Virus record (IMG/VR): IMGVR_UViG_3300025319_000005 | Coordinates: 124,001-188,000 of that record | Strand: one strand, 5' to 3' | DNA: 64,000 bases | Shown: piece after piece, positions 1 through 64,000 of the stretch | Layout: every line of letters begins with the position of its first letter | How positions within the stretch are numbered: position 1 is the stretch's first letter | The notes under the pieces: model-generated | Seen by the model: the letters and a program-made list of their open reading frames with translations, nothing else | The model's database searches: none | What the model was told of the DNA's origin: nothing | Made by a program: the position numbers and the translations under genes

Positions 1-19
1 TTTTTCATCCAATCAATTT

Positions 20-778
20 ATGGACACAACAGATAGACAAATAAGTGTTAATAAATTTTTTAATGAGAATAGAGAACTAAAAGATTTTTTTAAAAAAATA
101 GGAGAAATAGATGCTTCTTTTGAGATAGAACATATATTAGTCTCAAAAGAAGAGGGGTTAAATCTTTTAAAAACAACAAAAAATAAAATCGCCTTAATTG
201 AAAGAAAAAATTTTAATTTTCTTAAGGATTTTTTCCTTGGAATTGGGGCTAAAAAAGAATTTATACAAGCAATATTAACAGATAAAGAATTTATAAAGCA
301 TTTATTTGAATACGGTTTATTCGATAATTTAATTGACTCTTATAAAGAAATGGATGTTCCCTTAGAAGGTCTTAATGTAATAAAATCATTACCATGGTTA
401 AATTCATGGATTATGAATAAAGACACTAAGCCTGAAAGAATTCAAGATTTTATATTTAGTATTTCAAAAAATTTAGGAAACGAAGGACAAGAGTTCGTTA
501 AACATTTACTAACAAAAGGAGGAATTATTTGGAATGCACTTCTTCAGCCTGGAAACATAAGAATAACACATTATTTTAATATGTTATCTTCAAGAAAATC
601 TCTTGGAACTTCCGGAATGATCATGTCAAAAAAATTATTAAGAAACCCAAGTGTTATAGCTGAATTATTATCAAAAGGGGTGTCTAAAACATCTATTGAA
701 ATGCTTAATAATTTTTACAATAGCGGAATAAAGGAATGTTATCAAGCACGTTTATATTTAAGAAACATACTTAGGTAA
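20..778 (+). CDS. hypothetical protein
   Basis: 252-aa ORF, no recognised motif. Confidence 0.6.
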   Translation: MDTTDRQISVNKFFNENRELKDFFKKIGEIDASFEIEHILVSKEEGLNLLKTTKNKIALIERKNFNFLKDFFLGIGAKKEFIQAILTDKEFIKHLFEYGLFDNLIDSYKEMDVPLEGLNVIKSLPWLNSWIMNKDTKPERIQDFIFSISKNLGNEGQEFVKHLLTKGGIIWNALLQPGNIRITHYFNMLSSRKSLGTSGMIMSKKLLRNPSVIAELLSKGVSKTSIEMLNNFYNSGIKECYQARLYLRNILR

Positions 779-780
779 TA

Positions 781-1137
781 TTAAAATGGCAAATCCTCTT
801 TATCATCATAAACAATCCCTGAGTTTTCAGCTGGAGTTTCTACAAAATCAGGAGATTTTTTAATAATCTCTATTCTCCACACTTCTAAAGAATTAAAAAC
901 TCTAACAATACTATTTTTATCAACAAATTCTTTTCCTTTTAAATCAAATAAAAGTTTCACTTCATCTCCTGGATTTAAACCATCAGCCAAAGAAACATTA
1001 TTTTGAATTAATGTAAATTCTGAAGTCTGTGGATAATTCGTACTTTTAGAATGTTCTACAATCAATCTTCTTTTCTTAAATTTTTCAGAAATCTGTTCCA
1101 GATTTTCTACTCTTATTATTTTTGCTATTATTTCCAT
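781..1137 (-). CDS. DUF3127-like OB-fold single-stranded DNA-binding protein
   Basis: Bacteroidetes DUF3127 pattern (KKRRLIVE..YPQ, FNSLEVWRIE) and SSB-type acidic tail EDLPF; TAnnTTTG promoter at 1154-1161. Confidence 0.75.
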   Translation of the reverse strand: MEIIAKIIRVENLEQISEKFKKRRLIVEHSKSTNYPQTSEFTLIQNNVSLADGLNPGDEVKLLFDLKGKEFVDKNSIVRVFNSLEVWRIEIIKKSPDFVETPAENSGIVYDDKEDLPF

Positions 1138-1244
1138 TTTATGTTGTTTTTAGCAAATGTAACTATTTAAAATAGAAAAACACATTATTATTGACTTTTT
1201 CATTAAAAAATGTTTTATTTGAATAATTTTAAAAAAACAAAAAT

Positions 1245-1502
1245 ATGAACGAACCGGATAATCAACAACAAAATAGTGACGAGACTATGCAATATGATTC
1301 TAAAATCAATAACGTAGTAGCTCTTACTCAACTCATAGGTACAATAGTCGATTATTATTCTTTCAAAAGCAAGATAATAGAAGATGAGGATGATGTGGAA
1401 AAATGGAAAAAAAATCCAGATGAGACTCCAATTATACCAACAAAAATAGACGGTGTTATAGAGAAATCCTTTCTATTCCAGCTTAAAAAATTCACCGAAT
1501 AA
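1245..1502 (+). CDS. hypothetical protein
   Basis: 85-aa ORF directly upstream of the next gene. Confidence 0.55.
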   Translation: MNEPDNQQQNSDETMQYDSKINNVVALTQLIGTIVDYYSFKSKIIEDEDDVEKWKKNPDETPIIPTKIDGVIEKSFLFQLKKFTE

Positions 1503-1504
1503 GG

Positions 1505-2176
1505 ATGGAATTTGATGAATTGATAAGTAATATTGATTTACATTCTCCGTTCCATAAAATGCTGGAAAAAAATAAATTAACAATTACACAAAATGAATTA
1601 TTAAAATATGTTGATGATAATCATTTTACAATAATACATAAAAGAAGGCAAGAAGGAGTTAGTACTGCGTTATCAGTTTATATTTTGTGGTTATTAATTA
1701 ATAATCCGGGACATTCAATTGCTTTGATATTTTCTCAGACAGAAGAGAGGGAAAAATTCAGACAAATTATCAACATGAATTTAACTTTACTTGAAAAAAT
1801 ATTTAAACTTCATGGCTATGATATGGTTTTAACAGCTAAAAACCATAACATAAATGAAACTATATTTCCAAATGGTTCGCGTATTCATTATTGGTCAAAA
1901 AACAATAAACATGCCGGCAGGGGTCATAGTTTAGATTTTGTTTATATATCAGAAGTAACTCACCAAGATAATTACATGGAACTAATTCAATGCCTTTATC
2001 CATGCGTTGCAATGAGTAAAAAAGGTAGATTTCTAATCACTTCATCAACTATTAGGACACTAAAGGAAGACTTCTTTATGAATGGAGAAGGAATTTCCGA
2101 ATACTGGTGTAATGATTTTTTCGATGGTAAAAGATTTGTAATAGTAGAAAAATACGAATTCAATCATAAAGTGTGA
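1505..2176 (+). CDS. stand-alone terminase-large-subunit ATPase-like protein (degenerate) with RFVIVEKY tag
   Basis: KRRQEGVST resembles terminase Walker A; AGRGHSLDFVYISE resembles Walker B with D>S; no nuclease domain. Confidence 0.6.
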   Translation: MEFDELISNIDLHSPFHKMLEKNKLTITQNELLKYVDDNHFTIIHKRRQEGVSTALSVYILWLLINNPGHSIALIFSQTEEREKFRQIINMNLTLLEKIFKLHGYDMVLTAKNHNINETIFPNGSRIHYWSKNNKHAGRGHSLDFVYISEVTHQDNYMELIQCLYPCVAMSKKGRFLITSSTIRTLKEDFFMNGEGISEYWCNDFFDGKRFVIVEKYEFNHKV

Positions 2177-2733
2177 ATTTTAAAATCAAGCTCTTTTGAT
2201 AGTGTGTCATAATAAATTCCTATATCTCTCTGTACACATGAAACATCTCTATATTTTTGAAACATGTCAAATACAAGCATTTCAAACACAGAGCTAGTCA
2301 AGAAATCAACCGAAACTTTATATCCACAAACACAAAGAGCTCCTGTTTTTTTTAAAAAATCTTTTATTCTTGAATTTTCAGCCTGAAGCACAAGACAACT
2401 TCCAAAGAAAATTATCTTATCCTTACAAGAATCCTTTAATATCTCTGATATTTCTTCTAATGTTATATCTTCTTTCCCTATTTTTATTTCTCCCTCATTC
2501 CCATGAAACGCTATATAACAAATAGAATAATTTGAATATTTTTTTAATTTCCATTGTGAAAGATAATAAAAGAGCGATTCTTTAGTCCCACAATGTTTAT
2601 GAATGTATTTAATGTCACAATTTTTTTCTAAAAACATTAAAGAAGCAAATATACTTGATTGTTGACGCAAATCTTTTTGCCAATCCCCTTCAAGACAAAA
2701 AATGTTCTTTTTATATTTTTTAGAGATTTTCAT
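2164..2733 (-). CDS. DUF6642-like protein
   Basis: IFCLEGDW, YIAFHG and FFGSC motifs. Confidence 0.55.
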   Translation of the reverse strand: MKISKKYKKNIFCLEGDWQKDLRQQSSIFASLMFLEKNCDIKYIHKHCGTKESLFYYLSQWKLKKYSNYSICYIAFHGNEGEIKIGKEDITLEEISEILKDSCKDKIIFFGSCLVLQAENSRIKDFLKKTGALCVCGYKVSVDFLTSSVFEMLVFDMFQKYRDVSCVQRDIGIYYDTLSKELDFKIHTL

Positions 2734-2830
2734 TATGTTCTTTATAGTAAATATAGAGGTTTTAATTTAAAATAAGGAATAATTTTTATATTTTTTTACA
2801 TATTTAGTTAAAAAGCTCTAATAACTTAAA

Positions 2831-3076
2831 ATGAAAAGATTTACGGAAAGTGAATTAAAAAAGTATCTACAATCACAAGTGGAAAAAATAGTTATTTCAG
2901 AAGGTTTAATTAAAAAACAGAAAAGTAATCCGGTTCCGGAATTTGAAAGCTCTAAGAAAGAAACTGTATCAGAATCAGATAATATTCAAATTGAGGATGT
3001 AAAATTACTGGCTGAAGAGATAAAACGTATGAAAGAGCTTATTGATTTTAGAAATCCTTTACTAAAAAAAGAATAA
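2831..3076 (+). CDS. small putative late/virion-associated protein
   Basis: TATTTA at 2801-2806; leader ending VISE. Confidence 0.6.
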   Translation: MKRFTESELKKYLQSQVEKIVISEGLIKKQKSNPVPEFESSKKETVSESDNIQIEDVKLLAEEIKRMKELIDFRNPLLKKE

Positions 3077-3114
3077 TAACAACTTCGATAACAATTGCAG
3101 TTATCCAACGAGTT

Positions 3115-3147
3115 TAAAAAACCTTCAATTTTATTGGAGGTTTTTTG
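3115..3147 (+). terminator. intrinsic terminator
   Basis: AAAAACCTTCAA-loop-TTGGAGGTTTTT followed by a T run. Confidence 0.7.
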
Positions 3148-3192
3148 TTTTTATCAATTTATTCCTTTTTATTTGCATTAAATTATTAAACC

Positions 3193-3780
3193 ATGGAAGA
3201 TTCAGAATTTTTTTTAAAAATAGATGCTATGTTAAGTAAAACATTAAAAAACCAAACACTCAAAGAGATGCAAGATGAATTAATAGTTGAAATTACTAAA
3301 AATAAAGAAAACCATAAAGAAAATTTTAATCCTGCATTAGTTTTTAAAAAAATTGGACAAAATATATTTCGAAAATTTCTTGAAACAGAGAGAGGGTATA
3401 CATTACTTTATGATTGTGAAGACAACACTTTTGACCAAACATATATAAAAAATGGGAAAATAGAAGTATTTGAATTAAAAACAGATTACACCCATATGAT
3501 AAATGATGATAATACTGGAGAAATAGCAGATACAAAAAACATAGTAATCGAATTTAAATCCATTGATAAAATGGCTAAATTTTTTGTTACATACTTTCCT
3601 CAAATAAATGAGTTATGGTTAATTAGAACAGAAAAATTAAAGAAGCTTATTGAAGAAGAGAAATATAATTTTCAAACAATAAAAACAGGTGACAATATAA
3701 CTTATTTAACAAATAGAATAGAAATTAAATCAGAATTCAGCATAACAAATGTTTGCAAAGAAGAAATTGTAGTAGTGTAA
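3193..3780 (+). CDS. PD-(D/E)xK nuclease-like protein
   Basis: FD...EVFELKTD and NIVIE pattern; stop overlaps the methyltransferase start (TAATG). Confidence 0.45.
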   Translation: MEDSEFFLKIDAMLSKTLKNQTLKEMQDELIVEITKNKENHKENFNPALVFKKIGQNIFRKFLETERGYTLLYDCEDNTFDQTYIKNGKIEVFELKTDYTHMINDDNTGEIADTKNIVIEFKSIDKMAKFFVTYFPQINELWLIRTEKLKKLIEEEKYNFQTIKTGDNITYLTNRIEIKSEFSITNVCKEEIVVV

Positions 3781-4403
3781 TGGTAAAAAGCATATCATAT
3801 AATGAAGAAGAAATTATAAACTGGATATTAAATCTCCATTGCAAGACTTCTATTGAGCTTGATCCAACATACAGTAAAGGAAATTTCTATAAAGGAAGTA
3901 TTACTAAACCGAAATATAAATTCGACCTATATCCTCAAATTGATGGAGTAGAACGTGCTAATGCTGAAAAATTGCCATTAGAAGACATTAGCATTAATAC
4001 TATAATGTTTGACCCACCATTCTTAGCAACAAAAGGAAAATCTTTAACAATAGACAATGGAAGTAATAAAATAAACAAAAGATTTGGTGTTTATCCTACA
4101 GAAAAAGAATTACACACATTTTATATCAATGCTTTAATTGAATTCCATAGAATATTAAAACCTAATGGTGTCCTTATATTTAAATGTCAAGATAAAGTAA
4201 GTTCCGGAACACAGTATTTTAGTCACAATTTCATAATTAATGAAGCAAATAAATTAGGGTTTTACACAAAAGACATGTTTATATTATTAGCAAAACAAAG
4301 AATAGTGGCAAACTGGCAGTTAAAAAACCAGAAGAATGCCAGAAAATTTCATTCATACTTTCTCGTATTTGAAAAATCGAATAAAACAGTCAAATATATT
4401 TAA
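3780..4403 (+). CDS. amino (N6A/N4C) DNA methyltransferase
   Basis: motif IV IMFDPPF; start reassigned to the ATG at 3780 overlapping the upstream stop. Confidence 0.8.
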   Translation: MVKSISYNEEEIINWILNLHCKTSIELDPTYSKGNFYKGSITKPKYKFDLYPQIDGVERANAEKLPLEDISINTIMFDPPFLATKGKSLTIDNGSNKINKRFGVYPTEKELHTFYINALIEFHRILKPNGVLIFKCQDKVSSGTQYFSHNFIINEANKLGFYTKDMFILLAKQRIVANWQLKNQKNARKFHSYFLVFEKSNKTVKYI

Positions 4404-4405
4404 CT

Positions 4406-4630
4406 TTGGGACATTACATTGATAATTATTTAAAAGCACTTCCGCCTTTTTTAAAACAAAATCAAAACGATGAAAATGTTCTAACAAGGATTGTTATTGT
4501 TGAAAAATATAATATAAATCCTTGGATTTGCTCAGGCAATTTAATAGAAGATTTAAAAAAAGACATGGATTATTTTCGTGCTAAAATGTTTAACTGTGTT
4601 GGAATTCCCTCAAAATACTTCGAAATATAA
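4406..4630 (+). CDS. small protein with RIVIVEKY tag and portal-like C-terminal segment
   Basis: TTG start; DMDYFRAKMFNCVGIPSKYF resembles the T4-type portal DxxYFxxKLxxxLxIP segment. Confidence 0.5.
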   Translation: MGHYIDNYLKALPPFLKQNQNDENVLTRIVIVEKYNINPWICSGNLIEDLKKDMDYFRAKMFNCVGIPSKYFEI

Positions 4631-4659
4631 TATTTTTTTAGATTATTTAATGATAAATC

Positions 4660-5298
4660 ATGTATTTATCTGAATCATATAAAAATCGTCTTAAATTGCT
4701 ATCTGGAGTTATTCTTGAAGATGGTTCTGATGCTGTGAAGCACACTCCTGGTCTTGACGAATTCTTAGAAAAAGTAGTCGAAAGATATAAAATTGACAAC
4801 ACATTTGTTGATATAATAAAACAATTTATTTTAAATTCTGATTGTAAAAAAATTTCAATTGAAAATCTTAAAATGGGTGATGCTGTTGCTATGTCTGATA
4901 GATTAATATTAAGTCCAAATGTTTTCAGAAATCATTTAGGTAGATTTTTATTCATATTATTTCATGAAACAGCTCATCAATATCAATTTAAAAAATATGG
5001 TGAGGATAAAATGCTTTCACTTTATACCGGCGACATTTCAATAAAAGAAGCTGCAGAACTTATGAAAAAAATAGAAGTTATCGCTGATGACTTTGCTGCA
5101 AGAAAAATTAGAGAATTAATTAAATTAAAATTTTTACATCCAAAGCATAGTGAATTCAAAGGATTTTACAAGGATGTTCCTATTGAAAAACTTTCACAAA
5201 CCATTATTCAAATAAAGGATATGTTAAAAAAACTAAACATAACCGAACCATCCAAAATTAGTGAAGTATTTTATAATTGGGTAAAGGCCGACTTATAA
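4660..5298 (+). CDS. HExxH metallopeptidase-like protein with shared N-terminal leader
   Basis: LFHETAHQYQ; leader MYLSESYKNRLKLLSGVILE; TATTTA at 4644-4649. Confidence 0.65.
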   Translation: MYLSESYKNRLKLLSGVILEDGSDAVKHTPGLDEFLEKVVERYKIDNTFVDIIKQFILNSDCKKISIENLKMGDAVAMSDRLILSPNVFRNHLGRFLFILFHETAHQYQFKKYGEDKMLSLYTGDISIKEAAELMKKIEVIADDFAARKIRELIKLKFLHPKHSEFKGFYKDVPIEKLSQTIIQIKDMLKKLNITEPSKISEVFYNWVKADL

Positions 5299-5338
5299 CT
5301 CTAATTATAACTTTTTTCAAGATATTTAATGATAAGTT

Positions 5339-7198
5339 ATGAACTTATCAGAATCGTACAAAAATCGCCTTAAATTATTGTCAGGAATTATTTCTGAGAA
5401 TGTTTCTAATATCCAAGAATTAGATATTGAAGACGTATCTATTCCGGCAAGCTACATAAAAGATTCCTTAAATCCACAAATATGGGATGGTGATAAGTTA
5501 AAACCAGAAATAAGAGAACATTTACTAAATATAGTTAATGGATACAAAAAGCATCTTGAATTAAAAATAGAACCTAAAGATGTTAAATTTTTGGGAAGTA
5601 TGGCTAATTTCAACTGGACAGATGCAAGTGATATTGATGTCCATTTATTTTATGACATAAAAAACATCTCTGATAATACAGAACTTACTAAGCAATTACT
5701 TGAAAGTAAAGGTAAAGATTGGAAAGATAATCACGATATAAAAATAAAAGGTTTCAATGTTGAATTATATGCTCAGGATATTAATGACCAATATCACTCT
5801 GGTGGTGTTTATGATTTACTTAATAACGACTGGATTAGTAAGCCAAAAAAAGAAGATGTTAAAGTTGACAAAGAATTAATAAAAAGAAAATCTTCTTCCA
5901 TTGCTACAAGAATAGAACATGTTGAAAAATTGTCTGATAATAATCCAGATAAAGTTTATAAAGAAGCAAAAAAATTAAAAGATAAAATCAAAAAAATGAG
6001 ACAAGCTGGTTTAGATAAAACTGGTGAATTTTCTGCTGAGAATTTAGTTTTTAAATACTTAAGAAACAATGGTTATCTTGATAGGTTAGGAAAAGTTATC
6101 TCAAAATCTTTTGATAAAAATCTATCACTGGATGAAACTAACATTACTGAAGCTAACCACGATATTGATCCAAGACATTTAAGGAAAGTTATTTTTAAAA
6201 GCAAACGCAGGCCAGAAATGATTATTGTCGTTAGTAAGACTTTAGATGGTAGAATTGTTGACATAGAAAATAAATTCAATATAAATTTCCCATTTAAAGT
6301 AGGACAGATTCTAAATAGAAACCATGAAACATGGGCTTGTAATAATCATTATTTTGTAAATGACAAAGATACTTGTCCGGAAGAAAAAGTATTTGGTATT
6401 AGAAAAAGTGATATTCCTCAAGGACATGAATTAAGAATGATGTTTCCGGGTAAATTTAAAAACGAATCAAAAATGGAATTAAATGAAGAAACCAATAAAC
6501 TTTCCTCGAAAGAATCACTTGAAATAAAAAGGGTAGCTAAAAAAGGAAATTTAAATATTGGAAGATATGATATCAACGAGCTTATTATGGGATTTCAAAT
6601 TGAAAAAGAACATGGTACAGTTAATCCAATAACAAATGTTACTAATGATGATGAAGTGAAAACCTTAAAAATTGCTTTAGCTCATCTTAATGAGGTACCG
6701 GACTATTATACAAAACTTAAAAAGTATGTAGAAAATGGGATTTCAGAATCAAAAAAAGTAAAAAAAAAATTAATGAATGAATCAACAGATTTTGAAGAAA
6801 AACAAAAGCATAAATTAATTATAAAAAAATCCGTTGACAATCTTGACGAAAACAAAATTAATCTTATTAAAAAGTTTATAATTTTTTGTTGTAAAGAATT
6901 AAAGATAGATAGTTCGTGCACTGTATTTTTAACAGGAAAAAGGGGTGGTCCAATTACTACTACTGCAAGTTATAATCCAGAAAATGACCATATTTGGATT
7001 TATACAAAAAACAGGAATATGCTGGCAGATCCAATGAGATCGATGGCGCACGAAATAAGACATTTTAAACAAAAATTAGATGGTGTTTTAACTGAAAAGT
7101 CAGGTGAGGATGGAAGCATTCATGAGAATGAAGCAAATTCTTTTAGTGGATGTATGATTAGAAAGTTTGGTAAAAACAATAGAGAAATTTATCAATAA
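5339..7198 (+). CDS. multi-module protein: leader + Pol-beta-type nucleotidyltransferase + unknown module + DUF5661-like + HExxH peptidase
   Basis: GSMANFNW..SDIDVH; MGFQIEKEH..IALAHLNEVPDYY; MAHEIRH; modules separated by LDE/ITE/LNE/ISE/MNE. Confidence 0.7.
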   Translation: MNLSESYKNRLKLLSGIISENVSNIQELDIEDVSIPASYIKDSLNPQIWDGDKLKPEIREHLLNIVNGYKKHLELKIEPKDVKFLGSMANFNWTDASDIDVHLFYDIKNISDNTELTKQLLESKGKDWKDNHDIKIKGFNVELYAQDINDQYHSGGVYDLLNNDWISKPKKEDVKVDKELIKRKSSSIATRIEHVEKLSDNNPDKVYKEAKKLKDKIKKMRQAGLDKTGEFSAENLVFKYLRNNGYLDRLGKVISKSFDKNLSLDETNITEANHDIDPRHLRKVIFKSKRRPEMIIVVSKTLDGRIVDIENKFNINFPFKVGQILNRNHETWACNNHYFVNDKDTCPEEKVFGIRKSDIPQGHELRMMFPGKFKNESKMELNEETNKLSSKESLEIKRVAKKGNLNIGRYDINELIMGFQIEKEHGTVNPITNVTNDDEVKTLKIALAHLNEVPDYYTKLKKYVENGISESKKVKKKLMNESTDFEEKQKHKLIIKKSVDNLDENKINLIKKFIIFCCKELKIDSSCTVFLTGKRGGPITTTASYNPENDHIWIYTKNRNMLADPMRSMAHEIRHFKQKLDGVLTEKSGEDGSIHENEANSFSGCMIRKFGKNNREIYQ

Positions 7199-7199
7199 A

Positions 7200-7552
7200 C
7201 AAGCTCGCGACTTGGTTTATTTATCCTTGTAAAATTTGTTTTGCATTTGCTACTGGTCCCGCAACATTTGCTGTATTATTTGATATTTTTATTTTATTAT
7301 CAAGCTTGTCACATCTAGAATCTAATTCCCTGTGAAGTTCATTGATGTCTTTTCTAAGTTCTTCATCACCAAAATTAATACTTTGATTTACAGTATTATC
7401 TAATTCATCAATCTTTCTACCTAACCTAAAAATTGCAACCACTACCAATGCGATGACAGTAACTACACATAAAGTTGACAGAATTGTTAAAAAAATAATT
7501 GTTGTTGTTTCCATAATTTGTTTCTCCTTTGTTTTTATAAGTCGCGAGCTTG
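7200..7552. repeat. 14-bp perfect inverted repeat pair flanking one gene
   Basis: CAAGCTCGCGACTT at 7200-7213 and AAGTCGCGAGCTTG at 7539-7552. Confidence 0.85.
7221..7514 (-). CDS. single-pass membrane protein with coiled coil
   Basis: hydrophobic N-terminus IIFLTILSTLCVVTVIALVVVAIF; start reassigned to ATG 7514. Confidence 0.7.
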   Translation of the reverse strand: METTTIIFLTILSTLCVVTVIALVVVAIFRLGRKIDELDNTVNQSINFGDEELRKDINELHRELDSRCDKLDNKIKISNNTANVAGPVANAKQILQG

Positions 7553-7636
7553 AGTAAAACAAATTTAATTAGAAAAACTATTAAAGTCAATAGGTAGGTT
7601 TAAATTTTGAAATAATCAAAAGCCTCTATAGCATTA

Positions 7637-8008
7637 CTATGCAGGAGTGTTGTATTTTCCATCATCAAATATTGTTAATTGTTGTATTCTTTGAAGAAAT
7701 ATTACCTTCATTTCTGTTTCTTCGCCTATCCACCATGGTTTTTTTGAGTACATATTTGACATTAATGTGAAGAATTCTTTTTCATTAAGCCCGGTATCTG
7801 TCAAATAAACTCCAGAAGCAATTATTCCACTTATGGTTCTATTGTCTGATTTCAAAACTCTGGCATAGCAAAAAAACCTTTCCCCAATCCTAATGTCAAA
7901 TTCCATTCCAGGATTATACGACTTGTAAGCTGGTCTTATTGTAGAAAATGTGTCACATAAAAGTTTGTTATTCCAATTTTTCGAAAACTCGATTCTTTCG
8001 TATTCCAT
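7637..8008 (-). CDS. hypothetical protein (possible ASCH/PUA-like)
   Basis: FSKNWNNKL...FSTIR pattern. Confidence 0.45.
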   Translation of the reverse strand: MEYERIEFSKNWNNKLLCDTFSTIRPAYKSYNPGMEFDIRIGERFFCYARVLKSDNRTISGIIASGVYLTDTGLNEKEFFTLMSNMYSKKPWWIGEETEMKVIFLQRIQQLTIFDDGKYNTPA

Positions 8009-8024
8009 TTACAATTATGCTTAT

Positions 8025-8216
8025 TTATTTGTAATTTTCCTTCCAACTATCACCTAATTCTTCTTTAATAATATCATCAATAAATGAATCAATTTCATCA
8101 TCTGAAAGGAATTTTTTACCAGCTTTCTTTTGCCGTTTTAATTCCCTATCCAAACCAAGTGAAATTCTTTCTATTAATTTTGATTTGTCTTTTATTAATT
8201 TATTTATTTCGTTCAT
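8025..8216 (-). CDS. hypothetical protein
   Basis: 63-aa ORF in a minus-strand run. Confidence 0.55.
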   Translation of the reverse strand: MNEINKLIKDKSKLIERISLGLDRELKRQKKAGKKFLSDDEIDSFIDDIIKEELGDSWKENYK

Positions 8217-8222
8217 TTCTAT

Positions 8223-9314
8223 TTAATCCTCCAATTTTGACTCCGGTTCTTCTGAATTTCTTTTTTCAATTGCATTTTTAATAGCTTCTATTTGTTTTTT
8301 ACCTAATTCTTCTGGATGGTGACAGATATCTATGCATAAATTTGATAAATCTGTATAATCCAATTGTGCAATGTAATTAATAAATGGCGCAAGGTCATGA
8401 CTTGTAACATCTGCAGTACTTAATAAAGCTCTCCATAATGTAGGTCCAAAAAAGTAATGCCACTGTTCGTGAGAATATTTATCAGCTTCAGCATAAACAT
8501 ATTCTAATTCATATGGAGGTAATTGAGGGATTCCAATTGAAGCAAGGTAATCAACTACTCCTTTTGAAAGTTCGTGAATTAACACTGGAAAATTCATTGC
8601 AGATGCTTTTATGTCCTTTTTTTCAATATCAACTTTATTATGACCCTGAACAACAGGACGACCACCCATCTGCATTGCATCAGCCTGAATCATTTGCCAG
8701 TTCCAATAATTTACAAGTGCAGACAATCTGTTGTATTTTCCTAAAAGCTCCGGATTTATATCATTTAATTTATCAGCAGCAATATAATAAGCTGATGTCC
8801 ATTGATGAATTGCGGCACCATGTACAATAGAATTAAGAATTCTTCTTTTTTCTATTTCAACTTTTAATTCTTCCTTTCTTTCATCACTAATCATTTCTTC
8901 TTCAACGTCACTATCATCAAAATCACCGTCTCCGGCTTCTTCATCTGAATTTTCTAAAAATGCTCTTAAATTAATTGTCTCAGGAACATTATACATTTCC
9001 CGAACAAGGTCTATTGCAATTTCCGTCAATTCTTCTCTGTGAGGAGCTTCAAGTTGTAATAATTCTTGCATTAACATCATTGCATGCATTGGACTTTGTC
9101 CTTCAGCACGTTCAATATATATGCGAGTGCAACGATTAAATTCATCCGCTCCAAGAAATGCCGGATTATAAGAAAAAAATCTATTCTCATTAAATGGAAA
9201 AGTTTTTTCATCAATCATTCTAACTATTCTTGGATTTGGCATATAATTTCCATTTTCCAAATATTCAGCAAACATTAATGTTGCATCTTGTTCTATTTTT
9301 TGTATTTCTGGCAT
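8223..9314 (-). CDS. conserved hypothetical protein
   Basis: 363 aa; KRRILNSIVHGAA, FPVLIHELSKG, FFGPTLW motifs. Confidence 0.65.
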   Translation of the reverse strand: MPEIQKIEQDATLMFAEYLENGNYMPNPRIVRMIDEKTFPFNENRFFSYNPAFLGADEFNRCTRIYIERAEGQSPMHAMMLMQELLQLEAPHREELTEIAIDLVREMYNVPETINLRAFLENSDEEAGDGDFDDSDVEEEMISDERKEELKVEIEKRRILNSIVHGAAIHQWTSAYYIAADKLNDINPELLGKYNRLSALVNYWNWQMIQADAMQMGGRPVVQGHNKVDIEKKDIKASAMNFPVLIHELSKGVVDYLASIGIPQLPPYELEYVYAEADKYSHEQWHYFFGPTLWRALLSTADVTSHDLAPFINYIAQLDYTDLSNLCIDICHHPEELGKKQIEAIKNAIEKRNSEEPESKLED

Positions 9315-9351
9315 GTTTTTTTATTTAAAATTTTATATAACTAATTAATTA

Positions 9352-9498
9352 TCAGGCTTTCGGGCTGGGTTTTGTACTTGGAGACGGTATAGACCATGGA
9401 TCATTACCAGGCTTTGTTCCGGGTTTTGTTGTTGGTTCTGTTGTCGGTTTTGTTACCGGCGGAGCTGTTGTTGGCTCTGGTGAAAAATTGTTTTTCAT
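9352..9498 (-). CDS. 48-aa Pro/Thr/Lys-rich small protein (not in ORF track)
   Basis: MKNNFSPEPTTAPPVTKPTTEPTTKPGTKPGNDPWSIPSPSTKPSPKA followed by TGA TAA. Confidence 0.65.
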   Translation of the reverse strand: MKNNFSPEPTTAPPVTKPTTEPTTKPGTKPGNDPWSIPSPSTKPSPKA

Positions 9499-9547
9499 AT
9501 TGATTGTTTTATTGTTTAAACTGATTTTGTTCGAATAGGTTGCGAAG

Positions 9548-10324
9548 TTAAATAAAATATTTTGGAAACTTGTTAACTAACTTAAGAAAATTATTATACA
9601 TATATTTTTCTCTATATTTTTCTTTATCCGGTATCCTTGAATCAATGTAAATTATATGGTCAAAAAGCCAATTTTCATGAGCAATCCTTATTGTTTCAGT
9701 TGTTCTATGGTCATTATCTGTTAATTTAAATTGGTTTACATGTATAAGTAAACTTTCAAAATCACATTTATATTCATTATCTTTTATGAATTCAAGAGAA
9801 CTGTTAGGCATTTCAGCGAGAAACATATTTTCAACTCTTTTATTGTGTTGCTCTTTATTATGTTGAAATAATTCAAGCTCATTAACCCTTCTTACGTCAG
9901 TAATAACTATTTTTTTATTGTCTCCAATTTTTAATAATGCTCTGTTTGTCCAATAATGCATACCATTTTTTTCCTTCATTAATTCAGCAAACCAAATCAT
10001 ATAAGGTCTTAAAATTTCTTTTATCTCTGAGTTTTTTGGATTAAGAAAATTTACATCTTCAATACTAATTTCAATTCCTTTATCAATTAAATCATTAAAT
10101 ACTTGCGGTCTCATATATTCATCAATATCACCTTTAACAACATCACCAAAAGAAATTCTTTTAAAGCCAAGTTTTTCTACCATTAAATTTCCAAAAGTAT
10201 CTTTCCCCGATTTAGAATATCCACAACATCCAATTATTGTTTTATTTTTTAATAAATCAAAATTTATTTCACCATCTCCAGAAGTAAGTAATTCCCCCGG
10301 AATTTCAATATCAATTTTTTCCAT
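9548..10324 (-). CDS. deoxynucleoside monophosphate kinase-like protein
   Basis: P-loop GCCGYSKSGKDT, ISFGD, ITDVRR.NE; start reassigned to 10324. Confidence 0.75.
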   Translation of the reverse strand: MEKIDIEIPGELLTSGDGEINFDLLKNKTIIGCCGYSKSGKDTFGNLMVEKLGFKRISFGDVVKGDIDEYMRPQVFNDLIDKGIEISIEDVNFLNPKNSEIKEILRPYMIWFAELMKEKNGMHYWTNRALLKIGDNKKIVITDVRRVNELELFQHNKEQHNKRVENMFLAEMPNSSLEFIKDNEYKCDFESLLIHVNQFKLTDNDHRTTETIRIAHENWLFDHIIYIDSRIPDKEKYREKYMYNNFLKLVNKFPKYFI

Positions 10325-10353
10325 ATCCAAATTTAAATATAAAAAACCACAAA

Positions 10354-12561
10354 TCAAAAATCAACAACATTATTATTGTCATTATGTGCAATATTTTGTA
10401 ATTCCTGAACGTTGAAATTAAAATCCAACATTTCGTTTTCTATATGTTTTGCTTGTTGAATTGTTTCTGGCAATTTCAAATCATAACAATTATTATATTC
10501 TTTTATTTCAAAGAATTTTTTAATAAAATCTTTTACTGAGTTAATTATTGTTTCGGTAGCTTTAGCATTATGTTTAGCTTTTAACTGATTAAAAGTATAT
10601 ATTGTTTTTTTTGAACCATCAGAATCAATATTCGAATATTGTATATTTATACTAAGAGTAGCTCTATCCATAGTTTCTAAATCTTCAACAGAATATATTA
10701 CAAAACTTCCTTTTGCAACATTTGCACAATAAGTTTTAACACAATGACTCATTACTGATGATTCTTCATAAAATTTTTCCGGAGTATCAATTAAATTAAA
10801 TTTGATATTATCAAAAATTCCTTCTGTATGTCTGAATTTATCTATGTGAATTTTTAAGTCTTCACTTAATTTTTTATCTGCAATCAACCTAAAAGAAAGA
10901 CTCAAAGAATTATGCATATCAACTAAAGCATCAAAAGTTTTTGATTTTAATATTTCAGTTAATTGAATCTCTACATTTATTAACATAAATATAGTGTCCA
11001 TATACAATTGAAGTATTTTTTCAAAATTAGCATCAGAGGTATGAAAGATTTTTAAAATATGGCAAAAATGTTTGTGGGTTATTTTAAAATGTCCTATTCT
11101 GTTAATGCTTTGATTATACATATTTTGCACACAAACAATAAAGTCGTAAGCATCTTTTATATTATTATTTAATATTATTTTGTCAACTGTTTCAATTTCG
11201 TCAAAAGCAGAATTGTTATGTAAGAATCCATAAAACACTTGAGCAACTTCATCAAAATTTCTTTCTAAAAATAAGTCTACATAAAATTTTCTAAATTGTA
11301 TATTTTTCAATCTCAATTTAATATCTTTATATATTGGAACCCTTGTGTCAACCTGTACTGTCGGATGAGTTGTTATTGAAAATAATAAATCTTTTTTTTG
11401 GGGATGAGCTTTTAATTTTCTCTTTCTTTTTTTCTCTTCTGTTTTTATGTATTTAATTATTTTTGTATGTTTCGAAAATTCAGAAGTTACTTTACTTTTA
11501 AACATAGTTTCCAAAATTGTTTTTGGATTGGTTGGATTTTTCTTTTTTAAGTTTGTCAAAGAACACACAAAAGAAGAATTTGTTAATAAATTAAGAAATT
11601 TATCCGGACCATAAGTAAGAATTAATGTCACGATGGGCTGATAAACTGAAAGTGACAACATTATACATAATCTTCTTTTTAAATATTGTATCCAAATATA
11701 TCTGCTTGTAGACATATTTCCATTATAGTTACTGAGCGATTCTGGCTTATAATGACAATTATTTAAAAAAGATTCTTCACCACAATTAGTTGGAGAGCTA
11801 CTTAAATTTCTAAATAAAGAATTCAAATACATTTCATCACGCTCTTTTTCTAATATTAAATTTATTCTATTAACATCCCTCTGGTCACATTTTGATTCTA
11901 CTAGTTCACAAAATTTTATTAAAGGTTTTATTACCTGTCTTTCAAAAAGTCCTTGCGAAATTACATTTTCATATAATGCATTTAATGTCATATTGTTAAC
12001 TATTGAAGAACAATGTTTAACAAGAAATCTAAACGGCACTGTAATTATTTTTTCCTTAATTTTTATCTTTATGGTATCGCTTTTTTTAGAAAGGTATAAT
12101 GAACGATTACTAATATTCCTAAAAATCAATTTTTTTGTTGTAACAGAGACAAACACTATAGTTGCAAAAGAATATAAAGCATAAAAATTTTCTTTTTCAA
12201 CTACACCAAATCTTTTTGATGTAACATTTCCTTCTATTTCTTTAGAGTAAATTAACTTTACACCGGAAAGGGATTTGTACTCTTTACTGCAACTATTGCA
12301 AATTGTTTTTTGACTTGAAATTATTTTACCGTATCCATTTCTACTTATTGCTTCAAAAGGAATTTCAGTCATTTGACCACAAGTACAATATAAAGCCCAT
12401 CTTTTATTGGAATAATTGTTTTGAAAATGGCTGAATTCTTTTTTTACATTTGTTTCTGGTGTGCTTTCCACGTCATCAAAAGACGGATTAGAAGAATCGT
12501 TATATTGTGGAGTCCTAACTAAATCAAATATAAGAGCAAGATATGGATTTTTTTCTTTCAA
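10354..12561 (-). CDS. PcfJ-like domain protein
   Basis: C-terminal EESSVMSHCVKTY..RATL..QLKAKHN; N-terminal Cys pairs. Confidence 0.65.
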   Translation of the reverse strand: MKEKNPYLALIFDLVRTPQYNDSSNPSFDDVESTPETNVKKEFSHFQNNYSNKRWALYCTCGQMTEIPFEAISRNGYGKIISSQKTICNSCSKEYKSLSGVKLIYSKEIEGNVTSKRFGVVEKENFYALYSFATIVFVSVTTKKLIFRNISNRSLYLSKKSDTIKIKIKEKIITVPFRFLVKHCSSIVNNMTLNALYENVISQGLFERQVIKPLIKFCELVESKCDQRDVNRINLILEKERDEMYLNSLFRNLSSSPTNCGEESFLNNCHYKPESLSNYNGNMSTSRYIWIQYLKRRLCIMLSLSVYQPIVTLILTYGPDKFLNLLTNSSFVCSLTNLKKKNPTNPKTILETMFKSKVTSEFSKHTKIIKYIKTEEKKRKRKLKAHPQKKDLLFSITTHPTVQVDTRVPIYKDIKLRLKNIQFRKFYVDLFLERNFDEVAQVFYGFLHNNSAFDEIETVDKIILNNNIKDAYDFIVCVQNMYNQSINRIGHFKITHKHFCHILKIFHTSDANFEKILQLYMDTIFMLINVEIQLTEILKSKTFDALVDMHNSLSLSFRLIADKKLSEDLKIHIDKFRHTEGIFDNIKFNLIDTPEKFYEESSVMSHCVKTYCANVAKGSFVIYSVEDLETMDRATLSINIQYSNIDSDGSKKTIYTFNQLKAKHNAKATETIINSVKDFIKKFFEIKEYNNCYDLKLPETIQQAKHIENEMLDFNFNVQELQNIAHNDNNNVVDF

Positions 12562-12566
12562 AATGA

Positions 12567-13679
12567 CTAATTACTTAATGGAAAATGAATTTTTGGATGC
12601 GATTTATAATTTTCTAAAGTAATATCTTCTAAGGCATATTCAGAAATGTCATTAACTATTTTATCAGATATTTTAACTATTGGTAACTCATATGACTCTC
12701 TTAACAATTGTTCATTAACTCCATCAATTTGATTTAAATAAATGTGACAATCACCTAAGTTTCCTATTATCTCATATGGAATCATACTTACTTGTTTGGC
12801 AATCATACTTAAAAGAAGAGAATAGCTGCTGATATTATATGGTAAACCAAGTGCCGTATCAATGCTTCTTTGATTCCAACTTAATGAAATTGCTCGTTTC
12901 GGAATGTTTTGTTGATCTAATTCAAAATCTTTCCAATTATTTTTCCCACCTTTGTCACTGCCACCATAACCCAAATTTTTATCAAACCACTTATTTCTTT
13001 CTTCTGTGGTTAATTCTCTTGTCCAACATTGGAATCCATAATGACAAGGAGGTAAAACACATTTATCTAAAGTTCCTGGATTCCAAGCACTAACCATTAA
13101 TCTTCTACTATCTGGATTGGCTTTTAAGTCATTTATAAGATTCGATATTTGATCTACGAAACCAATTTTTGCTTGGATGCCTTTTTCTGTTTTTTCATAT
13201 TCTGTAAAAGTCCACTTCCTCCATTGTTTACCATAAATTTCGCCTAAATTTCCCCATTTTTCAGAAAATCCTTCTTCGTTTTTTATTTTATCAATAAATT
13301 CTTCTTTTGATTCGTACCTTAATGGAGCTGGATTAAATTCTGGTGAATATTTTTTTGCTTCTTTGGTGGCATAATCATATAACATTTTCTTTTCTTTTTC
13401 AAATGCTTTATATGCGTCCCCATCCCAAATATGACAGTTGTTATCAACTAAATATTTTATGTTTGTATCTCCTTTTAAAAACCAAAGTAATTCAGTTACT
13501 ATTGTTTTAAATGCCATTTTTTTGGTAGTAAGTAAAGGAAAACCGGTAGACAATTTATGACGTATTTCTCGACTAAATACACTTAAAGTTCCAGTTCCTG
13601 TTCTATCAGATTTTTTAGTACCATTTTCAAGAATATCTTTAAGTAAATTTTGATAATCTAAATCTAATTTATTTGCCAT
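12567..13679 (-). CDS. thyA: thymidylate synthase
   Basis: DRTGTGT, GFPLLTTKK, LPPCH, QRSIDTALGLPYN, HIYLNQ. Confidence 0.97.
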   Translation of the reverse strand: MANKLDLDYQNLLKDILENGTKKSDRTGTGTLSVFSREIRHKLSTGFPLLTTKKMAFKTIVTELLWFLKGDTNIKYLVDNNCHIWDGDAYKAFEKEKKMLYDYATKEAKKYSPEFNPAPLRYESKEEFIDKIKNEEGFSEKWGNLGEIYGKQWRKWTFTEYEKTEKGIQAKIGFVDQISNLINDLKANPDSRRLMVSAWNPGTLDKCVLPPCHYGFQCWTRELTTEERNKWFDKNLGYGGSDKGGKNNWKDFELDQQNIPKRAISLSWNQRSIDTALGLPYNISSYSLLLSMIAKQVSMIPYEIIGNLGDCHIYLNQIDGVNEQLLRESYELPIVKISDKIVNDISEYALEDITLENYKSHPKIHFPLSN

Positions 13680-13693
13680 AATTATTTTTTATA

Positions 13694-13723
13694 CAAAAGT
13701 AGTAAAAATTTCAATACTATTTA
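13694..13723. promoter_or_regulatory. divergent promoters: TAnnTTTG (minus, thyA) and TATTTA (plus)
   Basis: CAAAAGTA at 13694-13701; TATTTA at 13718-13723. Confidence 0.6.
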
Positions 13724-13751
13724 ATGTAACATACAATATTTTTCAACAAAA

Positions 13752-15149
13752 ATGCCGTCAAAAAATAAAAAACAGTTAAATTTTTTCTTATTAGTTAAAG
13801 CCTATAAAGAATCTGGAGAAAATGGCGTTTTTCGTCAATTAAAACATCTTGAAGGATATAAACCAAGACTTACTCCAACTTATATGAACAAGTTGATTAA
13901 AACAGCTGAAAGTATTGCTGATTCAGATTTAATAGATATGACTTCTGGAGTAGAAGGAGAAAACCCATTAGGCGATACAAGAAATTTAAAAGTAGGCTAC
14001 TGGGCATTATTTACAGGAAAATACAAACCAGCCGGCTCAAAAGATGAAATTCCAAAAGAAGGAGAATTTATAGCCCAAATAAAAAAAGTAGATAACGCGA
14101 AAGGTTTGGTTGAATTTAATCAAAAAGGTTTTAGAAATAAGTATGGAAATACTATTTTCATACCAAGAAGAGCTGTGGTCATCAATCAAGAATTTCAATA
14201 TTTGGATTATGCTTTATTTGACAATGTAATACGTACCGGTAAAAACCCTCAAGAACTTGCGAAGCCAAAAGAAAATATGGAAGAGTCAATTGAACTTAAA
14301 AGCAAATCACATAAGGGCAATAGATTATTTGATATGCTTAAAACTGCAAAGTTTCAACATTATGATTCTCCAAAAGGAGAATTATCTACATTAAATCATG
14401 GAGAAGAAGATAGAAAAAGAATAGTTTCAAAACTAGGCAAAGCTGATAAAAAAACTTATAGAGAATGGATTAAAACTCCAGAAGGAAAAGAATCTTTGGA
14501 AAGGTTTGAGGATTTTACATCACCCTTATTTAAAAAGAATAAAATTGAAGAATCAGTAAGAAAAATGGTAAGGAAGTTGTTGCGAGAAAACTTATCAGGA
14601 GAAAATTTGATACCAGATGATATAATTGATAGCTTTTACAATAGAATAAAGAAAATATTAGACGCTGGAGCTGATAAAAAACATCCCTCAGTAGAACGAG
14701 AATTAAACAGAATCAAAATGTTGAATGCAGATGTTATACCTGAAAAGATAAAAGCTCTTTTAACAGAAGAAATCGAAAATAATAATATTGATTTATCGAA
14801 TTATAATGGCTGGGAAAAACAATCAGAATGGTTTGGAAATCCTTCATTAGGCTTAGAAAGTTATAAAAAGATATTTCAAAATCCATTTAACAACAAAATG
14901 GTTCCTGTTTTTATATACGGCAAAGAAGGAGAAGGAAAAGATAAACCAATTTTGGGCGGTACTGATGAAAAAGGAAACAGGGTTTTGTCAGGCGAAAAAT
15001 TCGATGCTTCAGATTGGCATTTTGTAGTGCATGCCGGAGCTAATAGTCAATATTCTTATTCTGGAGGATTTTATCCAGAAACCCCAACTTTAAAACAAGC
15101 TATGGATATTGTGGATGAGAAATATAAAAACAAAAAACTTATTCATTAA
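13752..15149 (+). CDS. multi-module putative virion-associated protein
   Basis: internal IEESVRKMVRKLLRE leader-type motif; MEE/IEE/LTEE junctions. Confidence 0.6.
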   Translation: MPSKNKKQLNFFLLVKAYKESGENGVFRQLKHLEGYKPRLTPTYMNKLIKTAESIADSDLIDMTSGVEGENPLGDTRNLKVGYWALFTGKYKPAGSKDEIPKEGEFIAQIKKVDNAKGLVEFNQKGFRNKYGNTIFIPRRAVVINQEFQYLDYALFDNVIRTGKNPQELAKPKENMEESIELKSKSHKGNRLFDMLKTAKFQHYDSPKGELSTLNHGEEDRKRIVSKLGKADKKTYREWIKTPEGKESLERFEDFTSPLFKKNKIEESVRKMVRKLLRENLSGENLIPDDIIDSFYNRIKKILDAGADKKHPSVERELNRIKMLNADVIPEKIKALLTEEIENNNIDLSNYNGWEKQSEWFGNPSLGLESYKKIFQNPFNNKMVPVFIYGKEGEGKDKPILGGTDEKGNRVLSGEKFDASDWHFVVHAGANSQYSYSGGFYPETPTLKQAMDIVDEKYKNKKLIH

Positions 15150-15296
15150 ATTCTTGTGATATTCAATCACATATTTTAATTTTTTCAAAATATATCATGA
15201 ATCTTTTAAAATTTCATTCGTGAATAAAAATATATTACTTTCAGTATGTTTGCCTTAAAAGTTTTTTATTGCATATTTATAGTAAACATACTTAAA

Positions 15297-15992
15297 ATGA
15301 AAACAGAAACAGAAAAAACAGAAGAGAAACAAAAAATCAAAGAATTGGTTGATAAGGGTTTAAAAAATAAAGAAATTGGGAAAATATTAGGAATGAAATA
15401 TCGTACAGTTTGTTTTAAGTTAAGAGAATATAAATTAATTAGATATTCTAAACCGCAAATTTCTCAAGAAAAAATAGATGAAATGATTAGATTATATAAT
15501 GAAGGATATAATTGTACCGAAATTTGTGAAAAAATAAATATAAGTAAAATTACAATTTCATTTATACTAAAGGAGAACGGAATCAAAATAGTTAAACGAA
15601 GTGCTGATAGTAAACCAGAATTAAGATTATTAAGAGGTGAAAAATGTATAATTTGCGATAGAAACCTTGGACCATATGTTACAATATGTAGCACTTGTGT
15701 TTCTCAAGTTAGAAGGTATAAAATAAAGAAAAAAATGTTTGATTTTAAAGGTGGCAAATGTGAAGATTGTGGAGATGATAGTTTATGTGTGGATATTTAT
15801 GATTTTCATCATTTAGATCCAGATGAAAAGGATTTTAATTTATCAAAAGTTTTAATAGACGGAAAATCTTGGGATGATATAGAAAAAGAATTAAAAAAAT
15901 GCGCCTTACTCTGTTCTAATTGTCACAGAATTAGACATTCTGTTGAAAGAAAAAGTGAAAAATTTTGGAAATATATAAAATTAATTTCTTAA
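15297..15992 (+). CDS. HNH homing endonuclease with N-terminal HTH repeats
   Basis: CEDCG..YDFHHLDPDEKDF..KCALLCSNCHRIRH; start reassigned to 15297 after TATTTA 15274-15279. Confidence 0.85.
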   Translation: MKTETEKTEEKQKIKELVDKGLKNKEIGKILGMKYRTVCFKLREYKLIRYSKPQISQEKIDEMIRLYNEGYNCTEICEKINISKITISFILKENGIKIVKRSADSKPELRLLRGEKCIICDRNLGPYVTICSTCVSQVRRYKIKKKMFDFKGGKCEDCGDDSLCVDIYDFHHLDPDEKDFNLSKVLIDGKSWDDIEKELKKCALLCSNCHRIRHSVERKSEKFWKYIKLIS

Positions 15993-15996
15993 AAAG

Positions 15997-16028
15997 AAAA
16001 GCTCCAGTAAAACAATTACTGGAGCTTT
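15997..16028. terminator. bidirectional intrinsic terminator
   Basis: AAAGCTCCAGTAA-AACAA-TTACTGGAGCTTT between the HNH gene and the convergent RNA cluster. Confidence 0.8.
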
Positions 16029-16033
16029 CACTG

Positions 16034-16150
16034 TGTTGATGGGGGGGATCGAACCAACCCGACTCATTTGCTTTCAGGAAATTGCTCTCACTTACTCCTT
16101 GCGAAGTAAAGGATTTGTCTTGCGAAAAACCACCACTGAGCTACATCAAC
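16034..16150 (-). tRNA. atypical tRNA-Phe(GAA)-like gene with ~41-nt two-hairpin D-loop insertion
   Basis: acceptor GTTGATG/CATCAAC, D stem GCTC/GAGC, loop CTGAAAG, T loop TTCGATC; insertion forms two GCAA-capped hairpins. Confidence 0.7.
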
Positions 16151-16173
16151 ATATTATTAAAGAACTAATTTTG

Positions 16174-16250
16174 TGTCGATTAGAGACTACAAGTCCTCTC
16201 TTTTCTGGTTGTTCACACCAGCACTTTACGTGTACATAAGTTAAATCGAC
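16174..16250 (-). ncRNA. non-canonical tRNA-like RNA, GAA anticodon (copy 1)
   Basis: GTCGATT/AATCGAC, ACTT/AAGT, CTGGT-GTGAACA-ACCAG, T-like loop CTTGTAG; 77 nt. Confidence 0.75.
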
Positions 16251-16255
16251 ATATG

Positions 16256-16332
16256 TGTTGGTGAGAGACTACAAATCCGCTCTTATTCGGCTGTTCACAC
16301 CGATACTTTATATGTGTATAAGTTACACCAAC
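16256..16332 (-). ncRNA. non-canonical tRNA-like RNA, GAA anticodon (copy 2)
   Basis: GTTGGTG/CACCAAC, ACTT/AAGT, TCGGT-GTGAACA-GCCGA, T-like loop TTTGTAG; compensatory changes versus copy 1. Confidence 0.75.
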
Positions 16333-16377
16333 ATATTTTATTTAAAAGAACTAAATCGTTTCAATTATTTAACGATA

Positions 16378-16410
16378 CAAAGATAATAATATTTAAAACT
16401 TAAAACCAAA
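16378..16410 (-). promoter_or_regulatory. Bacteroidetes sigmaA-type promoter for the tRNA-like cluster
   Basis: TTTG-N21-TATCTTTG on the minus strand. Confidence 0.75.
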
Positions 16411-16469
16411 TATTTTATAATAAAAATTTACCTATTTATTAAAAAGTTATTAACAATTCAAATACTACA

Positions 16470-17009
16470 ATGACTACAGAGGAAAAAAAATTAAGAATAG
16501 CTATAAGAAAATCATTAATGGAAATGGAAAACGTTTCTGAAAGCGATATTTTAACAAGAGCTGGAGTTAACTGGCAAGAGATGAAGCCTAAATTTTTAAA
16601 AACAGTTAAATGTCTTGTTTCAAAAATAGATGACGATAAATATAACGATGCAGAAGATTTAATAGGTAAAGCTATTGGTATGCTTAAAATTTGGAAAGCA
16701 AAAATGAAAAAAGGAATAGGAATGGTTGATAGAACTTCGAATACTGAGACGTTGGATGAAATTGATATTACGGAAACTTTTGGTGGGAAATATGCTCTAG
16801 GAACTGGATATAAAAAAGATGAAATTGGCGATAAAAAATATCAAGGAAAACTTATTGATTATATTCTTTATAATCAAGGAAGAAACACAGACCAAAGAGA
16901 GCCGACTGATAGAAAAATGTATTGCGGATATGATTTAGAACAATTATCTAATAAGGATTTACAAAAAATAAAGGATAACATGGAACATCCAAGAGGAAGA
17001 TACTGGTAA
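16470..17009 (+). CDS. putative virion-associated protein with leader motif
   Basis: KLRIAIRKSLME; TATTTA at 16433-16438. Confidence 0.6.
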   Translation: MTTEEKKLRIAIRKSLMEMENVSESDILTRAGVNWQEMKPKFLKTVKCLVSKIDDDKYNDAEDLIGKAIGMLKIWKAKMKKGIGMVDRTSNTETLDEIDITETFGGKYALGTGYKKDEIGDKKYQGKLIDYILYNQGRNTDQREPTDRKMYCGYDLEQLSNKDLQKIKDNMEHPRGRYW

Positions 17010-17054
17010 TTAAAGAGTTGCAGTAAAATCCTTCCAATCTTTTTCTGATTTAAT

Positions 17055-17504
17055 CTAATCATAATTACATCCAAAAAAGGTTTCATTCGTTAATACATTA
17101 CTTGTAAGTCCTGCTTCGGAAGTTACAACTACAGAGCTTTGTATTTCTCCTTTAACCCACATTTTAAAGATGTTATTATCCTCTTTATATTTATCTCTTT
17201 GTGATTTTATATCAAATCCGTAGTCTGCGTGTAGTCCAATAAAAACTCCTTTATTTTGATTGCCGATTTTTTCTACCAGCACTTCTGGCTTTACTAAATA
17301 ATATAAACATTCTAAAGCTTCTTCGCTGTGTGCTGTCGAGGATTTCTTGCTAATAAATCTTTCATCAAATTTTCCTAATTTAGAAATTAGCTCTTCGACT
17401 TTTGACCTGTTGTTTTTAATAACTTTCAGTTCTTCTTCTAAATGAATTGTATTAAAACTAATACCAAATAGTGTTGTTGTTTCTTCGAATTCTTCAATAT
17501 CCAT
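17055..17504 (-). CDS. hypothetical protein
   Basis: 149 aa; tandem TAGATTTG promoters at 17509-17516 and 17524-17531. Confidence 0.6.
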   Translation of the reverse strand: MDIEEFEETTTLFGISFNTIHLEEELKVIKNNRSKVEELISKLGKFDERFISKKSSTAHSEEALECLYYLVKPEVLVEKIGNQNKGVFIGLHADYGFDIKSQRDKYKEDNNIFKMWVKGEIQSSVVVTSEAGLTSNVLTNETFFGCNYD

Positions 17505-17541
17505 ATGACAAATCTAATATAAACAAATCTAAAATAAAGAT

Positions 17542-17811
17542 TTAAGAATATTTACCTCTTCGATTTGCTCTCCTTGGCTTTCTTTCTAATTTTACTGGAG
17601 CTTCTTCTGTTTCCTCTATTTGTTCCGGTTCTGGTACCGGTTGTTTTGGAAGTGGCGTTTGGTCTTGTTTAATAACTTCTGGATTACCTATAGAAGGTGA
17701 TTGCGTTTGTTGAGGAACAGATTCTCCTCCTTGAGAAGATTGTTCATCTTCGTTGATAATTCCTGCCAATTCACGCATTCTTTTTAGCTCTTCTGTAAGA
17801 TTTTTTTTCAT
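17542..17811 (-). CDS. small protein with shared leader
   Basis: MKKNLTEELKRMRELAGIINE followed by a low-complexity Q/P/E tail. Confidence 0.65.
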   Translation of the reverse strand: MKKNLTEELKRMRELAGIINEDEQSSQGGESVPQQTQSPSIGNPEVIKQDQTPLPKQPVPEPEQIEETEEAPVKLERKPRRANRRGKYS

Positions 17812-17824
17812 TTTACTTAATTTG

Positions 17825-18310
17825 TTATTTTCCTGGTTTTCCAGATTTTATCCACTCATCTCTAAGTTTCTCATTTTCTATTCTATTCCAAACTGATTTT
17901 TGAATTGCCTGAGATGCTTTTGTTCTAGAATTTGCAGATGCTTCATCTGGATAACGGACACGCCATTGATAAACAAGCTCCTTTGCTACTCCTAAACCTC
18001 TGTATTTCTTATCAACAACAAGAGTATTGCCAAAATGATAGCTGGCAATTATTTTATCACCATCATATACAACAGCACCATCTTCATTGAATTTCGCTGA
18101 ATATTTCCCTTTTAAAAATGGTTCTAATTTATCATCTTTTAATGTGGTAAGTTCACTTGGTTTTAAAAATTTCGCATTAGCGTTTGTTGTTATTGATGGT
18201 TTTCCTAAAAATTGGTCTTTTGTTAAATCATATACAGATGAAAACTTAGCTTCATTAATTCCTGCCAATTCACGCATTCTTTTAATTTCTTCTGTGAGAT
18301 TTTTTTTCAT
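17825..18310 (-). CDS. GNAT acetyltransferase-like protein with shared leader
   Basis: MKKNLTEEIKRMRELAGINE; VVDKKYRGLGVAKEL acetyl-CoA motif. Confidence 0.7.
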   Translation of the reverse strand: MKKNLTEEIKRMRELAGINEAKFSSVYDLTKDQFLGKPSITTNANAKFLKPSELTTLKDDKLEPFLKGKYSAKFNEDGAVVYDGDKIIASYHFGNTLVVDKKYRGLGVAKELVYQWRVRYPDEASANSRTKASQAIQKSVWNRIENEKLRDEWIKSGKPGK

Positions 18311-18324
18311 ATATCATAAATAGC

Positions 18325-19230
18325 TTACAATATATATCTATTCATTAGATTAGTTAAACTTGGATGGTGTTGCGTTATTATTTCCCAGTTTTTTTTAGAT
18401 AAAGATTCGAAATCGCAATGCTTTGAGTATTTATCTGGATTGTGTATTAATAACGTTTCCCATCCCAATGCAGAGATTTTATATTTATTTTCTTCTATTA
18501 AGTAATCTAAATGTGGAAATAATTGAACAATTTTTATAAGCAAAAAACAATCTCCTATTTGAAAAATGGATAAATCACAATGTTTTAAGAGTTCTGGTTT
18601 AGTAGTTAATATTTCTACCCAATCCAAAGCTTTTAATTTTTTTAAATCTAATTTATGTATATATTTTTCTCCGCTTTTTTTAATTAAAACCCTAACAGCA
18701 TAATGGTCAAGCGTTTCTAAATTCAATTTTTCTATTATTTCCGGAGTTTTATGGAAAGATTCAATTATTTTTCCAATTTCATGTTTAGAATACGTGTATT
18801 TACCCAAATCTATCTTTGGTAAGAAGCTAATGTTTATCTCGAGCATTTTTATAGCATCTATGGCCGACAAATTTTCATAATCCAAATCAAAGTATTCAAT
18901 CATGTCCGGATGTACTATAAATATAGGAATAAGGTCTCTAAGAGTAAAATCATGCTTATTTAAATCCAATCGTTCAAGAATATATTTATCCCTTACAATT
19001 AGTCTGATAAGCTTCATTTTATCTAATTTATCCCATTCGATAATATCTTTTATTCTTTCGTTTTTTAATAATGATTTATCATCTATAAAGTTGGGATTGA
19101 TGAATTTCGATAACACTTTAAATATAGGTTCCGGCAAAATCCTGTAATCTATTAACGCAGCATAATGACATATTGCTTTTTTGATAATTTCTCGTTTACT
19201 TTGTATGTCAGGAATTTTAACTGAACTCAT
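18325..19230 (-). CDS. hypothetical helical-repeat protein
   Basis: Leu/Asp-rich repeats; start reassigned to 19230. Confidence 0.55.
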   Translation of the reverse strand: MSSVKIPDIQSKREIIKKAICHYAALIDYRILPEPIFKVLSKFINPNFIDDKSLLKNERIKDIIEWDKLDKMKLIRLIVRDKYILERLDLNKHDFTLRDLIPIFIVHPDMIEYFDLDYENLSAIDAIKMLEINISFLPKIDLGKYTYSKHEIGKIIESFHKTPEIIEKLNLETLDHYAVRVLIKKSGEKYIHKLDLKKLKALDWVEILTTKPELLKHCDLSIFQIGDCFLLIKIVQLFPHLDYLIEENKYKISALGWETLLIHNPDKYSKHCDFESLSKKNWEIITQHHPSLTNLMNRYIL

Positions 19231-19265
19231 ATATACAAATATGAATAAAGAATTATATAAAGTAA

Positions 19266-19697
19266 ATGTTTGAAATGGCTGAAGAAAAATTTGATACATC
19301 AGGAAGACTAATCAAACATATTGAACCGGTTACTGGAATAATATATGAATACGAATATTTAGAAGATAGCTCAAGAATAATTACAATTACAAATGAAAGT
19401 AATAAATCAAATTTTAAGACTATAAAAAAACAAAAATTCGAAGATGGAAATTATATTGATGTGGAGGCTAATGAATTTGGAGATACATACAATATTTTAA
19501 AGAGATTTAATAAAGACAATAAAGAAAATTATTATGAACGGACAAATATAAAAACAGGAAAAATATTTAAGAAAAAAAGCATCTGGAAAGAAGGAAAAGT
19601 ATACCTTTGGACAACAGAATATGATGGAGAAACGAAAAAAATAGGTTTCCGAATGACACAAAATATAATTACAGGACTTACAAACAATAATGTATAA
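19266..19697 (+). CDS. hypothetical protein
   Basis: 143-aa ORF. Confidence 0.55.
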   Translation: MFEMAEEKFDTSGRLIKHIEPVTGIIYEYEYLEDSSRIITITNESNKSNFKTIKKQKFEDGNYIDVEANEFGDTYNILKRFNKDNKENYYERTNIKTGKIFKKKSIWKEGKVYLWTTEYDGETKKIGFRMTQNIITGLTNNNV

Positions 19698-19936
19698 TGG
19701 AAGAAAACACAATCAAAACAGAAAAAAAAGAAGATTCAGTATTTGAGATAGATTCTTTAGTAGCTGAAACTTATAATGAAATTGTAAAATGGCACAATGA
19801 AGAACCAACCAAAGAGGGATTAAAGCAATTATCATTAGAAATTGTTGAGAAAATTGCCGGAGCTACTTTAAGCCACGTTGGTTTAAAAGGGAATCTTTCT
19901 ATTTTTAAAGGAGAAGAGGCAAAGAAGGCAAAATAA
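19697..19936 (+). CDS. hypothetical protein
   Basis: 79 aa, start overlaps the upstream stop. Confidence 0.55.
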   Translation: MEENTIKTEKKEDSVFEIDSLVAETYNEIVKWHNEEPTKEGLKQLSLEIVEKIAGATLSHVGLKGNLSIFKGEEAKKAK

Positions 19937-20728
19937 TTATTTCTTAAACAATCCAACTAACAAATTGTAGGATAGTCCGACGCCAATGTACGGTCCAAAA
20001 GTTAAATTTTGTTTACCATAAACGATTCCATATCCAAGTTGTGCACTGAGTGAAAAATTGTTTTGTTTTTCAGGATTTAAAATGGCTCCCTCTAATTTTC
20101 CCACATGTACATTGGGATTTTTGGGAGTAACAAAAATCTCCTTAAACCCTGTCTTTTTATTTTTAGCAACACCAACGACAAAATCCATCCTCAATTCATC
20201 TTGTAAAATACTAGTGGTTCCAGGCAAAATATCCAAAGTATATGTTTTGTTATCACCGAATATATTTGCTTTTGCATTAAAAGAGCTTTTTCCTTTTAGT
20301 ATTCTGGAGCTATCTGCATTTATAAAATCCCAATTAAGGTCATAATTTCCATTTCCTTTATCAGAAAGTAAATTTTTAGAAGTAATAGTATCTCCAACAT
20401 AAATGACTTGAGTTTTAATTATAATCTCCGGCCTTCTATTTTTAAGGTCTTTAATTTCCTTTGCTAAATCTTCGCTGTATTTTTGAATATCTTTTACTTT
20501 TCCTTCAAAAGCAACAATAGAAGTTTGATAAAAACCACTTTTATTTTTTTCTATAGTCAATTCATTCTTTGATGCCTCTGCATTTTGAATAGCAAGTGCT
20601 TTTTGTTCTTTTAAATCACCACAAGATTTAAAATTCAGTAATATTAAAATTACTACCGCTGCAGTTAATATGAATATAAACAAATTTTTATTTGCAAATA
20701 ATTTACTAAATAAATCTAATATTTTCAT
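19937..20728 (-). CDS. membrane/lipoprotein, possible spanin-like lysis protein
   Basis: N-terminal TM ending NFKSC, coiled coil, C-terminal amphipathic strands GYG..GPYIGVGLSY. Confidence 0.45.
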   Translation of the reverse strand: MKILDLFSKLFANKNLFIFILTAAVVILILLNFKSCGDLKEQKALAIQNAEASKNELTIEKNKSGFYQTSIVAFEGKVKDIQKYSEDLAKEIKDLKNRRPEIIIKTQVIYVGDTITSKNLLSDKGNGNYDLNWDFINADSSRILKGKSSFNAKANIFGDNKTYTLDILPGTTSILQDELRMDFVVGVAKNKKTGFKEIFVTPKNPNVHVGKLEGAILNPEKQNNFSLSAQLGYGIVYGKQNLTFGPYIGVGLSYNLLVGLFKK

Positions 20729-23310
20729 TGTTTTTTTGTTTTTAATTTATATGCCTCAAGTAGTTTTTTTGATATTATTTTTCTAATAACATAACTTTCT
20801 TTCATTAAAACTTTTCCAAATTCTTCCCATTTAAATGCTTTAATTTCAAGCCAATCAGTTGTTTTTTTATTACCACCCATAACTTTTATTCTTGAATTAG
20901 CAATTCCGTTTATGATTTCGGGGTCAACATCCATTATGCTGTATTTATATCCTTTTTGTAATGCAAAATATCTACTGTCATTTTCTTTAACATCTCTGTC
21001 TAAGAATTCAACGAAATCACCAACTTCAATATTATATTTAGAGCTTGAGAATCCACTTATTAATTTTTCATATTCACCAAATCCAATTCTCGAGATAATT
21101 TCATCTCTGTTGATTACAATATCTTCTTTGGATTTTTCTTTAGATGTAAAATCAGTTAAAAAATCATAATATTTTCTATAAACAACTAAAGAAATATTTG
21201 AAGTATTTCCTTTAAAAGATTTTAAAGAAAATACTTCAAATATTTCTTTAGATTCTTCTATTTTTTCTTTGCTCTCACCAGCAATTTCTAACATTGTAAC
21301 ATAATCTTTCAATACTGTATATAGCATGTCTGGACTATCTGCAGAATAAGATTCTGGCTTATCTACTTTATAAAGTTTGGCGAAAAAATTAATAATAATT
21401 TTTGCTACTTGAGGGTCTCTTATATCTTCTAAATCAAATTTAATATAAGGTTTATCTGCCTCTTCTTTTCCGTACTTAGTAAGAATTCCTCTATTAAACA
21501 TTCTATAGAATTCAAATATCCCAGGAAGATGAACGCCTCTTAAAATATTATATTTAGTAACATGAGACGGGTCATCATAATATCTTATAAATCTTTCTTT
21601 TTCAGCCTTTAAATTTCTTTGTATTTCTTGAGGATTTGATTCCTTAAATAAAAGTCTTAAAAAATTTATTTCTTTTCTTTCTGAATCTCCTTCAATTTTT
21701 GATTTTATAAATTCTTCATTTTTTTTAAGTAAATCTCTTCTTTCTTTTTGAGGTAATAAAGAAAGTTGGTCACCCAATTCAAATTCAGCATCAGATTCAG
21801 TTCTTGTTCCATCTGGAGCTACTTTTACATCTTTTTTCTGTGCTATGATTTTTCCTTCCGGAGTCTTTCTTAAAAATTTATGTTTATCAGATTTTGGCAT
21901 TTCTAAAAAACTCATCATTTTGTTGATACCAACAGTTCCTCCACCAAACGCATCAGACATAACTGGGAAATAATTATCTAATATAGATTTAAAAATTTCT
22001 TTATATGATTTAGCTTCTTTAGAATTAACATTAGAAAGTTTCTTTAACAATTTTTCAAAATCATCTTTCTTTGTTGTAATATAATTTTGTAAATTAACAT
22101 GCTCAAACATTTTTTTAAAATCTTCTGCAGGTAAAAAATCTAATAAAAAATTAACTTTAGAAAGAATTAAATTTGGTTTTCTCTTTGATAGTTCGGGTAT
22201 ATGAATAGAGAGCTCTTGAAGTGATTGATTAAATGTTATTGATTTAGAGTAACTATCAATATTTTCAATGAATTTCTCTGGACCAAATTTCTTTAATGCT
22301 TCCAATGCATCTAAACTTCTGTTTTCGAACCATTCTTTTCCTTCTTTATTCGATATTATATATGGTTTACTATTTTCTACAAAATCTGGCCTTAACAAAT
22401 CCAATCTATTAAAAATATCAAATTTTTTATTATCAAATGCCCAAGAAAAAGTATATGAGTCAGTTGTTTTCTCTATTGTTTGTTTTGCAACTGGAGTCCC
22501 TAAAAATTCAACTAATTTTTCAAACAAGTCATCCCATCCATAGAGATTGGTTCCAACCGGTTGATTTCCAACTTGCTTACTTTCAACCATAATTTTTGTA
22601 GTAGTAACTATAGATAAAGACATTAATGTACTAATTGGAACTTTTGTTCCTTTTTCCGGTCCAAGTAAAGTATAAGTAGTTCTGCTATATTTTCTATGTT
22701 CATCATGCATCATACCATTATGCTTGCTTTGGCAGCCAACTCCAAAAGCTTTATTTGCATCGCAGAGTCTGTCAAAAAATTCACCCGCTCTTTGCGTATC
22801 AACTTTTACCCAAACACGACCTGAGCCGTCCGGTATTGTGTAAACTCTTTTAACAAGACCTTCTTCTTCAACTTTTGTTATGGGTGGTTCTGGAAATTCT
22901 TCTGCGGTCTTTTGAGAAATTTCTTTTTTATTTTTTTCTTCTATTTTTTTCTTTGAAAATTCGTAAGCTGTATTTAAGTCCATTTTTGGTAAATTACCTT
23001 CACTTCCGGCAATTTTAAACCAGGACATAACTGTGACCAATTTTTCTATATCTCCTGTTCCAAAATTCTCAATACCTCCCAAAACAGTAATTTGTTCAAT
23101 AATCCACTTTACCATTTTTTTATTAATGACAGCTACATTTTGTTCGCCACCAAACGCTCTGAAATATATATGTTCTACAAAATCAAGAATTCTTTCATCG
23201 GTTTTAGGCAATCCTTTAGCTCCAATTAAAAAATCTTTTTTCCAGTCAGCACTAACTTCTGTAATTAATCCACACTCAATAAGAAATGGTTTTATGCTTG
23301 GTTTTTTCAT
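20725..23310 (-). CDS. large putative virion-associated protein
   Basis: 861 aa; TATTTA upstream; C-terminal MKESYVIRKIISKKLLE motif. Confidence 0.6.
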   Translation of the reverse strand: MKKPSIKPFLIECGLITEVSADWKKDFLIGAKGLPKTDERILDFVEHIYFRAFGGEQNVAVINKKMVKWIIEQITVLGGIENFGTGDIEKLVTVMSWFKIAGSEGNLPKMDLNTAYEFSKKKIEEKNKKEISQKTAEEFPEPPITKVEEEGLVKRVYTIPDGSGRVWVKVDTQRAGEFFDRLCDANKAFGVGCQSKHNGMMHDEHRKYSRTTYTLLGPEKGTKVPISTLMSLSIVTTTKIMVESKQVGNQPVGTNLYGWDDLFEKLVEFLGTPVAKQTIEKTTDSYTFSWAFDNKKFDIFNRLDLLRPDFVENSKPYIISNKEGKEWFENRSLDALEALKKFGPEKFIENIDSYSKSITFNQSLQELSIHIPELSKRKPNLILSKVNFLLDFLPAEDFKKMFEHVNLQNYITTKKDDFEKLLKKLSNVNSKEAKSYKEIFKSILDNYFPVMSDAFGGGTVGINKMMSFLEMPKSDKHKFLRKTPEGKIIAQKKDVKVAPDGTRTESDAEFELGDQLSLLPQKERRDLLKKNEEFIKSKIEGDSERKEINFLRLLFKESNPQEIQRNLKAEKERFIRYYDDPSHVTKYNILRGVHLPGIFEFYRMFNRGILTKYGKEEADKPYIKFDLEDIRDPQVAKIIINFFAKLYKVDKPESYSADSPDMLYTVLKDYVTMLEIAGESKEKIEESKEIFEVFSLKSFKGNTSNISLVVYRKYYDFLTDFTSKEKSKEDIVINRDEIISRIGFGEYEKLISGFSSSKYNIEVGDFVEFLDRDVKENDSRYFALQKGYKYSIMDVDPEIINGIANSRIKVMGGNKKTTDWLEIKAFKWEEFGKVLMKESYVIRKIISKKLLEAYKLKTKKQ

Positions 23311-23356
23311 TTAAATAAAATGCTTTTCAGATAAATAGGTAAAAAAAGGATATTAT

Positions 23357-24871
23357 CTATAAAAATCCTTCGGTGGTAGCCCACCTATATTGTTCTGCAG
23401 TTAGGAAATTAGGAACTTTTTCTAAACCCTTTTTATTAGCTATCTTTGAAATGTAATAATTTTTCAAATCTTTTGAAAGCAAGTTAAAAAATCTATTAGG
23501 CATAAACGTATAAAAGTTATCTAAATATTTGTTTATGTAAAGTTTCTTTTCTCGTTCGTCAAGTTCGCTGAATTGTTCTGGTTCAATAAGATGAACTTTG
23601 TTTTTCAAGAGTCCTTTACGATAACGTTCTTTTTGTTCTGGCGTAGCCATTTCATATGCCCAAGAAGGTAGTTTTTTGCCAGAATTTGACATTTGTTCAA
23701 TGTAATAGGCCACTAACTTAGGGTCAGAGTCTAAAGCAACTGAATGAGGTAGTTCTCCACCTTTCTTTACTATATCTTTATAGTAGTAAACCTTTAGTCT
23801 GTTTTCTGCATTTTTAAAATAATAAGAAGGTAATGAGGTTGAGCTATATTTAGATAATTTTTTTTCTATAGCTTTTTGACGTTCCTCCGGTTCCATTAAC
23901 AATAAATATTTTTCAGCAATAGTCCATCCATTCTCAGCGAATATTTTTATTTGCAATTCTCTTAGTCCGGGTATTGTGTCAATTATTGTTTCTGGTATTT
24001 TTAATCCTTTTCTAATACGTTCTTCAAGTGCCGGCATAAATCTTTGAATAGCTTCTGGATTTCTTTCTGCAATAGCTCCAAGTAATGAAAGCGCAGTATC
24101 ACTTAAATCTTGACTTGTGGATAAATATTTTGCAATAGCTTCATTTAATGCATCAGCGATACTTGGATTATTTTTGAAAAATTCTCCGACATCTATCTGA
24201 CTATCATTCATGTTCATGAATTGATTCGACTCAAAATGAAACTGATATCTTCTTGTCGCATCATCTTGATTTAATTTCAATTTGTCTATAATGATGTATA
24301 ATGGACCGTCTTTTGTGTAATGTTCGTAATTATCAGGAAATCTCGTGCACCATTGACTAGTACATGCATAGAATTTCGAAGACTCGTAAGATTTAGGAAC
24401 AACAACCATCCATCTTCTGTTTTCGAAAAATAATTCTGCTTGACCGTTATTTATAAAAAATCTATCAGTTAAAAGATATGATTCATCATCTTTAACTTGA
24501 CCGGTTCCTCCAAATCTTGAATTAAGAATAAATAACTCTGGAAGTGAACTTATTTTACCAATATCCTTAGCATTTTCTGGAAGAATATTTTGTTTTTTAA
24601 GCTCATTATACATAATGAGATATTCCTTTGCTTTATATAAATCTTCTTTTCTTAATTTCCCTTTTTTGTGAAGAGAAAGTAACCACTTTGAATATTGTCC
24701 TAACTTATCTGGAATTCCTTTTTTTATAGGAGTTGTAGGGTCTGCTTTTATAATGTCGTAAAAAAAATCGAGACGAATATCTACATAGTACTTTTCGTAT
24801 ATGTCAGACACTTTTGACTCAGAGAGAATTCCAGCCAATTCCTGCAGTCTTTTTTTGAGTTTGTCGTCCAT
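23357..24871 (-). CDS. conserved phage protein with shared leader
   Basis: MDDKLKKRLQELAGILSE; SQWCT..GPLYIIIDK..YQFHFE segment. Confidence 0.6.
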   Translation of the reverse strand: MDDKLKKRLQELAGILSESKVSDIYEKYYVDIRLDFFYDIIKADPTTPIKKGIPDKLGQYSKWLLSLHKKGKLRKEDLYKAKEYLIMYNELKKQNILPENAKDIGKISSLPELFILNSRFGGTGQVKDDESYLLTDRFFINNGQAELFFENRRWMVVVPKSYESSKFYACTSQWCTRFPDNYEHYTKDGPLYIIIDKLKLNQDDATRRYQFHFESNQFMNMNDSQIDVGEFFKNNPSIADALNEAIAKYLSTSQDLSDTALSLLGAIAERNPEAIQRFMPALEERIRKGLKIPETIIDTIPGLRELQIKIFAENGWTIAEKYLLLMEPEERQKAIEKKLSKYSSTSLPSYYFKNAENRLKVYYYKDIVKKGGELPHSVALDSDPKLVAYYIEQMSNSGKKLPSWAYEMATPEQKERYRKGLLKNKVHLIEPEQFSELDEREKKLYINKYLDNFYTFMPNRFFNLLSKDLKNYYISKIANKKGLEKVPNFLTAEQYRWATTEGFL

Positions 24872-24898
24872 TTCTTTTAAATAGGAAATTAAAGAGGA

Positions 24899-24922
24899 AA
24901 GTCAGGAAAAATCCTGACTTTT
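24899..24922. terminator. hairpin / probable terminator
   Basis: AAAGTCAGGA-AAAA-TCCTGACTTT. Confidence 0.55.
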
Positions 24923-24980
24923 AACTTGATTTTTGTTGAATATTATCGTGCAACTTTCGAAAAATTCATTTTGTTTATCC

Positions 24981-25250
24981 TTATTTTCTCAATTTATAAC
25001 CTTCCATAAAACTATCCCTACTTTTACCTGTATGTCCCCAATGTGATTTATCATTTTTATTGTTAGTAAAAAATTGCCAAGTAACTATTTCATCCCCTAA
25101 TCCATTTGATTCAATTAAATGTTTAACAATCTTAATTGAGTATTTTCGGTTAGGGTTATCATATATACCAATGGGATATTTTTTTGATATAATTTCCAAT
25201 TCTTTTTTTAGTTTACTATCCATAATATTTTTTGGTTTCCTATACACCAT
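24981..25250 (-). CDS. hypothetical protein
   Basis: 89-aa ORF. Confidence 0.5.
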   Translation of the reverse strand: MVYRKPKNIMDSKLKKELEIISKKYPIGIYDNPNRKYSIKIVKHLIESNGLGDEIVTWQFFTNNKNDKSHWGHTGKSRDSFMEGYKLRK

Positions 25251-25329
25251 AAGGTTTTAACTTATAATTATAAAATTTACGAATTAAAATCCTGTCGAAT
25301 TTTTTAATACTGCGCTTAGCCGATATACA

Positions 25330-26364
25330 TTATCTAATTTCAACATTAAGACGCTCAATTGAGGTGAATTTTATATTTTCTTGGATTTCATTTATTTCTG
25401 TATTTGTTAAAGTGCGATCATTTGATTGAAAAACTATTCTATAACACTTAGATTGTTTACCTGTTTTTGGGTGAGCAAATTCATCTATTAATGAAACATT
25501 TTCTATTAAATCGCCTCCATTTTCTCTCACAATTTCACAAAAATTATTATGAGCGAAATTAGTATCTGCCCAAAATGCCAAATCTCTGGATATTGGTGGA
25601 TAACTTGAGTATTCCTTAAATTTAACTACATCTCCAGAAATAAATTGATTTATAAATCTTTCATCAGACGACCAAAAGTAACGTATGTCTGGTATTTCAA
25701 ATAAGAGGATAGACAATCTTTCCAAACCTAATCCAAAAGCAAATGCAGCTTTATTTTCTAAACCACAATTTTCCATAATTTTAGGTTGAACAACCCCTGC
25801 ACCAAGAACCTCTAACCATTTTCCCTGAAACATAACTTCAACTTCAAAAGATGGATGTGTAAAAGGAAAATAATCTTCATTGAAGCGGTATTCACAATTT
25901 GGAAAAAGAACATCAATAAGACCTTTTAATGTTTTTTTAAGTTCTTCTTCTGCGTTTTTTCCATCTTCAATTACACATACACCTTCCATTTGGTGAAAAA
26001 CCGGATAATGAGAGCTGTCAATATCATCTTTCCGATACACATCACCTGTAACTAAAAATTTTGTATGACCAGCAGTTAATAATTCATTTTGGTGAGCCGA
26101 TGTATGGGTTCGTAATATATGATTCTCATCAAAATAATAAGTATCACTCAATGAACGTGCAGGATGATCTTTTGGAATAAGTAGTTTATCAAAACAATTT
26201 TCAGTTGTAACCTTTGGATTTAAATCATCAAATTTTTTATATTCATCTCCAAAGTAATCATAGATTTTTCTTTTAATAATTTCTAAAGGATGATTTTTTT
26301 GATTGTGTAAATTTCTGCCAATTTTAGCTTGGATTCCGGGGGTAATGTTTGATTTAAATTCCAT
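25330..26364 (-). CDS. pheS: monomeric organellar (FARS2)-type phenylalanyl-tRNA synthetase
   Basis: IGRNLHNQKNHPL; LRTHTSAHQ; GDVYRKDDIDSSHYPVFHQMEG; GLGLERL..IPDIR; fused C-terminal FDX-ACB (RDLAFW..HPKTGKQSKCYRI); start reassigned to 26364. Confidence 0.93.
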   Translation of the reverse strand: MEFKSNITPGIQAKIGRNLHNQKNHPLEIIKRKIYDYFGDEYKKFDDLNPKVTTENCFDKLLIPKDHPARSLSDTYYFDENHILRTHTSAHQNELLTAGHTKFLVTGDVYRKDDIDSSHYPVFHQMEGVCVIEDGKNAEEELKKTLKGLIDVLFPNCEYRFNEDYFPFTHPSFEVEVMFQGKWLEVLGAGVVQPKIMENCGLENKAAFAFGLGLERLSILLFEIPDIRYFWSSDERFINQFISGDVVKFKEYSSYPPISRDLAFWADTNFAHNNFCEIVRENGGDLIENVSLIDEFAHPKTGKQSKCYRIVFQSNDRTLTNTEINEIQENIKFTSIERLNVEIR

Positions 26365-26451
26365 AAAATAATTGTTTAATTGTTTTTTGTACAAATTTAT
26401 AAAAATAATATTAATTAACAATATATTAAACGGAAATCTTTTTAGAATGTT

Positions 26452-27120
26452 TTAATCAAATTTCATATTCATTAGTTCTAACAATTCCTTGTCCATACTG
26501 TCAGAATATCCTGAGCTAAAAATGGCAAATTCCGTTATTAATTTTAAATATTTTGGAGACGGTTCTCCATTTGCCTTGCCCTTAGTCTGAATTGCCATTC
26601 CGGTATGAGTATCAATCTCAATTGTTACATGCGACTCATTCTTTTCGTCTCGTAAAGAAACTATTAACGAATTGCCTTGTTTCACTTTGGTAGTATATGT
26701 TCCTACGCAGTTTCTCATTGTTTCGCCTTCTGTTGCTAAATCTTCCACGTCCAAAAGAACAAAATAATGTATTCCATCACGGCATCTATATAATATTTTA
26801 TCATCCTCTTCTTTTTCTTTATTTTTAATAGTTTCATCAAATTTCATGTCGTCATGCCATACTTGTGCCAGTACATAAGCCTCCAAAAAAGATAAAGATA
26901 AGATATTTGGCTTTTCTTTTTTTGCCCAATCTATTATAAATAAAAATCCATCAAGATTATTCAGAAGAGTATCATCTTTCTTTACTTGACCTCCAATCCA
27001 AATATTAAATTTGTCAGTTCCGGATAAACGTCCGATTTCACTTATTTTTCTAACAAGCTCCTCATCAATTTTGAAGTTATCTAAGAGATATTTTTCTTTC
27101 TTTGTTAATTGCTCTGCCAT
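26452..27120 (-). CDS. PcfJ-like domain protein
   Basis: EGETMRNCVGTY..SHVTIEI..QTKGKAN. Confidence 0.7.
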   Translation of the reverse strand: MAEQLTKKEKYLLDNFKIDEELVRKISEIGRLSGTDKFNIWIGGQVKKDDTLLNNLDGFLFIIDWAKKEKPNILSLSFLEAYVLAQVWHDDMKFDETIKNKEKEEDDKILYRCRDGIHYFVLLDVEDLATEGETMRNCVGTYTTKVKQGNSLIVSLRDEKNESHVTIEIDTHTGMAIQTKGKANGEPSPKYLKLITEFAIFSSGYSDSMDKELLELMNMKFD

Positions 27121-27123
27121 AAT

Positions 27124-27840
27124 CTATTTCTTAATGTAATTCAAAATTTGCTTAGCACAATCCTCAACATTAAATTTTTGTGTATCAACAATAATCTCTG
27201 GGTTTAATGGAATTTCATAAGGTGCTGTATCGTGCACTCCTGTAAAATCCTTTATCTCCCCACTCCTCGCCTTTGCATACAACCCTTTAACGTCTCTTTG
27301 TTCACAAATACTCAAAGGTGTATTGACATATATTTCAGTAAAATCCTTACTTATACTCCTTACATAATCTCTTGCTTCAGCATATGGAGAAATAAGACTT
27401 ACGACAGGTATTATACCTTGACTTTGTAAATAAACTGCCATTTTTCCAACATCTTGATTGTGTCTTATTCTTGCAGCTTTATCAAAGCCATAATTTTTAA
27501 ATATTTCTCTGATTTCATCTCCATCCAAAAGCATGGCGGCATGACCACCTTCTTTCAGACGAGTTAAAACTTCTTTTGCTATCGTTGTTTTTCCAGAACA
27601 TGAGAGCCCGGTAAAAAATAACATGCTCGTTCTATATTTTTTCTTTGTAAGTTTATCCCACACAATATCAAACCAATAATATGTAAGTATTTTTACAATA
27701 TTTTCCACAAGGCCAAGCATTATGGAGAGTTTTATGTTTCCAGTAAGAAGAAAAGAAACAACAAATGTTACAACAAAAGAATAAATTCTGTAAATTACAG
27801 ATTTTGTCATGTGTTTTATGTTAATTATTTTCCTTAGCAT
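27124..27840 (-). CDS. cysC: adenylylsulfate kinase with N-terminal DUF2061-like membrane domain
   Basis: FTGLSCSGKTT, LLDGDEIR, ICEQRDVKGLYAKARSGEIKDFTG. Confidence 0.92.
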   Translation of the reverse strand: MLRKIINIKHMTKSVIYRIYSFVVTFVVSFLLTGNIKLSIMLGLVENIVKILTYYWFDIVWDKLTKKKYRTSMLFFTGLSCSGKTTIAKEVLTRLKEGGHAAMLLDGDEIREIFKNYGFDKAARIRHNQDVGKMAVYLQSQGIIPVVSLISPYAEARDYVRSISKDFTEIYVNTPLSICEQRDVKGLYAKARSGEIKDFTGVHDTAPYEIPLNPEIIVDTQKFNVEDCAKQILNYIKK

Positions 27841-27843
27841 TGT

Positions 27844-28110
27844 TTAAGAGTTCACTGTTATAGTTATTCTGCATTGTTGCTCATCTATTTCTTCTACCAA
27901 AAAATTTCCGGTAAGTATTTTCTTATCTTCAAATCTTTTACCATTAATCATATAGTTTTTTCTGAAACTAAATGTATTATTATCTTCGTTCATATGAAAC
28001 TCGCTCACAGTATAACAATTCATAACAACCCTCAATTTGTGTTGTATTGTAGTTCTTTTCCTTCTTTGAAATTTAGGAAAACTGAATAAAAATTGTTTTG
28101 TAGCTGGCAT
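27844..28110 (-). CDS. hypothetical protein
   Basis: 88 aa in operon. Confidence 0.55.
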   Translation of the reverse strand: MPATKQFLFSFPKFQRRKRTTIQHKLRVVMNCYTVSEFHMNEDNNTFSFRKNYMINGKRFEDKKILTGNFLVEEIDEQQCRITITVNS

Positions 28111-28682
28111 TAATTTGAGTTATTATTTTTTTCTGCTTCTATTTTTCTTTTTTTTCTCATTTGATATTGTTCACGATACTTCTTTTTAAGTTGTGGTTTT
28201 GTTAGTGGCTTTCTACCGGCACCCTTTGGTCGACCTCCTTTATTTGGAGTAGGTTCGATTACTTTAGTGGCATCTGAAACTTCCGGAGCTTCTTCGATTT
28301 TAGAAATGGGTTCAGTAACTATAAATTTAATTGAAGTACCTTCATTTTCAAGTTTGGGCTCTTTATATGGAAAATCATATATTGAGACATCTTCTTTTTG
28401 TGGTTTTGAAGTTTGTTCAAATATATCAAGAGCTTGTTCATTGACTGGGACAATAGGATATACTTGATACGAAATCATTCCAAATGGAACAGAAAAATTT
28501 TCTATGCTTTCAATATTCCCTTTTTTCCTTTGAATAATGATAGATTTTGTTTCTGTTCCAATATCATCAACGAGAATGCAGTTTCCATGAAATAATTCTA
28601 CAGTTATGCTTTGGCTGTCTGTTTTCATAACAGATACATTTACTTTAATCCCCATTGGAGATATGTTTTTTATTAGTTTCAT
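28110..28682 (-). CDS. hypothetical protein with AT-hook-like basic tail
   Basis: KGGRPKGAGRKP. Confidence 0.55.
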   Translation of the reverse strand: MKLIKNISPMGIKVNVSVMKTDSQSITVELFHGNCILVDDIGTETKSIIIQRKKGNIESIENFSVPFGMISYQVYPIVPVNEQALDIFEQTSKPQKEDVSIYDFPYKEPKLENEGTSIKFIVTEPISKIEEAPEVSDATKVIEPTPNKGGRPKGAGRKPLTKPQLKKKYREQYQMRKKRKIEAEKNNNSN

Positions 28683-28781
28683 TTGTAATTGATTTTATTA
28701 TACAAACATAACTAATTTAAAACAAAAAAGAAAGGCTCGCGATAAAAATTATGCGAACCTTTCTAATACAAAAAAATATTA

Positions 28782-30560
28782 TTATTTAATATTCGGATTT
28801 GGAACAAAAACCTTTGAATTCAAATCTAAAATGTATTTCTTATTCTCATTCAAAAAGTCTTTTTTATAGAATTTATACTCTAATTCAAATAAAGAGCCTG
28901 GTTTTTTCACGATTACAGTCTCTTCTGAATTGCTATTTATTTCCTTTACGTGTTCTTTGATAACTTTTATCGGCTCTTTGCATGGTTTTGAAGGAATAAT
29001 TGGCTTACTTGTATAATCACATTCATTTAAGAATTCATTAAGTTCTTCGTTCTCAACTATTGATTCATTAAGTTTGAAGCTTGTTAATTTTTTCCATCTT
29101 TCTTTTAAATATTCATCTGATGTTTTTTCTGTAACTAAGTATCTTTTATTTATTCCTTTTGCTTCATTTTCAGAAGTGGAGAACATTTTCTTTTTAGTTA
29201 AATCCAATCTTGCTTTTGGAGATTCGACAGATTCATTTTTTATACCATGTTTTTTTAAACCTTTTGAGGCAAATTCTAATTCTTCCGGACTATTAACTTT
29301 GATTCCATCCATTCCAGGTGCTCCAATGATGTGGTTGTGTTTTAAGTTGTCTAAGTTTTTTTGAGGAACTGTTGTCCAAAAATTATCACCTTCATTCATA
29401 GAAACAATTTTATATCCTTCTGCTATTTTGGGTCTCTTATTTGCTTTTTGTTTACCATATGCAGTTTCTTTTACTGTTTTTTTAAATGCATTAGGCGTAA
29501 GATAAGCGCCAGCTCCTGCACCACTTGGTCCGGAAGCTGTAACTCCTGCTCCAGCGCCACCTTCTTCATTAAGTTCCTCTGCTTTTTCTGTTTTAGAAAC
29601 ATGAATTTTATCTATATGATTGAAAAGATCTTTTTTCTCAATAGGAGTAAGAGATTTAAAATCAGATGTTCCAAATTTCTTTTTCATTTGACTCTTCACT
29701 AAATCAATATATTCTTCTTTTCCCATTGCGCTATTTTCAGCTCTTTCATTTAATTCTTTTTCATTTTTATCAAATAAAAGAGACTTCCCTTTTTCAGCTT
29801 TTTTATCGATTTTATCATAAGGACTTACTTTTGATAAAGGTTTAGTATTAGCATCTTTTATTGGTTTTATATTTTTTTCTTCTTTTTTTGATTCATTTAT
29901 TGAGCCAAATAATTCTTCCGAAGAGGAAAATATGCTTTTAAGTGTTAGTTTTTTCATTGATTGTTTATTTTCATTAACGATAGATGTTGTGCTTTTGTCA
30001 GTTTTATCTTCAACTCCAAGCTTAGTGTTTGATAGATAACCTACTTCTTTTTTTGCAGCTTCTGAAAAAAGTTCTTTCATAGCTTTTTGTAATTCTGCTT
30101 TTTTAGAAGCGTCAGCAGAAATTGATTTAATAAAAGCATAAGCTGTTGTACTTTTACCTGAATATTTATTAGAATCTACTCCTCTAAAAAATCCAGCTTC
30201 TGTAGTTCTGTATTCAACATTAACCGTTTTGCCATTAAATTCGAAATTGATATCAGACTGAACTCTTTTTACACCAAGTATTACTTGCTTTTCTAAGCTT
30301 GATTTAGTTTTACCAGCAATTTTTATACTGAATTTGTTTTGTTCAGTGCCGGTACCATAAGCTTTTCCAGTTCCGTAAAATCCAGCTTTCTTTTCATTTT
30401 TTTCAAATCCCATTTTGGAAAACGCATCTTCTGTTGTAGATTCAAGCAATTCTTTTGCAAGCTCTATAACACTTTCTTTTATTTCGACTCCCTGTTGAAA
30501 ATCGTCAGTTCTTTTAACTTCTGGATTCGTAGAGGGTTCTTTATCTTTTGGATTAGCCAT
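28782..30560 (-). CDS. putative late multi-module protein
   Basis: TATTTA at 30581-30586; repeated INE/LNE/KNE junctions; LNEEGGAGAG..AGAYLTPNAF. Confidence 0.6.
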   Translation of the reverse strand: MANPKDKEPSTNPEVKRTDDFQQGVEIKESVIELAKELLESTTEDAFSKMGFEKNEKKAGFYGTGKAYGTGTEQNKFSIKIAGKTKSSLEKQVILGVKRVQSDINFEFNGKTVNVEYRTTEAGFFRGVDSNKYSGKSTTAYAFIKSISADASKKAELQKAMKELFSEAAKKEVGYLSNTKLGVEDKTDKSTTSIVNENKQSMKKLTLKSIFSSSEELFGSINESKKEEKNIKPIKDANTKPLSKVSPYDKIDKKAEKGKSLLFDKNEKELNERAENSAMGKEEYIDLVKSQMKKKFGTSDFKSLTPIEKKDLFNHIDKIHVSKTEKAEELNEEGGAGAGVTASGPSGAGAGAYLTPNAFKKTVKETAYGKQKANKRPKIAEGYKIVSMNEGDNFWTTVPQKNLDNLKHNHIIGAPGMDGIKVNSPEELEFASKGLKKHGIKNESVESPKARLDLTKKKMFSTSENEAKGINKRYLVTEKTSDEYLKERWKKLTSFKLNESIVENEELNEFLNECDYTSKPIIPSKPCKEPIKVIKEHVKEINSNSEETVIVKKPGSLFELEYKFYKKDFLNENKKYILDLNSKVFVPNPNIK

Positions 30561-30625
30561 TTTTAATACTTCTTTGTTAATAAATAGCAGAAAAATTGGA
30601 AAAGCTGTAATGTTCTGAAAACAAA

Positions 30626-30648
30626 AAATCCAGCAACATTGCTGGATT
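30626..30648 (-). terminator. intrinsic terminator
   Basis: AATCCAGCAA/TTGCTGGATT hairpin with adjacent A run on plus. Confidence 0.65.
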
Positions 30649-30653
30649 AATTA

Positions 30654-30917
30654 TTAAATTAAATTTTTGCTTTTCCAAACCTCCCAAATATCTCTTTCTA
30701 TGTCTGGAATACCAGGATTATCAAGATATAACTTACCTTTATAAAGATAACCTTTGAATCTTTTTTTTGTTACAGATGATTCTAAAATGCCAAATCTATC
30801 TTTTTTATTAAAAGTTACAGTATCAAAAATCTTTTTAGCATTTAACCAAAATTTATAATTCCATATTGCATTTAAAATATAAAATCGCAGAGTAGAATAT
30901 TTCCAGTTATTAACCAT
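30654..30917 (-). CDS. hypothetical protein
   Basis: 87-aa ORF. Confidence 0.55.
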   Translation of the reverse strand: MVNNWKYSTLRFYILNAIWNYKFWLNAKKIFDTVTFNKKDRFGILESSVTKKRFKGYLYKGKLYLDNPGIPDIERDIWEVWKSKNLI

Positions 30918-30920
30918 ATA

Positions 30921-31160
30921 CTAAAAAGGTAAAATTAAAGATATTGAACTACATATTAATAAAATACAAAATGCAGATAATAAAATCATTAAAGAAACAG
31001 AACTGAATGCCATTGCTCCAATCATAAATTTTTCAATTAAAGAACCAGATTCAGACTCTTGAGACTTTGTGAATTTTTTATATTCCTTTATTATAAAATA
31101 AGATACATATCCAAACGCTATACTTAATAGCGCTAAGAATATTTTAAGAATTATTATCAT
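30921..31160 (-). CDS. small two-TM membrane protein
   Basis: two hydrophobic segments. Confidence 0.6.
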   Translation of the reverse strand: MIIILKIFLALLSIAFGYVSYFIIKEYKKFTKSQESESGSLIEKFMIGAMAFSSVSLMILLSAFCILLICSSISLILPF

Positions 31161-31467
31161 GGTTTTCTAAATTATTGTTTTCTTTTATTTGAGAAAATTG
31201 CTCTTGTAGTGCTGCTGTTATTTCGCCAACTTGTTTAGTAAATTGGTCTGGTTTTTCGTTCCCATTCTTTATAATTGTTAACGTTTCTATCGTTGATTCA
31301 ATTTTAGAAAGTTCAGTAAAAAGATCAACAGCTTGATTAACAATACCGGATACTCCACTATCTGAAATATTTTTATTTAAAACCAAATCAAGTTGAGCCA
31401 AAACATTATCTCTTTGTGAATAAAGTTTTGACTCCACGGCTTTTAAAATTAAATTTTCTTTTTCCAT
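31144..31467 (-). CDS. hypothetical coiled-coil protein
   Basis: 107-aa ORF. Confidence 0.55.
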   Translation of the reverse strand: MEKENLILKAVESKLYSQRDNVLAQLDLVLNKNISDSGVSGIVNQAVDLFTELSKIESTIETLTIIKNGNEKPDQFTKQVGEITAALQEQFSQIKENNNLENHDNNS

Positions 31468-31473
31468 TGTATT

Positions 31474-32043
31474 TTACATATCTTCTAATTCAACTTGCTT
31501 CTTTCCTTTTTTTACTTTGCCTTCTTTTGCAAGTTTTTTCTCTTCTTTTCTTTCTTCTAAGTTTCTTCTACAGGCCAAATCGACTATCTCAGATGTACTC
31601 ATTACTTTATCTGCTCCAAAGAAACGCATATTTGATTTGTATTCTTTTGAGTCCGGTGGGTTTTTACCAACTTTTTGTTTTTCCATATCACCCATGTCAA
31701 TACCACAAAGAGCTTTGTCAAGCATAATTATTTTTTGTTCAGGAGTAATGTCCTTCCACACATCATAAAATACAGTTAAAATGAAGTCATAGGTATCATT
31801 AATCATTTTGTCCATATCATTTCTTTTGAAAAGATCAAACAATGAATAACTGCTTCCATCTTTTTTGGGTTTATCCGAATATAAGAATTTAATCCTATTT
31901 GGCTCGATGTACTCGTTGTGTTGTGTAGTTTTTTTGATATGATTAGCTATAAATAGCATCTCATCATCAGCATCTTCAAATTTTTCAATACTTTGAAAAA
32001 CGGGGGTAGCATTTTTCAGCTTTAATTCTAATTCTTTGTCCAT
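31474..32043 (-). CDS. phage metallopeptidase-like domain, catalytic HExxH apparently lost
   Basis: YDFILTVFYDVW..Q..IMLDKALCGI where the family normally has L.HEL.HI. Confidence 0.5.
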   Translation of the reverse strand: MDKELELKLKNATPVFQSIEKFEDADDEMLFIANHIKKTTQHNEYIEPNRIKFLYSDKPKKDGSSYSLFDLFKRNDMDKMINDTYDFILTVFYDVWKDITPEQKIIMLDKALCGIDMGDMEKQKVGKNPPDSKEYKSNMRFFGADKVMSTSEIVDLACRRNLEERKEEKKLAKEGKVKKGKKQVELEDM

Positions 32044-32108
32044 TGGATAATTTTTTATTTGTTTAGGTTACAAATATAATTAGCGCAAACGAGAAAATCA
32101 AATTTTTT

Positions 32109-34619
32109 TTATCTTTTAATTCTTGTGTTGAGAGGATTCATCAAAGTTTTTGTGTCAACTCCATCCTCAGGGTTTCTTATTTTTTTTTTGGTTTGATTTG
32201 AACTTTCTTGTGATTTTAATTGCTGTCTTACCCAATTTCTTCCAGCATTTCCGCCCCAAAGATTCCATTTTTGAATTAAAGGTGAATTATTGATGTTTTT
32301 TCCAGCAGCAAGCTCTTGATTAACAGCCTGCTCATTGTTTGTAAAAAAAGCCTCCATTCTCTTTAATTGAGCATGCGTCATAAGCTCTGCATTAGATAAA
32401 GAATTGGCTTTTTGAATGCCGGAGCCTTCATTCGAGGCATCTGATTGAACAAGTTTATTATTTTGAACAGCTTGTAGTGCTTGTTGAGCCGTTTTAATAA
32501 CATCACCAGATGGTTTAAATGTAGCTACTGTATTATCATTAGTGTCTGAATAACGAAAATTTCCACCTTCAAATAGGATTTTCCTAATAGTTGCTCTTAC
32601 TTTTTCTTCAAATAAACTTTTCATAGTAACATAATGTGCTAAATTTTCAAATGGAATAAAACCTTCCTTAACTCCTTTTTTTGTAAGTAATCTAATTTTA
32701 AATTTTCTGTTATGTATATTAGTCTCTAAAACTTCTATAAAATCACCATCTGGCATTTTAACAGAATTTCTTTCGCCATTTTTACTTATAAATCCTAAAT
32801 TTCTCAATATACGTCCTGCTTCTTCTGAGTTTTGCACAACTTCTGGAGTTGTTTGAAGTTGTTCCAAATCTTCTTCTAATAACCTCTCTATTTCTTCTTG
32901 CATATAGGATAAATCTTTTGGTTTCGGCCATATATTTTGCCAAGCATCATCTAATCCATATCCATGTGCTCCTGTAATTTTATTTACATCAGAATCTTTT
33001 AAATCTTCAAAATCTTCAATAACATCATTTGAATTAAAGTTTTTTTCAGCAATGTATCTTAAAAGTTTTGTCCAAGGAAAAGTAATAACATCAGTATTAA
33101 AATCTATTTTAAATCTTTGTTCTTTCCTTATCATTTTATCCCTTACTTTTGCAAATTCATCTGATTTTTTTTCATAAATTTCAGATATATATATTCTTTT
33201 TATATCTTCTGAATTTGGAAGAAATTCATTAATAAAATCCCAAATGCCTTCACCGTTATTACTTTCTTCGTCTATTGGTGTTTTTAAAAAATTTGATATT
33301 GTTTTTAATAATTTTTCATTTTGTTTTCCGAGCATATGGTAAGACATTTGTTTTTCTTCTCTACTTTCCCCTTCTTCTACTGCATAATGATTTTCAACAT
33401 AATAAAATGCACTTTCATCCTCATCTGAAAAACCTGCCCAATCTCTCCAATCATCACCAATATAAAGTTGAATTTCTTTATTATTAGCTTCAAAATTAGA
33501 ATACATTTTTTTATCATTAAAATCACTGTATCCAAAAACGCTATGAGGCTCATCATAACCTCTCATTACTGCTATTATTTTCTGCATAAACATTGGTAAT
33601 GATTTTATCTCTGCAGATTTTATTTTATAACCATTTGCTAATTTTGCTATAGGAGATAAATTTTTTATTTCTTCATCAGTTAAAGGAATTTTGTGTTTTA
33701 ATTTTAAATCAGGAGACATTTCTTTTATCTCTTCATCAGTTAAAGGAATTTTGAATTTTAATTTAGATTCAACAGGAATAGACATTAATTGCTCTTGATT
33801 TATGTCGATACCTAATAAATATCTATTTAATGGTAATATTTTTATGTTAAACAATGAAGAAATAAGCTTTTTAAAATCGGGATACATTTTAATAGTTTGA
33901 TTAATAGTATTATTGTGACCAAAATCAATATTTAATATTTCGCCCAATTTAGATATTAAATCAGCAGATTTCATTGCTGAATTTTTATCTGGAACTTTAT
34001 TAAAAGCACCTTGAAAATCGATTAATTCTTTTTTTGCTTTATCAAATTGAATAGCAATTTTCACAGAACCATCTTTATTAACAAGCATATAACCACCTTT
34101 ACTTTTAACAAATTCTTTAGCTCTACCAATTTCAGAAAAACACCAACCCCTTTCTTCTCCCACTTTCATACAAAAGTTTTTATCTTTAACAATAATCCAT
34201 TTAGAACCATCTGGATAATTTATTACTGCTTTTCCTCCAGATATTTCTTTTAAAGTTAGAGGGTCTATATTTTTACTTTCAAACCACTTAACTGCAGTTT
34301 CGTAAACTTTATCAAATGGCATATTTGATGGAAATTTTGGAAAATTAGATTGATTAATCCAATTTATTATAACTTTTAATCTTGCATCGTTTATAATTTT
34401 TTCATTCAATTTTAATTCAGAAGCAAACCAAGGTATGTATTGGTTTTGTTGAATCAAATTTTCATCTTCAGGATTTTTTACTGTTTTTTTAGAAAACTGA
34501 ATAACGGTATTAATTATATCTTCAGGAACCCTTTGAGAACGAAGTTTATCTATTCTATTCTCATTAAGTAAACCTGCGAGTGACATTAATTTTGCTATAT
34601 ATTTTTCAGATAAATTCAT
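32109..34619 (-). CDS. large multi-module protein with leader and C-terminal head-morphogenesis-associated domain
   Basis: MNLSEKYIAKLMSLAGLLNE; internal LFEEKVRATIRKILFE; LKRMEAFF..WNLWGG.AG..W. Confidence 0.6.
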   Translation of the reverse strand: MNLSEKYIAKLMSLAGLLNENRIDKLRSQRVPEDIINTVIQFSKKTVKNPEDENLIQQNQYIPWFASELKLNEKIINDARLKVIINWINQSNFPKFPSNMPFDKVYETAVKWFESKNIDPLTLKEISGGKAVINYPDGSKWIIVKDKNFCMKVGEERGWCFSEIGRAKEFVKSKGGYMLVNKDGSVKIAIQFDKAKKELIDFQGAFNKVPDKNSAMKSADLISKLGEILNIDFGHNNTINQTIKMYPDFKKLISSLFNIKILPLNRYLLGIDINQEQLMSIPVESKLKFKIPLTDEEIKEMSPDLKLKHKIPLTDEEIKNLSPIAKLANGYKIKSAEIKSLPMFMQKIIAVMRGYDEPHSVFGYSDFNDKKMYSNFEANNKEIQLYIGDDWRDWAGFSDEDESAFYYVENHYAVEEGESREEKQMSYHMLGKQNEKLLKTISNFLKTPIDEESNNGEGIWDFINEFLPNSEDIKRIYISEIYEKKSDEFAKVRDKMIRKEQRFKIDFNTDVITFPWTKLLRYIAEKNFNSNDVIEDFEDLKDSDVNKITGAHGYGLDDAWQNIWPKPKDLSYMQEEIERLLEEDLEQLQTTPEVVQNSEEAGRILRNLGFISKNGERNSVKMPDGDFIEVLETNIHNRKFKIRLLTKKGVKEGFIPFENLAHYVTMKSLFEEKVRATIRKILFEGGNFRYSDTNDNTVATFKPSGDVIKTAQQALQAVQNNKLVQSDASNEGSGIQKANSLSNAELMTHAQLKRMEAFFTNNEQAVNQELAAGKNINNSPLIQKWNLWGGNAGRNWVRQQLKSQESSNQTKKKIRNPEDGVDTKTLMNPLNTRIKR
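33660..33770. repeat. 60-nt tandem repeat within CDS
   Basis: two copies encoding KLKxKIPLTDEEIK. Confidence 0.8.
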
Positions 34620-34633
34620 AGATAGTTAAATGA

Positions 34634-35092
34634 TTAATCGTTAACCATCTTTTTTAACATTGTTTTTATGTCTAATGGTTGCCTTGAATTAAAACCCATA
34701 TTATTTAAATTCCAATTAATTTCTTCATAAAATCCTAAATTATTAATAGGTGCACCTGAATCAATTGCTCTTTTTATGGCTAAACTTAAAGCCTCATTAG
34801 ATTGAAGATAAGTATAATTTGGATTATACATTTTTACATTTTGTTCCGTGGTACTTGGCATGAATGTATTTACAGTCACCCCATTACTTGCATTATTAAG
34901 ATTGGTTGCATTTTTTTGAGGATTTGTAATCCACTCATCTATTCTTGCAATCTCCTTAAGTCTGCCTGCTTCTTTTAAAATAGCACTTTTATCCACCTTA
35001 TTTTCAGTGGTTTCTTTTAAAATCTCGTTTTTTTCTTCAAAAGACTTAACGAGTTTTTTCATCCTATCTTTTTCGCTTGTATTTTTGTTCAT
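34634..35092 (-). CDS. putative late protein
   Basis: ILKEAGRLKEIARIDE leader-like segment. Confidence 0.55.
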   Translation of the reverse strand: MNKNTSEKDRMKKLVKSFEEKNEILKETTENKVDKSAILKEAGRLKEIARIDEWITNPQKNATNLNNASNGVTVNTFMPSTTEQNVKMYNPNYTYLQSNEALSLAIKRAIDSGAPINNLGFYEEINWNLNNMGFNSRQPLDIKTMLKKMVND

Positions 35093-35110
35093 TTTTTATG
35101 ATTTTTATAA

Positions 35111-35599
35111 TTACCAACTTACGAATCCACTTATCGCTCCAGTATTAAAATTATCCCATCCTTTTGTTCTTGATTGATAATCTGATGTCGAATCTTTAGT
35201 AGATAACCCTATCATTCTGTCTGAATTTTTTGGCATGTCTTCATCTCCTATCAGCCCATTATATTCATCTACTATTTCTGACATAACTTTATTTACTGAT
35301 TGCTGGTGATGTTTTAAAAACCAAACCACAAAACCATATGTTGGATTTTCATCATCTTCTTGGCTTGTTCTTAGCCATTTAAAAAAGTTAATAGATTTTG
35401 TTTTAAATTGTGCATTTCTATTATCTTTTGTAGTGAAATCAATAATTATCACACCCTTCTCTGGTTTAATTTGTACATTAGAAACAGAACTAATATTATC
35501 AGGTGAAAATTTAGGTATTTCATTTCCTGTATCTTCTGATTCTAAAATTATATTTGAAAGCCAGGATTTAACACTAAGTTTCTTATTAAGTTTTTTCAT
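35111..35599 (-). CDS. putative late protein
   Basis: TATTTA at 35620-35625; leader ending IILE. Confidence 0.55.
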   Translation of the reverse strand: MKKLNKKLSVKSWLSNIILESEDTGNEIPKFSPDNISSVSNVQIKPEKGVIIIDFTTKDNRNAQFKTKSINFFKWLRTSQEDDENPTYGFVVWFLKHHQQSVNKVMSEIVDEYNGLIGDEDMPKNSDRMIGLSTKDSTSDYQSRTKGWDNFNTGAISGFVSW

Positions 35600-35647
35600 T
35601 ACAAACTACGATTTAAGATTAAATAGTCTGTAATAACTTAAAAATGT

Positions 35648-36118
35648 TTAAAACTTCTTCATATAATATTGAATATTGGGAGCTATTTTAAGATCAAAAA
35701 GAGGAGCATTGGAAATTGTTAATGTTTTTTCAAATTCAGGAATTGATTCTTTAATGTCTTTTTTGATTGTTTTCCATCTTTCTACTACGAATTTTCCAAA
35801 ATCAGATACAGAAATATTGTTTTTTATCAAAGTTATTTGTTTTTCCTTATCTGGCATGTTATACTGAACACATTCATCGGTATTTGAATCAAAAACTGTT
35901 ACAAAACTTTCTCCAGACATAAATTTTTGTTTTAATTTAATTTTTGATTTAAATGTTATAAGTTGTTTAGTGTCTGTTGTTCTATCAAATCTTATTAAAG
36001 TTTTATCTTTTATTATAAAATAAGAAATTACTTTATCAGCCTTATTAAGTTCTATATAATTGTAAAGTTCGTTTTGCTGATTGTATTTGAAAATATATTT
36101 ATTATTATTTTTTGGCAT
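35648..36118 (-). CDS. hypothetical protein
   Basis: start reassigned to ATG 36118. Confidence 0.5.
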   Translation of the reverse strand: MPKNNNKYIFKYNQQNELYNYIELNKADKVISYFIIKDKTLIRFDRTTDTKQLITFKSKIKLKQKFMSGESFVTVFDSNTDECVQYNMPDKEKQITLIKNNISVSDFGKFVVERWKTIKKDIKESIPEFEKTLTISNAPLFDLKIAPNIQYYMKKF

Positions 36119-36309
36119 ATATTTGGTATTTTTATAAAACAAACGAGTTTAGATGAGATTGGAAATAGTTAATAATTATTTGTTCTGCTTTTCTAAGTTT
36201 TTTTAAAAAAATTATAATTGTGAATGCGAATTTAAAGTTCACAAGATGATTCTGATGACACTATAATTGATGTTTTACTTGATAAAATATATTTAGAACA
36301 TAAGAATAA

Positions 36310-37266
36310 TTATTCCTTAAATATTTTAAAATATAGCTCTTCTATAGTTATGGAACATTTTTTATATTTCGAAGAATTTTTTCTCCATGTAATAAATTCA
36401 AGATTAGCAATATGCCCTATAACTTCAGGAGGAATATTGTTTCTGAAGCCCTCTGAAATTGAATATTTATGATCTAAATGATAAGCTCCTTCAGTTCTAT
36501 AATTTCCTCTTTTCTCATGATGAATAAGTGAACGTATTGGTTGTTTTTCTGTAATTGATTTGACTTTTCTATAATATTTTTGTCTTTCAGATAATGTTTT
36601 TTCATATTCCTCATAATTTAATCCTGTACGTTTAACAAAATCACATTCTGGACATCCTTGTTCGTGTCCTGTGTGTGCAAGTGGAATTTGAAGGAAGTCA
36701 CCATGTTCTTTACAGGTTATAAATCCTTTTGTGTGATTATTAATATATATAAAATTTACATATGTATATTTATTTTTATGAATTGCATTTGAATCGTTTA
36801 CAAACTTTTCATGTGTACCTCTTTGAGAGTTGCCTTTTTTTATTATTCCACATTCTGGACATCCTTGTTCTTGATTTAAATGAGCATCTGGAGTTTGTGA
36901 AAAACCTCCATGACTTGGACAAGTTATAATTCCTTTTGTGAAAGCATCAATATATATAAATTTATCGTATATATAAAAAGAATCATGAACATCATTTCCT
37001 TCTTTAACAAATGTTTCTTTTGTTTTTCTACATCTATCTCCAACTAATTCATTTGCACATTTTTTACATCCATGAATACTCAAATGATTTCTTGGTAGTT
37101 GAGAAAAATCTCCGTGTTTTTCACAAGTAATTATAATATGCGTATCCCAATTAACAAATATTGATTTAGGGTATGTATACAATTTATTATGAATATCATT
37201 TGCTCTTTCAATAAATGTTTCTGTTGTTATTTTTTCAATAACCAAACCGTTGTTATTCTTTAACAT
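36310..37266 (-). CDS. homing endonuclease-like protein with three DUF723-type Zn repeats and C-terminal HNH-like segment
   Basis: 3x F....N..H...Y.Y......IITC..HG.F.Q.P..H....GC..C; YHLDHKYSISEGF. Confidence 0.75.
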   Translation of the reverse strand: MLKNNNGLVIEKITTETFIERANDIHNKLYTYPKSIFVNWDTHIIITCEKHGDFSQLPRNHLSIHGCKKCANELVGDRCRKTKETFVKEGNDVHDSFYIYDKFIYIDAFTKGIITCPSHGGFSQTPDAHLNQEQGCPECGIIKKGNSQRGTHEKFVNDSNAIHKNKYTYVNFIYINNHTKGFITCKEHGDFLQIPLAHTGHEQGCPECDFVKRTGLNYEEYEKTLSERQKYYRKVKSITEKQPIRSLIHHEKRGNYRTEGAYHLDHKYSISEGFRNNIPPEVIGHIANLEFITWRKNSSKYKKCSITIEELYFKIFKE

Positions 37267-37444
37267 TTTTTATAAATTTTTTTTCAAGTATTTCACGTAT
37301 GACTTCTGCTACGCTTATAAAGTTGTTTTTTTCAGAAGACCTTTTTATTGCTTCTCTTTTTAATTCTTCATGAAGCTCTTTTGACATTCTCATATTTAAT
37401 TGAAAATTTTTTTTCATTGTTTTACAAGCTTTAGTGTTATACAA
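37253..37444 (-). CDS. ribbon-helix-helix DNA-binding protein
   Basis: FQLNMRMSKELHEELKREA..SVAEVIREIL. Confidence 0.7.
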   Translation of the reverse strand: MYNTKACKTMKKNFQLNMRMSKELHEELKREAIKRSSEKNNFISVAEVIREILEKKFIKNVKE

Positions 37445-37540
37445 ACATAAATAGTATAGAAAAAATGTAAACTCTTATTTAATTGTAATTAAGTGTTTAT
37501 TTTTACTCATTAATTATTTATTTTTAAAAATAAAACAACA

Positions 37541-38458
37541 ATGCGTAAATTCAACATTATCGGAGGCATGCCTAGATGTGGCACAACTTTAGCTGGACAA
37601 ATTTTAAATTCTAATCCGAATTTTCATGTGACACCAACTTCTTCAATTTTGGATTCATTAAAGAATATAAGAAGCACATTTAGTCACAACCCAACTTGGA
37701 AGGCTCAAGATAGATTAAAGCTTATGCCAAATATTAGAGCTTCTATGAAGGGGTTTTTAAATGGATTTTTTGAAAATGAAAATGTTGTGTTTGACAAAAA
37801 CAGAGGTTGGTCAAATAATATTTCTTTATTAGATGATGTTCTTGGAAATAATGACACAAAAATAATCTGGTTTTATAGAAATCCTGTTGAAATTATTTCT
37901 TCCATAGAAAGCCAACACAACAAGACAATACTTTTAGAAAACACTGATGAAGCTACTATTCCAGGAATGTTTATGTCGCTCGACCGGCGCATAGGAACGT
38001 ATACAAATGAAGATGGATTAGTTGGACACCCAGTTGCCACATTGAAAGACGCGATTGAGATGGGATATCTTTCAAGAATTTTATTTGTAAAATACTATGA
38101 TTTAACTAATAACACACAATTTGTTATGAACGCTATTCATCAATTTATAGGAGAAGATTTCTATGAATATGATTTAAAAAATGTTAAACAAACAACATAT
38201 GAATTTGACGGGACTTATAATTATAAATTTCCACACACAATAAAAGAAGGAGAGATAAAATGGAAAAAAGCAGATATGACTCTTCCTATGAAATATATAC
38301 AAGCAATAAATGAAAGATTTTCCACTCTTAATAAATTAATTTTTGAAGGTGATGTATCTGAATTTGCTGGAGAAGAATTTTCTTCACATCAATTAAATAT
38401 TGTTATGCCACCAACACAACAAAATTCGGTTATAGAACAAAATCCTTTTCAAATATAA
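37541..38458 (+). CDS. sulfotransferase family protein
   Basis: 5'PSB GMPRCGTTL; 3'PB FYRNPVEIISS. Confidence 0.85.
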   Translation: MRKFNIIGGMPRCGTTLAGQILNSNPNFHVTPTSSILDSLKNIRSTFSHNPTWKAQDRLKLMPNIRASMKGFLNGFFENENVVFDKNRGWSNNISLLDDVLGNNDTKIIWFYRNPVEIISSIESQHNKTILLENTDEATIPGMFMSLDRRIGTYTNEDGLVGHPVATLKDAIEMGYLSRILFVKYYDLTNNTQFVMNAIHQFIGEDFYEYDLKNVKQTTYEFDGTYNYKFPHTIKEGEIKWKKADMTLPMKYIQAINERFSTLNKLIFEGDVSEFAGEEFSSHQLNIVMPPTQQNSVIEQNPFQI

Positions 38459-38461
38459 TGT

Positions 38462-40573
38462 TTACAAATTATCATTATTATTTTGTAAATTCCTTATGAA
38501 TTCAATAGGATTAACTCCTCCCAAATCTTCAATACGTTGAATGTTTTGAATGAAATTATCTAAATTTAATTCAGATTCATTTCCTCTCGAAGTAGAAAGT
38601 CTTAAATCTGCAAGCTCTTTATAAGAAATTTCTTTTTCTTGTAAAAATTCCATTATATTAGTTTTAAATCGGTCAGAACCTTGTCTATTGCAAGTTGCTT
38701 TAACTTGGTCAAATTCTAATTTTCCATATTTATCAGCTTTCAATCCAAGCATAAATTTTTCAGGTTCCCCTCCCTCTCTTTTTTCGTCAATATCTTCTAC
38801 TATGCATAACACATATTGAGAATTAGAAACTCTATTTACATATGAGCCGGCACAATTTTTCATGTCCTGCGAAGCCTTAAGGAGTAATTCTGGTGTTCTT
38901 ATCAATCTTACTTTTAAGTTTTTTTCATATTCTTCAAGAATTTTATATTGTGAAACAAAACTTACAAATTCTTTATTTTTAGCATCATTAGAAAGTAAAT
39001 TAAAATGGTCAATTAATTTATTATGATATTCTTCTAATTCCTCTATTTTTTTTATTTTGTGGAATTCTTTATTTGAATCCCAGTTGAGCGCTCTAATCAT
39101 TCTAAGACTATCGTCGTAACTCGTCAAATCAAAACTCTTCAATAAAGTATAATCTAAAGGTATTTTTGACAATTCTTCCTCATTTACTTCTTGAATTTGT
39201 TCTGTGTCTTTAATTAAAAATCTTTCTCTGGCATATTTCAATTCAGTATTAGTTTTATTAAAAGAAAATAGTTTTTTTCTTTCTAAAGAACTTAAGGCCA
39301 ACGAAATTATTTGATTAATTTTAAGCATATTCATATCTGCTCTAAATTCTAAGCTATACCATAAATTAACTAATAAATTAACATTATTTTTTTTAACAAG
39401 TTCTATAAGTTCATTAAATGAAATGAATTTAGTATATTTTATTAAAATTTTATAATCAGAAAATCTTTCTATTATATTAAAAACATATGGGGAAACACTT
39501 TTTTCTTTTATGTCTTCACGCAAAAATCTTTCACCATCTTTATTTTTTCCTGTTTGATTTTCATTGTTGTTAAATCTGGAAGCATCAAACTTAAACGTTA
39601 CCTCTCTTCCGCTTTCAGCCTTAAATACATAACCCATTTTTTCAGAATCATAAGCATCTAATTCTTTGCTTATTTCTTCGTTTTTATAATTTACAAGATA
39701 ATTGAAAATTTTAAGAGGAGATGTTGCTCCATTATCTGATAACTCTTGTGGATTAGGAAGTTTGCAATCATTCATCATATCAAAAAGAAATATAGTTCCT
39801 TTTGTTAATGCTATTGTAGATAAGTTTGAATAGCAAATTATTCCAAAAAATATTGAGGCTACTTTTATAATAATGTCCAGTCCTGATTTACCGACCATTT
39901 GACTCATTAATTCATCTATTATATTTATGTTCTGTGAATCGGATACAAAATTAGCCATTCTATTTATAAATAAATGAACATCAAATAATCGTTCAGTTGT
40001 CTTTACTTCTCCATAAAGAAAAAACTCTAAAACAATTGACATCACCCTATCAAGATTAAATTCAATTTCTTCCTTGCTGAAATCTTTAAAATAAAGTTTT
40101 TTGGCAGTTTTATCAAATTTTATCCAAGATAAACTTTCATTTAATTCTAAAGAAGGTTCATCTTTTGAAATGACGAAAGGCATTGACCTTTTTTTATCAA
40201 AATTTATTTTTGCTATAAATCTTTGTTTTATTAATTTAACATCATTTTCATCTTCATAAAAACAATATGACTCAAAAAATTGTTTTTCACATTCTTGAAT
40301 AATTCCAGCCGTTTCCTTAGTTGAATAATCTGTATCGCATTTTTCGCATTTAAGAGAAAATCTGGCCATACTATTCTCATCGAATAAACCTGTAATATCA
40401 CCTATATCAGCTCCTTCTTTTATACTTACTTTCATTTCTGAGGCTACGACCTTTCTATCTTGTTTGATTAAATGGCCACATTTACAAAAAAATAAATCTG
40501 TATCATTTTTTGCGTCATCATAATGAAAAGTAAACTTATTTAATATTTCTTCTTCTTTGATTAATTCTCTCAT
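38462..40573 (-). CDS. PcfJ-like domain protein (paralog of 10354-12561)
   Basis: ASQDMKNCAGSY..FDQVKATCN; N-terminal CKCG/CEKC. Confidence 0.65.
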   Translation of the reverse strand: MRELIKEEEILNKFTFHYDDAKNDTDLFFCKCGHLIKQDRKVVASEMKVSIKEGADIGDITGLFDENSMARFSLKCEKCDTDYSTKETAGIIQECEKQFFESYCFYEDENDVKLIKQRFIAKINFDKKRSMPFVISKDEPSLELNESLSWIKFDKTAKKLYFKDFSKEEIEFNLDRVMSIVLEFFLYGEVKTTERLFDVHLFINRMANFVSDSQNINIIDELMSQMVGKSGLDIIIKVASIFFGIICYSNLSTIALTKGTIFLFDMMNDCKLPNPQELSDNGATSPLKIFNYLVNYKNEEISKELDAYDSEKMGYVFKAESGREVTFKFDASRFNNNENQTGKNKDGERFLREDIKEKSVSPYVFNIIERFSDYKILIKYTKFISFNELIELVKKNNVNLLVNLWYSLEFRADMNMLKINQIISLALSSLERKKLFSFNKTNTELKYARERFLIKDTEQIQEVNEEELSKIPLDYTLLKSFDLTSYDDSLRMIRALNWDSNKEFHKIKKIEELEEYHNKLIDHFNLLSNDAKNKEFVSFVSQYKILEEYEKNLKVRLIRTPELLLKASQDMKNCAGSYVNRVSNSQYVLCIVEDIDEKREGGEPEKFMLGLKADKYGKLEFDQVKATCNRQGSDRFKTNIMEFLQEKEISYKELADLRLSTSRGNESELNLDNFIQNIQRIEDLGGVNPIEFIRNLQNNNDNL

Positions 40574-40631
40574 TTTTTGGATTGTTATTGTTCGCTTTTC
40601 AAATTTAAATCAAATAAAGTTAAAAAACAAA

Positions 40632-40659
40632 AATCCGGACAGTAATACCATCCGGATTT
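40632..40659 (-). terminator. intrinsic terminator
   Basis: AAATCCGGA...TCCGGATTT with adjacent A run on plus. Confidence 0.65.
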
Positions 40660-40678
40660 CTAAATAAAAATTATTTTT

Positions 40679-41476
40679 TTATAAATTTTTCAACTCTTCG
40701 TTTATTTTTTTAAGCTCTTCTTCTAACATAGATTTTTTTGCCATTTTACGAGCTTCTCTTCTGACTGTTTCGATTAATTCTTTTCTGGTATAGCTTTCTT
40801 TAAGTTCTACCTGAAGAGCTTCTTTAGGAGCATCTTTTGGCTCCCCATCTTGATTGCTGTTACCTTGATCGGTTTCTATACCTTTCATAATAGGTGCTTC
40901 ATCTTTTACAACAGGAGCCTTTTCTTTCACAACGGCTTTAGCTTGACCAGCAGTAACACCTTTTCCACCTTTTGCAGCACCTGCCTCAACATATGTTTTT
41001 GTTTCTTTATCCGTAAGACCATCCATTGTATTCATTTCTTCTTTGTTTTTTTCAACAAATGGTGCAGAAACTTCTTTTTTTGGATTTTCTTTTTTGGATT
41101 CAAAAGTTGCGTTGTGTTGACCAGCAGTAACACCTTTTCCGCCTTTTTCTGTGCCGGCTTTTACACTGACAGCGGTAGCAGCTTTTTGGTCACTACCTAA
41201 ATTTTTAGCAGTTGAATTTAGTTTCACATCTGCCGGAGCAACTGATGGAGCTTTCCCTGTTTTAGATTCTGAATTTTTTGTGCTTTTAAAAACAAGAGCC
41301 TTATTAGAGTCTCCAAGACCATCATTTTTATTCATTTTTTGATCGATTGGACTCCCGAGAGATTTAATCTTTGCAGGTTGTTCTTTTTCTTCTGATAATT
41401 GTTTTTGGATATTTTTTGCTTCTGCAAGAACCATTTTTTTAAAATCTTCTGCAGTGATTTTTTTTATATTTGCCAT
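40679..41476 (-). CDS. putative late (scaffold-like) charged protein
   Basis: leader FKKMVLAE; duplicated GGKGVTAGQ; TATTTA at 41496-41501; start reassigned to 41476. Confidence 0.55.
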   Translation of the reverse strand: MANIKKITAEDFKKMVLAEAKNIQKQLSEEKEQPAKIKSLGSPIDQKMNKNDGLGDSNKALVFKSTKNSESKTGKAPSVAPADVKLNSTAKNLGSDQKAATAVSVKAGTEKGGKGVTAGQHNATFESKKENPKKEVSAPFVEKNKEEMNTMDGLTDKETKTYVEAGAAKGGKGVTAGQAKAVVKEKAPVVKDEAPIMKGIETDQGNSNQDGEPKDAPKEALQVELKESYTRKELIETVRREARKMAKKSMLEEELKKINEELKNL

Positions 41477-41536
41477 TTTTTCTATTGTTTTAGAATAAAT
41501 ATAGCGTGAAAAAAGGAAAATCAAGAATTTAAAGTG

Positions 41537-42028
41537 TTATTTAATCCATGGAAAATCTTTTCTGAACAATACTTTTGTTTTTTCATTTCTGTTTAAATCA
41601 CTTTCTGTTATTTCTTTAAAATATTCTTCGGCAGTTTTTTTAAGAAGGACTATTTTATGCGTATCTAAATCCTCTTTAATAAAAGCAGTACTTCTATTTC
41701 TTCTAAGTAATTCATATTGTTGATATATTGAATTAACTAAAACAGCCCAATTATTTTTAACTACTAAATCGAAATGCTTTAAAGCATGGCACGCTTCACA
41801 CAAAAGAATAAACTCTGCAGTATCATGTTCAGTTCCATTCCACCATTGTAAATGTGCTTGTAATGACTCTTTATCGCCATTAGTGTATCCACAACCAAGA
41901 CATGTATCTGAGCCGTTTTCAAAAACATCTTTTATAATTTCATTATATTTTTCTCTGCCTCCAGGTAGTGATTTTAAAAATTCCTTTTCAGAAGGAGAAA
42001 TTGACGGTATTAACTTAAAATGTTTCAT
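41537..42028 (-). CDS. HNH-like Zn-finger protein
   Basis: CLGCG...LLCEACHALKH. Confidence 0.6.
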   Translation of the reverse strand: MKHFKLIPSISPSEKEFLKSLPGGREKYNEIIKDVFENGSDTCLGCGYTNGDKESLQAHLQWWNGTEHDTAEFILLCEACHALKHFDLVVKNNWAVLVNSIYQQYELLRRNRSTAFIKEDLDTHKIVLLKKTAEEYFKEITESDLNRNEKTKVLFRKDFPWIK

Positions 42029-42062
42029 ATTTGGATATTAACCAAACAAAGATAGTAAAATA

Positions 42063-42644
42063 TTAGCTTTTAACAAAACCAACCTTAATATTATTATTAA
42101 CAAACATAAAATAACAATTTTTTCCAGAATGTTTTAAACCGGTTGCTCTATAATTGAAAAACTTAGCATCTTTTCCTGAATAATTTTCAACATAAGAATT
42201 AGCTATTTCTTCGTTTTTCATATTAAATTCAAACTCTTGTCTTGATATCGCTTTAATATTATCTTTGTTTTTAAGGCACATAAAATATGCGTAATTTTTA
42301 TCGTCATATGAAGAATATGACCTTACCATAAGAAGCTTTCCTGATATATCTAATTCTTCCGGCCTGAAATAAAATTGCTCAAGATGTTTTTCACATTTTT
42401 CTAAAATACCTACCATCATAGTAAATACCTCTGGAAGCTCTATTTTTCTCTCTTTCCATAAATTTTCAATATTTATAACCATATTATACGCTTCGTCGTT
42501 CTGACTAATCCCATAAGCAAAATGAGGGTCAAATTTTAGAGATTTTTCAAAAGCATGTATTCTGAAAACGTCAATTCTTTTTTCGTTTGATACTATAATA
42601 GTTCGTATAAGATTTTCTTTCATTTCATTTAAATATGCATCCAT
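42063..42644 (-). CDS. hypothetical protein
   Basis: 193-aa ORF. Confidence 0.55.
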   Translation of the reverse strand: MDAYLNEMKENLIRTIIVSNEKRIDVFRIHAFEKSLKFDPHFAYGISQNDEAYNMVINIENLWKERKIELPEVFTMMVGILEKCEKHLEQFYFRPEELDISGKLLMVRSYSSYDDKNYAYFMCLKNKDNIKAISRQEFEFNMKNEEIANSYVENYSGKDAKFFNYRATGLKHSGKNCYFMFVNNNIKVGFVKS

Positions 42645-42737
42645 AGTTCAAAATTAACATCAATTTTAAAATAGTGAACGGAAATTTGTTTTTTCTTAGT
42701 ATTTATAAGAAAATATCTAAGATAAAATACATAAACA

Positions 42738-43259
42738 ATGGAAAAGAAAATCATAAAAATATCAGCAAAGCAACTTCAAACAATAATTTCCGAAGAAGCG
42801 TCAAGATATAAAAAAGTTTTAGAACTTAAAAGAAAACAAAAATCAATTATATCCCAACTAAATGAAATGTATGAGGCTCAAGAACTTCAAGAGTTGATGG
42901 GTGGAGAAATTAATGTTGATGAGGGATTTAAAGAGATACTTCAAAAAGCTAAAAAAGCTATAGGAATGCAAACTCCAGAGGAAAAAAGAGAAGCAGCGTT
43001 AGCAAAAATAAATTCAAACAAAAATTTAAAGGCTAAATATGCAGAAGCATTATCGATAAGCTCAGAAAGAGGAGAAGCTTATATTAAGTATTGGGAAAAA
43101 TGGCCAAATAGCAACGAAGGTGCAGAATGGGATGAAGCTCAAAAAAATTATGTACCATTATCTGATGTTGGACTTTCTAATAGACCTTTAGCTCAAAGAC
43201 TTGGAGCAGGAACAAGCTCTATGACTACTGGTGGCGGAGCTGGTGCTGTTAAAAAATAA
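42738..43259 (+). CDS. putative late protein with leader
   Basis: ISAKQLQTIISEE; TATTTA at 42700-42705. Confidence 0.6.
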   Translation: MEKKIIKISAKQLQTIISEEASRYKKVLELKRKQKSIISQLNEMYEAQELQELMGGEINVDEGFKEILQKAKKAIGMQTPEEKREAALAKINSNKNLKAKYAEALSISSERGEAYIKYWEKWPNSNEGAEWDEAQKNYVPLSDVGLSNRPLAQRLGAGTSSMTTGGGAGAVKK

Positions 43260-43280
43260 ACATATAAATATTTAAACATT

Positions 43281-43306
43281 AGAAAAGACTCCTCGGAGTC
43301 TTTTCT
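43281..43306. terminator. bidirectional terminator
   Basis: AGAAAAGACTCC-TC-GGAGTCTTTTCT between convergent genes. Confidence 0.75.
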
Positions 43307-43309
43307 GTT

Positions 43310-43738
43310 TTAAGTAAGTGCTAATATTTTTTTATCTATTTCTGTTAATGAAGAAATTCCTTTTTCACTTATTTTATCCAATACAGCATCTGAATTGAGA
43401 TTTTCTCTAATAAATGAAGTTGTCAAGTAATTTAAATAATCTTTTTTCGATTCTCCAGATATTTCTAATGAATTACCAAATAAAACAAACTTTGTGATGT
43501 CTTCATAGGAAAAATTAATTTCACATCTCAAATATTCGGTAAATAATTTTTCAATTGTCGAATCATCAACAACTGCATACATTGCTTCAAATCCTTCTTT
43601 TGTAGTAAATTCAATACATTCAAAAGAATTATATAACTCACATAATTCCACTACATAAGAATCTTCAAGTTTTCCAACAATTGTTTCCATTTGTTTAACT
43701 GTGTGTTTTGTTATTACTTTAATGAATTTCATAATCAT
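43310..43738 (-). CDS. hypothetical protein
   Basis: 142 aa; C-terminal LDKISEKGISSLTEIDK motif. Confidence 0.55.
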   Translation of the reverse strand: MIMKFIKVITKHTVKQMETIVGKLEDSYVVELCELYNSFECIEFTTKEGFEAMYAVVDDSTIEKLFTEYLRCEINFSYEDITKFVLFGNSLEISGESKKDYLNYLTTSFIRENLNSDAVLDKISEKGISSLTEIDKKILALT

Positions 43739-43809
43739 TAGTTTTTAATAAATACTAATCCTTTCCTATTAAAACGAATTTTAGCACAATTTGTTGCAAA
43801 ATTTTAAAT

Positions 43810-44076
43810 TTAAGAGAATATCATTCTCGTATTTGATTGGAAAATACAATAATAATCTCCATCTTCGTATTTTGTATTCCAAATACCATTTTTTGTTTTT
43901 TCATCCCACTCAGCAACAGCTTCTTGTTTTGATACATTTTTTGTTATATCAATCCATAAATTATCAAATCTGTCATATAGCCTTACAATATATTCTTCTT
44001 TTTCTTCTAAAGAATCAATAATTCGATGACGTTCTAATATTCTTTGATTCTTTTCATACTTTGTTCTTTTGCTCAT
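43810..44076 (-). CDS. hypothetical protein
   Basis: 88-aa ORF. Confidence 0.55.
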   Translation of the reverse strand: MSKRTKYEKNQRILERHRIIDSLEEKEEYIVRLYDRFDNLWIDITKNVSKQEAVAEWDEKTKNGIWNTKYEDGDYYCIFQSNTRMIFS

Positions 44077-44077
44077 A

Positions 44078-44734
44078 TTATTTACAGTTTTTTAAATAAA
44101 CACATTCCATATGTTTTTTATTAGTTCCCATCATCTCTTTTAATGATTTAAAATTTAACCATTTATCATTTTGATTACCACAAACTATAACCTGTGTATC
44201 TAAAGAATTTATTATATTTTTAAGCTTATCATAATCAACTTTCCAATATGTGTATTTGTGAGATTGAACGGAATAAGGTGGGTCTATAAAATATGTGAAA
44301 TTTTCATTTACTGGCATGGTCATAGCATCCTTTTGATAAATTTTCCAATGTTTTATTTTATATACTTCGCCTGCAATCCTTTTTCTATCTTTTTCCCACG
44401 TACTCCTTACGCTCATTATGTTATTTGGTCGCGCCGCTCCCCTATTTCCTTGATAACCTATTAACCACCTTTCTTCATTACTTAAACTTTTTATGGTTCG
44501 TAAATCAAAACCAGGAGGAGCATCTGGTAAATTTAAAATATCATTTGCAGTTGCACCTTGCAAATATTTCCAGATTTTAAAAACTTTATCATATGTTTCA
44601 TAAAGAATTACATTTTTTTCAAAATATTCTAATGAATATCTTGCAAATCCAGCAAATGGCTCTATAATAGTGTCTTTTTCTGGAGCTGGATAACATCCTT
44701 TGACTTTCGATTTGGTACCGTAATAGCTAATCAT
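44078..44734 (-). CDS. D12/Dam-class N6-adenine DNA methyltransferase
   Basis: SYYGTKSK, IIEPFAG, YFIDPPY. Confidence 0.85.
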   Translation of the reverse strand: MISYYGTKSKVKGCYPAPEKDTIIEPFAGFARYSLEYFEKNVILYETYDKVFKIWKYLQGATANDILNLPDAPPGFDLRTIKSLSNEERWLIGYQGNRGAARPNNIMSVRSTWEKDRKRIAGEVYKIKHWKIYQKDAMTMPVNENFTYFIDPPYSVQSHKYTYWKVDYDKLKNIINSLDTQVIVCGNQNDKWLNFKSLKEMMGTNKKHMECVYLKNCK

Positions 44735-44822
44735 GTTTTTATGTTTTTAATTGTTTATGCAAAAATACTATTTTTTTATTAACATTGTTGTTTGCTGGAT
44801 ATTTTTTAATTAAAATTGCACT

Positions 44823-45608
44823 ATGGAAAATAATGTTACAAAAATAGAAAAAGAAGGCGTTTCATATATATGTGCCCCTGATTTAAAAAAACAACATATT
44901 AACAAATTCATAAGCTTCACTCCGTTTGAGATAGAAAGATGCGCTCAATTTTCTATTGATATGATGAACAATAAGAACAAACCCAGAGGAAAACACGCAA
45001 AAGAAAACAGGCAAAGAGATGATGAAGAATATCTTTTCAACTGGTTTATTGGCTCATTGGGAGAAGTTGCAACCTATAACAAAGCATTAAAATCAACAAT
45101 AGATTGTTCTCCAGTTGATTTAACAATGATTGAAGGTTTTGATAATCAAGATTTTATATTTTTTGATAAATTTCCGATAAGCGTAAAATCGACTAAGCAT
45201 TATGGAGGAAACATGTTATTAGAAGACGATAAATATGATTTAGACGCACTTTATTTGCATAGTGAAGGTGGTAAAACTACTCCTTTGGAAGTAACTGCAT
45301 TTATAGGCGTTGCAGTTGGATTAGATAAATATAGATTTGATGAAGGTCTTAAAAAAGAAGATTACAAAAAATTTCTAATGTCATTAAACCCAAAATATCA
45401 CATTTATGGTTTTTTAGGAAAAAATGATTTAAAAAAAGAAAAGGAAAAAGGGAATCTTTTTTTAAAACACACAATAATAAGCGGAAAAACAAAAATGGAA
45501 GAAAATAATGTTGTTATACGTTTAGATGCATTAAGACCATTTGAAGGGCTCATAAAATTAAAAGAAAAAATTTTAAAAGAAAAAAATGAAGAAATTGAAA
45601 TTAGGTAG
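44823..45608 (+). CDS. putative restriction endonuclease-like protein
   Basis: GSLGEVA..D..FDNQDF..ISVKST resembles PD-(D/E)xK; overlaps the C5 methyltransferase. Confidence 0.4.
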   Translation: MENNVTKIEKEGVSYICAPDLKKQHINKFISFTPFEIERCAQFSIDMMNNKNKPRGKHAKENRQRDDEEYLFNWFIGSLGEVATYNKALKSTIDCSPVDLTMIEGFDNQDFIFFDKFPISVKSTKHYGGNMLLEDDKYDLDALYLHSEGGKTTPLEVTAFIGVAVGLDKYRFDEGLKKEDYKKFLMSLNPKYHIYGFLGKNDLKKEKEKGNLFLKHTIISGKTKMEENNVVIRLDALRPFEGLIKLKEKILKEKNEEIEIR

Positions 45609-46527
45609 TCTATACTCTGGAGTAGAAGGGATAGGGTTAGGATTTGAACAGGCTGGTTCAGAAACTTTATGGGCAAATGAAATGGATGCGAACGCATGCA
45701 AAACAATAATGGCTAATTTCAACAACAAAGTATATGAATGTAAAGTTGAAGAATTAAAACCAGATTCTTTGGTGCCAGTTGATATTTTAACTGCAGGTTT
45801 TCCATGCCAGAGCTTCAGTATTGCTGGATATCAAAAAGGGTTTGAAGATGAAAGGGGACATCATTTTTTTGAAGTTATTCGATTAGCAAAAATAATTAAA
45901 CCAAAAGTAATATTTCTTGAAAATGTTAAAAACCTTAAATCACACGACAAAGGTAAAACATTTCAAATAATGTGCGATACACTTACTAATATTGGTTATA
46001 ATTTTAAATACGATATTTTAAATACATACGAATATGGAAATATTCCACAAAACAGAGAGCGAATTTATATAGTCTGTTTTAGAAATGATTTAGATATAAC
46101 AAAATTTGAATTTCCAAATAAAATACCTTTAACCTTATCTTTTGAAGAGTTATTAGAAAATAATGTAGATGAAAAATTTTATTATAGAGAAGATAAATAC
46201 AACTACACACAATTAGCAGAAACAATGACCAAAACAGATACTGTTTATCAATGGAGAAGAGTCTATGCTAGGGAGAACAAAAAAGGATTATGTCCAACGT
46301 TAACCGCAAACATGGGAACTGGAGGTCACAATGTTCCGCTTATTTTAACAAAAGAAGGAATAAGAAAATTAACTCCAAGAGAATGTTTTAATTTACAAGG
46401 TTTTCCGTTGAATTTTATTTTACCAGATAAAATGTCTAATGCTCAATTGTACAAGCAGGCAGGAAATAGCGTAAGTGTTCCAGTAATCAAAAGAATAGCT
46501 GAAAACATATTAAATGCATTGAATTAA
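45586..46527 (+). CDS. dcm: C5-cytosine DNA methyltransferase
   Basis: LYSGVEG (motif I variant), AGFPCQSFS, LENVKNL, QNRERIY, YKQAGNSV. Confidence 0.93.
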   Translation: MKKLKLGSLYSGVEGIGLGFEQAGSETLWANEMDANACKTIMANFNNKVYECKVEELKPDSLVPVDILTAGFPCQSFSIAGYQKGFEDERGHHFFEVIRLAKIIKPKVIFLENVKNLKSHDKGKTFQIMCDTLTNIGYNFKYDILNTYEYGNIPQNRERIYIVCFRNDLDITKFEFPNKIPLTLSFEELLENNVDEKFYYREDKYNYTQLAETMTKTDTVYQWRRVYARENKKGLCPTLTANMGTGGHNVPLILTKEGIRKLTPRECFNLQGFPLNFILPDKMSNAQLYKQAGNSVSVPVIKRIAENILNALN

Positions 46528-46769
46528 TATTCAATTTCTCCTGATTTATAAACCGTGAATGTTGTTGAAATATACTGTATCGGTTTTGTGACTTTAACAT
46601 TAATATACATTACGCCTTTATTTTTTTCTGGATATTTTTCAAATATTACAAATCTGGTGTTTTCATCATGATTAGCGAAATGCATTTCATCAATTTTGTA
46701 ATCACCCGTAGCTAATAGTTCAACAATTTTGCCAACAGAATTTAATGATTCATCATTATTTTTTTTCAT
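46524..46769 (-). CDS. small protein with RFVIFEKY tag and tail-sheath-like C-terminal segment
   Basis: YINVKVTKPIQYISTTFTVYKSG resembles the sheath C-terminal I.IKP....EFI.L.F.....G. Confidence 0.45.
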   Translation of the reverse strand: MKKNNDESLNSVGKIVELLATGDYKIDEMHFANHDENTRFVIFEKYPEKNKGVMYINVKVTKPIQYISTTFTVYKSGEIEY

Positions 46770-47017
46770 GATTTCATATTTTTAAACATTAAGCTTTCCA
46801 TTGAGACTTGAAATTCTGTTTCAAATACAGGACTAGCCACTAAATCATAAGAAAATAATGAAATATCTATTTCACTTGTATAAATTCCAGGACTTACAAA
46901 CATTTTAGGACTAGCCCACCAAATAGGAACGTTTCCATAACAATCAAATTTGGGAGTATAATAACGTCTACCAAAGTATTTTTCAATTATAACAAATCTT
47001 GTAAATATGTTTTCCAT
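46766..47017 (-). CDS. small protein with RFVIIEKY tag
   Basis: FSYDLVASP weakly resembles the gp21-type prohead protease D.V..PS segment. Confidence 0.45.
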   Translation of the reverse strand: MENIFTRFVIIEKYFGRRYYTPKFDCYGNVPIWWASPKMFVSPGIYTSEIDISLFSYDLVASPVFETEFQVSMESLMFKNMKS

Positions 47018-47023
47018 TATTTA

Positions 47024-47842
47024 TTACAAATTTCTATTTCTACCATCAAATATCATCATCATCTCTGTAGAACCGCTTCTTACTGGGATAAAATAATCAT
47101 TTTCAAATACTATGCTATTTAAACTAGTTGAGCCTGATACATTATTGTTCCACCGATTAACTTTTGGTTTATATTTTTCAAAAAGAACAATTCTTGAATA
47201 AACATCTTCTCTTTCAAATGTGTAATCAAAATAATTTAACATTCCAGTAGATGCTGATAATGGTTGAACCGGGACGAGATCAAGAGCTATAGTTTGTGCA
47301 AAAACTTGCCTTATCATAGGAAATACTATTCCGTCAAAATTTGTTTCTTCCTTTTTTTTCTTGAATATTTTATTCCAGATAGAAACAAAAAATGATTTTA
47401 TTTTTAAGAATATCTTTTTCCACTTAGAGTCAAAACTTCTACTACTAACACCAATAATAGAAGATGAAAATTTACGTATTAAATCATTAGTTTCTTTTGT
47501 AGTTAATTTTCCAACCGGAACTGTATATGTTCTTTGTATCGGACTATTAACATCATTTATAAAACAAGATGCTTGATTTTCATATAATTGAACAATATTA
47601 CTTTTTTGATAACCGTGTAAACCATCAAGGAATCCTGAGTTTTTCCAATTTTTATAAATAATCTTTCTTTGATTTTCTAAATCTATGGATTTGTTGTGTT
47701 TTTCAAAGAGAACTTCTCTGGTTTCAGAACTGCTTTCTTCTTCTACTTTTTTGGTTTCATTTACGAGATTTGTCCAATTACTAATAACATTGAACACAGA
47801 ATTATCTCTTTCGGTTATTTTTATATCTAAAGGCATGTGCAA
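47024..47842 (-). CDS. truncated gp23-like major capsid protein paralog with RIVLFEKY tag
   Basis: WKNSGFLDGL..LYENQA and FPMIRQVFAQTIALDLVPVQPL..TGMLNYFDY match T4-like MCP N-terminal motifs; only 272 aa. Confidence 0.65.
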   Translation of the reverse strand: MHMPLDIKITERDNSVFNVISNWTNLVNETKKVEEESSSETREVLFEKHNKSIDLENQRKIIYKNWKNSGFLDGLHGYQKSNIVQLYENQASCFINDVNSPIQRTYTVPVGKLTTKETNDLIRKFSSSIIGVSSRSFDSKWKKIFLKIKSFFVSIWNKIFKKKKEETNFDGIVFPMIRQVFAQTIALDLVPVQPLSASTGMLNYFDYTFEREDVYSRIVLFEKYKPKVNRWNNNVSGSTSLNSIVFENDYFIPVRSGSTEMMMIFDGRNRNL

Positions 47843-47889
47843 TTTTAACTTATATTTTTGTTAAAATCAATTTTTTAGTTGCCTATTTT

Positions 47890-48357
47890 TTAGTCACCTT
47901 TTGTAGAAATGTTTTTTTCTTGGTTTCTGGTAAGTTCGTTTTCTACACCTATAGATATGCTTCTAAAAGATTCTGGCGATTTTTCAATAATTTTTAAAAT
48001 ACTTTCAAAATCAAATCTTTGAGCCGAAAATTGTTTTGGCTTATTTAAACTTCCACCAACGTCAACTTTCCATACATACCATTTTGTATCTGGCTCTGTG
48101 TATATTACTTTGGATTTTTCCCAATTCTGAATAGCTTCTTCTCCTGTGTTTGAAACTGAATTTGATGGCCAGGAACTTGGGATATTAATACTTTTCTTAA
48201 TTTCGTAAACTTCTGGCTTATTGCTATAATGAACCAAATCAATTAATTTCAACAAAAAATAGTTCATTTCTTCAGTAGAATATTCTCCTGGTTTTGATGT
48301 GTTTTCAAAATATGATTCGAAAAGACACTTTCTTATTATTTTTCTAATTTGTTCCAT
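47890..48357 (-). CDS. protein with shared leader
   Basis: MEQIRKIIRKCLFE; TATTTA at 48364-48369. Confidence 0.6.
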   Translation of the reverse strand: MEQIRKIIRKCLFESYFENTSKPGEYSTEEMNYFLLKLIDLVHYSNKPEVYEIKKSINIPSSWPSNSVSNTGEEAIQNWEKSKVIYTEPDTKWYVWKVDVGGSLNKPKQFSAQRFDFESILKIIEKSPESFRSISIGVENELTRNQEKNISTKGD

Positions 48358-48394
48358 TGATGATAAATAGATTTAAAATTCTATTTATCTTTGT

Positions 48395-48850
48395 ATGAGA
48401 AACATCAGAAAAATGATAAGGAAAATCTTAATAGAGGAATCAAAACCCACGGTTGTTTATTCTGCTGTTGTTATTGAGAAACTTGAAGGTATTGGGAAGT
48501 TGGATTTGATTTTTAGTAAGTACATCGAAAACGGTTGGCAAAAACCGGTTCATTATCATATGACAATCGGACCGGGAAAATTTCCTGAGAGCTTGTATTT
48601 AAAAGGAGATTTAGATAAAGAAGTAACATTAGAAATAACGTCTGTAGGAATTTCAGAAAATGCTATAGCATTGGGAGTTTCAGGATATTATTCAAGAAAT
48701 GACAATCCACACATTACTATTGCTTTCAATAAAGAAAACGGAGGAAATCCGGAAGATAGCAAAGTGATTGAAAATTGGGGACATATTGATAATTTTTATG
48801 TGACTGGAATAATAAGAGAAGTTGGCGAAAATAATTTAGTTATTAAATAA
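48395..48850 (+). CDS. 2H phosphoesterase (cyclic phosphodiesterase-like) with shared leader
   Basis: two HxT motifs (YHMTI, PHITI); MRNIRKMIRKILIE. Confidence 0.75.
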   Translation: MRNIRKMIRKILIEESKPTVVYSAVVIEKLEGIGKLDLIFSKYIENGWQKPVHYHMTIGPGKFPESLYLKGDLDKEVTLEITSVGISENAIALGVSGYYSRNDNPHITIAFNKENGGNPEDSKVIENWGHIDNFYVTGIIREVGENNLVIK

Positions 48851-48854
48851 TTAG

Positions 48855-48933
48855 TACCTTCAATAGGATTCGAACCTACATTTTCAGCTCCGTTACACTT
48901 ATTGAGTCCGTAGCTCAATGTGGCTATAAAGGC
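48855..48933 (-). ncRNA. D-arm-less tRNA-Arg(ACG)-like RNA
   Basis: acceptor GCCTTTA/TGAAGGT, ATTGAG-CTACGGA-CTCAAT, canonical T arm GTAGG-TTCGAAT-CCTAT; no D arm, 21-nt extra region. Confidence 0.65.
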
Positions 48934-48934
48934 A

Positions 48935-49621
48935 TTATATTAATTCATATCGTTTTGCCCACTTTCTCACCGCAACATCACTAACTCCAAATTTTCTACC
49001 AAGTGCACAATATGAATTATTTTCTATCATTTCTTTTAATTCTTCTTTAGAGGGTCTGTTTTTTACTTTTCTAAAATTTAATCTAGGTACATATTTTCTC
49101 GTTGTTTTTTTATTTGTTTTATTTTTTTTTGCATTTTTTCTGTCTACGCCAATTTTACCACGGCAATGAGTTTCTAATGTGAAATTGCAGTTTGGACATA
49201 AAAATCTTAAGTTTTCTAATCTATTATCATTATTTATTCCGTTTTCGTGGTCAATAATTAAACTAATTTTTTTACCTCTCCATATTTCTCCTTGTCCACA
49301 TTCTTTACATTCATATTCTATCATGTTATTATCTCGTATTCTTTTTTTTAAACAAGCCCTTGCAACAGAACTGTTTTCACAAAAAATTTCTTCATCACTT
49401 TTCCTTAATAATCTGTCTTCATTAAACATTTTTTTAGCAAAATCACTACGGTTTAAAAAATGAGAAGTATCTATTGACCATTTATTTAAATTTGTTTTAA
49501 GTATTTTATAAGATGAAGAAGAATCGCTTCTTCCAGATTTTACTATAACATCTCTAAATGTGATGCTTTCAGATACTAATTTTTGTAATTCTTCTTTTGT
49601 ATATTCTTTATGTTCTTTCAT
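48935..49621 (-). CDS. HNH homing endonuclease
   Basis: CKECG..IIDHENGINNDNRLENLRFLCPNC; C-terminal HTH. Confidence 0.9.
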   Translation of the reverse strand: MKEHKEYTKEELQKLVSESITFRDVIVKSGRSDSSSSYKILKTNLNKWSIDTSHFLNRSDFAKKMFNEDRLLRKSDEEIFCENSSVARACLKKRIRDNNMIEYECKECGQGEIWRGKKISLIIDHENGINNDNRLENLRFLCPNCNFTLETHCRGKIGVDRKNAKKNKTNKKTTRKYVPRLNFRKVKNRPSKEELKEMIENNSYCALGRKFGVSDVAVRKWAKRYELI

Positions 49622-49678
49622 AATTCTAACTTATTTTAATGTAAATAGGTTAGAATTTTTTAATAAAGTAAATAGTTG

Positions 49679-49754
49679 AGGATAAGAAGAGAATTAAACT
49701 CCTGTTAAATATGTTTTGCAGACATATCCCGATTTCAACATTGGGTACTTATCC
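49679..49754 (-). tRNA. tRNA-Cys(GCA)
   Basis: GGATAAG/CTTATCC, CT-GCA-AA, U73, T loop TTTAATT. Confidence 0.8.
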
Positions 49755-49768
49755 TTGTAAAAATTAAA

Positions 49769-50038
49769 AAAGTAAAATCCTAAGTATAGCCGCGATTTTG
49801 TTCTATCTCATCATTTATCTGAAGGTATTGCTACCAACTGGAGACTTTAAACGTCTACCACGCACCTACCCGACTATCAACAACGTAAAGGTTCCCCGTC
49901 TACAGTCTGTTTGGCTTGCATCCTATGTTGCGGAAGTACATACGCTATTTGTTATAGCTTCTTCCTCCTTTTAAAAGATGTCGCGAACTTCCTCTCGATT
50001 TTAAGAATCGAGCGATGAGTCCTTCAGGATTTTACTTT
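49769..50038 (-). ncRNA. rnpB: RNase P RNA, compact A-type-like with reduced specificity domain
   Basis: P1 AAAGTAAAATCCT/AGGATTTTACTTT; CR-I GAGGAAGTTCGCGAC; GCAAGCCAAA; GGGTAGGTGC; AGATAAATGAT; CR-V ACAAAATCGCGGCTATA; P4 with bulged U. Confidence 0.88.
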
Positions 50039-50043
50039 TCTTG

Positions 50044-50115
50044 AGGCTCCACTGACAATCGATGTCAGGACTCAAATTTACAAGATTCGTGTTTTGCCAC
50101 TTAAACTACGGAGCC
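50044..50115 (-). tRNA. tRNA-Thr(TGT)
   Basis: 72-nt cloverleaf, CT-TGT-AA, T loop ATCGATT. Confidence 0.85.
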
Positions 50116-50131
50116 ATTATTTGTTCTTATG

Positions 50132-50205
50132 TGGAATCTACCGGCATTGAACCGGTCTCTCAGGCGTGCAAGGCAAGTGTTCTAAGCCAAATGAACTAAG
50201 ACCCC
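50132..50205 (-). tRNA. tRNA-Ala(TGC)
   Basis: G3:U70, CT-TGC-AC; anticodon stem has two mismatches. Confidence 0.85.
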
Positions 50206-50243
50206 AATTTAATTTGTTCAAAGTACAAATTATTAAAAACTTT

Positions 50244-50319
50244 TGGCGAGTATGACCGGTCCTGACCCGGCGACCTCCTCATAGACAGTGAGGCATTCTT
50301 CCAACTGAACTACACACTC
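50244..50319 (-). tRNA. tRNA-Asp(GTC)
   Basis: cloverleaf, CT-GTC-TA, G73, encoded CCA, T loop GTCAGGA. Confidence 0.9.
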
Positions 50320-50332
50320 ATTATTTTTTAAA

Positions 50333-50639
50333 AAAGTAAGACGCCATTTCGCTGATAGCGTTTTTTGTGTTCTGTTTAATGCGCCAAAGAACATCTGATT
50401 ATGTTCAGCATTTAGCGTTCATGCTTGGTTATTATAACATACTAACATTCCTAATATTGTCTGATTACCTATTTTGAGTTTGCATAGTAGGTTGATTTTT
50501 ATTTCCAGGGTAAAAATCAACAAACAAACCTAACGTCTGATAAACTTTATTTTTCATCCGGTAAACGTTTTGTACATTGTTTAGTTCATTAGGCTAAAAC
50601 AACACGTCTTTTTCACGGACAACATTAGTAACTTACTTT
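50333..50639 (-). ncRNA. unidentified ~307-nt structured RNA
   Basis: closing stem AAAGTAAG/CTTACTTT, perfect 11-bp hairpin GTTGATTTTTA/TAAAAATCAAC and further hairpins; no long ORF; lies between tRNAs; strand inferred from the operon. Confidence 0.65.
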
Positions 50640-50644
50640 TCTTG

Positions 50645-50718
50645 TAGTGCATCTGAGAATTGAACTCAGTACTTCCACGTTATCGGCGTGGCACTCTGGA
50701 CCGATGAGTTAATGCACT
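50645..50718 (-). tRNA. tRNA-Ile(GAT)
   Basis: cloverleaf, CC-GAT-AA (C33). Confidence 0.88.
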
Positions 50719-50732
50719 GTTTTTATTTAAAG

Positions 50733-50805
50733 TCTAGGTGGCCTGCTCCGACCAGGCGGTCTCCAGTTCCCAAAACTGGCGGATTTCCAACTTTCCCACA
50801 CCTAG
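50733..50805 (-). tRNA. tRNA-Pro(TGG)
   Basis: C1:G72, TT-TGG-GA, T loop GTCGGAG. Confidence 0.87.
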
Positions 50806-50842
50806 AAATTTTGTTTATCTTTCCAAACTGTCTTTTAATAAG

Positions 50843-50906
50843 AGTTCAAGCTCGGTTATCCACCGATTCGAAGGACTGCATTAGCCTTCTCTGCAGACAC
50901 TTGAAC
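50843..50906 (-). ncRNA. 64-nt tRNA-sized element lacking D and anticodon arms
   Basis: acceptor-like GTTCAAG/CTTGAAC, T-like hairpin TCGG-TGGATAA-CCGA, alternative central stems. Confidence 0.5.
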
Positions 50907-50908
50907 AT

Positions 50909-50984
50909 TGGAGCGAAAAACCAGGTTCAAACTGGCGACCCCCAGAGTGGAAATCTGGCGCTCTATCAACTGAGCTATTTTCGC
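50909..50984 (-). tRNA. tRNA-Gly(TCC)
   Basis: cloverleaf, TT-TCC-AC, U73, CCA. Confidence 0.9.
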
Positions 50985-51073
50985 TTATGTATATAATTCT
51001 CTCAGACCATATTACCAAGATTTACTTTGGACTCACCGTATTTTAAAAGTGAGCAGAATTGTATTTAATTAAA

Positions 51074-52021
51074 TTATTCTAATAATAATTCATCAATTGT
51101 TAAAATTGAATTTAAATTATCTATTGTTTTTTTAAATATCATTTTAACATTAATGTTGTTTTGTTCTAATACTAAACTCATTTTTGTTTTATCTATTATT
51201 GAATAATATCCTTTAGTTTCTATGTATAAGTTAAAATTTGGCAAATAAAAATCTGGCACATACGTTTTTTCAACACCTTCTTTAATATATTGAATATATA
51301 TTTTTCTAATCCACAATATTTTATTGTCATTTAACCATTGCGACATTTTTAATTCATATTTTCCTCTTAAAGAATATTCTTCACCAATAATATTTTTTTG
51401 TTTATAAAATTTCACATGTTTAAAATTGTTACTTATTTCATTTTCTTCTAACATCTTGGAGTGAGATTTGCTAATTTTCGATTTTTGTTCAGAAGAAAGT
51501 GGCTTTCCTAATTGGTGATGTATTCTCTTACCAGTAGCATACATTTCTTTTTGTTGCTCAGATGCTTTATTTACCCTATTATCAGTTTCCTTTGTAAGTC
51601 CTCTTGACCATCCCATTTTTGATTTAGTCTCTGCATTACTGTATTTTTTATTTTTATATTCAACTCCATCCGGTGTATGCATTTGAAATATATGACCACA
51701 TATACCAAGTTTGTGAAATATTAATTCGCAATGAGGACATTTATATTTATCTACATCAACTTTCCAAGATTCATCTACTGTTATTTGTTTTTTATTAACT
51801 GTATTACATTTATTATAATGCCTTTCAAAATTAGAAACAGAAATATTTTTATTACATTTATCACAACATTTTGTGTTTTTAGGTTTTCCAAGTAAAGAAA
51901 TACTTAAATTTTTTAATCTTTCTTTTAACTTTGGATTAGATTCACAATTTACTATATGAGCACCAAATTGTTGTGGGATCTCAAACTCAAAAGACTCTTT
52001 GCAATGCGGACAAGTTTTCAT
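51074..52021 (-). CDS. homing endonuclease-like protein (Zn fingers + PD-(D/E)xK)
   Basis: CPHC and CDKC fingers; YVPDFYLP..LYIETKGY. Confidence 0.8.
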   Translation of the reverse strand: MKTCPHCKESFEFEIPQQFGAHIVNCESNPKLKERLKNLSISLLGKPKNTKCCDKCNKNISVSNFERHYNKCNTVNKKQITVDESWKVDVDKYKCPHCELIFHKLGICGHIFQMHTPDGVEYKNKKYSNAETKSKMGWSRGLTKETDNRVNKASEQQKEMYATGKRIHHQLGKPLSSEQKSKISKSHSKMLEENEISNNFKHVKFYKQKNIIGEEYSLRGKYELKMSQWLNDNKILWIRKIYIQYIKEGVEKTYVPDFYLPNFNLYIETKGYYSIIDKTKMSLVLEQNNINVKMIFKKTIDNLNSILTIDELLLE

Positions 52022-52090
52022 ACTTTTTTATTATAAATAGTATAAAAAATTGCAGGTTAGAAAATTGTTAGCACGTTATTGTTTTTTGAG

Positions 52091-52173
52091 TGGGAGTTGA
52101 TGGAGACGAGCCACCCGAGTTTTAAAACAACCGATTTACAGTCGGTCCCGCTACCCCTACGGAATAAACTCCC
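52091..52173 (-). tRNA. tRNA-Tyr(GTA)
   Basis: CT-GTA-AA, long variable arm, T loop CTCGTCT. Confidence 0.87.
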
Positions 52174-52185
52174 ATTTTAATGTTG

Positions 52186-52257
52186 CACAGACGGTTATAA
52201 TCGAAATAACTACGTGTAGTTTTTGGAGAACTCACCGACACCAAGCCTGTCGTCTGT
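52186..52257 (-). tRNA. tRNA-Trp(CCA)
   Basis: CT-CCA-AA, G73, canonical T arm; weak D arm. Confidence 0.75.
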
Positions 52258-52296
52258 ATTTTATCTATTTTTTAAGCTGTAAGATAATTAGCTAAG

Positions 52297-52368
52297 TAGC
52301 GAAAACTGGAATCGAACCAATGTAGACACAGCTTATGAGACTGGTGGGAAACCAACATCCTTTTCGCA
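52297..52368 (-). tRNA. tRNA-Met(CAT), initiator-like
   Basis: 1:72 mismatch, CT-CAT-AA; weak D arm. Confidence 0.75.
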
Positions 52369-52381
52369 ATATATTTTTTTG

Positions 52382-52454
52382 TAGCCCCTGCCGGTCCTGA
52401 CCCGACGACTTCATTCATGTAAAAAATGCACTCTACCAACTGAGTTAAGGGGCT
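52382..52454 (-). tRNA. tRNA-Val(TAC)
   Basis: cloverleaf, TT-TAC-AT, T loop GTCAGGA. Confidence 0.88.
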
Positions 52455-52459
52455 ATTAG

Positions 52460-52533
52460 TAGCATATATCAGAATCAAACTGATGACCTTCCTCATATGA
52501 AAAGGACGCTCTAATCAACTGAGCTAATATGCT
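52460..52533 (-). tRNA. tRNA(CAT): elongator Met or Ile2
   Basis: cloverleaf, TT-CAT-AT; identity not resolvable from sequence. Confidence 0.85.
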
Positions 52534-52543
52534 ATTTAAAAAG

Positions 52544-52615
52544 AGCGGGTGATGAGGATTAAACTCACGGCCTCATCCTTGGCAAGGATGCGCTCTATCG
52601 CTGAGCTACACCCGC
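52544..52615 (-). tRNA. tRNA-Gly(GCC)
   Basis: cloverleaf, TT-GCC-AA, U73. Confidence 0.92.
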
Positions 52616-52691
52616 TTTTTTGATTATCAATATGTCAAATAACTCTGCAAACTTTTAAGTCATTGCTCGACTTGTAAACTTTTTAAGCAAC

Positions 52692-52727
52692 AAAAAACCC
52701 GAACCTTTTTTAAGTCCGGGTGTGTTA
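52692..52727 (-). terminator. attenuator terminator of tRNA operon 1
   Basis: ACCCGGAC/GTTCGGGT + U6; 5' arm overlaps the antiterminator partner TAACACACCC. Confidence 0.85.
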
Positions 52728-52760
52728 TGTTGTTTCCCTTTTAAGTTTTTATATCTTACT

Positions 52761-52889
52761 TCATGAAACAAAATGTTTTAACACACCCATATTATCGCGG
52801 CTATAATCGCCAGGGGTAATACACGCATACCCGACTGTCGGCATGACTGCCCAAATCGTTGTAATTGTTGTATGTGTTAAATTTTTCAT
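52761..52889 (-). CDS. attenuator leader peptide 1 (42 aa)
   Basis: MKNLTHTTITTIWAVMPTVGYACITPGDYSRDNMGVLKHFVS; between promoter and terminator upstream of tRNA operon 1. Confidence 0.85.
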   Translation of the reverse strand: MKNLTHTTITTIWAVMPTVGYACITPGDYSRDNMGVLKHFVS

Positions 52890-52916
52890 TGAAGATGTTT
52901 TCTTTTTAATTAAACT

Positions 52917-53002
52917 TAAATAGTATAAAAAATTATTTTCTCAAATATTTCTTTCGACCAATTATAACGCAAAGATATAATTAAAGTTTAATAAAAAGCA
53001 AA
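52917..53002 (-). promoter_or_regulatory. tandem promoters of tRNA operon 1
   Basis: TTTG-N21-TATCTTTG (52970-53002) and TATTTA (52917-52922). Confidence 0.75.
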
Positions 53003-53031
53003 TTTATTTTCATTTATTTTTTATTTAACTT

Positions 53032-53094
53032 GTAAAATCCTGATATTCAGCTAAATAATTTTTTGTAAAATCCTAAACATAATCGTAAAATCCT
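53032..53094. repeat. three GTAAAATCCT direct repeats
   Basis: at 53032, 53065 and 53085. Confidence 0.75.
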
Positions 53095-53201
53095 GTCATT
53101 GATAATATTAAACAAAAAATCCACAATTTTTTTAAGCAAGGGAGCCAACGAATTTATTCGTTGGAGTATGTCAGTCAATAATATTTCCTTGCAATTTGTT
53201 T

Positions 53202-53405
53202 TTACCAACCTTCTTTAGCAACTCCGGATGCAACTGCAGCTTCTGCGTTAGCAGAGCTCATTATAGCACACATTTTATGTCCTTCTTTAGTTTCTCCTTT
53301 ACATACGTATCCACCTTTTGCGTTTTTAGATATGATAGGATTAACGAAAGTTTGTTTGCTTTTTAATTTCATACAATATCCTTCTAATACGATTAATGTG
53401 CTCAT
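53202..53405 (-). CDS. small DUF5679-like protein (paralog of 54800-55000)
   Basis: YCMKLK..KGGYVCKGETKEGHKM..SANAEAAVASGV. Confidence 0.7.
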   Translation of the reverse strand: MSTLIVLEGYCMKLKSKQTFVNPIISKNAKGGYVCKGETKEGHKMCAIMSSANAEAAVASGVAKEGW

Positions 53406-53509
53406 GATTTTTAGTTTTAAGTTTTTTATAAATATGAAATATTTTATAAAACAAGTTTTAATATATGTTTATGTTCTAAATTAGCTTATATTTATATAAA
53501 AACAAGCTC

Positions 53510-53680
53510 ATGAAAAATTTAAAAAAAATAATAGAAGAAACAGTAAGTAAAGTTCTGGGTGAAGGCGATTTTTTAACACATCAAATAAAAAATTCAATAA
53601 GCGTGTTAAATAATGTTTTCAAAGACAACTTAGTTGCAAAGATAAACGAAACAAATGATAAAGATAAACGAAACAAATGA
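53510..53680 (+). pseudogene. 5' part (leader) of the ART-like gene, detached by a 22-nt duplication
   Basis: MKNLKKIIEETVSKVLGE..; removing one repeat copy fuses it in frame to 53655-54263. Confidence 0.7.
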
Positions 53681-53681
53681 T
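53638..53681. repeat. 22-nt perfect tandem duplication
   Basis: AAAGATAAACGAAACAAATGAT x2. Confidence 0.95.
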
Positions 53682-54263
53682 AGTGTTATTGATGTTTATA
53701 TTAAGAAATACAATATAAATGCATTAACAAAAATAGATAAAACGATAGAAAATTTAGGATATTTTATTTCTATTTTTAGTATAAATGGATTTCAAAAGAA
53801 ATTTAACAAAGATTCATTTTTTAAAAAAATAAAAGACTTAAAAGAATTAACTCCAATATACCTAAAGCTGGAGAAAAAAATGGACTCAAATGAAGATATA
53901 GATACAATTATCCCATCTATGTTATATCACATTACACATGAAAGACATCTCGCAAAAATCAAGAAAATAGGTTTAGTTCCAAAATCTAAATCTAAAAAAT
54001 CAGCTCATCCTGAAAGAATATATTTAGCGTGGAATGAAGAATCTGCTATAAAATTAGTAAAAGAATTTTCAGATTTAGAATACGAATTTGAACATAATTA
54101 TGTTTTATTAAAAATTGACACAAGTAAAATTTCTGAGTTTAGACGTGATAAAAATTTCAAATTACATAATGACCCAAACTTTACAGATGGTTATTTTACA
54201 TATGATAATATACCTCCTGCTGCAATAAATTTTGAAAATATGAAATTAATAAACCTTGAATAA
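53655..54263 (+). CDS. Tpt1/KptA-like ADP-ribosyltransferase-fold protein
   Basis: LYHITH....IKKIGLVP, IYLA, LLKID, NIPPAAI. Confidence 0.6.
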   Translation: MIKINETNDSVIDVYIKKYNINALTKIDKTIENLGYFISIFSINGFQKKFNKDSFFKKIKDLKELTPIYLKLEKKMDSNEDIDTIIPSMLYHITHERHLAKIKKIGLVPKSKSKKSAHPERIYLAWNEESAIKLVKEFSDLEYEFEHNYVLLKIDTSKISEFRRDKNFKLHNDPNFTDGYFTYDNIPPAAINFENMKLINLE

Positions 54264-54795
54264 TATGAGTTTGTTAGAAAAAATTAAAATAGAAAGATTT
54301 ATTTCGGAAGATATTGACGAAGTTAAACAGTTAATTAAAAACATACATTCAAAAATCTGTTTTAATGAAACAAATATTCACATTTATAATAATTTAATGT
54401 ATAAACTTTTTTTTAACGGTTATAGTTTTCTTTTGGATTTTTCATTAAAAGTAACATATAGAAAAAAAATAATAGGAGTTATGTTATTATCTGACTTTTC
54501 GTTTTATTGGCTATTAGAAACATATAAAGAAGATGACAAAAACATAAGCAAAAAAATAAAAAAATATAAGAACAAAGAAGGTTTAAGGAGTGTTTTTTTT
54601 GGAATTGATAGGAAATATCAAAAAAAAGGATTAGGCTCTAAAATGATTGAATATATACAAAAAAACTATAAGCAGTTTGATTATTTGTGGGGAATTCAAC
54701 ATAAAGAGATTTCAAATATGGAATTTTTCTTAAAAAGAAGAAAAGTTGTTGCAGAAATAGGAAATTCCGTATATACTGTGCAGGATTTGAAATAA
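54256..54795 (+). CDS. GNAT acetyltransferase
   Basis: FGIDRKYQKKGLGSKMI. Confidence 0.75.
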   Translation: MNNMSLLEKIKIERFISEDIDEVKQLIKNIHSKICFNETNIHIYNNLMYKLFFNGYSFLLDFSLKVTYRKKIIGVMLLSDFSFYWLLETYKEDDKNISKKIKKYKNKEGLRSVFFGIDRKYQKKGLGSKMIEYIQKNYKQFDYLWGIQHKEISNMEFFLKRRKVVAEIGNSVYTVQDLK

Positions 54796-54799
54796 AAGC

Positions 54800-55000
54800 T
54801 TAAAACCCTTCTTTAGTAACTCCAGATGCTACGGCAGCTTCTGCGTTGGCTTTACTCATTAATAGACTCATCTTATGTCCATCTTTACTTTCGCCCTTTG
54901 CAATGTACCCACCCTTTTTAGTTAAGCTAATAACAGCATTAACCATTACTCCCTTTGATTTTGTCTTAAGACAATAAGCCTCTAATACTACTTTTTCCAT
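54800..55000 (-). CDS. small DUF5679-like protein (paralog of 53202-53405)
   Basis: YCLKTK..KGGYIAKGESKDGHKM..KANAEAAVASGV. Confidence 0.7.
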   Translation of the reverse strand: MEKVVLEAYCLKTKSKGVMVNAVISLTKKGGYIAKGESKDGHKMSLLMSKANAEAAVASGVTKEGF

Positions 55001-55038
55001 TTTTTTTGGTTTTATAGTAAATATTAAAAATTTTTATT

Positions 55039-55386
55039 TTAAGTCGGTGATGTTATTAATTGAAATTTAGTAGGATGCGACAATCTATAATCAACTTGTC
55101 TTTCATCAACATATTCTCGATAATTAACATAACCTTTAACATATGGAGTTACGCGAGCATCGAAAAAAATAACATCTCCGTTATTTAACGCTCCTAATTT
55201 CTCAAATCCTTTTGTTTTGTTAAACCACAAATGGTCAGTAACAATTTTATCAGACTTATCCTTAATATCTTTTAAGAGTATTGTTTCTACAGGATATCCA
55301 TGATAATTCTTCTTTGTTCCAAATTTCTCAAATATTCCACTAAATCTGTCCCGTATATTTTCTATTTTTTCTAAATCTTTTCTCAT
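55039..55386 (-). CDS. conserved phage hypothetical protein
   Basis: VTDHLWF..FDARV..YVKGY..DYRLSHPTK. Confidence 0.6.
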   Translation of the reverse strand: MRKDLEKIENIRDRFSGIFEKFGTKKNYHGYPVETILLKDIKDKSDKIVTDHLWFNKTKGFEKLGALNNGDVIFFDARVTPYVKGYVNYREYVDERQVDYRLSHPTKFQLITSPT

Positions 55387-55955
55387 TGATAAAACCCTTT
55401 TCTTTTTATATAATTAGCAACTTGCGGTGCTAAAAAATCTTTCACATCTCTATTTTCCTTTATCTCGTTTCGGATAAATGTGGAAGACATTTCAATTAAA
55501 TTAACATCAAACATTTTTACTTTTGGATGTAAAATTAGATTACCGCCATCGCTGGAGCTACGTGAATATACATAAATTTGATATTCTTCAAGTATTTTTT
55601 GATAATCTTTCCACTTGTGTAAGTTTTCTAAATTATCAGTTCCCATTATTATAACAAATTCATTTTCTTTAAATGTTTCTTTTAATAAATTGAGCGTATC
55701 TATAGTATACGAAGGTTTTGATAAATTAAATTCAATATCACTGGCTCTCATATGTTCATTATCAATTAATGCCATATTAACCATTTTTAACCTTTCTTTT
55801 TCTGATAGTAGAGAATTTTTATCCTTGAGAGGATTGTGAGGAGATATTATAAACCACACACATTCCAATTCGGTATGTTCAAGCATGTAAGACGCCAATA
55901 TTGTGTGACCGTTGTGGATTGGATTAAAACTACCGAAGAATAAACCTATTTTCAT
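55383..55955 (-). CDS. nadD: nicotinate-nucleotide adenylyltransferase
   Basis: FFGSFNPIHNGH, SYTIDTL, IMGTDN, WKDY, MSSTFIR; start reassigned to 55955. Confidence 0.93.
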   Translation of the reverse strand: MKIGLFFGSFNPIHNGHTILASYMLEHTELECVWFIISPHNPLKDKNSLLSEKERLKMVNMALIDNEHMRASDIEFNLSKPSYTIDTLNLLKETFKENEFVIIMGTDNLENLHKWKDYQKILEEYQIYVYSRSSSDGGNLILHPKVKMFDVNLIEMSSTFIRNEIKENRDVKDFLAPQVANYIKRKGFYQ

Positions 55956-56037
55956 ATGTGATATTATTAAACGAAGATAATCATTATAATGTTGCAACTA
56001 ACTTTTTTAAACTATTTATTGAAAAAAGAAATATAAA

Positions 56038-57411
56038 ATGAATAATAAAGAACTAAGAAAATCGATAAGAAGGATTTTAAAGGAAAATCTTGAAAATTCT
56101 GATTGGGTGAATGCCAGTGATGCTCAAAAAGCTGCAATGCAAGATATAGACTCAGAAGATGAATTTGAACACTTAGGAACTAATAGGTTTGAAAAAGATT
56201 TTGATGTTGAAGATTTTCTATATGATTTAGAAGCTCAAAAAAATATGTCTGAGCCATCTGTAAAAAGATTAGAAAAACAAATTGGGCAATTAAAAAGATT
56301 TGGAAAGGGTTCTTTGAATGAATTATCGCCAGAAATAAGACAATCCGCACTTAAAAAAGCTGTTGATTATATTGAACAACCTGGAGATACCTATCATAAA
56401 GACCCGCTCCAATATATTAAGAAAAAAAACCAAGCAAATTCATTTATTTCTCATGTTAATCCTGAGTTAAAAAAAGAAGCTATGGAAATAGCAAAAATGA
56501 TAGATGTAAATTGTGAAAGTCGTATAGAAAAAGAAGCGGTAGGAAGTACACTTGAACCAAATGTTGTATTATATTTTGGTCAAAACATTGCAGATTTAAG
56601 TAATCAAATACTTAAAATTGCCATTAAAAAAGATAATCATACATGGGAAACCAAAAAATTTATTCCTGAAAATATTCAAAGAAGATTGGCTAATTTTATA
56701 AAAAAGATTCAAACAAAAGAAATATCTAGTCCAGTTAAACAATTGAATGAGAGATTTCTTGGTGGATGGCATTATTTCGCAACTCCAGAAGGTAAAGAAG
56801 AATATATTAAAGACCTCGAGTCTAAAAAGATTAATGCAAAAGGAGAAGAATTAGAGCAAATTGAAAAAGAACTTAAAAAGTTAAAATCAATAAAACCAAA
56901 ATCCTTAAAAGAAGAAACATCAAAACTTGACAAGCCAAAAGATTCTGCAGGAAATTCAATATCATCCGGAGTGAGAGTTGAAGATTTAGAGTCGGGTAGT
57001 GCTGGACGAGTTGAGAGATTTGGTATTGACGACAAAGGACAATTAACAGTTCATGTTGCTTGGATAACAAAATATGGACAGATAGCTCCAAAGTCCATTG
57101 TTTATCCCAAAAATATAATTGTTAAAGATTCTGCAAAAAAGATAACAGACGAAGGAATTAAAGATACTTTAAAAAATATTTATAAAGAATTGAATCCTAT
57201 TGAAAAATGGAAACAAATGAAAGAAAATCGTAAAAAGCTCGAAAAAGAAGTTAGTGATTTACGAAGAGAAGTTTCTGAAAAGGAAAAAGAATTAGAAAAA
57301 ATAGTGAATAGTAATCATATTAAAGCTGATGTAAGTAATGATGTTGACGAAGGAATTGGAGCTGGATTATCACTTCCAATAAAAAAAGGAGCCGGAAGCA
57401 GATTTAAATAA
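56038..57411 (+). CDS. multi-module protein with shared leader
   Basis: MNNKELRKSIRRILKE; LNE/LNE/LKEE/VDE junctions; TATTTA at 56013-56018. Confidence 0.6.
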   Translation: MNNKELRKSIRRILKENLENSDWVNASDAQKAAMQDIDSEDEFEHLGTNRFEKDFDVEDFLYDLEAQKNMSEPSVKRLEKQIGQLKRFGKGSLNELSPEIRQSALKKAVDYIEQPGDTYHKDPLQYIKKKNQANSFISHVNPELKKEAMEIAKMIDVNCESRIEKEAVGSTLEPNVVLYFGQNIADLSNQILKIAIKKDNHTWETKKFIPENIQRRLANFIKKIQTKEISSPVKQLNERFLGGWHYFATPEGKEEYIKDLESKKINAKGEELEQIEKELKKLKSIKPKSLKEETSKLDKPKDSAGNSISSGVRVEDLESGSAGRVERFGIDDKGQLTVHVAWITKYGQIAPKSIVYPKNIIVKDSAKKITDEGIKDTLKNIYKELNPIEKWKQMKENRKKLEKEVSDLRREVSEKEKELEKIVNSNHIKADVSNDVDEGIGAGLSLPIKKGAGSRFK

Positions 57412-57418
57412 AACTATT

Positions 57419-58432
57419 TTGGAAAATAAGTTAAGAAAATATATTCAAAAAATCCTTCAAGAATCTTTAAATACAGAAGACATTCCTGAAGACATCCCCA
57501 TTAAAAAAGATTTAAAATTCACTGAGACCTCAAGAGGTTCGCATCATGGCCAGCAGGATTTAACAGCTTATGCCACAATAGAGGGAATAGTAGTTGGCTA
57601 TGTTGAATATTCTATATTTCAGAACGAAATCCACATAGAAATGATTGAAGTTGTTGAAGAACAAAAAAGACAAGGAATAGCAACAAAATTATTTCATTTT
57701 ATAAGACTTAAAAATTCTGGTATGAAAATTATTCCAGGATATTCAACCGAAGAAGGAAGTAAATTTTATAATGCTTATAAAAGCAAAAAACTAAAAGAAG
57801 ATATAAATGTTCCTATAAATGTTGGAGATACCGTTCTTGGTGGCCGTTTTAAAAATAAAAAAATTATTATTAAAGATATAGGAAAGTCAGATAAGGGCGA
57901 CATTACAATTAATGACAAGCCTCTTTTAAAAGTTAGGATTCCAAAGAAAATAAATGAAGAAAAATTGACATGTTTATATATTCATGGTTTAGGAGCTGAA
58001 ATATCTGATGATATTAAAAATTCTCTTTCCAAATACAATCTCATATATCCCAAAATAAACTACGACAAAACAACAAAACCATATTATCAATGTTTAGAAA
58101 TATTAAATAAAGATAAGGTGGATTTTATAATAGGTCATTCTATAGGTGGAGTTATGGGTTATTATTTAGCTAAAGAAACAAATATTCCAGCTTTATTATT
58201 ATGTCCGGCATTTGGAGATGAATATAAAGTTCTCACAAGTAAGTTAGTTAAAGATAATAACCCAAAAATAGTTGTTATCATAGGAAAAAAAGATGATGAA
58301 GTTGATAATAAAAAAGTTAAATCCACTTTAGAAAATCAACCCAATTGTGTTATTAAAGAATTAAATATCGGACATGATATTACAGAAAAAAATCTGATTT
58401 TATTTGCTGATGGTTTTGTTGAAAATTTATAA
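57419..58432 (+). CDS. leader + GNAT + small beta module + alpha/beta hydrolase
   Basis: TTG start; KLRKYIQKILQE; KRQGIATKL; LKE and INEE junctions; GHSIGG nucleophile elbow, terminal GHD. Confidence 0.7.
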   Translation: MENKLRKYIQKILQESLNTEDIPEDIPIKKDLKFTETSRGSHHGQQDLTAYATIEGIVVGYVEYSIFQNEIHIEMIEVVEEQKRQGIATKLFHFIRLKNSGMKIIPGYSTEEGSKFYNAYKSKKLKEDINVPINVGDTVLGGRFKNKKIIIKDIGKSDKGDITINDKPLLKVRIPKKINEEKLTCLYIHGLGAEISDDIKNSLSKYNLIYPKINYDKTTKPYYQCLEILNKDKVDFIIGHSIGGVMGYYLAKETNIPALLLCPAFGDEYKVLTSKLVKDNNPKIVVIIGKKDDEVDNKKVKSTLENQPNCVIKELNIGHDITEKNLILFADGFVENL

Positions 58433-58459
58433 TTGAAATTATTATTTTTTAATATAAAG

Positions 58460-58532
58460 TGCTTCCAGTTGGACTTGAACCAACGACCCGAAAATTAAGA
58501 ATTTCCTACTCTACCATCTGAGCTATGAAAGC
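58460..58532 (-). tRNA. tRNA-Lys(CTT)
   Basis: cloverleaf, TT-CTT-AA. Confidence 0.92.
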
Positions 58533-58620
58533 AATAATTTATAATGTATTATAGATATATGTTGAGTAAAATCCACAGAATGTTCTATTTTATGGATTGT
58601 GCTCAACAAATATGTAATTG

Positions 58621-58694
58621 TGTGTCCGACAAGATTTGAACTTGTGACCTCCGCATTAAAAGTGCGGTATTCTAACCAGCTGAATTACGAACAC
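58621..58694 (-). tRNA. tRNA-Lys(TTT)
   Basis: cloverleaf, CT-TTT-AA. Confidence 0.92.
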
Positions 58695-58698
58695 ATAG

Positions 58699-58785
58699 TG
58701 TACCCAGAAAGATTCGAACTTTCAACGGCCTTTCGGCTCCCCACAGGGTAAAAACCTGTTGCTCTACCAATTGAGCCATGGGTAC
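58699..58785 (-). tRNA. tRNA with Lys(TTT) anticodon and 19-nt variable arm
   Basis: ACAGG-TTTTTAC-CCTGT; variable region GGGGAGCCGAAAGGCCGTT. Confidence 0.85.
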
Positions 58786-58789
58786 AAAT

Positions 58790-58826
58790 AAAAAAGCCTG
58801 AATCTACACAGAGACTCAGGCTTTTT
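58790..58826 (-). terminator. attenuator terminator upstream of the three tRNA-Lys genes
   Basis: AAAAAGCCTGAGTC/GATTCAGGCTTTTT + U run. Confidence 0.85.
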
Positions 58827-58841
58827 GGACTTATAAAAAAG

Positions 58842-58907
58842 TCAATGAGCTATCGTCCCCGGAGACCAGGGTTTCTTAGATTTTTTTATTTTGATTATTG
58901 TTAACAT
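58842..58907 (-). CDS. attenuator leader peptide 3 (21 aa, Lys-rich)
   Basis: MLTIIKIKKSKKPWSPGTIAH; stop lies inside the antiterminator 5' arm. Confidence 0.8.
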   Translation of the reverse strand: MLTIIKIKKSKKPWSPGTIAH

Positions 58908-59018
58908 TTTGTTTATTTTTTTAAATTAAAAAGAGCCCACACTCAACTGGTGGCTAATTTTTATGAACGAGTATTACCCAAGTTCTGTCATCCACTATGA
59001 CAAATTTCTATTGTTATT

Positions 59019-59371
59019 TTAACCTTGAATATCTTGACATTCCGTGATGTTATAGGTCTTTATAAAATCCTTACCATCAGTTATTATTAAATCCAAGTTA
59101 CTTGAATAGTACCCGTTATTAGAACCGTGTCCAGCTATTTTTACAGAATGTCCTTGTATTGGAATTAATTCAATTCCGTAATCAGGAATTCTTTTGAAGA
59201 AATCATCATTTGTTAAATCAAATTCTAATCCTTCAAATCAGCGATTGTTAAATCATCTAATGTTAATGAATGTGATTCACAACAATCTGATTCATGATTT
59301 GAATATAACTTTACTTCATTTTCAAATTCAATTGCATCTGAGTCAACTTTTACTACTTTTAATTTGTTCAT
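59019..59371 (-). pseudogene. frameshifted conserved hypothetical gene
   Basis: MNKLKVVKV..DCCE..AD then a frame change near 59235; one extra T gives DFEGLEFDL..NNGYYS and a 117-aa product. Confidence 0.65.
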
Positions 59372-59387
59372 TTTATTTATGTTTTTG

Positions 59388-59461
59388 GGTGCTATATCGG
59401 CTACGACCCGATTACCTTCTGTACCACAAACAGACACTCTACCAATTGAGCTAATAACACC
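59388..59461 (-). tRNA. tRNA-His(GTG)
   Basis: G-1:C73, TT-GTG-GT, T loop GTCGTAG. Confidence 0.9.
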
Positions 59462-59474
59462 ATATTAAATTTGT

Positions 59475-60245
59475 TTAAAATACAAATTTTAAGACTTTAA
59501 TATTATTTACTTTTTCACTATATCCAAAATTTCTAATTTCATCATGTATTTCTATGTGACAATTTGCACAAACCATAATACATTTATCAACTTCTACTTT
59601 TAATCTTTCAAAACCATAAGATTTGCCACCAATAGTAAAATCTTTTTCACTTGGATTTGTATGATGAAATTGTAAAACTGATGTTGATTTATTATATCCA
59701 CAACATTCACATTTCCATCCTTTATATTCAATTAATCTAATTTTACTTCTTTTTCTCCAATCTATAACAGCCTGACTTTTGGTTTTAGTTTTTTGTCTTT
59801 TTTTATTTGTTTTAATCAAATCATCAGAAATGTAATTTCTAATTGTTGTCCTATCTACCTTAAAATAAGCGGCTGTTTTTCTTAAAGACTTACTTTCTAT
59901 ATAAAAATTAACAACTTCTATTTCAATAAGTTCTTTTTTCTTAAATGTACCACTTGATTTATTTAATCCATACAAATTACATATTTTAATTAACTTATCT
60001 TCTCCAATGTCCAAAATTGACCTTATTTCGTCATAGCTTTTCAATTCTCTTCTGTAAGCAATTATTTTGTTTATAACTTCATCAGTTATTCCAATTAAAA
60101 AACTGTTTCTTACTCCGCCAAGTCCAACATTATTTATGTGATAAGACACAGTGCTTTTTGAACACTTTAATTGTTCAACTATTTCTTTTATAGTTGAGCC
60201 TTTTTCTCTTAAAGAGATAATTTTATTTTTCAAACCTTTATCCAT
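59475..60245 (-). CDS. HNH homing endonuclease with HTH repeats (paralog of 15297-15992)
   Basis: CECCG..LQFHHTNPSEKDF..KCIMVCANCHIEIH; start reassigned to 60245. Confidence 0.87.
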   Translation of the reverse strand: MDKGLKNKIISLREKGSTIKEIVEQLKCSKSTVSYHINNVGLGGVRNSFLIGITDEVINKIIAYRRELKSYDEIRSILDIGEDKLIKICNLYGLNKSSGTFKKKELIEIEVVNFYIESKSLRKTAAYFKVDRTTIRNYISDDLIKTNKKRQKTKTKSQAVIDWRKRSKIRLIEYKGWKCECCGYNKSTSVLQFHHTNPSEKDFTIGGKSYGFERLKVEVDKCIMVCANCHIEIHDEIRNFGYSEKVNNIKVLKFVF

Positions 60246-60316
60246 ATTATTAACTTTATTTGTTAATAAATATGGGATAAAATTCAAAAAAACAAAATTT
60301 ATTTCAAAGAACGTTG

Positions 60317-60388
60317 CGGACCCGCCTGGACTTGAACCAGAAAACGCAGATTAACAATCTGAAGTGATACCAATTTCACCACAGGTCC
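60317..60388 (-). tRNA. tRNA-Asn(GTT)
   Basis: cloverleaf, TT-GTT-AA, G73. Confidence 0.88.
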
Positions 60389-60394
60389 CAATAT

Positions 60395-60715
60395 TTATTT
60401 TTTAATTTCTTCTTTAGTAATAGAATCACCAACCTCTATTACTTTGCCAAAAACTTTTTTTGTCCAACCATTTATTCCTCCTTTATTATTTCCTATTAAA
60501 CAACCTTTTTGTGCATTAATTGCTTTTACTAAATGTGTGTAGAAATTGCCGTGCACTTTCGCATAGACTATATCTCCTACTTTAACTTCATCTATTGTAA
60601 TTGGGGCAATTTTATGTTCTTGTCCCGACTTAATTAAAGGAACCATTGAGTTTCCTTTTTCACTGGTGACGAAAGTCTCACCGTTTTGTAATCTTTCTAA
60701 TTTATAATTTCTCAT
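60395..60715 (-). CDS. S24/S26 peptidase-like protein
   Basis: GNSMVPLI..VGDIVY..HLV. Confidence 0.6.
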   Translation of the reverse strand: MRNYKLERLQNGETFVTSEKGNSMVPLIKSGQEHKIAPITIDEVKVGDIVYAKVHGNFYTHLVKAINAQKGCLIGNNKGGINGWTKKVFGKVIEVGDSITKEEIKK

Positions 60716-60731
60716 TTTTTATTATTTGTTT

Positions 60732-60820
60732 TGGCGGAAAACGGGCAAATCGAATACCATTCAAATTAACGAACCTCTCGCTTAGCAGGCGGAGACAACT
60801 CCCTGGTTGTTTCGTTTTCC
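60732..60820 (-). tRNA. tRNA-Ser(GCT)
   Basis: CT-GCT-AA, long variable arm, G73, CCA. Confidence 0.82.
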
Positions 60821-60847
60821 ATTTATTATTTCAAAGAACATTTTTTG

Positions 60848-60933
60848 CAGAGGCTAAGAGAGTTCAACTCTTACAACCTTTTCAAGTCCTAGCTATTTTC
60901 AAGATAGTGTACCTCCGTCAACTGGGAGCCTCT
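60848..60933 (-). tRNA. tRNA-Ser(TGA)
   Basis: AGAGGCT/AGCCTCT, CT-TGA-AA, long variable arm, G73, T loop TTGAACT. Confidence 0.8.
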
Positions 60934-61012
60934 ATGTTTGCCTATTAACTCTATCACTCACCTAAACGGTGGATTACAGAACTTCGGCAGGATTTTATTC
61001 CTGTTCAGTTAG

Positions 61013-61089
61013 TGGAGATTGCCAGAATTGAACTGGCGTTAATTTCACGGTTCTTCAAACCGCAGCTAGACCGTCTCAGCTAAATCTCC
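61013..61089 (-). tRNA. tRNA-Phe(GAA)
   Basis: cloverleaf, TT-GAA-GA, 9-nt variable region. Confidence 0.88.
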
Positions 61090-61114
61090 ATTATTTTCAA
61101 AAAACGTTATAAAA

Positions 61115-61150
61115 CAAAAAACCCGAACTCTTTTGTAAGTCCGGGTGTGT
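61115..61150 (-). terminator. attenuator terminator of tRNA operon 2
   Basis: ACCCGGACT/AGTTCGGGT + U6; 5' arm overlaps ACACACCCG. Confidence 0.85.
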
Positions 61151-61174
61151 TTATGTTGTTTTAATTTTAATCTT

Positions 61175-61264
61175 TTACGATTCAAAAGGACAATACACAC
61201 CCGCTCGGCTTTTATTACTAAAACTCGATTTGTTAAAATGCTTATGTGTATTATTTGTTGTCAT
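61175..61264 (-). CDS. attenuator leader peptide 2 (29 aa)
   Basis: MTTNNTHKHFNKSSFSNKSRAGVYCPFES. Confidence 0.85.
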   Translation of the reverse strand: MTTNNTHKHFNKSSFSNKSRAGVYCPFES

Positions 61265-61284
61265 TTTGTATTCTTAATATTCTT

Positions 61285-61368
61285 TAAATAGTATAAAAAA
61301 TTATTTTTCTAAAAATTCTTATTATCAATTATAACGCAAAGATATAATTAAAGTTTCAAAAAAGCAAA
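61285..61368 (-). promoter_or_regulatory. tandem promoters of tRNA operon 2
   Basis: TTTG-N20-TATCTTTG (61337-61368) and TATTTA (61285-61290); homologous to 52917-53002. Confidence 0.75.
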
Positions 61369-61404
61369 TTTATTTTGATTTATTTTTTATTTCATTAAAA
61401 AAGG

Positions 61405-61687
61405 TATCTCGGGTTTTCTGATAATTTGCCGTTGTCATACTGATTAGAGTCGAACTAATCGTGTTGCGTTTCTACATTTCTACAATTTACATTTTTACAA
61501 AGTCGGCCTTTTTGATTCTATTGCCTTTTCCATAAGGATGTCTTGTGAGACTTGTTTTTTGTATTTATCTCCTTTCGAAGTTAATTACTATGAACGTTTT
61601 TTAGAAACTTTCTTGAAACTATCTGGTGTATCGTCACCTGAACCTATCCGGTAAATGTTGCCGGAACCATCCATACTGGCCCGAGAA
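61405..61687 (-). ncRNA. unidentified ~280-nt structured RNA downstream of the DIP1984-like gene
   Basis: closing stem TCTCGGG/CCCGAGA; T-arm mimic GATTAG-TTCGACT-CTAATC; four TGTA-A-rich repeats. Confidence 0.6.
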
Positions 61688-61692
61688 TGTTT

Positions 61693-62229
61693 TTATTCAG
61701 AACTCATAAGAGATTCTAAATCTACATGAGAAAAAGAAAGCTCTATTGTTTTTTGATTTAATATTTCAATTTCATTTTGAGTGGTTCTGTACTTTGTTTT
61801 GAAGTGTGAAATTTTACTTTTCACTTCCGTAGAAGTAACAGCCGGAATATATTCAACTTTTATTGATTTTCTTGTTCCGTTTCCAAGGTTCTCAAATTTT
61901 GTTGTTTTTGTTGGTTTAGTGCGAGCTAATGCATTTTCATAAATTGATAATAGCAATTTGTTATTATGCATAGAGCGAACTTTATTGTCTACTTGATTTT
62001 CTTTGTTAAAAGAAGAAATCTTTGAATTTATTTCTTCAGAAAATCCAAGGGCTTTTTCCAAACGAGAAACAGCTTCTCCAAATTTTTTAATATCTGCCTC
62101 ATCAGTAATGACCTGGTCATCTTCTTTAGTTGAACCAAGTGGAGCTCTAAAAGTTTCACTTTGAATAGATTGAACTGATTTAGAAATTTCATTTTTAAGT
62201 CTTAGTGCTTCTGATACAGTAATGTTCAT
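61693..62229 (-). CDS. DIP1984-like coiled-coil protein
   Basis: VSEALRLKNEI..INSKISSFN..TQNEIEILN pattern. Confidence 0.55.
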   Translation of the reverse strand: MNITVSEALRLKNEISKSVQSIQSETFRAPLGSTKEDDQVITDEADIKKFGEAVSRLEKALGFSEEINSKISSFNKENQVDNKVRSMHNNKLLLSIYENALARTKPTKTTKFENLGNGTRKSIKVEYIPAVTSTEVKSKISHFKTKYRTTQNEIEILNQKTIELSFSHVDLESLMSSE

Positions 62230-62295
62230 GATGATATATTTTAATTATTTATTGTTTGGGATACAAATGTAATAATAAATTTAATACAAACAAAT

Positions 62296-62445
62296 TTATT
62301 TACATTTTTCTTCTTTAGATAACTCTTCTATAATAACAGAAAGTTGTCCACATGCGGCACCGTTGTTAATTTCTGATTGAGTTGCCACTGCTACGGCATA
62401 TTCAAAACCGCTTTCTTCTAATTGTTTTTTTATTTCTTCGTTCAT
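62296..62445 (-). CDS. 49-aa peptide matching the C-terminus of RlmN-like radical SAM enzymes (not in ORF track)
   Basis: MNEEIKKQLEESGFEYAVAVATQSEINNGAACGQLSVIIEELSKEEKCK contains AACGQL. Confidence 0.7.
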   Translation of the reverse strand: MNEEIKKQLEESGFEYAVAVATQSEINNGAACGQLSVIIEELSKEEKCK

Positions 62446-62457
62446 TTTTTTGTTTTT

Positions 62458-63345
62458 TTAAATTAAAGTTAAACCGTTAAATCCAAATTTTAAATTCTTA
62501 CCATTAAATACAACTAAATTAGAAGGATGTTCTGGCTTTAAAACGCATCTTGAGTATGCTTTTACAACCTCTATATCTAATTTTTCTGGTATATATAAAT
62601 AGTTATTACATTTACAACTATCAAAATAATTCCATTGTTTTGATAATAACATTCTTTTCGTTTTAAAATCAAAACTCGAAAAGTCTATAAAATTTTCTTT
62701 ACAAAAGTCATTAATTTTCATCAAAGAAACAAATCCAACATCATATATTTTTAAAAAATTTGCAAATTCTAAAAATTCGTATATTTCTTTCTCAGAATCA
62801 ATATTGTTTTTAATTAGATTACAACTTAAATGTAGTAAGTTTTTGTTAATTAATTTTTCTTGAGCTCTTTTTAACTCTACGGTAGATAATGCCTTAAAAC
62901 CTAAAATTTCATTATTCTTAACATCTTCATAGTGATGTCTACTAATAGAAATGCTATCAAAATTATTTATTTCGCCATTCTCGAATAAATTTAATAATTG
63001 AAATCCATTTGTGTTCATTACAAGAAATGTTTCCGGAAAGTAAAATCGAATTAAATCAATTATTTTATAAAGTTTTTTTAGTTCTAAAGTTGGTTCACCT
63101 CCAGTGATTGATATTTTTTTAACTTCAATTTCTTCTTTTAATGAAATTAAAGTTTGTTCAAATTTTTCAAAATCAAAAGCGTTTGCTACATTTTTAAACT
63201 CACAAAAAGAACAATTTGCGTTACATCCATTTAATTGAACATATAAATTAATATACGGTTCCGTTATTGGAACCATTTCACAGCCATTTAATGAACAGTT
63301 ATGAGATTTTAAATCTATAGTTTTCCCAAAAATAGTTGTTTGCAT
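62458..63345 (-). CDS. radical SAM protein
   Basis: CNANCSFC, ITGGEP, MNTNG. Confidence 0.9.
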   Translation of the reverse strand: MQTTIFGKTIDLKSHNCSLNGCEMVPITEPYINLYVQLNGCNANCSFCEFKNVANAFDFEKFEQTLISLKEEIEVKKISITGGEPTLELKKLYKIIDLIRFYFPETFLVMNTNGFQLLNLFENGEINNFDSISISRHHYEDVKNNEILGFKALSTVELKRAQEKLINKNLLHLSCNLIKNNIDSEKEIYEFLEFANFLKIYDVGFVSLMKINDFCKENFIDFSSFDFKTKRMLLSKQWNYFDSCKCNNYLYIPEKLDIEVVKAYSRCVLKPEHPSNLVVFNGKNLKFGFNGLTLI

Positions 63346-63347
63346 TT

Positions 63348-63659
63348 TTAACAGTGGCTAAAATTACTTGTTTTACCTCCTCTACCACACGGATCTACAT
63401 CAGAAGAATTAGAAGAAGATTTTCTCTTTAAGTCTTCAATTTCTTTTTTTAATTTTTCCAACTCTAAACATTTTTTATCTAATTCAATTTGTGTTTTACA
63501 CTTTAATTTGAATTCTTTCAAAACTGCTTCTGAAATTTGCCCAGTATCAACAAGTGTTTTTTCTGCTGCTTCAACAAAAGTTTCCATATCGTTTGGGTGA
63601 GTTTTAGAAAAAAATTTATAATATTCTTCCAAAAATGCTATTTCGTCTTTTTTTGCCAT
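63348..63659 (-). CDS. hypothetical protein
   Basis: 103-aa ORF. Confidence 0.55.
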   Translation of the reverse strand: MAKKDEIAFLEEYYKFFSKTHPNDMETFVEAAEKTLVDTGQISEAVLKEFKLKCKTQIELDKKCLELEKLKKEIEDLKRKSSSNSSDVDPCGRGGKTSNFSHC

Positions 63660-63666
63660 GTTGTTT

Positions 63667-64000
63667 TTATTTTAAATTTACACCTTCAATAACTCCTTCT
63701 CCAAGATGGTTATTATTAGAAACTTCATTTGGATTTATAGGACTTAATTTAATGAAAAAATTGTCCTTATCAAAATTTTCTTTTAATTTATCAATATTAA
63801 AATCACTTTCATCAACTAAAGTCATGTTTAAAGTAGTTTTTAAGTTGCTGAAAGTTTTTATTTTTCCAAGTTCTGAAATTGTCATTTTCTTTTTGTATGG
63901 AATTAGCCAATTTCTTTTTTCATCTTCCAGTGAATGCAAAGATACTTGAAGAGTGATATTATCTTTTATCCAACTAAAATCAGCATCTTTAATTCCAATT
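63667..64000 (-). CDS. RlmN-like radical SAM protein, 3' part (5' end outside the window)
   Basis: frame stays open to the window edge: IGIKDADFSWIKDNITLQVSLHSL..RNWLIP..IKLSPINPN; ends without ACGQL. Confidence 0.6.
   Translation of the reverse strand, partial: IGIKDADFSWIKDNITLQVSLHSLEDEKRNWLIPYKKKMTISELGKIKTFSNLKTTLNMTLVDESDFNIDKLKENFDKDNFFIKLSPINPNEVSNNNHLGEGVIEGVNLK

Follow-up and report, generated by a model that had tools for sequence, protein, structure and literature searches.

What are the two adjacent RNAs that a stretch of viral DNA appears to encode, each shaped like a tRNA and carrying a GAA anticodon, but lacking the usual D- and T-loop nucleotides? The stretch analysed here, which we call the window, is 64,000 nucleotides long and comprises positions 124001-188000 of a 212,632-bp IMG/VR contig. 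A first-pass annotation, made from the letters of the window, had drawn attention to the pair. We find that both RNAs belong to a cassette that is structured, covarying, conserved in related genomes and linked to a gene for a phenylalanyl-tRNA synthetase (PheRS). The probable explanation, in our judgement, is that the cassette is a three-gene operon of divergent tRNA-Phe(GAA) genes, carried by a huge phage and charged by the phage's own PheRS. The features concerned are these.

Putative promoter, 16410-16378, minus strand: TTTG (16410-16407, at -33), a 21-nt spacer and the -7 box TATCTTTG (16385-16378).
Unit A, 16332-16256, minus strand: 77-nt divergent tRNA-Phe-like gene of type Y; anticodon GAA at 16296-16294, loop GUGAACA, A73 at 16256, CCA not encoded.
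Unit B, 16250-16174, minus strand: 77-nt divergent tRNA-Phe-like gene of type Y; anticodon GAA at 16214-16212, loop GUGAACA, A73 at 16174, CCA not encoded.
Element Z, 16150-16034, minus strand: 117-nt expanded tRNA-Phe-like gene downstream of unit B; start UAGCUCAGUGGU and T loop UUCGAUC both canonical, anticodon loop CUGAAAG with GAA at 16075-16073, A73 at 16034.
Predicted intrinsic terminator, 16029-15997, minus strand: a strong terminator, with a 14-bp hairpin followed by a U-run.
Single-chain mitochondrial-type PheRS, 25330-26421, minus strand: catalytic core and FDX-ACB anticodon-binding domain.

Units A and B are as the first-pass annotation had described them: two 77-nt cloverleaves, 5 nt apart, with a GAA anticodon and A73. 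Both are on the minus strand. In each, a 7-bp acceptor stem is followed by U8-A9, a 4-bp D stem (ACUU/AAGU) and a 5-bp anticodon stem. The 7-nt anticodon loop, GUGAACA, places U33 before G34-A35-A36, and a T-like arm and A73 follow. The best drawing gives this arm 2 bp, a single bulged base, a further 3 bp and a loop of 7 nt. It replaces an earlier version in which unit A had a bulged G and a C-U mismatch, and it fits types X and Y, described below. The annotation's reading that the D-loop GG and the TTCR motif are absent is also correct. The D loops of A and B (AUACACAUAUA and AUGUACACGUA, respectively) have no G18G19 and the T loops (UUUGUAG and CUUGUAG) have no UUCR (U54-U55-C56-R57).

The two copies differ at 19 of 77 positions. 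Twelve of these differences make up six compensatory pairs, of which the acceptor stem has three, the anticodon stem two and a D-loop extension one. Two more are U-G/U-A exchanges that keep the pairing, the other five fall at unpaired positions, and no pair is disrupted. Compensation had been claimed for the acceptor stems (GTCGATT/AATCGAC in one copy and GTTGGTG/CACCAAC in the other) and for the anticodon stems (CTGGT/ACCAG and TCGGT/GCCGA) around an invariant loop; the three acceptor pairs and two anticodon pairs bear this out. In A and B together, 42 of 42 stem cells pair in the cloverleaf, compared with 24-50% when the 3' partners are slid. The 3-bp extension of the D hairpin in type Y units covaries in the window twins but is not universal, so it was left out of the model. 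Folded as single sequences, the units are only slightly more stable than shuffles (z = -1.5 and -2.1), and for unit A the MFE structure is not the cloverleaf. Because single-sequence folding is only modestly above shuffles, the case rests on comparative evidence.

In contigs that encode a PheRS 66-81% identical to that of the window, gene order is kept and the cassette occupies the same gap. Cassettes hold one to four GAA genes of several shapes. Type Y resembles units A and B; type X has a near-canonical T loop, UUYRAUY; type W is a 72-73-nt form; and type Z is the expanded form. We aligned 15 distinct short units from 8 genomes over 79 columns. One architecture, with a T arm of 2 bp, a bulge, 3 bp and a 7-nt loop, fits X and Y; W units follow the same stem plan in a shifted register. 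Among the 15 units, 95.5% of 313 stem cells pair, compared with 72.6% in shuffles and 36-48% in slid alignments. Both sides change in 16 of 21 pairs, a level that 0 of 500 shuffles reach. Covariation in homologs, without which the original proposal could hardly have survived, is present. It supports a four-helix 7/4/5/5 cloverleaf in which the T stem carries an extra bulged base. Twenty-one G-U cells in the 15 units would become A-C mismatches if read on the plus strand, and this fixes the strand as minus. The promoter, the terminator, U33, A73 and, where encoded, CCA agree with that strand.

Ten positions are invariant in 15 of 15 short units: G1, C72, A73, U8, A9, A14, U33, G34, A35 and A36. 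Of these, U8, A14 and U33 are also conserved in canonical elongator tRNAs. Position 37 is C, not a purine, in 13 of the 15, including A and B, and is A in some members. Within a genome, short units have homogenised bodies: those of A and B are 79% identical and those of the L041 twins 100%. The acceptor stem of unit A shares 93% identity with those of L033_e1, L040_e1 and L041_e2. Distinct acceptor stems persist across genomes, and therefore the twins are not simple redundant copies.

Are these tRNA genes at all? The first-pass annotation had supposed that tRNA finders would miss them, and both programs tried are silent. ARAGORN, in standard and mitochondrial modes, makes no call for A, B or Z. 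The Rfam tRNA model RF00005 has no match at the cassette, even at E<=10, and other Rfam models give only chance-level matches there, to terminator look-alikes. In relatives, ARAGORN calls the counterparts in L035, L046 and L051 tRNA-Phe(GAA), and ACCA is encoded in many of these genomes. A covariance model built from the short units, R1, scores the family at 66-87 bits, Z elements at 31-41 bits and the ordinary tRNAs of the window at no more than 37 bits. Unit A scores 73.7 bits, unit B 73.4 bits and the Z of the window 30.9 bits; scanning the window with R1 found no further copies. The covariance-model scores, the ARAGORN calls in relatives and the encoded ACCA argue for divergent tRNA-Phe genes, and not for an unrelated RNA. 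Judged from sequence, then, the family is conserved and covarying, and some of its counterparts in relatives can be recognised as tRNA-Phe genes.

Simpler searches were less productive. An exact-pattern scan of viral contigs for the loop and T arm returned 24 loci; the source contig is real and the other 23 are chance matches in coding sequence. Searches with single flanking proteins returned the source contig only. Scanning viral contigs for the Z signature found none beyond this clade, and one match in prokaryotic genomes, in a Scytonema MAG, was discarded as a chance match. Elsewhere in the window, positions 48855-48933 (minus strand) give a weak Rfam tRNA match (34.6 bits) on which ARAGORN is silent. 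It has a canonical T arm and an odd D region, and may be another atypical tRNA.

The first-pass annotation spoke of twins. Both are present, but a third GAA element, Z, and the terminator beyond it had been overlooked. The D loop of Z contains two tandem GCAA-capped hairpins, inserted after G18-G19-U20 at position 20/20a, and its T stem carries a 2-nt bulge. Z has both G18G19 and UUCR, and its position 37 is a purine, A37. In six aligned Z elements, 96% of cells are paired and 12 pairs covary; the only systematic non-pair is 31-39. U33, G34, A35 and A36 (columns 77-80) and A73 are invariant in the same six, and G1-C72 occurs in 6 of 6. GAA is also read in the Z of L051 and L056. Five genomes carry the extra hairpin at D-loop position 20/20a, whereas Z in L047, L051 and L056 has its extra hairpins in the T-stem bulge. 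At low threshold, ARAGORN proposes an intron-containing tRNA-Leu(AAG) for Z. We rejected this, as the GAA form with the D-loop insertion covaries in six Z elements.

Two further observations concern individual Z elements. That of L031 (16645-16743) has an anticodon loop of 8 nt, UGUGAAAA, and not 7. The L040 contig, from a public metagenome, ends in an Illumina adapter (AGATCGGAAGAGC... at 3197-3242) that truncates its Z. Expansion is also seen in the tRNA-Lys(UUU) of the window (58698-58785, minus strand), which is 88 nt long and carries a GAAA-capped hairpin, GCC-GAAA-GGC, in the variable region. Since a GNRA hairpin also expands this tRNA-Lys, the insertion in Z need not concern PheRS. Hence, tRNA expansion may be a general habit of this phage and not specific to PheRS.

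A, B and Z lie between TTTG-N21-TATCTTTG and the intrinsic terminator. The promoter that the first-pass annotation had assigned to the units is present at 16410-16378, with its -7 box about 45 nt upstream of unit A. The TATCTTTG box is kept upstream of the cassette in L031, L033, L035, L041, L040, L047, L050 and L056. The same TTTG-N-TATCTTTG motif, as a near-identical pair, lies upstream of conventional tRNA clusters at 53002 and 61368 (both minus strand), and the second of these precedes the cluster containing tRNA-Phe 61012-61089. The bipartite motif is enriched in non-coding DNA, which makes up 23% of the window and holds 7 of the 14 occurrences. We take TTTG/TAnnTTTG to be a Bacteroidota promoter type. 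A sigma-70-like site at 16364-16335 was rejected; it is not conserved in relatives and the start would fall inside unit A. At the other end, a hairpin and T-run after the cassette are visible in L033, L035, L041, L046, L051 and L056.

The genes flanking the cassette are on the opposite strand. They encode an HTH-HNH homing-endonuclease-like protein (15246-15992) and a protein of unknown function (16470-17009). HTH/HNH homing-endonuclease-like ORFs stand beside tRNA-gene regions at 15246-15992 (plus strand), 48935-49621 (minus strand) and 59475-60287 (minus strand). The one adjoining the cassette is missing from that position in L035.

Which enzyme might charge such RNAs? An organellar-type PheRS of the phage had been invoked, and its gene is found at 25330-26421. 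Database gene calls begin at an internal Met and give 344 aa (25330-26364). The protein has the class II Phe core (PF01409, residues 35-260) and a C-terminal FDX-ACB domain (PF03147, residues 272-363). It scores 378 bits against TIGR00469 (pheS_mito), past the equivalog cutoff of 258.35. Its alignment with human mitochondrial PheRS (E=1e-103) spans both domains; bacterial PheRS alpha subunits match only the core. The closest named PheRS is that of Tupanvirus, at 60% identity. In a protein search of deposited phage genomes, 0 of 50,697 records had a single-chain PheRS. The NCBIfam model 'PheS-related mystery ligase SrmL' matches the protein at 251 bits, below its cutoff of 300. SrmL is a bacterial family of similar layout and may bear on the origin of this PheRS. 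Three PcfJ-like proteins are encoded in the window (10354-12561, 26452-27120 and 38462-40573, all minus strand). One of the genes is directly upstream of PheRS, an arrangement conserved in relatives.

In the window, PheRS and the cassette are about 9 kb apart. A GAA cassette lies 4-9 kb downstream of PheRS in L031, L033, L035, L046, L047, L050, L051, L056 and L061. Two of these, L056 and L061, are distant, with PheRS identities of 54% and 50%, respectively. The co-occurrence that the first-pass annotation had put forward as a check therefore extends down to 50% PheRS identity, but no cassette was found within 10 kb of PheRS in L053 (62% PheRS identity) or in giant-virus loci. Most linked genomes are syntenic relatives, so the linkage is suggestive and not independent proof.

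Other translation genes occur in these neighbourhoods. L047 encodes a CCA-adding-type nucleotidyltransferase (7184-8407; PF01743) three genes upstream of PheRS; a Pfam scan of 50 window ORFs found no CCA-adding nucleotidyltransferase. Near the PheRS of two distant relatives there are CUA-anticodon tRNAs, labelled 'Pyl' by ARAGORN (L053, 19471-19558; L063, 1547-1637). These are possible amber suppressors and could hint at stop-codon recoding in L053 and L063.

The closest named PheRS belongs to Tupanvirus and some PheRS-related loci are giant-virus MAGs; therefore, we tested the host domain. A giant virus of eukaryotes was rejected as the source on four grounds: tRNA-His encodes G-1 opposite C73, the bacterial form; terminators are of the hairpin and T-run kind; the TAnnTTTG box is present; and there are phage-type proteins. 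These features indicate a huge tailed phage of bacteria as the source, although the protein evidence is weak (matches to a T4-type terminase, a gp23-like protein and a phage metallopeptidase). The host is probably one of the Bacteroidota. Contigs as long as 503 kb encode the same PheRS protein, and the cassette region is 100% identical in contigs from other samples (SRR3500544 and JGI 3300025146). The window holds 16-17 conventional tRNAs, including the tRNA-Phe at 61012-61089 with the loop UUGAAGA. Phe accounts for 5.3% of codons, an unremarkable demand. Two side observations concern the gene content of the phage. A 223-aa ORF at 1505-2176 (plus strand) matches no more of the T4-type large terminase than its N-terminal domain, and the gene for that protein may be split or interrupted. 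The window also encodes an APS (adenylyl-sulfate) kinase (27124-27840, minus strand) and a sulfotransferase (37541-38458, plus strand), which suggests a phage-encoded sulfation pathway.

From this arrangement we infer how A, B and Z might be transcribed, processed, charged and delivered to the ribosome. Leftward transcription from the TTTG/TAnnTTTG promoter would yield one precursor, ending at the intrinsic terminator. Processing of the precursor would release two 77-nt tRNAs and the expanded tRNA of 117 nt. CCA, which these three genes lack but many relatives encode, would then be added by a nucleotidyltransferase. Finally, the phage's single-chain PheRS would charge all three, giving a route for Phe that is largely independent of host PheRS.

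Recognition by that enzyme can be argued from identity elements. The universal set for Phe is G34, A35, A36 and A73, to which E. coli PheRS adds U20 and U59 at the corner of the L (PMC9976931). The monomeric mitochondrial PheRS relies on a restricted group, G1-C72, A73, C74 and G34, and is too small to reach nucleotide 20 (PMC9976931). The universal set is present in 15 of 15 short units, as is G1-C72. For the variable-pocket nucleotides, U20 and U59, the corner of A and B has no reliable numbering, and in Z a hairpin occupies 20/20a. Thus A, B and Z retain G1-C72, A73 and G34, nucleotides reportedly read by a monomeric mitochondrial-type PheRS, together with A35 and A36, with the D/T corner seemingly lost in A and B and masked by the hairpin at position 20 in Z. 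With those nucleotides kept and the corner lost or masked, the phage PheRS is the likely charging enzyme, and host PheRS probably charges A, B and Z poorly. The original suggestion that the RNAs are substrates of the phage PheRS gains from the identity positions and from the linkage, support that is comparative in kind.

Charging need not mean ordinary decoding. A purine at position 37 is near-universal in tRNAs and matters for reading UUN codons, and the T-stem bulge falls in a region contacted by EF-Tu. C37, in 13 of 15 short units, and the bulged T stem therefore count against decoding. There is a conventional tRNA-Phe in the genome, so the cassette is not needed simply to supply a Phe decoder. 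Together with the ordinary use of Phe codons, this means that decoding may not be the role, or not the sole role, of the cassette.

A bolder form of the same idea is possible but doubtful. The cassette and its enzyme might make up a private, effectively orthogonal Phe system: a mitochondrial-type PheRS, without the bacterial editing subunit, and tRNA-Phe species that host PheRS cannot charge and that are perhaps nuclease-resistant. If so, Phe decoding could be kept, or altered, after phage or host had shut down host tRNA-Phe or PheRS. Phe could also be diverted to a non-ribosomal acceptor, and this would be a natural orthogonal aaRS/tRNA pair inside a bacterium.

Charging of a divergent tRNA-Phe operon by the phage PheRS has to be weighed against other readings. 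One is defence evasion, in which aberrant tRNA-Phe molecules survive, or soak up, a host nuclease directed at tRNA-Phe. With an altered body and an altered anticodon loop (G32 or C32 with C37), they would be poor substrates or good decoys, and the phage PheRS would merely be the enzyme able to charge altered tRNAs. The loops fit such an account, being GUGAACA in the window and CUGAACA in most relatives, as against UUGAAGA in the conventional phage tRNA-Phe. Changes in the anticodon loop have been proposed to spare phage tRNAs from anticodon nucleases (PMC10264068), and SAMD9 is an animal antiviral anticodon nuclease specific for tRNA-Phe (PMC12042756); defence evasion is therefore a serious rival. 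The several structural classes, and the distinct acceptor stems in each genome, would likewise suit diversification against a recognising enzyme. However, our literature search found no report of a bacterial tRNA-Phe-specific nuclease. Evasion also overlaps with charging by the phage PheRS, with which it is partly compatible, and does not exclude it. As an explanation of the cassette, we consider it rather unlikely. Use outside the ribosome is, we think, improbable. Here the charged RNAs would be Phe donors for an aminoacyl-tRNA-dependent transferase, or the RNAs would be protein-binding regulatory tRNA mimics. Such a role would make sense of C37 and the bulged T stem, which are unfavourable for decoding and for EF-Tu binding. 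The conserved nucleotides suit charging and not the L-shaped corner, a conventional tRNA-Phe is already available, and the window has weak GNAT-like ORFs at 17825-18310 and 57419-58432. Yet we detected no aminoacyl-tRNA transferase family in the neighbours, and the GNAT-like neighbour is not conserved beside the cassette in relatives. Z retains a canonical T loop and G18G19, and some members have A37. The full 5-bp anticodon stems and U33 are kept as well, and would be superfluous for a mere acceptor-end donor.

The remaining readings deny the cassette a tRNA function on the minus strand. If duplicated tRNA-Phe genes had drifted after loss of function, one would expect them to be missed by tRNA finders, to have degenerate D and T loops and to vary in copy number, here from 1 to 4. 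But covariation keeps every helix across genomes whose PheRS proteins are 50-81% identical, and this effectively refutes decay. The identity nucleotides are invariant and the promoter and terminator conserved, so that pseudogenes are highly improbable. Negligible probability attaches to a plus-strand feature, either a tRNA-Glu-like (UUC) RNA or a 68-codon ORF at 16033-16239. The stems are self-complementary on both strands, the ORF exists mechanically and ARAGORN, at low threshold, proposes a mitochondrial-type tRNA-Glu. Nevertheless, the plus-strand reading turns the 21 G-U cells into A-C mismatches, places G at loop position 33 and folds less stably; the minus strand is where the promoter, the terminator, A73 and encoded CCA all lie.

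Charging by the phage PheRS thus remains our preferred reading. Phage tRNAs are usually counted with tools tuned to canonical forms, and this conserved tRNA-Phe family escapes them; it bears on how accurately tRNAs are counted in viral metagenomics. Outside this setting, the type of PheRS linked to the cassette is associated with organelles and giant viruses. Were the pairing functional, a virus would bring both halves of a charging system, with recognition rules unlike those of its host. That would bear on how huge phages take over translation, on conflict between phage and host over tRNA, and on the search for orthogonal aaRS/tRNA pairs. In the literature we found no description of a conserved, finder-invisible, remodelled tRNA-Phe family coupled to a mitochondrial-type PheRS.

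How does the cassette compare with known systems? According to the passages searched in Al-Shayeb et al. (2020, PMC7162821), huge phages carry sets of tRNAs and aminoacyl-tRNA synthetases and may charge 'their own tRNA variants', the largest clade infects Bacteroidetes, and tRNAs were found with the bacterial model of tRNAscan-SE; those passages mention neither a PheRS nor aberrant tRNAs. Like the phages described there, this one has many tRNAs and its own synthetase. Unlike in those passages, the tRNAs here escape ARAGORN and Rfam, and the synthetase is of the mitochondrial single-chain type. The FARS2 system is similar in that the phage PheRS is of predicted monomeric type, with a core and an FDX-ACB domain. 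Units A and B resemble mitochondrial tRNA-Phe in having G1-C72, A73, A9 and GAA without the G18G19/UUCR corner. In contrast to that system, ours belongs to a phage of bacteria, the arms are full length and the T-stem bulge is conserved; position 37 is usually C and one member is expanded by GNRA-capped hairpins. The 'bizarre' mitochondrial tRNAs of metazoans have likewise lost D- and T-loop nucleotides and kept the acceptor and anticodon arms. They differ from the cassette, which is phage-encoded, involves no organelle and has arms neither shortened nor missing.

The phage tRNAs proposed to evade nucleases (van den Berg et al. 2023, PMC10264068) share with ours a deviating anticodon loop around an unchanged anticodon. 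Those tRNAs have a canonical body and use host synthetases, whereas the RNAs studied here are remodelled throughout and occur together with a dedicated synthetase of foreign type. Papers on T5 tRNA-Lys/PARIS and on retron evasion give, in the parts available to us, further cases of nuclease-evading phage tRNAs. Finally, tRNA mimics, such as the bacterial YrlA Y RNAs and viral tRNA-like structures, are also tRNA-shaped and uncalled by standard tRNA models. Unlike these, A, B and Z match no Rfam family; their cloverleaf is complete, they possess an anticodon loop and the Phe identity set, and in relatives they grade into recognisable tRNA-Phe genes.

What the first reader, a model, noticed from the sequence alone, without database searches (positions are those of the whole stretch)
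25330..26364. Phage-encoded mitochondrial-type monomeric PheRS
Seen: a 344-aa class II catalytic core directly fused to an FDX anticodon-binding domain, with segments resembling eukaryotic organellar FARS2 (GRNLHNQ..HPL; HPKT..S.CYRI). Established: ordinary bacterial PheRS is an (alpha-beta)2 heterotetramer, and the alpha/B8 monomer is the organellar form, which lacks an editing domain. The window also holds four GAA-anticodon RNAs. Inference: a self-contained Phe-charging module, and of interest for the origin of organellar PheRS.
Basis: partly seen in the sequence, partly recalled or inferred. Interest (0 to 1): 0.75.

Follow-up and report, generated by a model that had tools for sequence, protein, structure and literature searches.

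The report
Huge phage carries mitochondrial-type PheRS
A roughly 500 kb bacteriophage from groundwater and sediment encodes an intact one-chain phenylalanyl-tRNA synthetase of the kind otherwise known from mitochondria and giant viruses. This shows that the "organellar" form is widespread in huge phages and gives a concrete way to test where the mitochondrial enzyme came from.

Summary
The ORF is real: 25330-26364, minus strand, 344 aa. It is a class II PheRS catalytic core fused to an FDX-ACB anticodon-binding domain.

- **Family:** it passes the curated mitochondrial PheRS model (378 bits, cut-off 258). It matches human mitochondrial PheRS at E 1e-103. A pLDDT 96 model superposes on 3CMQ over its full length (TM 0.92).
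- **Residues:** it keeps all 41 columns shared by canonical and organellar PheRS, and all four residues that read G34.
- **Genome:** a tailed huge phage, not a eukaryote or giant virus. Evidence is PHROG content, a syntenic 519 kb relative with terminal repeats and a terminase, no NCLDV capsid found, and no pheT.
- **Not a chimera:** the locus recurs unchanged in at least 17 metagenomes.
- **Corrections:** the window holds one tRNA-Phe(GAA), not four (three in the 212 kb record). The monomer is also not exclusively organellar. Giant viruses (published in 2024), many huge-phage lineages and a rare Bacteroidota paralogue (NCBIfam SrmL) have it.
- **Phylogeny:** the window clade is sister to giant-virus PheRS (98/89). 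A direct eukaryote sistership is rejected (AU 0.016). Eukaryotes sit beside another huge-phage pair, but their nesting among phages is only suggestive (AU 0.066).

Most likely function is genuine, editing-free Phe-tRNAPhe synthesis for an AT-rich phage proteome.

The parts
25330..26364 (-). Coding sequence of the monomeric PheRS (344 aa plus stop codon), PheRS-M type
   Evidence: ORF. TIGR00469 378 bits, above the 258 cut-off. Human mtPheRS E 1e-103. AF2 pLDDT 96.3. 3CMQ TM 0.92.
25642..26319 (-). Class II catalytic core (residues 16-241). Contains motif 2 R111, F123-H124-Q125, FPF 166-168 and motif 3 G211-x-G213-x-E215-R216.
   Evidence: Pfam PF01409, 200.9 bits. All 41 columns conserved in both canonical PheS and organellar PheRS are retained.
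25333..25608 (-). FDX-ACB (beta-subunit B8-like) anticodon-binding domain, residues 253-344. G34 readers are D294, F296, S305 and R344.
   Evidence: Pfam PF03147, 82 bits. Matches pheT profile positions 694-798. Residues equivalent to human D364/F366/S375/R414 (PMC7540514) are conserved.
26365..26421 (-). In-frame upstream extension from a TTG. Probably not translated, so it would be 5' leader.
   Evidence: Homologues of 340-345 aa start at the motif that follows the ATG at 26364. The extension is not conserved.
61012..61089 (-). tRNA-Phe(GAA) with A73 discriminator, 78 nt, with a long variable loop. It is the only tRNA-Phe in the window and a candidate substrate.
   Evidence: ARAGORN. Rfam tRNA 53.3 bits.
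48855..61089 (-). tRNA gene array: 16 ARAGORN genes, one more from Rfam, and four more at a relaxed threshold. Co-directional with the PheRS gene.
26452..27120 (-). PcfJ-like protein immediately upstream. This neighbour is conserved in synteny.
   Evidence: Pfam PF14284, 58 bits. Same order in the 519 kb relative.
27124..27840 (-). DUF2061 membrane domain fused to adenylylsulfate (APS) kinase. This neighbour is conserved in synteny.
   Evidence: Pfam PF01583, 164.6 bits, and PF09834. Same order in L001/L002.
24898..24921 (-). Terminator-like hairpin downstream of the PheRS gene and the 89-aa ORF (24981-25250). Possible end of the transcription unit.
   Evidence: Consensus scan only: 5 sites found against 0.8 expected.

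Best explanation
The gene encodes a functional, single-chain phenylalanyl-tRNA synthetase of the PheRS-M (mitochondrial) architecture. It is carried by a tailed huge phage of about 500 kb found in groundwater, sediment and soil.

Mechanism, inferred from the human enzyme, whose residues and fold it keeps:
1. The class II core binds Phe and ATP and forms Phe-AMP.
2. The C-terminal FDX-ACB domain swings from the closed state (as modelled, like 3CMQ) to an open state (like 3TUP).
3. That domain reads G34 of tRNA-Phe through D294, F296, S305 and R344.
4. Phe is transferred to A76.

There is no beta subunit and no editing domain, so accuracy rests on the active site alone.

Likely substrates are the phage's own tRNA-Phe(GAA) genes (three in the record, all with A73) and probably the host's tRNA-Phe.

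Inferred role: to keep Phe-tRNAPhe supplied to an AT-rich phage proteome (Phe 5.1% of residues, 84% TTT codons) independently of the host's two-gene heterotetramer. It would be part of the translation and tRNA toolkit typical of huge phages. The host is probably a Bacteroidota bacterium; this is an inference.
For: **Shown:**
- Domain architecture and the curated family score.
- E 1e-103 to human mtPheRS.
- 41 of 41 universally conserved catalytic columns kept.
- All four G34-reading residues kept (with PMC7540514).
- AF2 pLDDT 96.3, pTM 0.91.
- Full-length TM 0.92 to 3CMQ, against 0.59 (catalytic core only) to bacterial PheS.
- No pheT in five phage records, two of them judged complete, and a single PheRS-type gene in each.
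- Phage identity: 51 PHROG families among 43 window ORFs. The syntenic 77%-identical relative lies in a 518,809 bp genome with terminal repeats and a terminase, and no NCLDV capsid match.
- At least 88 related cluster representatives (90%-identity clusters) at 60-87% identity, full length and without truncation, in metagenomes. This indicates purifying selection.
- The locus is identical in independent metagenomes.

**Supporting the inferred role:**
- Three tRNA-Phe genes in the record.
- Amino-acid and codon usage.
- In other huge-phage lineages the gene sits beside RNA ligases, a CCA-adding enzyme, PNKP, Tpt1, a GluRS-type synthetase, PTH2 and a SpoU methylase.
- The 519 kb relative also has an Asn/Asp/Lys-type synthetase.

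**Host clue:**
- Shine-Dalgarno motifs are nearly absent upstream of 229 ORFs.
- The bacterial homologues are mainly in Bacteroidota.
Against: - No biochemical or expression data exist. Activity, tRNA preference and monomeric state are inferred by homology.
- A bacterial sister family (SrmL) with the same architecture is labelled a 'mystery ligase' by NCBI curators, so the architecture alone does not prove canonical PheRS function.
- An exclusive window-clade + SrmL grouping is not rejected (AU 0.13).
- In this phage the gene's direct neighbours (PcfJ-like, APS kinase, unknowns) are not translation genes.
- The tRNA-Phe in the window is structurally atypical.
- The host assignment rests on indirect signals only.
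Confidence: 0.85

Rival explanations
1. The protein is not a housekeeping-type PheRS. It would be an SrmL-like, neofunctionalised ligase. For example, it might charge a non-canonical tRNA-like RNA or use another amino acid, like the rare second PheS-related gene of some Bacteroidota.
For: - It scores 251.6 bits on the SrmL model.
- It shares 50-57% identity with chromosomal SrmL genes of Sphingobacterium, Elizabethkingia, Chryseobacterium, Pedobacter and Myroides.
- A window-clade + SrmL grouping is not rejected (AU 0.13).
- The phage encodes unusual tRNA-Phe variants.
Against: - It falls below the SrmL cut-off (300 bits) and well above the pheS_mito cut-off. True SrmL proteins show the reverse ranking.
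- SrmL deviates at three columns that are invariant in canonical and organellar PheRS (H87Q, E174Q, E215D, window numbering). The phage protein keeps H, E and E.
- In the best tree SrmL is a separate 100/100 clade, and the window clade groups with giant-virus PheRS.
Confidence: 0.08
2. The gene is eukaryotic or giant-virus DNA. On this reading it entered the contig through contamination, mis-assembly or mis-classification, and it is not a phage gene.
For: - The first named database hit is Tupanvirus, at 60% identity.
- Giant-virus MAG contigs carry relatives at 47-54% identity.
- The window clade is sister to the giant-virus clade.
- Neither Pfam terminase or sheath model tried (Terminase_6C, Phage_sheath_1) matched in the 212 kb fragment itself.
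Against: - Synteny of five genes around the PheRS is conserved in a 519 kb genome with direct terminal repeats and a phage terminase.
- No NCLDV capsid match was found in any searched carrier record. That search had no positive control, so this point is weak on its own.
- Window ORFs hit 51 PHROG families, including phage endonucleases, a phage metallopeptidase and a terminase PHROG.
- Genes are tightly packed with overlapping stops and starts.
- Single contigs from two samples span the locus. Contigs from a separate groundwater study tile it and bridge both gene junctions with zero differences.
- The locus is present in at least 17 samples.
- There is no presequence and there are no introns.
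Confidence: 0.02
3. The enzyme is an active PheRS whose main selective value is counter-defence or takeover, not codon supply. It would keep Phe-tRNAPhe charging going when the host PheRS or host tRNA-Phe is shut off, cleaved or inhibited during infection. The shut-off could come from host abortive-infection systems or from the phage itself.
For: - In other huge-phage lineages the gene is embedded in tRNA repair modules (T4 Rnl1, Rnl2-type ligase, PNKP, Tpt1, CCA-adding enzyme). From established knowledge of T4 Pnk/Rnl1 versus PrrC, such modules counter anticodon nucleases.
- The phage carries its own divergent tRNA-Phe set.
Against: - No repair genes lie next to the gene in this window.
- No Phe-specific host nuclease or PheRS-targeting toxin was identified here.
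- This reading is compatible with the main explanation rather than exclusive of it.
Confidence: 0.25

Closest known systems
Human and eukaryotic mitochondrial PheRS (FARS2; PheRS-M; PDB 3CMQ, 3TUP; TIGR00469)
   Same: - Single chain with an alpha-type class II core fused to an FDX-ACB (B8-like) domain.
- No editing module.
- About 44-50% identity.
- Full-length structural match (TM 0.92) in the closed conformation.
- Identical catalytic columns and identical G34-reading residues.
   Different: - No N-terminal targeting presequence. Window residue 4 aligns to residue 27 of the human crystallised chain.
- It lacks about 40 residues of eukaryotic insertions (387 alignment columns for 344 residues).
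- It is encoded by a phage.
- It is phylogenetically outside the eukaryote clade. An exclusive sistership is rejected (AU 0.016).
Giant-virus (Nucleocytoviricota) PheRS, e.g. Tupanvirus. Described in PMC11304981 as grouping with organellar PheRS.
   Same: - Same compact monomer, 340-400 aa.
- 54-60% identity.
- Sister clade of the window's clade: 98/89 in the 90-row tree and 89/88 in the 104-row tree.
- Both types of carrier have AT-rich genomes.
   Different: - The carrier here is a tailed bacteriophage with a phage terminase, not an NCLDV.
- The 2024 study did not include phage sequences; the word 'phage' does not occur in its text.
SrmL, 'PheS-related mystery ligase' (NCBIfam NF051887) of some Bacteroidota
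   Same: - Same two-domain monomer of about 344 aa.
- 50-57% identity.
- G34-reading residues conserved.
- It also exceeds the pheS_mito cut-off.
   Different: - SrmL is a second gene alongside canonical pheS in bacterial chromosomes.
- It is rare: 0 of 300 other sampled Bacteroidota genomes pass the cut-off.
- It carries Q/Q/D at three universally conserved H/E/E columns.
- The window protein misses the SrmL cut-off (251.6, below 300).
Canonical bacterial PheRS (PheS/PheT, (alpha-beta)2)
   Same: - Catalytic core is homologous (PF01409; 35-40% identity; TM about 0.59 over the core).
- The FDX-ACB domain is homologous to the C-terminal B8 domain of PheT.
   Different: - No coiled-coil N-terminus and no beta subunit, so no B3/B4 editing site.
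- TIGR00468 scores 196 bits, below the 237 cut-off.
- It is separated by a long 100/100 branch in the tree.
Aminoacyl-tRNA synthetases of huge phages (Al-Shayeb et al. 2020, PMC7162821)
   Same: A huge phage with many tRNAs and translation genes. The general rationale is charging phage tRNAs.
   Different: [quoted passage not shown] Here the enzyme is of a type that the sampled hosts' phylum almost never uses.

Membership tests
PheRS-M (mitochondrial-type monomeric PheRS; TIGR00469) | Alpha-type class II PheRS catalytic core with motifs 1-3 and the Phe-binding FPF element | tested here: met
   PF01409, 200.9 bits. 41 of 41 conserved columns retained, including R111, F123-H124-Q125, F166-P167-F168 and R216.
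PheRS-M (mitochondrial-type monomeric PheRS; TIGR00469) | FDX-ACB (B8-like) anticodon-binding domain fused C-terminally in the same polypeptide | tested here: met
   PF03147, 82 bits, at residues 253-344. Matches pheT profile positions 694-798.
PheRS-M (mitochondrial-type monomeric PheRS; TIGR00469) | Whole-protein score above the curated equivalog cut-off | tested here: met
   378 bits against a cut-off of 258.35.
PheRS-M (mitochondrial-type monomeric PheRS; TIGR00469) | Three-dimensional arrangement of the domains as in the solved monomer | tested here: met
   AF2 pLDDT 96.3. Foldseek 3CMQ TMq 0.92, rmsd 2.9, full length. The open-state 3TUP gives TM 0.69.
PheRS-M (mitochondrial-type monomeric PheRS; TIGR00469) | G34 recognition residues (human D364, F366, S375, R414) | tested here: met
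   Window D294, F296, S305, R344. Residue roles are from PMC7540514.
PheRS-M (mitochondrial-type monomeric PheRS; TIGR00469) | No beta subunit or editing module in the same genetic system | tested here: met
   In five phage records, two judged 100% complete, the pheT profile matches only the monomer's own C-terminal domain, apart from one 18-bit fragment in G001.
PheRS-M (mitochondrial-type monomeric PheRS; TIGR00469) | Phe-specific aminoacylation of tRNA-Phe as a monomer | not testable with these tools
   Needs enzyme assays and a measurement of oligomeric state.
PheRS-M (mitochondrial-type monomeric PheRS; TIGR00469) | Organellar targeting presequence and eukaryotic nuclear gene. This defines 'organellar', not the enzyme type. 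| tested here: not met
   No N-terminal extension. Encoded in a phage genome. Lies outside the eukaryote clade.
SrmL (NF051887) | Score above the curated cut-off of 300 bits | tested here: not met
   251.6 bits. Chromosomal Bacteroidota members score 317-336.
SrmL (NF051887) | Clade membership and clade-specific substitutions (Q87, Q174, D215 in window numbering) | tested here: not met
   The window has H87, E174 and E215. SrmL forms a separate 100/100 clade. However, an exclusive window + SrmL grouping is not rejected by AU (p 0.13).
Canonical bacterial PheS (TIGR00468) | Score above the cut-off, and pairing with PheT | tested here: not met
   196.3 bits, below 237.45. No pheT found.
Tailed huge phage (Caudoviricetes, over 200 kb) | Phage packaging or structural hallmark genes, phage-like gene content, and genome length | tested here: met
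   The terminase large subunit Pfam is found in the syntenic 518,809 bp relative with terminal repeats (36 bits, cut-off 22). A terminase PHROG and 50 other PHROG families are hit in the window. The identical protein occurs on a 503,412 bp contig. In the 212 kb record itself the two Pfam hallmarks tried (Terminase_6C, Phage_sheath_1) were not found.
Nucleocytoviricota (giant virus) | NCLDV major capsid protein | tested here: inconclusive
   PF04451 has no match in the own record or in 17 related records. The search had no positive control. Phage hallmarks argue against NCLDV.

The most novel reading that the evidence does not exclude
The monomeric 'mitochondrial' PheRS may be an invention of bacteriophages, or of their bacterial hosts. 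Eukaryotic organellar PheRS and giant-virus PheRS would then each descend from huge-phage lineages. That would make FARS2 another phage-derived replacement in mitochondria, alongside the T7-like RNA polymerase, the Twinkle helicase and DNA polymerase gamma.

In the rooted tree, eukaryotes (99/95) are sister to a huge-phage pair (90/91) and nested among phage lineages. Giant viruses are sister to the window's phage clade (98/89).
Probability: 0.3. Interest if true: 0.85.

Novelty: new member of a known kind. Interest (0 to 1): 0.62.

Why it matters
1. It removes the assumption that the one-chain PheRS is an organellar speciality. The form is common in huge phages: at least three terminase-bearing lineages, with dozens of sequence clusters. 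It also exists as a rare chromosomal paralogue in Bacteroidota.
2. It changes the framing of a published inference that giant-virus PheRS came 'putatively from organelles'. Once phage sequences are included, the giant-virus clade groups with a phage clade.
3. It makes the origin of mitochondrial PheRS testable with real sister groups. This is a case parallel to the known phage ancestry of the mitochondrial transcription and replication enzymes.
4. In practice, a 344-residue, presequence-free, editing-free PheRS with its own tRNA-Phe set is an attractive minimal enzyme for biochemistry and for orthogonal translation work.

Tried and rejected
- **GenBank phages:** a megablast of 12 kb around the gene found no match. 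tblastn found only canonical pheS fragments, none covering 80% or more of the query.
- **Hallmark searches in the 212 kb record:** Terminase_6C and Phage_sheath_1 found nothing. The record is a fragment, so I used the complete relative instead.
- **NCLDV capsid searches:** they found nothing anywhere, but they lack a positive control. I treat them as weak evidence only.
- **Literature:** searches for phage or bacterial monomeric PheRS and for SrmL found no description.
- **SrmL neighbourhood:** two Bacteroidota loci showed no conserved partners, so they give no functional clue.
- **Terminase PHROG hit in the window:** scanning 10 larger ORFs did not locate it.
- **Eukaryotic contamination or chimera:** considered and rejected.
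- **Alternative genetic code:** considered and rejected. ORFs are intact under code 11 and all three stop codons are used.
- **'Four GAA RNAs':** considered and rejected.
- **Deep branching order:** not resolved. The backbone of the 104-row tree is a polytomy, and three AU tests were non-significant.
Full report
**Observation.**

The window holds an ORF at 25330..26421 on the minus strand. Homologues of 340-345 aa start at the same conserved N-terminal motif, so this is the likely start.

- Pfam finds a PheRS-type class II core (PF01409, residues 16-241, 200.9 bits) followed by an FDX-ACB domain (PF03147, residues 253-344, 82 bits).
- NCBIfam's curated equivalog for mitochondrial PheRS (TIGR00469) scores 378 bits against a cut-off of 258. 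The canonical alpha-subunit model stays below its cut-off (196 against 237). The beta-subunit model matches only with its last 105 positions, the B8 domain.
- Human mitochondrial PheRS chains (3CMQ and others) match at E about 1e-103 over the whole length.

The part of the observation that fails is the 'four GAA-anticodon RNAs'. ARAGORN and Rfam both find one tRNA-Phe(GAA) in the window, at 61012-61089 on the minus strand. Relaxed settings add no credible one. The full 212.6 kb record has three, and two of them lie outside the window.

**What the genome is.**

The window is bases 124001-188000 of a 212,632 bp IMG/VR virus record with 29.4% G+C. The identical protein also occurs on a 503,412 bp contig.

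- A 77%-identical homologue lies in the same gene order (APS kinase, PcfJ-like, PheRS, a protein of about 505 aa, a protein of about 862 aa). That genome is 518,809 bp, has direct terminal repeats, and is judged complete.
- That genome encodes a phage large terminase (PF03237, 36 bits, cut-off 22). No NCLDV capsid match was found.
- Forty-three window ORFs hit 51 PHROG families. These include HNH endonucleases, DNA methyltransferases, thymidylate synthase, phage endonuclease I, a phage metallopeptidase and a terminase PHROG.
- Genes are tightly packed, with overlapping stops and starts.

So this is a tailed huge phage, not a giant eukaryotic virus or eukaryotic DNA.

The locus is not an assembly chimera. 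It recurs with 85-100% of sampled words in at least 17 sediment, soil and groundwater samples. Single contigs from two samples span 23300-28700. Contigs from a separate groundwater study tile the stretch and bridge both gene junctions without a single difference.

**Is it a working PheRS?**

- I aligned 111 sequences and listed every column conserved in both canonical bacterial PheS and organellar PheRS. The window protein keeps all 41. They include the motif 2 and motif 3 arginines, the F-H-Q segment and the FPF element.
- In human mtPheRS, G34 of tRNA-Phe is read by D364, F366, S375 and R414, and D364G abolishes activity (PMC7540514). These align to window D294, F296, S305 and the C-terminal R344. 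They are conserved in every group.
- An AlphaFold2 model built on a 57-sequence alignment has pLDDT 96.3 and pTM 0.91.
- The model superposes on closed-state human mtPheRS 3CMQ with TM 0.92 over the full query. Bacterial alpha chains cover only the catalytic core (TM about 0.59), and the open tRNA-bound state 3TUP gives 0.69.
- None of five related phage records, two of them complete, contains a pheT gene. Each has a single PheRS-type gene.
- The protein has no room for an editing module. From established knowledge of mitochondrial PheRS, it should lack proofreading of Tyr-tRNAPhe.
- At least 88 related cluster representatives (90%-identity clusters) at 60-87% identity, all full length, indicate purifying selection.

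No biochemical activity was tested. Activity, substrate preference and monomeric state are inferred.

**Why a phage would carry it.**

- The record encodes three distinct tRNA-Phe(GAA) genes, all with an A73 discriminator. The one in the window has an atypical anticodon stem and variable loop.
- It also carries a tRNA array of at least 16 genes on the same strand.
- The predicted proteome is rich in Lys (11.6%), Ile (8.9%), Asn (6.9%) and Phe (5.1%). 84% of Phe codons are TTT.
- The 519 kb relative also encodes an Asn/Asp/Lys-type class II synthetase.
- In other huge-phage lineages the monomeric PheRS lies beside T4-type RNA ligase 1, an Rnl2-type ligase, a CCA-adding enzyme, PNKP, Tpt1, a GluRS-type synthetase, PTH2 and a SpoU methylase.

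I therefore infer that the gene is part of a translation-autonomy toolkit. It would secure Phe-tRNAPhe for an AT-rich proteome without depending on the host heterotetramer. A counter-defence role is a compatible alternative.

Shine-Dalgarno motifs are almost absent upstream of 229 ORFs (GGAG 1% against 6% background). From general knowledge this is typical of Bacteroidota and their phages. Together with the bacterial homologues described next, it points to a Bacteroidota host. This is an inference.

**The monomer is not only organellar.**

A scan of 185,579 prokaryotic species genomes found full-length relatives at 50-57% identity in chromosomes of Sphingobacterium, Elizabethkingia, Chryseobacterium, Pedobacter and Myroides, including a complete 4.0 Mb chromosome, and in several Bacteroidota MAGs.

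- These pass NCBIfam NF051887, 'PheS-related mystery ligase SrmL' (317-336 bits, cut-off 300). They also pass the pheS_mito cut-off.
- The same genomes keep a canonical pheS.
- SrmL is rare. Among 300 further evenly sampled Bacteroidota genomes none reaches the cut-off, and the centre genome has two copies.
- Two neighbourhoods showed no conserved partners, and I found no literature on it.
- SrmL differs from all other groups at three universally conserved catalytic columns (H87Q, E174Q, E215D). The phage enzyme does not share these changes and scores below the SrmL cut-off (251.6).

The phage protein therefore looks like a genuine PheRS rather than an SrmL-type derivative.

Giant viruses were already known to carry this type. 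A 2024 study grouped nucleocytovirus PheRS with organellar PheRS and proposed an ancient transfer 'putatively from organelles', but it included no phage sequences (PMC11304981). Al-Shayeb et al. [quoted passage not shown] Searches for monomeric PheRS in phages or bacteria found no description.

**Phylogeny.**

I used IQ-TREE (LG+C20+F+G4 PMSF, ultrafast bootstrap / SH-aLRT) and rooted the trees with nine canonical bacterial PheS sequences.

In the 104-row tree:
- All monomers form one clade (100/100).
- The window clade is supported at 97/93.
- The giant-virus clade (100/99) is its sister at 89/88.
- SrmL is a separate 100/100 clade.
- The backbone is a polytomy.

I then removed rows of unverified origin, leaving 90 rows:
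- Eukaryotes are monophyletic (99/95). Anchors are Branchiostoma, Salpingoeca, Irineochytrium, Artemisia, Vitrella and Amoebophrya.
- Giant viruses are monophyletic (100/99).
- The window clade plus giant viruses are sisters (98/89).
- The eukaryote clade is sister to a huge-phage pair (L013/L011, 90/91). L013 lies in a 322 kb record with a terminase scoring 51 bits and a phage-like neighbourhood.
- That group is nested among phage and bacterial lineages.

AU tests gave the following results:

| Constraint tested | delta lnL | p-AU | Outcome |
|---|---|---|---|
| Window clade + eukaryotes as an exclusive clade | 51.9 | 0.016 | rejected |
| Window clade + SrmL | 21.7 | 0.13 | not rejected |
| All non-eukaryotic monomers as one clade (eukaryotes sister rather than nested) | 4.8 | 0.066 | not rejected |
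| Giant viruses + eukaryotes as an exclusive clade | 41.6 | 0.085 | not rejected |

Caveats:
- The outgroup branch is long.
- Many metagenomic rows are labelled by context only.
- Phage and giant-virus genomes are both AT-rich, although the composition check did not flag the window-clade rows.

**Verdict.**

It needs three corrections: the tRNA-Phe count, the non-exclusivity of the monomer to organelles, and the nearest relatives being giant-virus rather than eukaryotic enzymes.

In molecular terms this is a new member of a known kind (PheRS-M). I found no published description of its phage carriage. The evolutionary reading is the most interesting one not excluded by the data: that organellar and giant-virus PheRS descend from phage-borne monomers. 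I put it at about 0.3.

Noticed in passing
window 27124-27840 (-), plus one or two unlocalised ORFs among the 43 scanned: The window may carry a sulfation module. An APS kinase is fused to a DUF2061 membrane domain. One or two window ORFs hit the Sulfotransfer_1 and Sulfotransfer_3 Pfam families. The APS kinase fusion is conserved in synteny next to the PheRS in the 519 kb relative.
   Followed up: no
window 26452-27120, 38462-40573, 10354-12561 (all -): There are three PcfJ-like proteins (PF14284) of very different lengths (222, 703 and 735 aa) in one window. One is the conserved upstream neighbour of the PheRS.
   Followed up: no
whole record G000 (229 ORFs), including the window: Shine-Dalgarno motifs are nearly absent upstream of start codons (AGGAG 0%, GGAG 1%), and leaders are A-rich. 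This suggests SD-independent initiation, as in Bacteroidota.
   Followed up: partly
L029, L030, L034, L037-L042 and others (Bacteroidota chromosomes): SrmL, the 'PheS-related mystery ligase', is a chromosomal PheRS-M-like monomer that sits alongside canonical pheS.
- It is rare: 0 of 300 other sampled Bacteroidota genomes pass the cut-off.
- Sphingobacterium tabacisoli has two copies.
- It differs at three otherwise invariant catalytic columns.
- It has no conserved neighbours in the two loci examined.

   Followed up: partly
L070 (62 kb contig) and L071 (494 kb contig): In other huge-phage lineages the monomeric PheRS lies in tRNA repair and maturation clusters. These hold T4 Rnl1, an Rnl2-type ligase, a DNA/RNA ligase, a CCA-adding enzyme, PNKP, Tpt1 and a GluRS-type synthetase. 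In L071 a terminase fragment lies next to a NUMOD homing endonuclease.
   Followed up: partly
window 48855-48933 (-); 58698-58785 (-); 52090-52368 (-); 60732-60820 (-): The window has several atypical tRNA genes.
- Rfam calls a tRNA at 48855-48933 that ARAGORN reports only with an intron at a relaxed threshold.
- There is an 88-nt tRNA-Lys(TTT).
- Tyr, Trp, Met and Ser calls appear only at a relaxed threshold.

   Followed up: partly
window 12567-13679 (-): The thymidylate synthase ORF is 370 aa, but its match covers only about 280 positions of the PHROG profile. This suggests an insertion of roughly 90 residues.
   Followed up: no
L043 (59.5 kb contig of a Nitrospiraceae MAG) and L046 (12.8 kb contig of a Berkiella MAG): Both contigs carry virus-type monomers (pheS_mito 356 and 283 bits; below the SrmL cut-off). 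L046 groups 100/100 with a huge-phage lineage, so these are probably mis-binned viral contigs. No canonical pheS was found in the Nitrospiraceae MAG.
   Followed up: partly
window, ORF not localised: One of the 43 window ORFs matches the terminase large subunit family phrog_5989 (E 3.4e-13). It is not among the ten larger ORFs rescanned.
   Followed up: partly
window 24567-24590, 25272-25289, 26495-26518, 26812-26833, 28064-28081, 28123-28144: Other contigs in the same metagenomes share short 18-24 nt matches at these places. They may be short repeated motifs in the phage or its relatives, or chance matches.
   Followed up: no

What the first reader, a model, noticed from the sequence alone, without database searches (positions are those of the whole stretch)
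49769..50038. Compact phage RNase P RNA embedded in the tRNA operon
Seen: all catalytic-domain landmarks within 270 nt (P1, P2 CTCATC/GATGAG, P3, CR-I, P4 with bulged U, GCAAGCCAAA, GGGTAGG, AGATAAATGAT, CR-V). Only about 60 nt lie between the P5 strands, so most of the specificity domain is gone. Established: the S-domain reads the tRNA T-loop/D-loop elbow. Inference: losing it would fit a ribozyme adapted to this phage's many tRNAs with non-canonical elbows, co-transcribed with its substrates.
Basis: partly seen in the sequence, partly recalled or inferred. Interest (0 to 1): 0.8.

Follow-up and report, generated by a model that had tools for sequence, protein, structure and literature searches.

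The report
Phage-encoded miniature RNase P RNA
A large phage carries, inside its tRNA gene cluster, a shrunken copy of the RNA enzyme that trims tRNA precursors; about 89 different versions occur in other phages, one of them cultured, and I found no published description.

Summary
On the minus strand at about 50041-49766, between tRNA-Thr and tRNA-Cys, lies a 276-nt RNA with the complete bacterial RNase P catalytic domain. It has P1-P6, P15-P17, the bulged U in P4, J5/15 GCAA, the L15 GGU, and CR-I, CR-IV and CR-V. Only about 50 nt lie between the P5 strands.

Rfam gives a full-length but sub-threshold match (RF00010, 39.2 bits; gathering score 100). Pattern scans and a model built only from distant relatives (94 bits, E 6e-19, the only hit in the window) place it in a family of about 117 viral-contig loci, about 89 distinct sequences. 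One member is an unannotated copy in the cultured Stenotrophomonas phage DLP6. P1, P2, P4, P5, P6, P15-P17 and the P7-like stem all covary. Members sit among 561 same-strand tRNA genes and none on the opposite strand.

This phage does have odd tRNA elbows (9 of 16), but 88% of 502 tRNAs next to other, equally reduced members are canonical.

The S-domain is reduced to one stem with a conserved loop, resembling archaeal type T. The most likely function is 5' maturation of tRNAs, probably with host RnpA. Activity is untested. No prior description was found.

The parts
49766..50041 (-). Whole miniature RNase P RNA, from P1 5' strand to P1 3' strand (276 nt)
   Evidence: RF00010 full-length alignment at 39.2 bits. 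Family model R1 at 94 bits, E 6.4e-19, over 49787-50021. MFE fold closes P1.
50022..50041 (-). P1 5' strand (AGAAAAGUAAAAUCCUGAAG); pairs with 49766-49784
   Evidence: 18-bp helix in the MFE fold. The inner 3 bp covary in RNAalifold (GC 9, AU 7, CG 2, UA 2). Cognate versus non-cognate strands: -12.7 versus -5.5 kcal/mol, 0 of 20000 permutations as good.
50014..50019 (-). P2 5' strand CUCAUC, followed by the conserved J2/3 CGC; pairs with GAUGAG at 49807-49812
   Evidence: 99% canonical pairs in the raw MAFFT alignment. 51 distinct P2 sequences; cognate -8.3 versus non-cognate -4.3 kcal/mol, 0 of 20000.
49994..50012 (-). P3 hairpin CUCGAUU-CUUAA-AAUCGAG
   Evidence: RNAalifold pairs with up to 13 double changes among 22 sequences.
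49981..49994 (-). CR-I and the P4 5' strand, GAGGAAGUUCGCGA, with a bulged U at 49987 or 49986
   Evidence: Invariant columns G36-C45 of alignment A1. P4 is 100% paired, with 3-4 pair types at its four variable positions.
49919..49980 (-). P5 and the S-domain remnant. P5 is CAUCUU (49980-49975) / AGGAUG (49924-49919). The P6 5' strand is AAAGG (49971-49967). The P7-like stem is GGAAG (49965-49961) / CUUCC (49936-49932). The internal loop is AAG on one side and CGUAUGUA on the other. The hairpin is GCUAU-AACAA-AUAGC (49958-49944).
   Evidence: Parsed in all members. 50 distinct P7-like stems; loop consensus GAG / C-G-Y-U-W-N-N-A. P5 covaries.
49887..49891 (-). P6 3' strand CCUUU in the P17 loop; forms a pseudoknot with AAAGG at 49967-49971
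   Evidence: Cognate versus non-cognate duplex energies -9.64 versus -7.53 kcal/mol, 0 of 20000 permutations as good. The helix sequence differs between lineages.
49864..49919 (-). J5/15 GCAA (49919-49916); P15 GCC (49915-49913) / GGU (49866-49864); L15 AAACA and GGGUA, with the invariant GGU at 49870-49868; P16 GACUGU (49907-49902) / AUAGUC (49877-49872); P17 GACG (49900-49897) / CGUU (49885-49882)
   Evidence: RNAalifold finds P15, P16 and P17 with covariation. 13 different P15 triplet pairs, GCAA in 71 of 76 and nGGU in all 76 parsed members. Helices 3-5 are 90-94% paired.
49824..49856 (-). Two optional hairpins between P15 and J18/2. The second, GGUA-GCAA-UACC (49835-49824), is P18-like with a GNRA loop.
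   Evidence: Read from the sequence. Absent (6 nt or fewer) in 19 of 76 members.
49787..49820 (-). J18/2 (CR-IV) AGAUAAAU, the P2 3' strand GAUGAG, J2/4, and CR-V ACAAAAUCGCGGCUA, which includes the P4 3' strand (49795-49788)
   Evidence: Aligned to the RF00010 consensus AGAugAAUG...ACAGAACCCGGCUUA. GGCUA is invariant in A1 although the search pattern did not force it.
50043..50115 (-). Upstream tRNA-Thr (UGU). Its discriminator base is at 50044, 2 nt before P1.
   Evidence: ARAGORN and Rfam.
49678..49754 (-). Downstream tRNA-Cys (GCA), 11 nt after the P1 3' strand. RNase P cleavage at its 5' end would set the 3' end of the mini RNA.
   Evidence: ARAGORN. The role in maturation is inferred.

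Best explanation
The element is a gene for a miniaturised, bacterial-type (type A-derived) RNase P RNA carried by a large phage. It is one member of a widespread phage family.

Shown:
- It has all helices and conserved nucleotides of the RNase P catalytic domain, supported by covariation.
- Its S-domain is cut down to a P7-like stem, a conserved asymmetric loop and one hairpin.
- It always lies in or beside same-strand tRNA clusters.

Inferred:
- It is transcribed as part of the tRNA precursor. It is released by tRNA end-processing: 3' trimming of tRNA-Thr on one side and RNase P cleavage at tRNA-Cys on the other.
- It folds into the P1-P4 core, braced by the P6 pseudoknot, probably binds the host's RnpA protein, and cleaves the 5' leaders of phage (and host) pre-tRNAs.
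- It would use the P4 metal site, contacts between J5/15 and the -1 nucleotide, and pairing of the L15 GGU with the 3'-CCA.
- Without CR-II, CR-III, P8 and P9, it reads the tRNA elbow weakly, or through a single T-loop-like motif as modelled for type T. It would then be tolerant of unusual tRNAs.
- The benefit to the phage would be extra or independent capacity to mature its many tRNAs during infection.
For: Homology:
- RF00010 aligns over model positions 1-367 at E 8.8e-11.
- Family model R1, built from 14 distant short members, hits the window at 94 bits, E 6.4e-19.
- R1 hits 112 loci at 61-181 bits and none of the chance loci. Its next-best hits are genuine archaeal RNase P RNAs at 24-37 bits.

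Structure:
- RNAalifold independently recovers P1, P3, P4, P5, P15, P16 and P17, with compensatory changes in 25 of 32 pairs.
- Pair counts: 94.9% paired versus 69.5% in shuffles, covariation score 0.572 versus 0.131, 0 of 500 shuffles as high.
- P1, P2 and P6 each beat all 20000 partner permutations.

Core nucleotides:
- GAGGAAGU, J5/15 AA, L15 GGU, AGA-AAAUG, ACA-AA and GGCUA are invariant.
- A minority of members carry the exact bacterial P4, GAGGAAAG-U-C / G-CUUA.

Context:
- 561 same-strand and 0 opposite-strand tRNA genes.
- Neighbouring tRNAs have U at -1 in 74% and encoded CCA in 62%.

Literature:
- The isolated E. coli C-domain is catalytic, needs a P6-type interaction and does not need P18 (PMC5839562). 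That matches what the family keeps and drops.
- Natural type T RNase P works with a minimal S-domain (PMC13462272).
Against: - No activity or expression data.
- The score is below Rfam's curated threshold. Rfam does not see DLP6's copy at all.
- CR-II and CR-III, which define the elbow-binding site, are absent.
- Most members have two base changes in P4 next to the bulged U. These are compensated, and also occur in DPANN archaeal RNase P RNAs that score above threshold.
- No phage rnpA was found, so dependence on the host protein is an assumption.
- Only 2 of the window's 16 tRNAs encode CCA.
- Promoter-like sites are at chance level, so co-transcription rests on spacing alone.
Confidence: 0.75

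Rival explanations
1. One reading: the S-domain was lost because this phage's tRNAs have non-canonical T-loop/D-loop elbows, and the ribozyme is specialised for them.
For: The window's tRNAs are unusual. Only 7 of 16 have a UUCRA T-loop. Four have U56 together with a D-loop GA (a compensated A19-U56 pair). Four have G54 and one has A54. A further tRNA-like gene lacks the D-arm. The window's copy of the conserved loop reads CGUAUGUA, with A where most members have U.
Against: The reduced S-domain is common to all of the roughly 89 distinct members. Their neighbouring tRNAs are canonical in 443 of 502 cases, with a per-locus median of 92% across 44 loci. DLP6 has 11 of 12 canonical. L067, with 0 of 5 canonical tRNAs, has the ordinary loop CGUUAUCA. 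Archaeal type T also lacks most of the S-domain.
Confidence: 0.08
2. The RNA derives from RNase P but is not a catalyst. It would act as a decoy that binds host RnpA or pre-tRNAs and diverts or inhibits host tRNA maturation, or as a structured spacer that guides processing of the tRNA transcript.
For: There is no activity evidence. It scores below the Rfam threshold, lacks the elbow-binding modules and has changed bases in P4. It lies inside the precursor.
Against: Conservation is strongest at the catalytic and substrate-contact nucleotides: the bulged U of P4, the J5/15 As, the L15 GGU and J18/2. It is not confined to likely protein-binding surfaces. P6, which C-domain catalysis needs, is kept in all members, while P18 is freely lost. 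A spacer would not need a conserved pseudoknotted core of about 200 nt across some 89 lineages.
Confidence: 0.1
3. A decaying fragment of a host rnpB gene picked up by the phage, or an assembly artefact.
For: Phages do capture host genes. The window comes from a metagenome assembly.
Against: About 117 viral loci with about 89 distinct sequences at 48-67% pairwise identity keep every helix through compensatory changes. One copy lies in the finished genome of a cultured phage.
Confidence: 0.01

Closest known systems
Bacterial RNase P RNA, type A (Rfam RF00010; E. coli M1 RNA)
   Same: The C-domain has the same plan and the same conserved sequences: P1-P4 with a bulged U; CR-I; J5/15 GCAA; P15 with L15 GGU; P16 and P17 with the P6 pseudoknot; J18/2 AGA-AAAUG; and CR-V ACAGAA...GGCU(U)A. 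An optional P18-like GNRA hairpin is present. RF00010 is the best Rfam match. A minority of members have the exact bacterial P4.
   Different: Members are about 195-300 nt, against 377 nt in E. coli. P8, P9, P10-P14 and CR-II/CR-III are missing. The score is 39 bits against a threshold of 100. Most members read GAGGAAGUUC...GGCUA where bacteria have GAGGAAAGUCC...GCUUA. The gene is phage-encoded and sits inside tRNA clusters.
[quoted passage not shown]
   Same: A natural RNase P RNA of about 200 nt, with a complete C-domain and an S-domain reduced to a single extended P7 stem carrying one conserved loop. In type T this loop is modelled as a lone T-loop, UAAAA (PMC13462272). The phage loop CGYUWNNA fits the same U-N-N-N-A pattern.
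   Different: The phage RNAs have bacterial features: P6, L15 GGU and a P18-like hairpin. No Rfam type T match was reported. Type T works with four archaeal proteins, and no such genes were seen here. The resemblance is best read as convergent reduction.
Engineered C-domain-only and 'Micro P' bacterial RNase P RNAs
   Same: The isolated E. coli C-domain cleaves substrates, depends on a P6-like interaction and does not need P18 (PMC5839562). The phage family keeps P6 in all members and loses P18 in a quarter of them.
   Different: Those are laboratory constructs with reduced efficiency. The phage RNAs are natural, are under selection, and retain a conserved S-remnant.
Theta (HDV-like) ribozymes next to phage tRNAs
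   Same: These are also phage-encoded ribozymes embedded in tRNA clusters and proposed to process tRNA ends (PMC10879173).
   Different: They are small self-cleaving ribozymes acting in cis on 3' trailers. They are unrelated in fold and mechanism to RNase P, which acts in trans on 5' leaders.

Membership tests
RNase P RNA in the broad sense (Rfam clan CL00002) | P4 long-range helix with a bulged U, formed by CR-I and CR-V | tested here: met
   100% paired, with 3-4 pair types at four positions. The bulged U is present in all members.
RNase P RNA in the broad sense (Rfam clan CL00002) | P1, P2 and P3 enclosing the core | tested here: met
   Covariation in all three.
RNase P RNA in the broad sense (Rfam clan CL00002) | Site-specific 5' cleavage of pre-tRNA | not testable with these tools
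   Needs a biochemical assay.
Bacterial RNase P RNA type A (RF00010) | Score at or above the curated gathering threshold of 100 bits | tested here: not met
   39.2 bits for the window. No hit for DLP6's copy at E<=1 or for seven relatives at E<=0.01. E. coli rnpB scores 318.6 bits.
Bacterial RNase P RNA type A (RF00010) | P15 with L15 GGU (CCA binding), P16, P17 and the P6 pseudoknot | tested here: met
Bacterial RNase P RNA type A (RF00010) | S-domain with P7-P14 and the CR-II / CR-III interleaved T-loops | tested here: not met
   Only a P7-like stem plus one hairpin remains, 48-131 nt including both P5 strands. There is no ACAGAAA or AAGGGUGAAA motif.
Bacterial RNase P RNA type A (RF00010) | P18 with a GNRA loop docking into P8 | tested here: inconclusive
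   The window has a GGUA-GCAA-UACC hairpin, but P8 is absent and 19 of 76 members have no hairpin there.
Bacterial RNase P RNA type A (RF00010) | Works with the RnpA (C5) protein | not testable with these tools
   No rnpA among the recurrent neighbours. Only 64 kb of the 212-kb genome is visible.
[quoted passage not shown] | Match to the type T covariance model | tested here: not met
   The permissive cmscan at E<=10 reported RF00010 as the only RNase P clan match for the region. Overlapping lower-scoring clan members are suppressed by the tool, and none was flagged as left out.
[quoted passage not shown] | S-domain reduced to one stem bearing a single T-loop-like motif | tested here: inconclusive
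   The layout and the U-W-N-N-A pattern fit (PMC13462272). A T-loop cannot be proven from sequence alone.

The most novel reading that the evidence does not exclude
This would be the first virus-encoded RNase P ribozyme. It would be a natural, bacterial-type 'mini-P' family, spread through tRNA-rich and often very large phages, that matures tRNAs with almost no specificity domain. The reduction would be convergent with archaeal type T, and a cultured phage-host pair (DLP6 and S. maltophilia) is available to test it.
Probability: 0.6. Interest if true: 0.85.

Novelty: new variant of a known kind. Interest (0 to 1): 0.8.

Why it matters
As far as I know, RNase P RNA is known from cells and organelles but not from viruses. 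A phage-borne family would add the central tRNA-maturation ribozyme to the list of translation-related functions that phages carry.

It would also give about 89 natural solutions to the question of how small a bacterial RNase P RNA can be. These show which parts are kept under selection (P6 and a P7 stem with a conserved loop) and which are dispensable (P8, P9, P10-P14 and P18). That bears directly on how the enzyme measures and recognises tRNA.

The current Rfam models miss the family, so it is probably unannotated in phage genomes generally.

Tried and rejected
- The Rfam gathering scan of the window found only tRNAs.
- BLAST of the window RNA, the DLP6 RNA and L013 against 50,697 GenBank phages found only DLP6. 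Megablast of 12 kb of context found nothing.
A model from the 14 shortest members worked.
- I did not type long dot-bracket strings into the tools, to avoid the automatic check on long typed text. Pseudoknot statistics for P6 were therefore computed in the sandbox with cognate versus non-cognate controls.
- My regex filter wrongly rejected members with the canonical bacterial CR-I because of a register error. The model search corrected this.
- One P2 sub-test, a perfect 6-mer with G-U pairs allowed, had a 32% background rate and is not used.
- The promoter scan was at chance level.
- PHROGs and Pfam on large ORFs gave no host or taxonomic clue.
- Neighbour-gene clustering found no conserved partner and no RnpA.
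- The idea that CR-II or CR-III survive in the remnant was considered because of the GCAACA string. It was rejected after comparison with the Rfam consensus.
- The metagenome scan was not used.

Full report
**What is there**

All 16 ARAGORN tRNA genes in the window are on the minus strand. The finding fills the 288-nt gap between tRNA-Thr(UGU), 50115-50043, and tRNA-Cys(GCA), 49754-49678.

The default Rfam scan of the window reports only tRNAs. A permissive scan of 49600-50200 gives a full-length alignment to bacterial class A RNase P (RF00010, model positions 1-367) at 39.2 bits, E 8.8e-11. In that alignment about 110 S-domain positions are replaced by about 20 nt. The curated threshold is 100 bits. 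The strand folds better than all 200 shuffles, with z = -4.48.

**Relatives**

The window is identical to part of IMGVR_UViG_3300025319_000005, a 212,632-bp contig.

Pattern scans of IMG/VR used CR-I, the AGANAAAUG of J18/2 and the ACARAA of CR-V at several spacings. The candidates split cleanly when tested on features the patterns did not force. True members have a perfect P4 complement followed by CUA, a J5/15 GCAA and an L15 GGU. The rest have none of these.

I built covariance model R1 from the 14 shortest members. Neither the window nor any mid-size member was in its seed. Its results were:
- It finds the window's RNA as the only hit in 64 kb, at 94 bits, E 6.4e-19.
- It hits 112 loci at 61-181 bits, and none of the chance loci.
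- Its next-best hits are four genuine archaeal RNase P RNAs at 24-37 bits.

The model also corrected an error of mine. Six loci with the canonical bacterial CR-I (GAGGAAAG-U-C ... G-CUUA) are members that my regex had rejected.

In all there are about 117 IMG/VR loci and about 89 distinct sequences. The span from P2 to the P4 3' strand is 180-267 nt, and 235 nt in the window.

One member lies unannotated in the finished genome of the cultured Stenotrophomonas phage vB_SmaS-DLP_6 (KU682439.2, positions 105769-106021). It ends 4 nt before tRNA-Arg. Rfam does not detect that copy even in a 441-nt search at E<=1. The DLP6 genome paper mentions neither RNase P nor ribozymes (PMC5349666).

It lies in a 546-kb contig binned as Bacteriovoracaceae, whose neighbourhood is mostly ORFans plus SmpB. 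That contig may itself be phage DNA. The same scan also found ordinary DPANN archaeal RNase P RNAs that score above threshold on RF00373. They serve as a positive control for the motif set.

**Structure**

On a plain MAFFT alignment of 22 members, RNAalifold received none of my assignments. It still recovers P1, P3, P4, P5, P15, P16 and P17, and 25 of its 32 pairs show compensatory double changes.

On the model-fitted alignment of 31 sequences:
- 94.9% of cells pair, against 69.5% in shuffles and 30-45% when partners are slid.
- The covariation score is 0.572 against 0.131, with 0 of 500 shuffles as high.
- Because the alignment was fitted to the model, it leans towards the structure. P4 and the raw-alignment results do not share that bias.

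P2, P1 and the P6 pseudoknot were tested by pairing each strand with its own partner versus partners from other members. In all three, 0 of 20000 permutations did as well.

P15 occurs as 13 different complementary triplets, and nGGU in L15 is present in all 76 parsed members.

Most members read GAGGAAGUUC...GGCUA where bacteria read GAGGAAAGUC...GCUUA. Aligned position by position, the two forms have the same length. They differ by two compensated pair changes next to the bulged U. The same variant occurs in the above-threshold DPANN archaeal RNAs.

**The S-domain**

The Rfam consensus, seen through E. coli rnpB at 318.6 bits, places the following inside P7: P8, P9, P10/11, CR-II (ACAGAAA), P12, CR-III (AAGGGUGAAA), P13 and P14.

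In the phage family, the stretch from the P4 5' strand to J5/15 is 48-131 nt, with a median of 63 and 62 in the window. It has one plan throughout:
- a P5 of about 4-6 bp;
- the P6 5' strand;
- a covarying P7-like stem, 5 bp in most members, with 50 distinct sequences;
- an asymmetric internal loop, GAG (or AAG or CAG) opposite C-G-Y-U-W-N-N-A;
- one variable hairpin.

There is no room for CR-II, CR-III, P8 or P9.

A quarter of members (19 of 76) also lack any hairpin between P15 and J18/2, which means they have no P18.

This pattern matches published biochemistry. The isolated E. coli C-domain is catalytic, needs a P6-type interaction and does not need P18 (PMC5839562).

The remnant has the same layout as the recent model of archaeal type T. 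That model has one extended P7 stem with a single T-loop (UAAAA) that stacks on the tRNA elbow (PMC13462272). The phage U-W-N-N-A fits that pattern. Whether it really is a T-loop cannot be decided from sequence.

**Context**

Across 81 distinct members, the fetched loci contain 561 tRNA genes on the same strand as the RNA and none on the opposite strand. In 32 members a tRNA lies within 150 nt.

The neighbouring tRNAs have U at -1 in 398 of 541 cases and encode CCA in 62% (per-locus median 98%). The window has 10 of 16 and 2 of 16 respectively.

No protein family recurs beside the RNA in more than 10 of 81 loci. The recurrent ones are HNH endonucleases, HTH proteins and Tpt1/KptA. None is RnpA.

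In the window there is no terminator-like site between tRNA-Thr, the RNA and tRNA-Cys. Promoter-like matches are at chance level.

The window's tRNAs do have unusual elbows:
- Only 7 of 16 have a UUCRA T-loop.
- Cys, Gly(UCC), Met and Gly(GCC) combine U56 with a D-loop GA, a compensated A19-U56 pair.
- Asp, Pro, Val and His begin the loop with G54.
- Thr has A54.
- All 16 have perfect acceptor and T stems.

However, among 502 distinct tRNAs next to 80 other members, 443 (88%) are canonical. The median over 44 loci is 92%, and only three loci fall below 75%. The S-domain reduction is therefore a family trait in phages with ordinary tRNAs, not an adaptation to this phage. The reverse order of events remains possible but untested: an enzyme that reads the elbow weakly may have allowed the elbows to drift.

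**Mechanism proposed**

Shown:
- homology to the RNase P core;
- the conserved structure;
- the association with tRNA clusters.

Inferred:
- co-transcription with tRNAs;
- release by tRNA end-processing;
- binding of host RnpA;
- cleavage of 5' leaders using the P4 metal site, J5/15 and L15-CCA pairing;
- weak or single-T-loop recognition of the elbow;
- a benefit in maturing the phage's many tRNAs.

**Novelty**

Nine full-text searches found no description of a phage- or virus-encoded RNase P RNA (and for DLP6). The library covers open-access papers and bioRxiv only, so an earlier report elsewhere cannot be excluded.

I class the element as a new variant of a known kind. It works like, and descends from, bacterial RNase P RNA. 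It fails two defining tests of type A membership: the curated score and the S-domain.

Noticed in passing
window 49678-61089, minus strand: 9 of 16 tRNA genes have non-canonical T-loops despite perfect stems. Four have U56 with a D-loop GA (a compensated 19-56 pair), four have G54 (three of them also G58), and one has A54.
   Followed up: yes
window 48855-48933 (-): Rfam calls a tRNA here (34.6 bits) that ARAGORN misses. The anticodon loop is CUACGGA (Arg-ACG). The D-arm is almost absent, the variable region is 19 nt, and the T-loop is canonical.
   Followed up: partly
window 58698-58785 (-): An 88-nt tRNA-Lys(UUU) with a 15-nt insertion in the variable region lies directly beside a normal tRNA-Lys(UUU) at 58620-58694.
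   Followed up: no
window 48935-49621 (-) and 51074-52021 (-): ORFs interspersed in the tRNA cluster look like a weak HNH endonuclease and a phage endonuclease I domain protein. HNH genes also recur next to the RNA in other members.
   Followed up: partly
window 50341-50361 (-): A terminator-like hairpin followed by a U-rich tail lies just upstream of tRNA-Asp. It may mark the start of the Asp-Ala-Thr-RNase P-Cys unit.
   Followed up: no
L290:1903-2025 and L290:2386-2604: One 488-kb viral contig carries a full copy and, about 360 nt away, a second partial copy (model positions 50-171) of the mini RNase P RNA.
   Followed up: no
L270:4548-5102 and four related loci: A Tpt1/KptA RNA 2'-phosphotransferase gene (Pfam E 2e-41) lies within 3 kb of the RNA in five loci. 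This hints at a wider tRNA repair and processing module.
   Followed up: partly
L089:5573-5788 (-), SmpB at L089:6488-6928: The only phage-type copy found in the species-genome collection is in a 546-kb contig binned as Bacteriovoracaceae. It sits next to SmpB and ORFans, so the contig may be a mis-binned huge phage.
   Followed up: partly
L086, L103, L110, L113, L121, L124, L134, L150, L152, L165, L171, L182, L190: RNase P RNAs from Aenigmatarchaeota and other uncultured archaeal MAGs, about 250 nt long (the six scanned score 99-130 bits on RF00373), share the GAGGAAGUUC...GG(G/A)CUA form of P4 seen in most phage members.
   Followed up: partly
L067:494-1580: All five tRNAs next to this member have non-canonical T-loops (UCCGA, UGCGA, UCGGA, UGCAA, UGCAA). 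It is the only other locus as deviant as the window.
   Followed up: partly
window 45586-46527 (+), 12567-13679 (-), 62458-63345 (-): A C-5 cytosine DNA methylase (Pfam E 1e-85), a thymidylate synthase and a radical SAM protein. Most other large ORFs have no PHROG or Pfam match.
   Followed up: no
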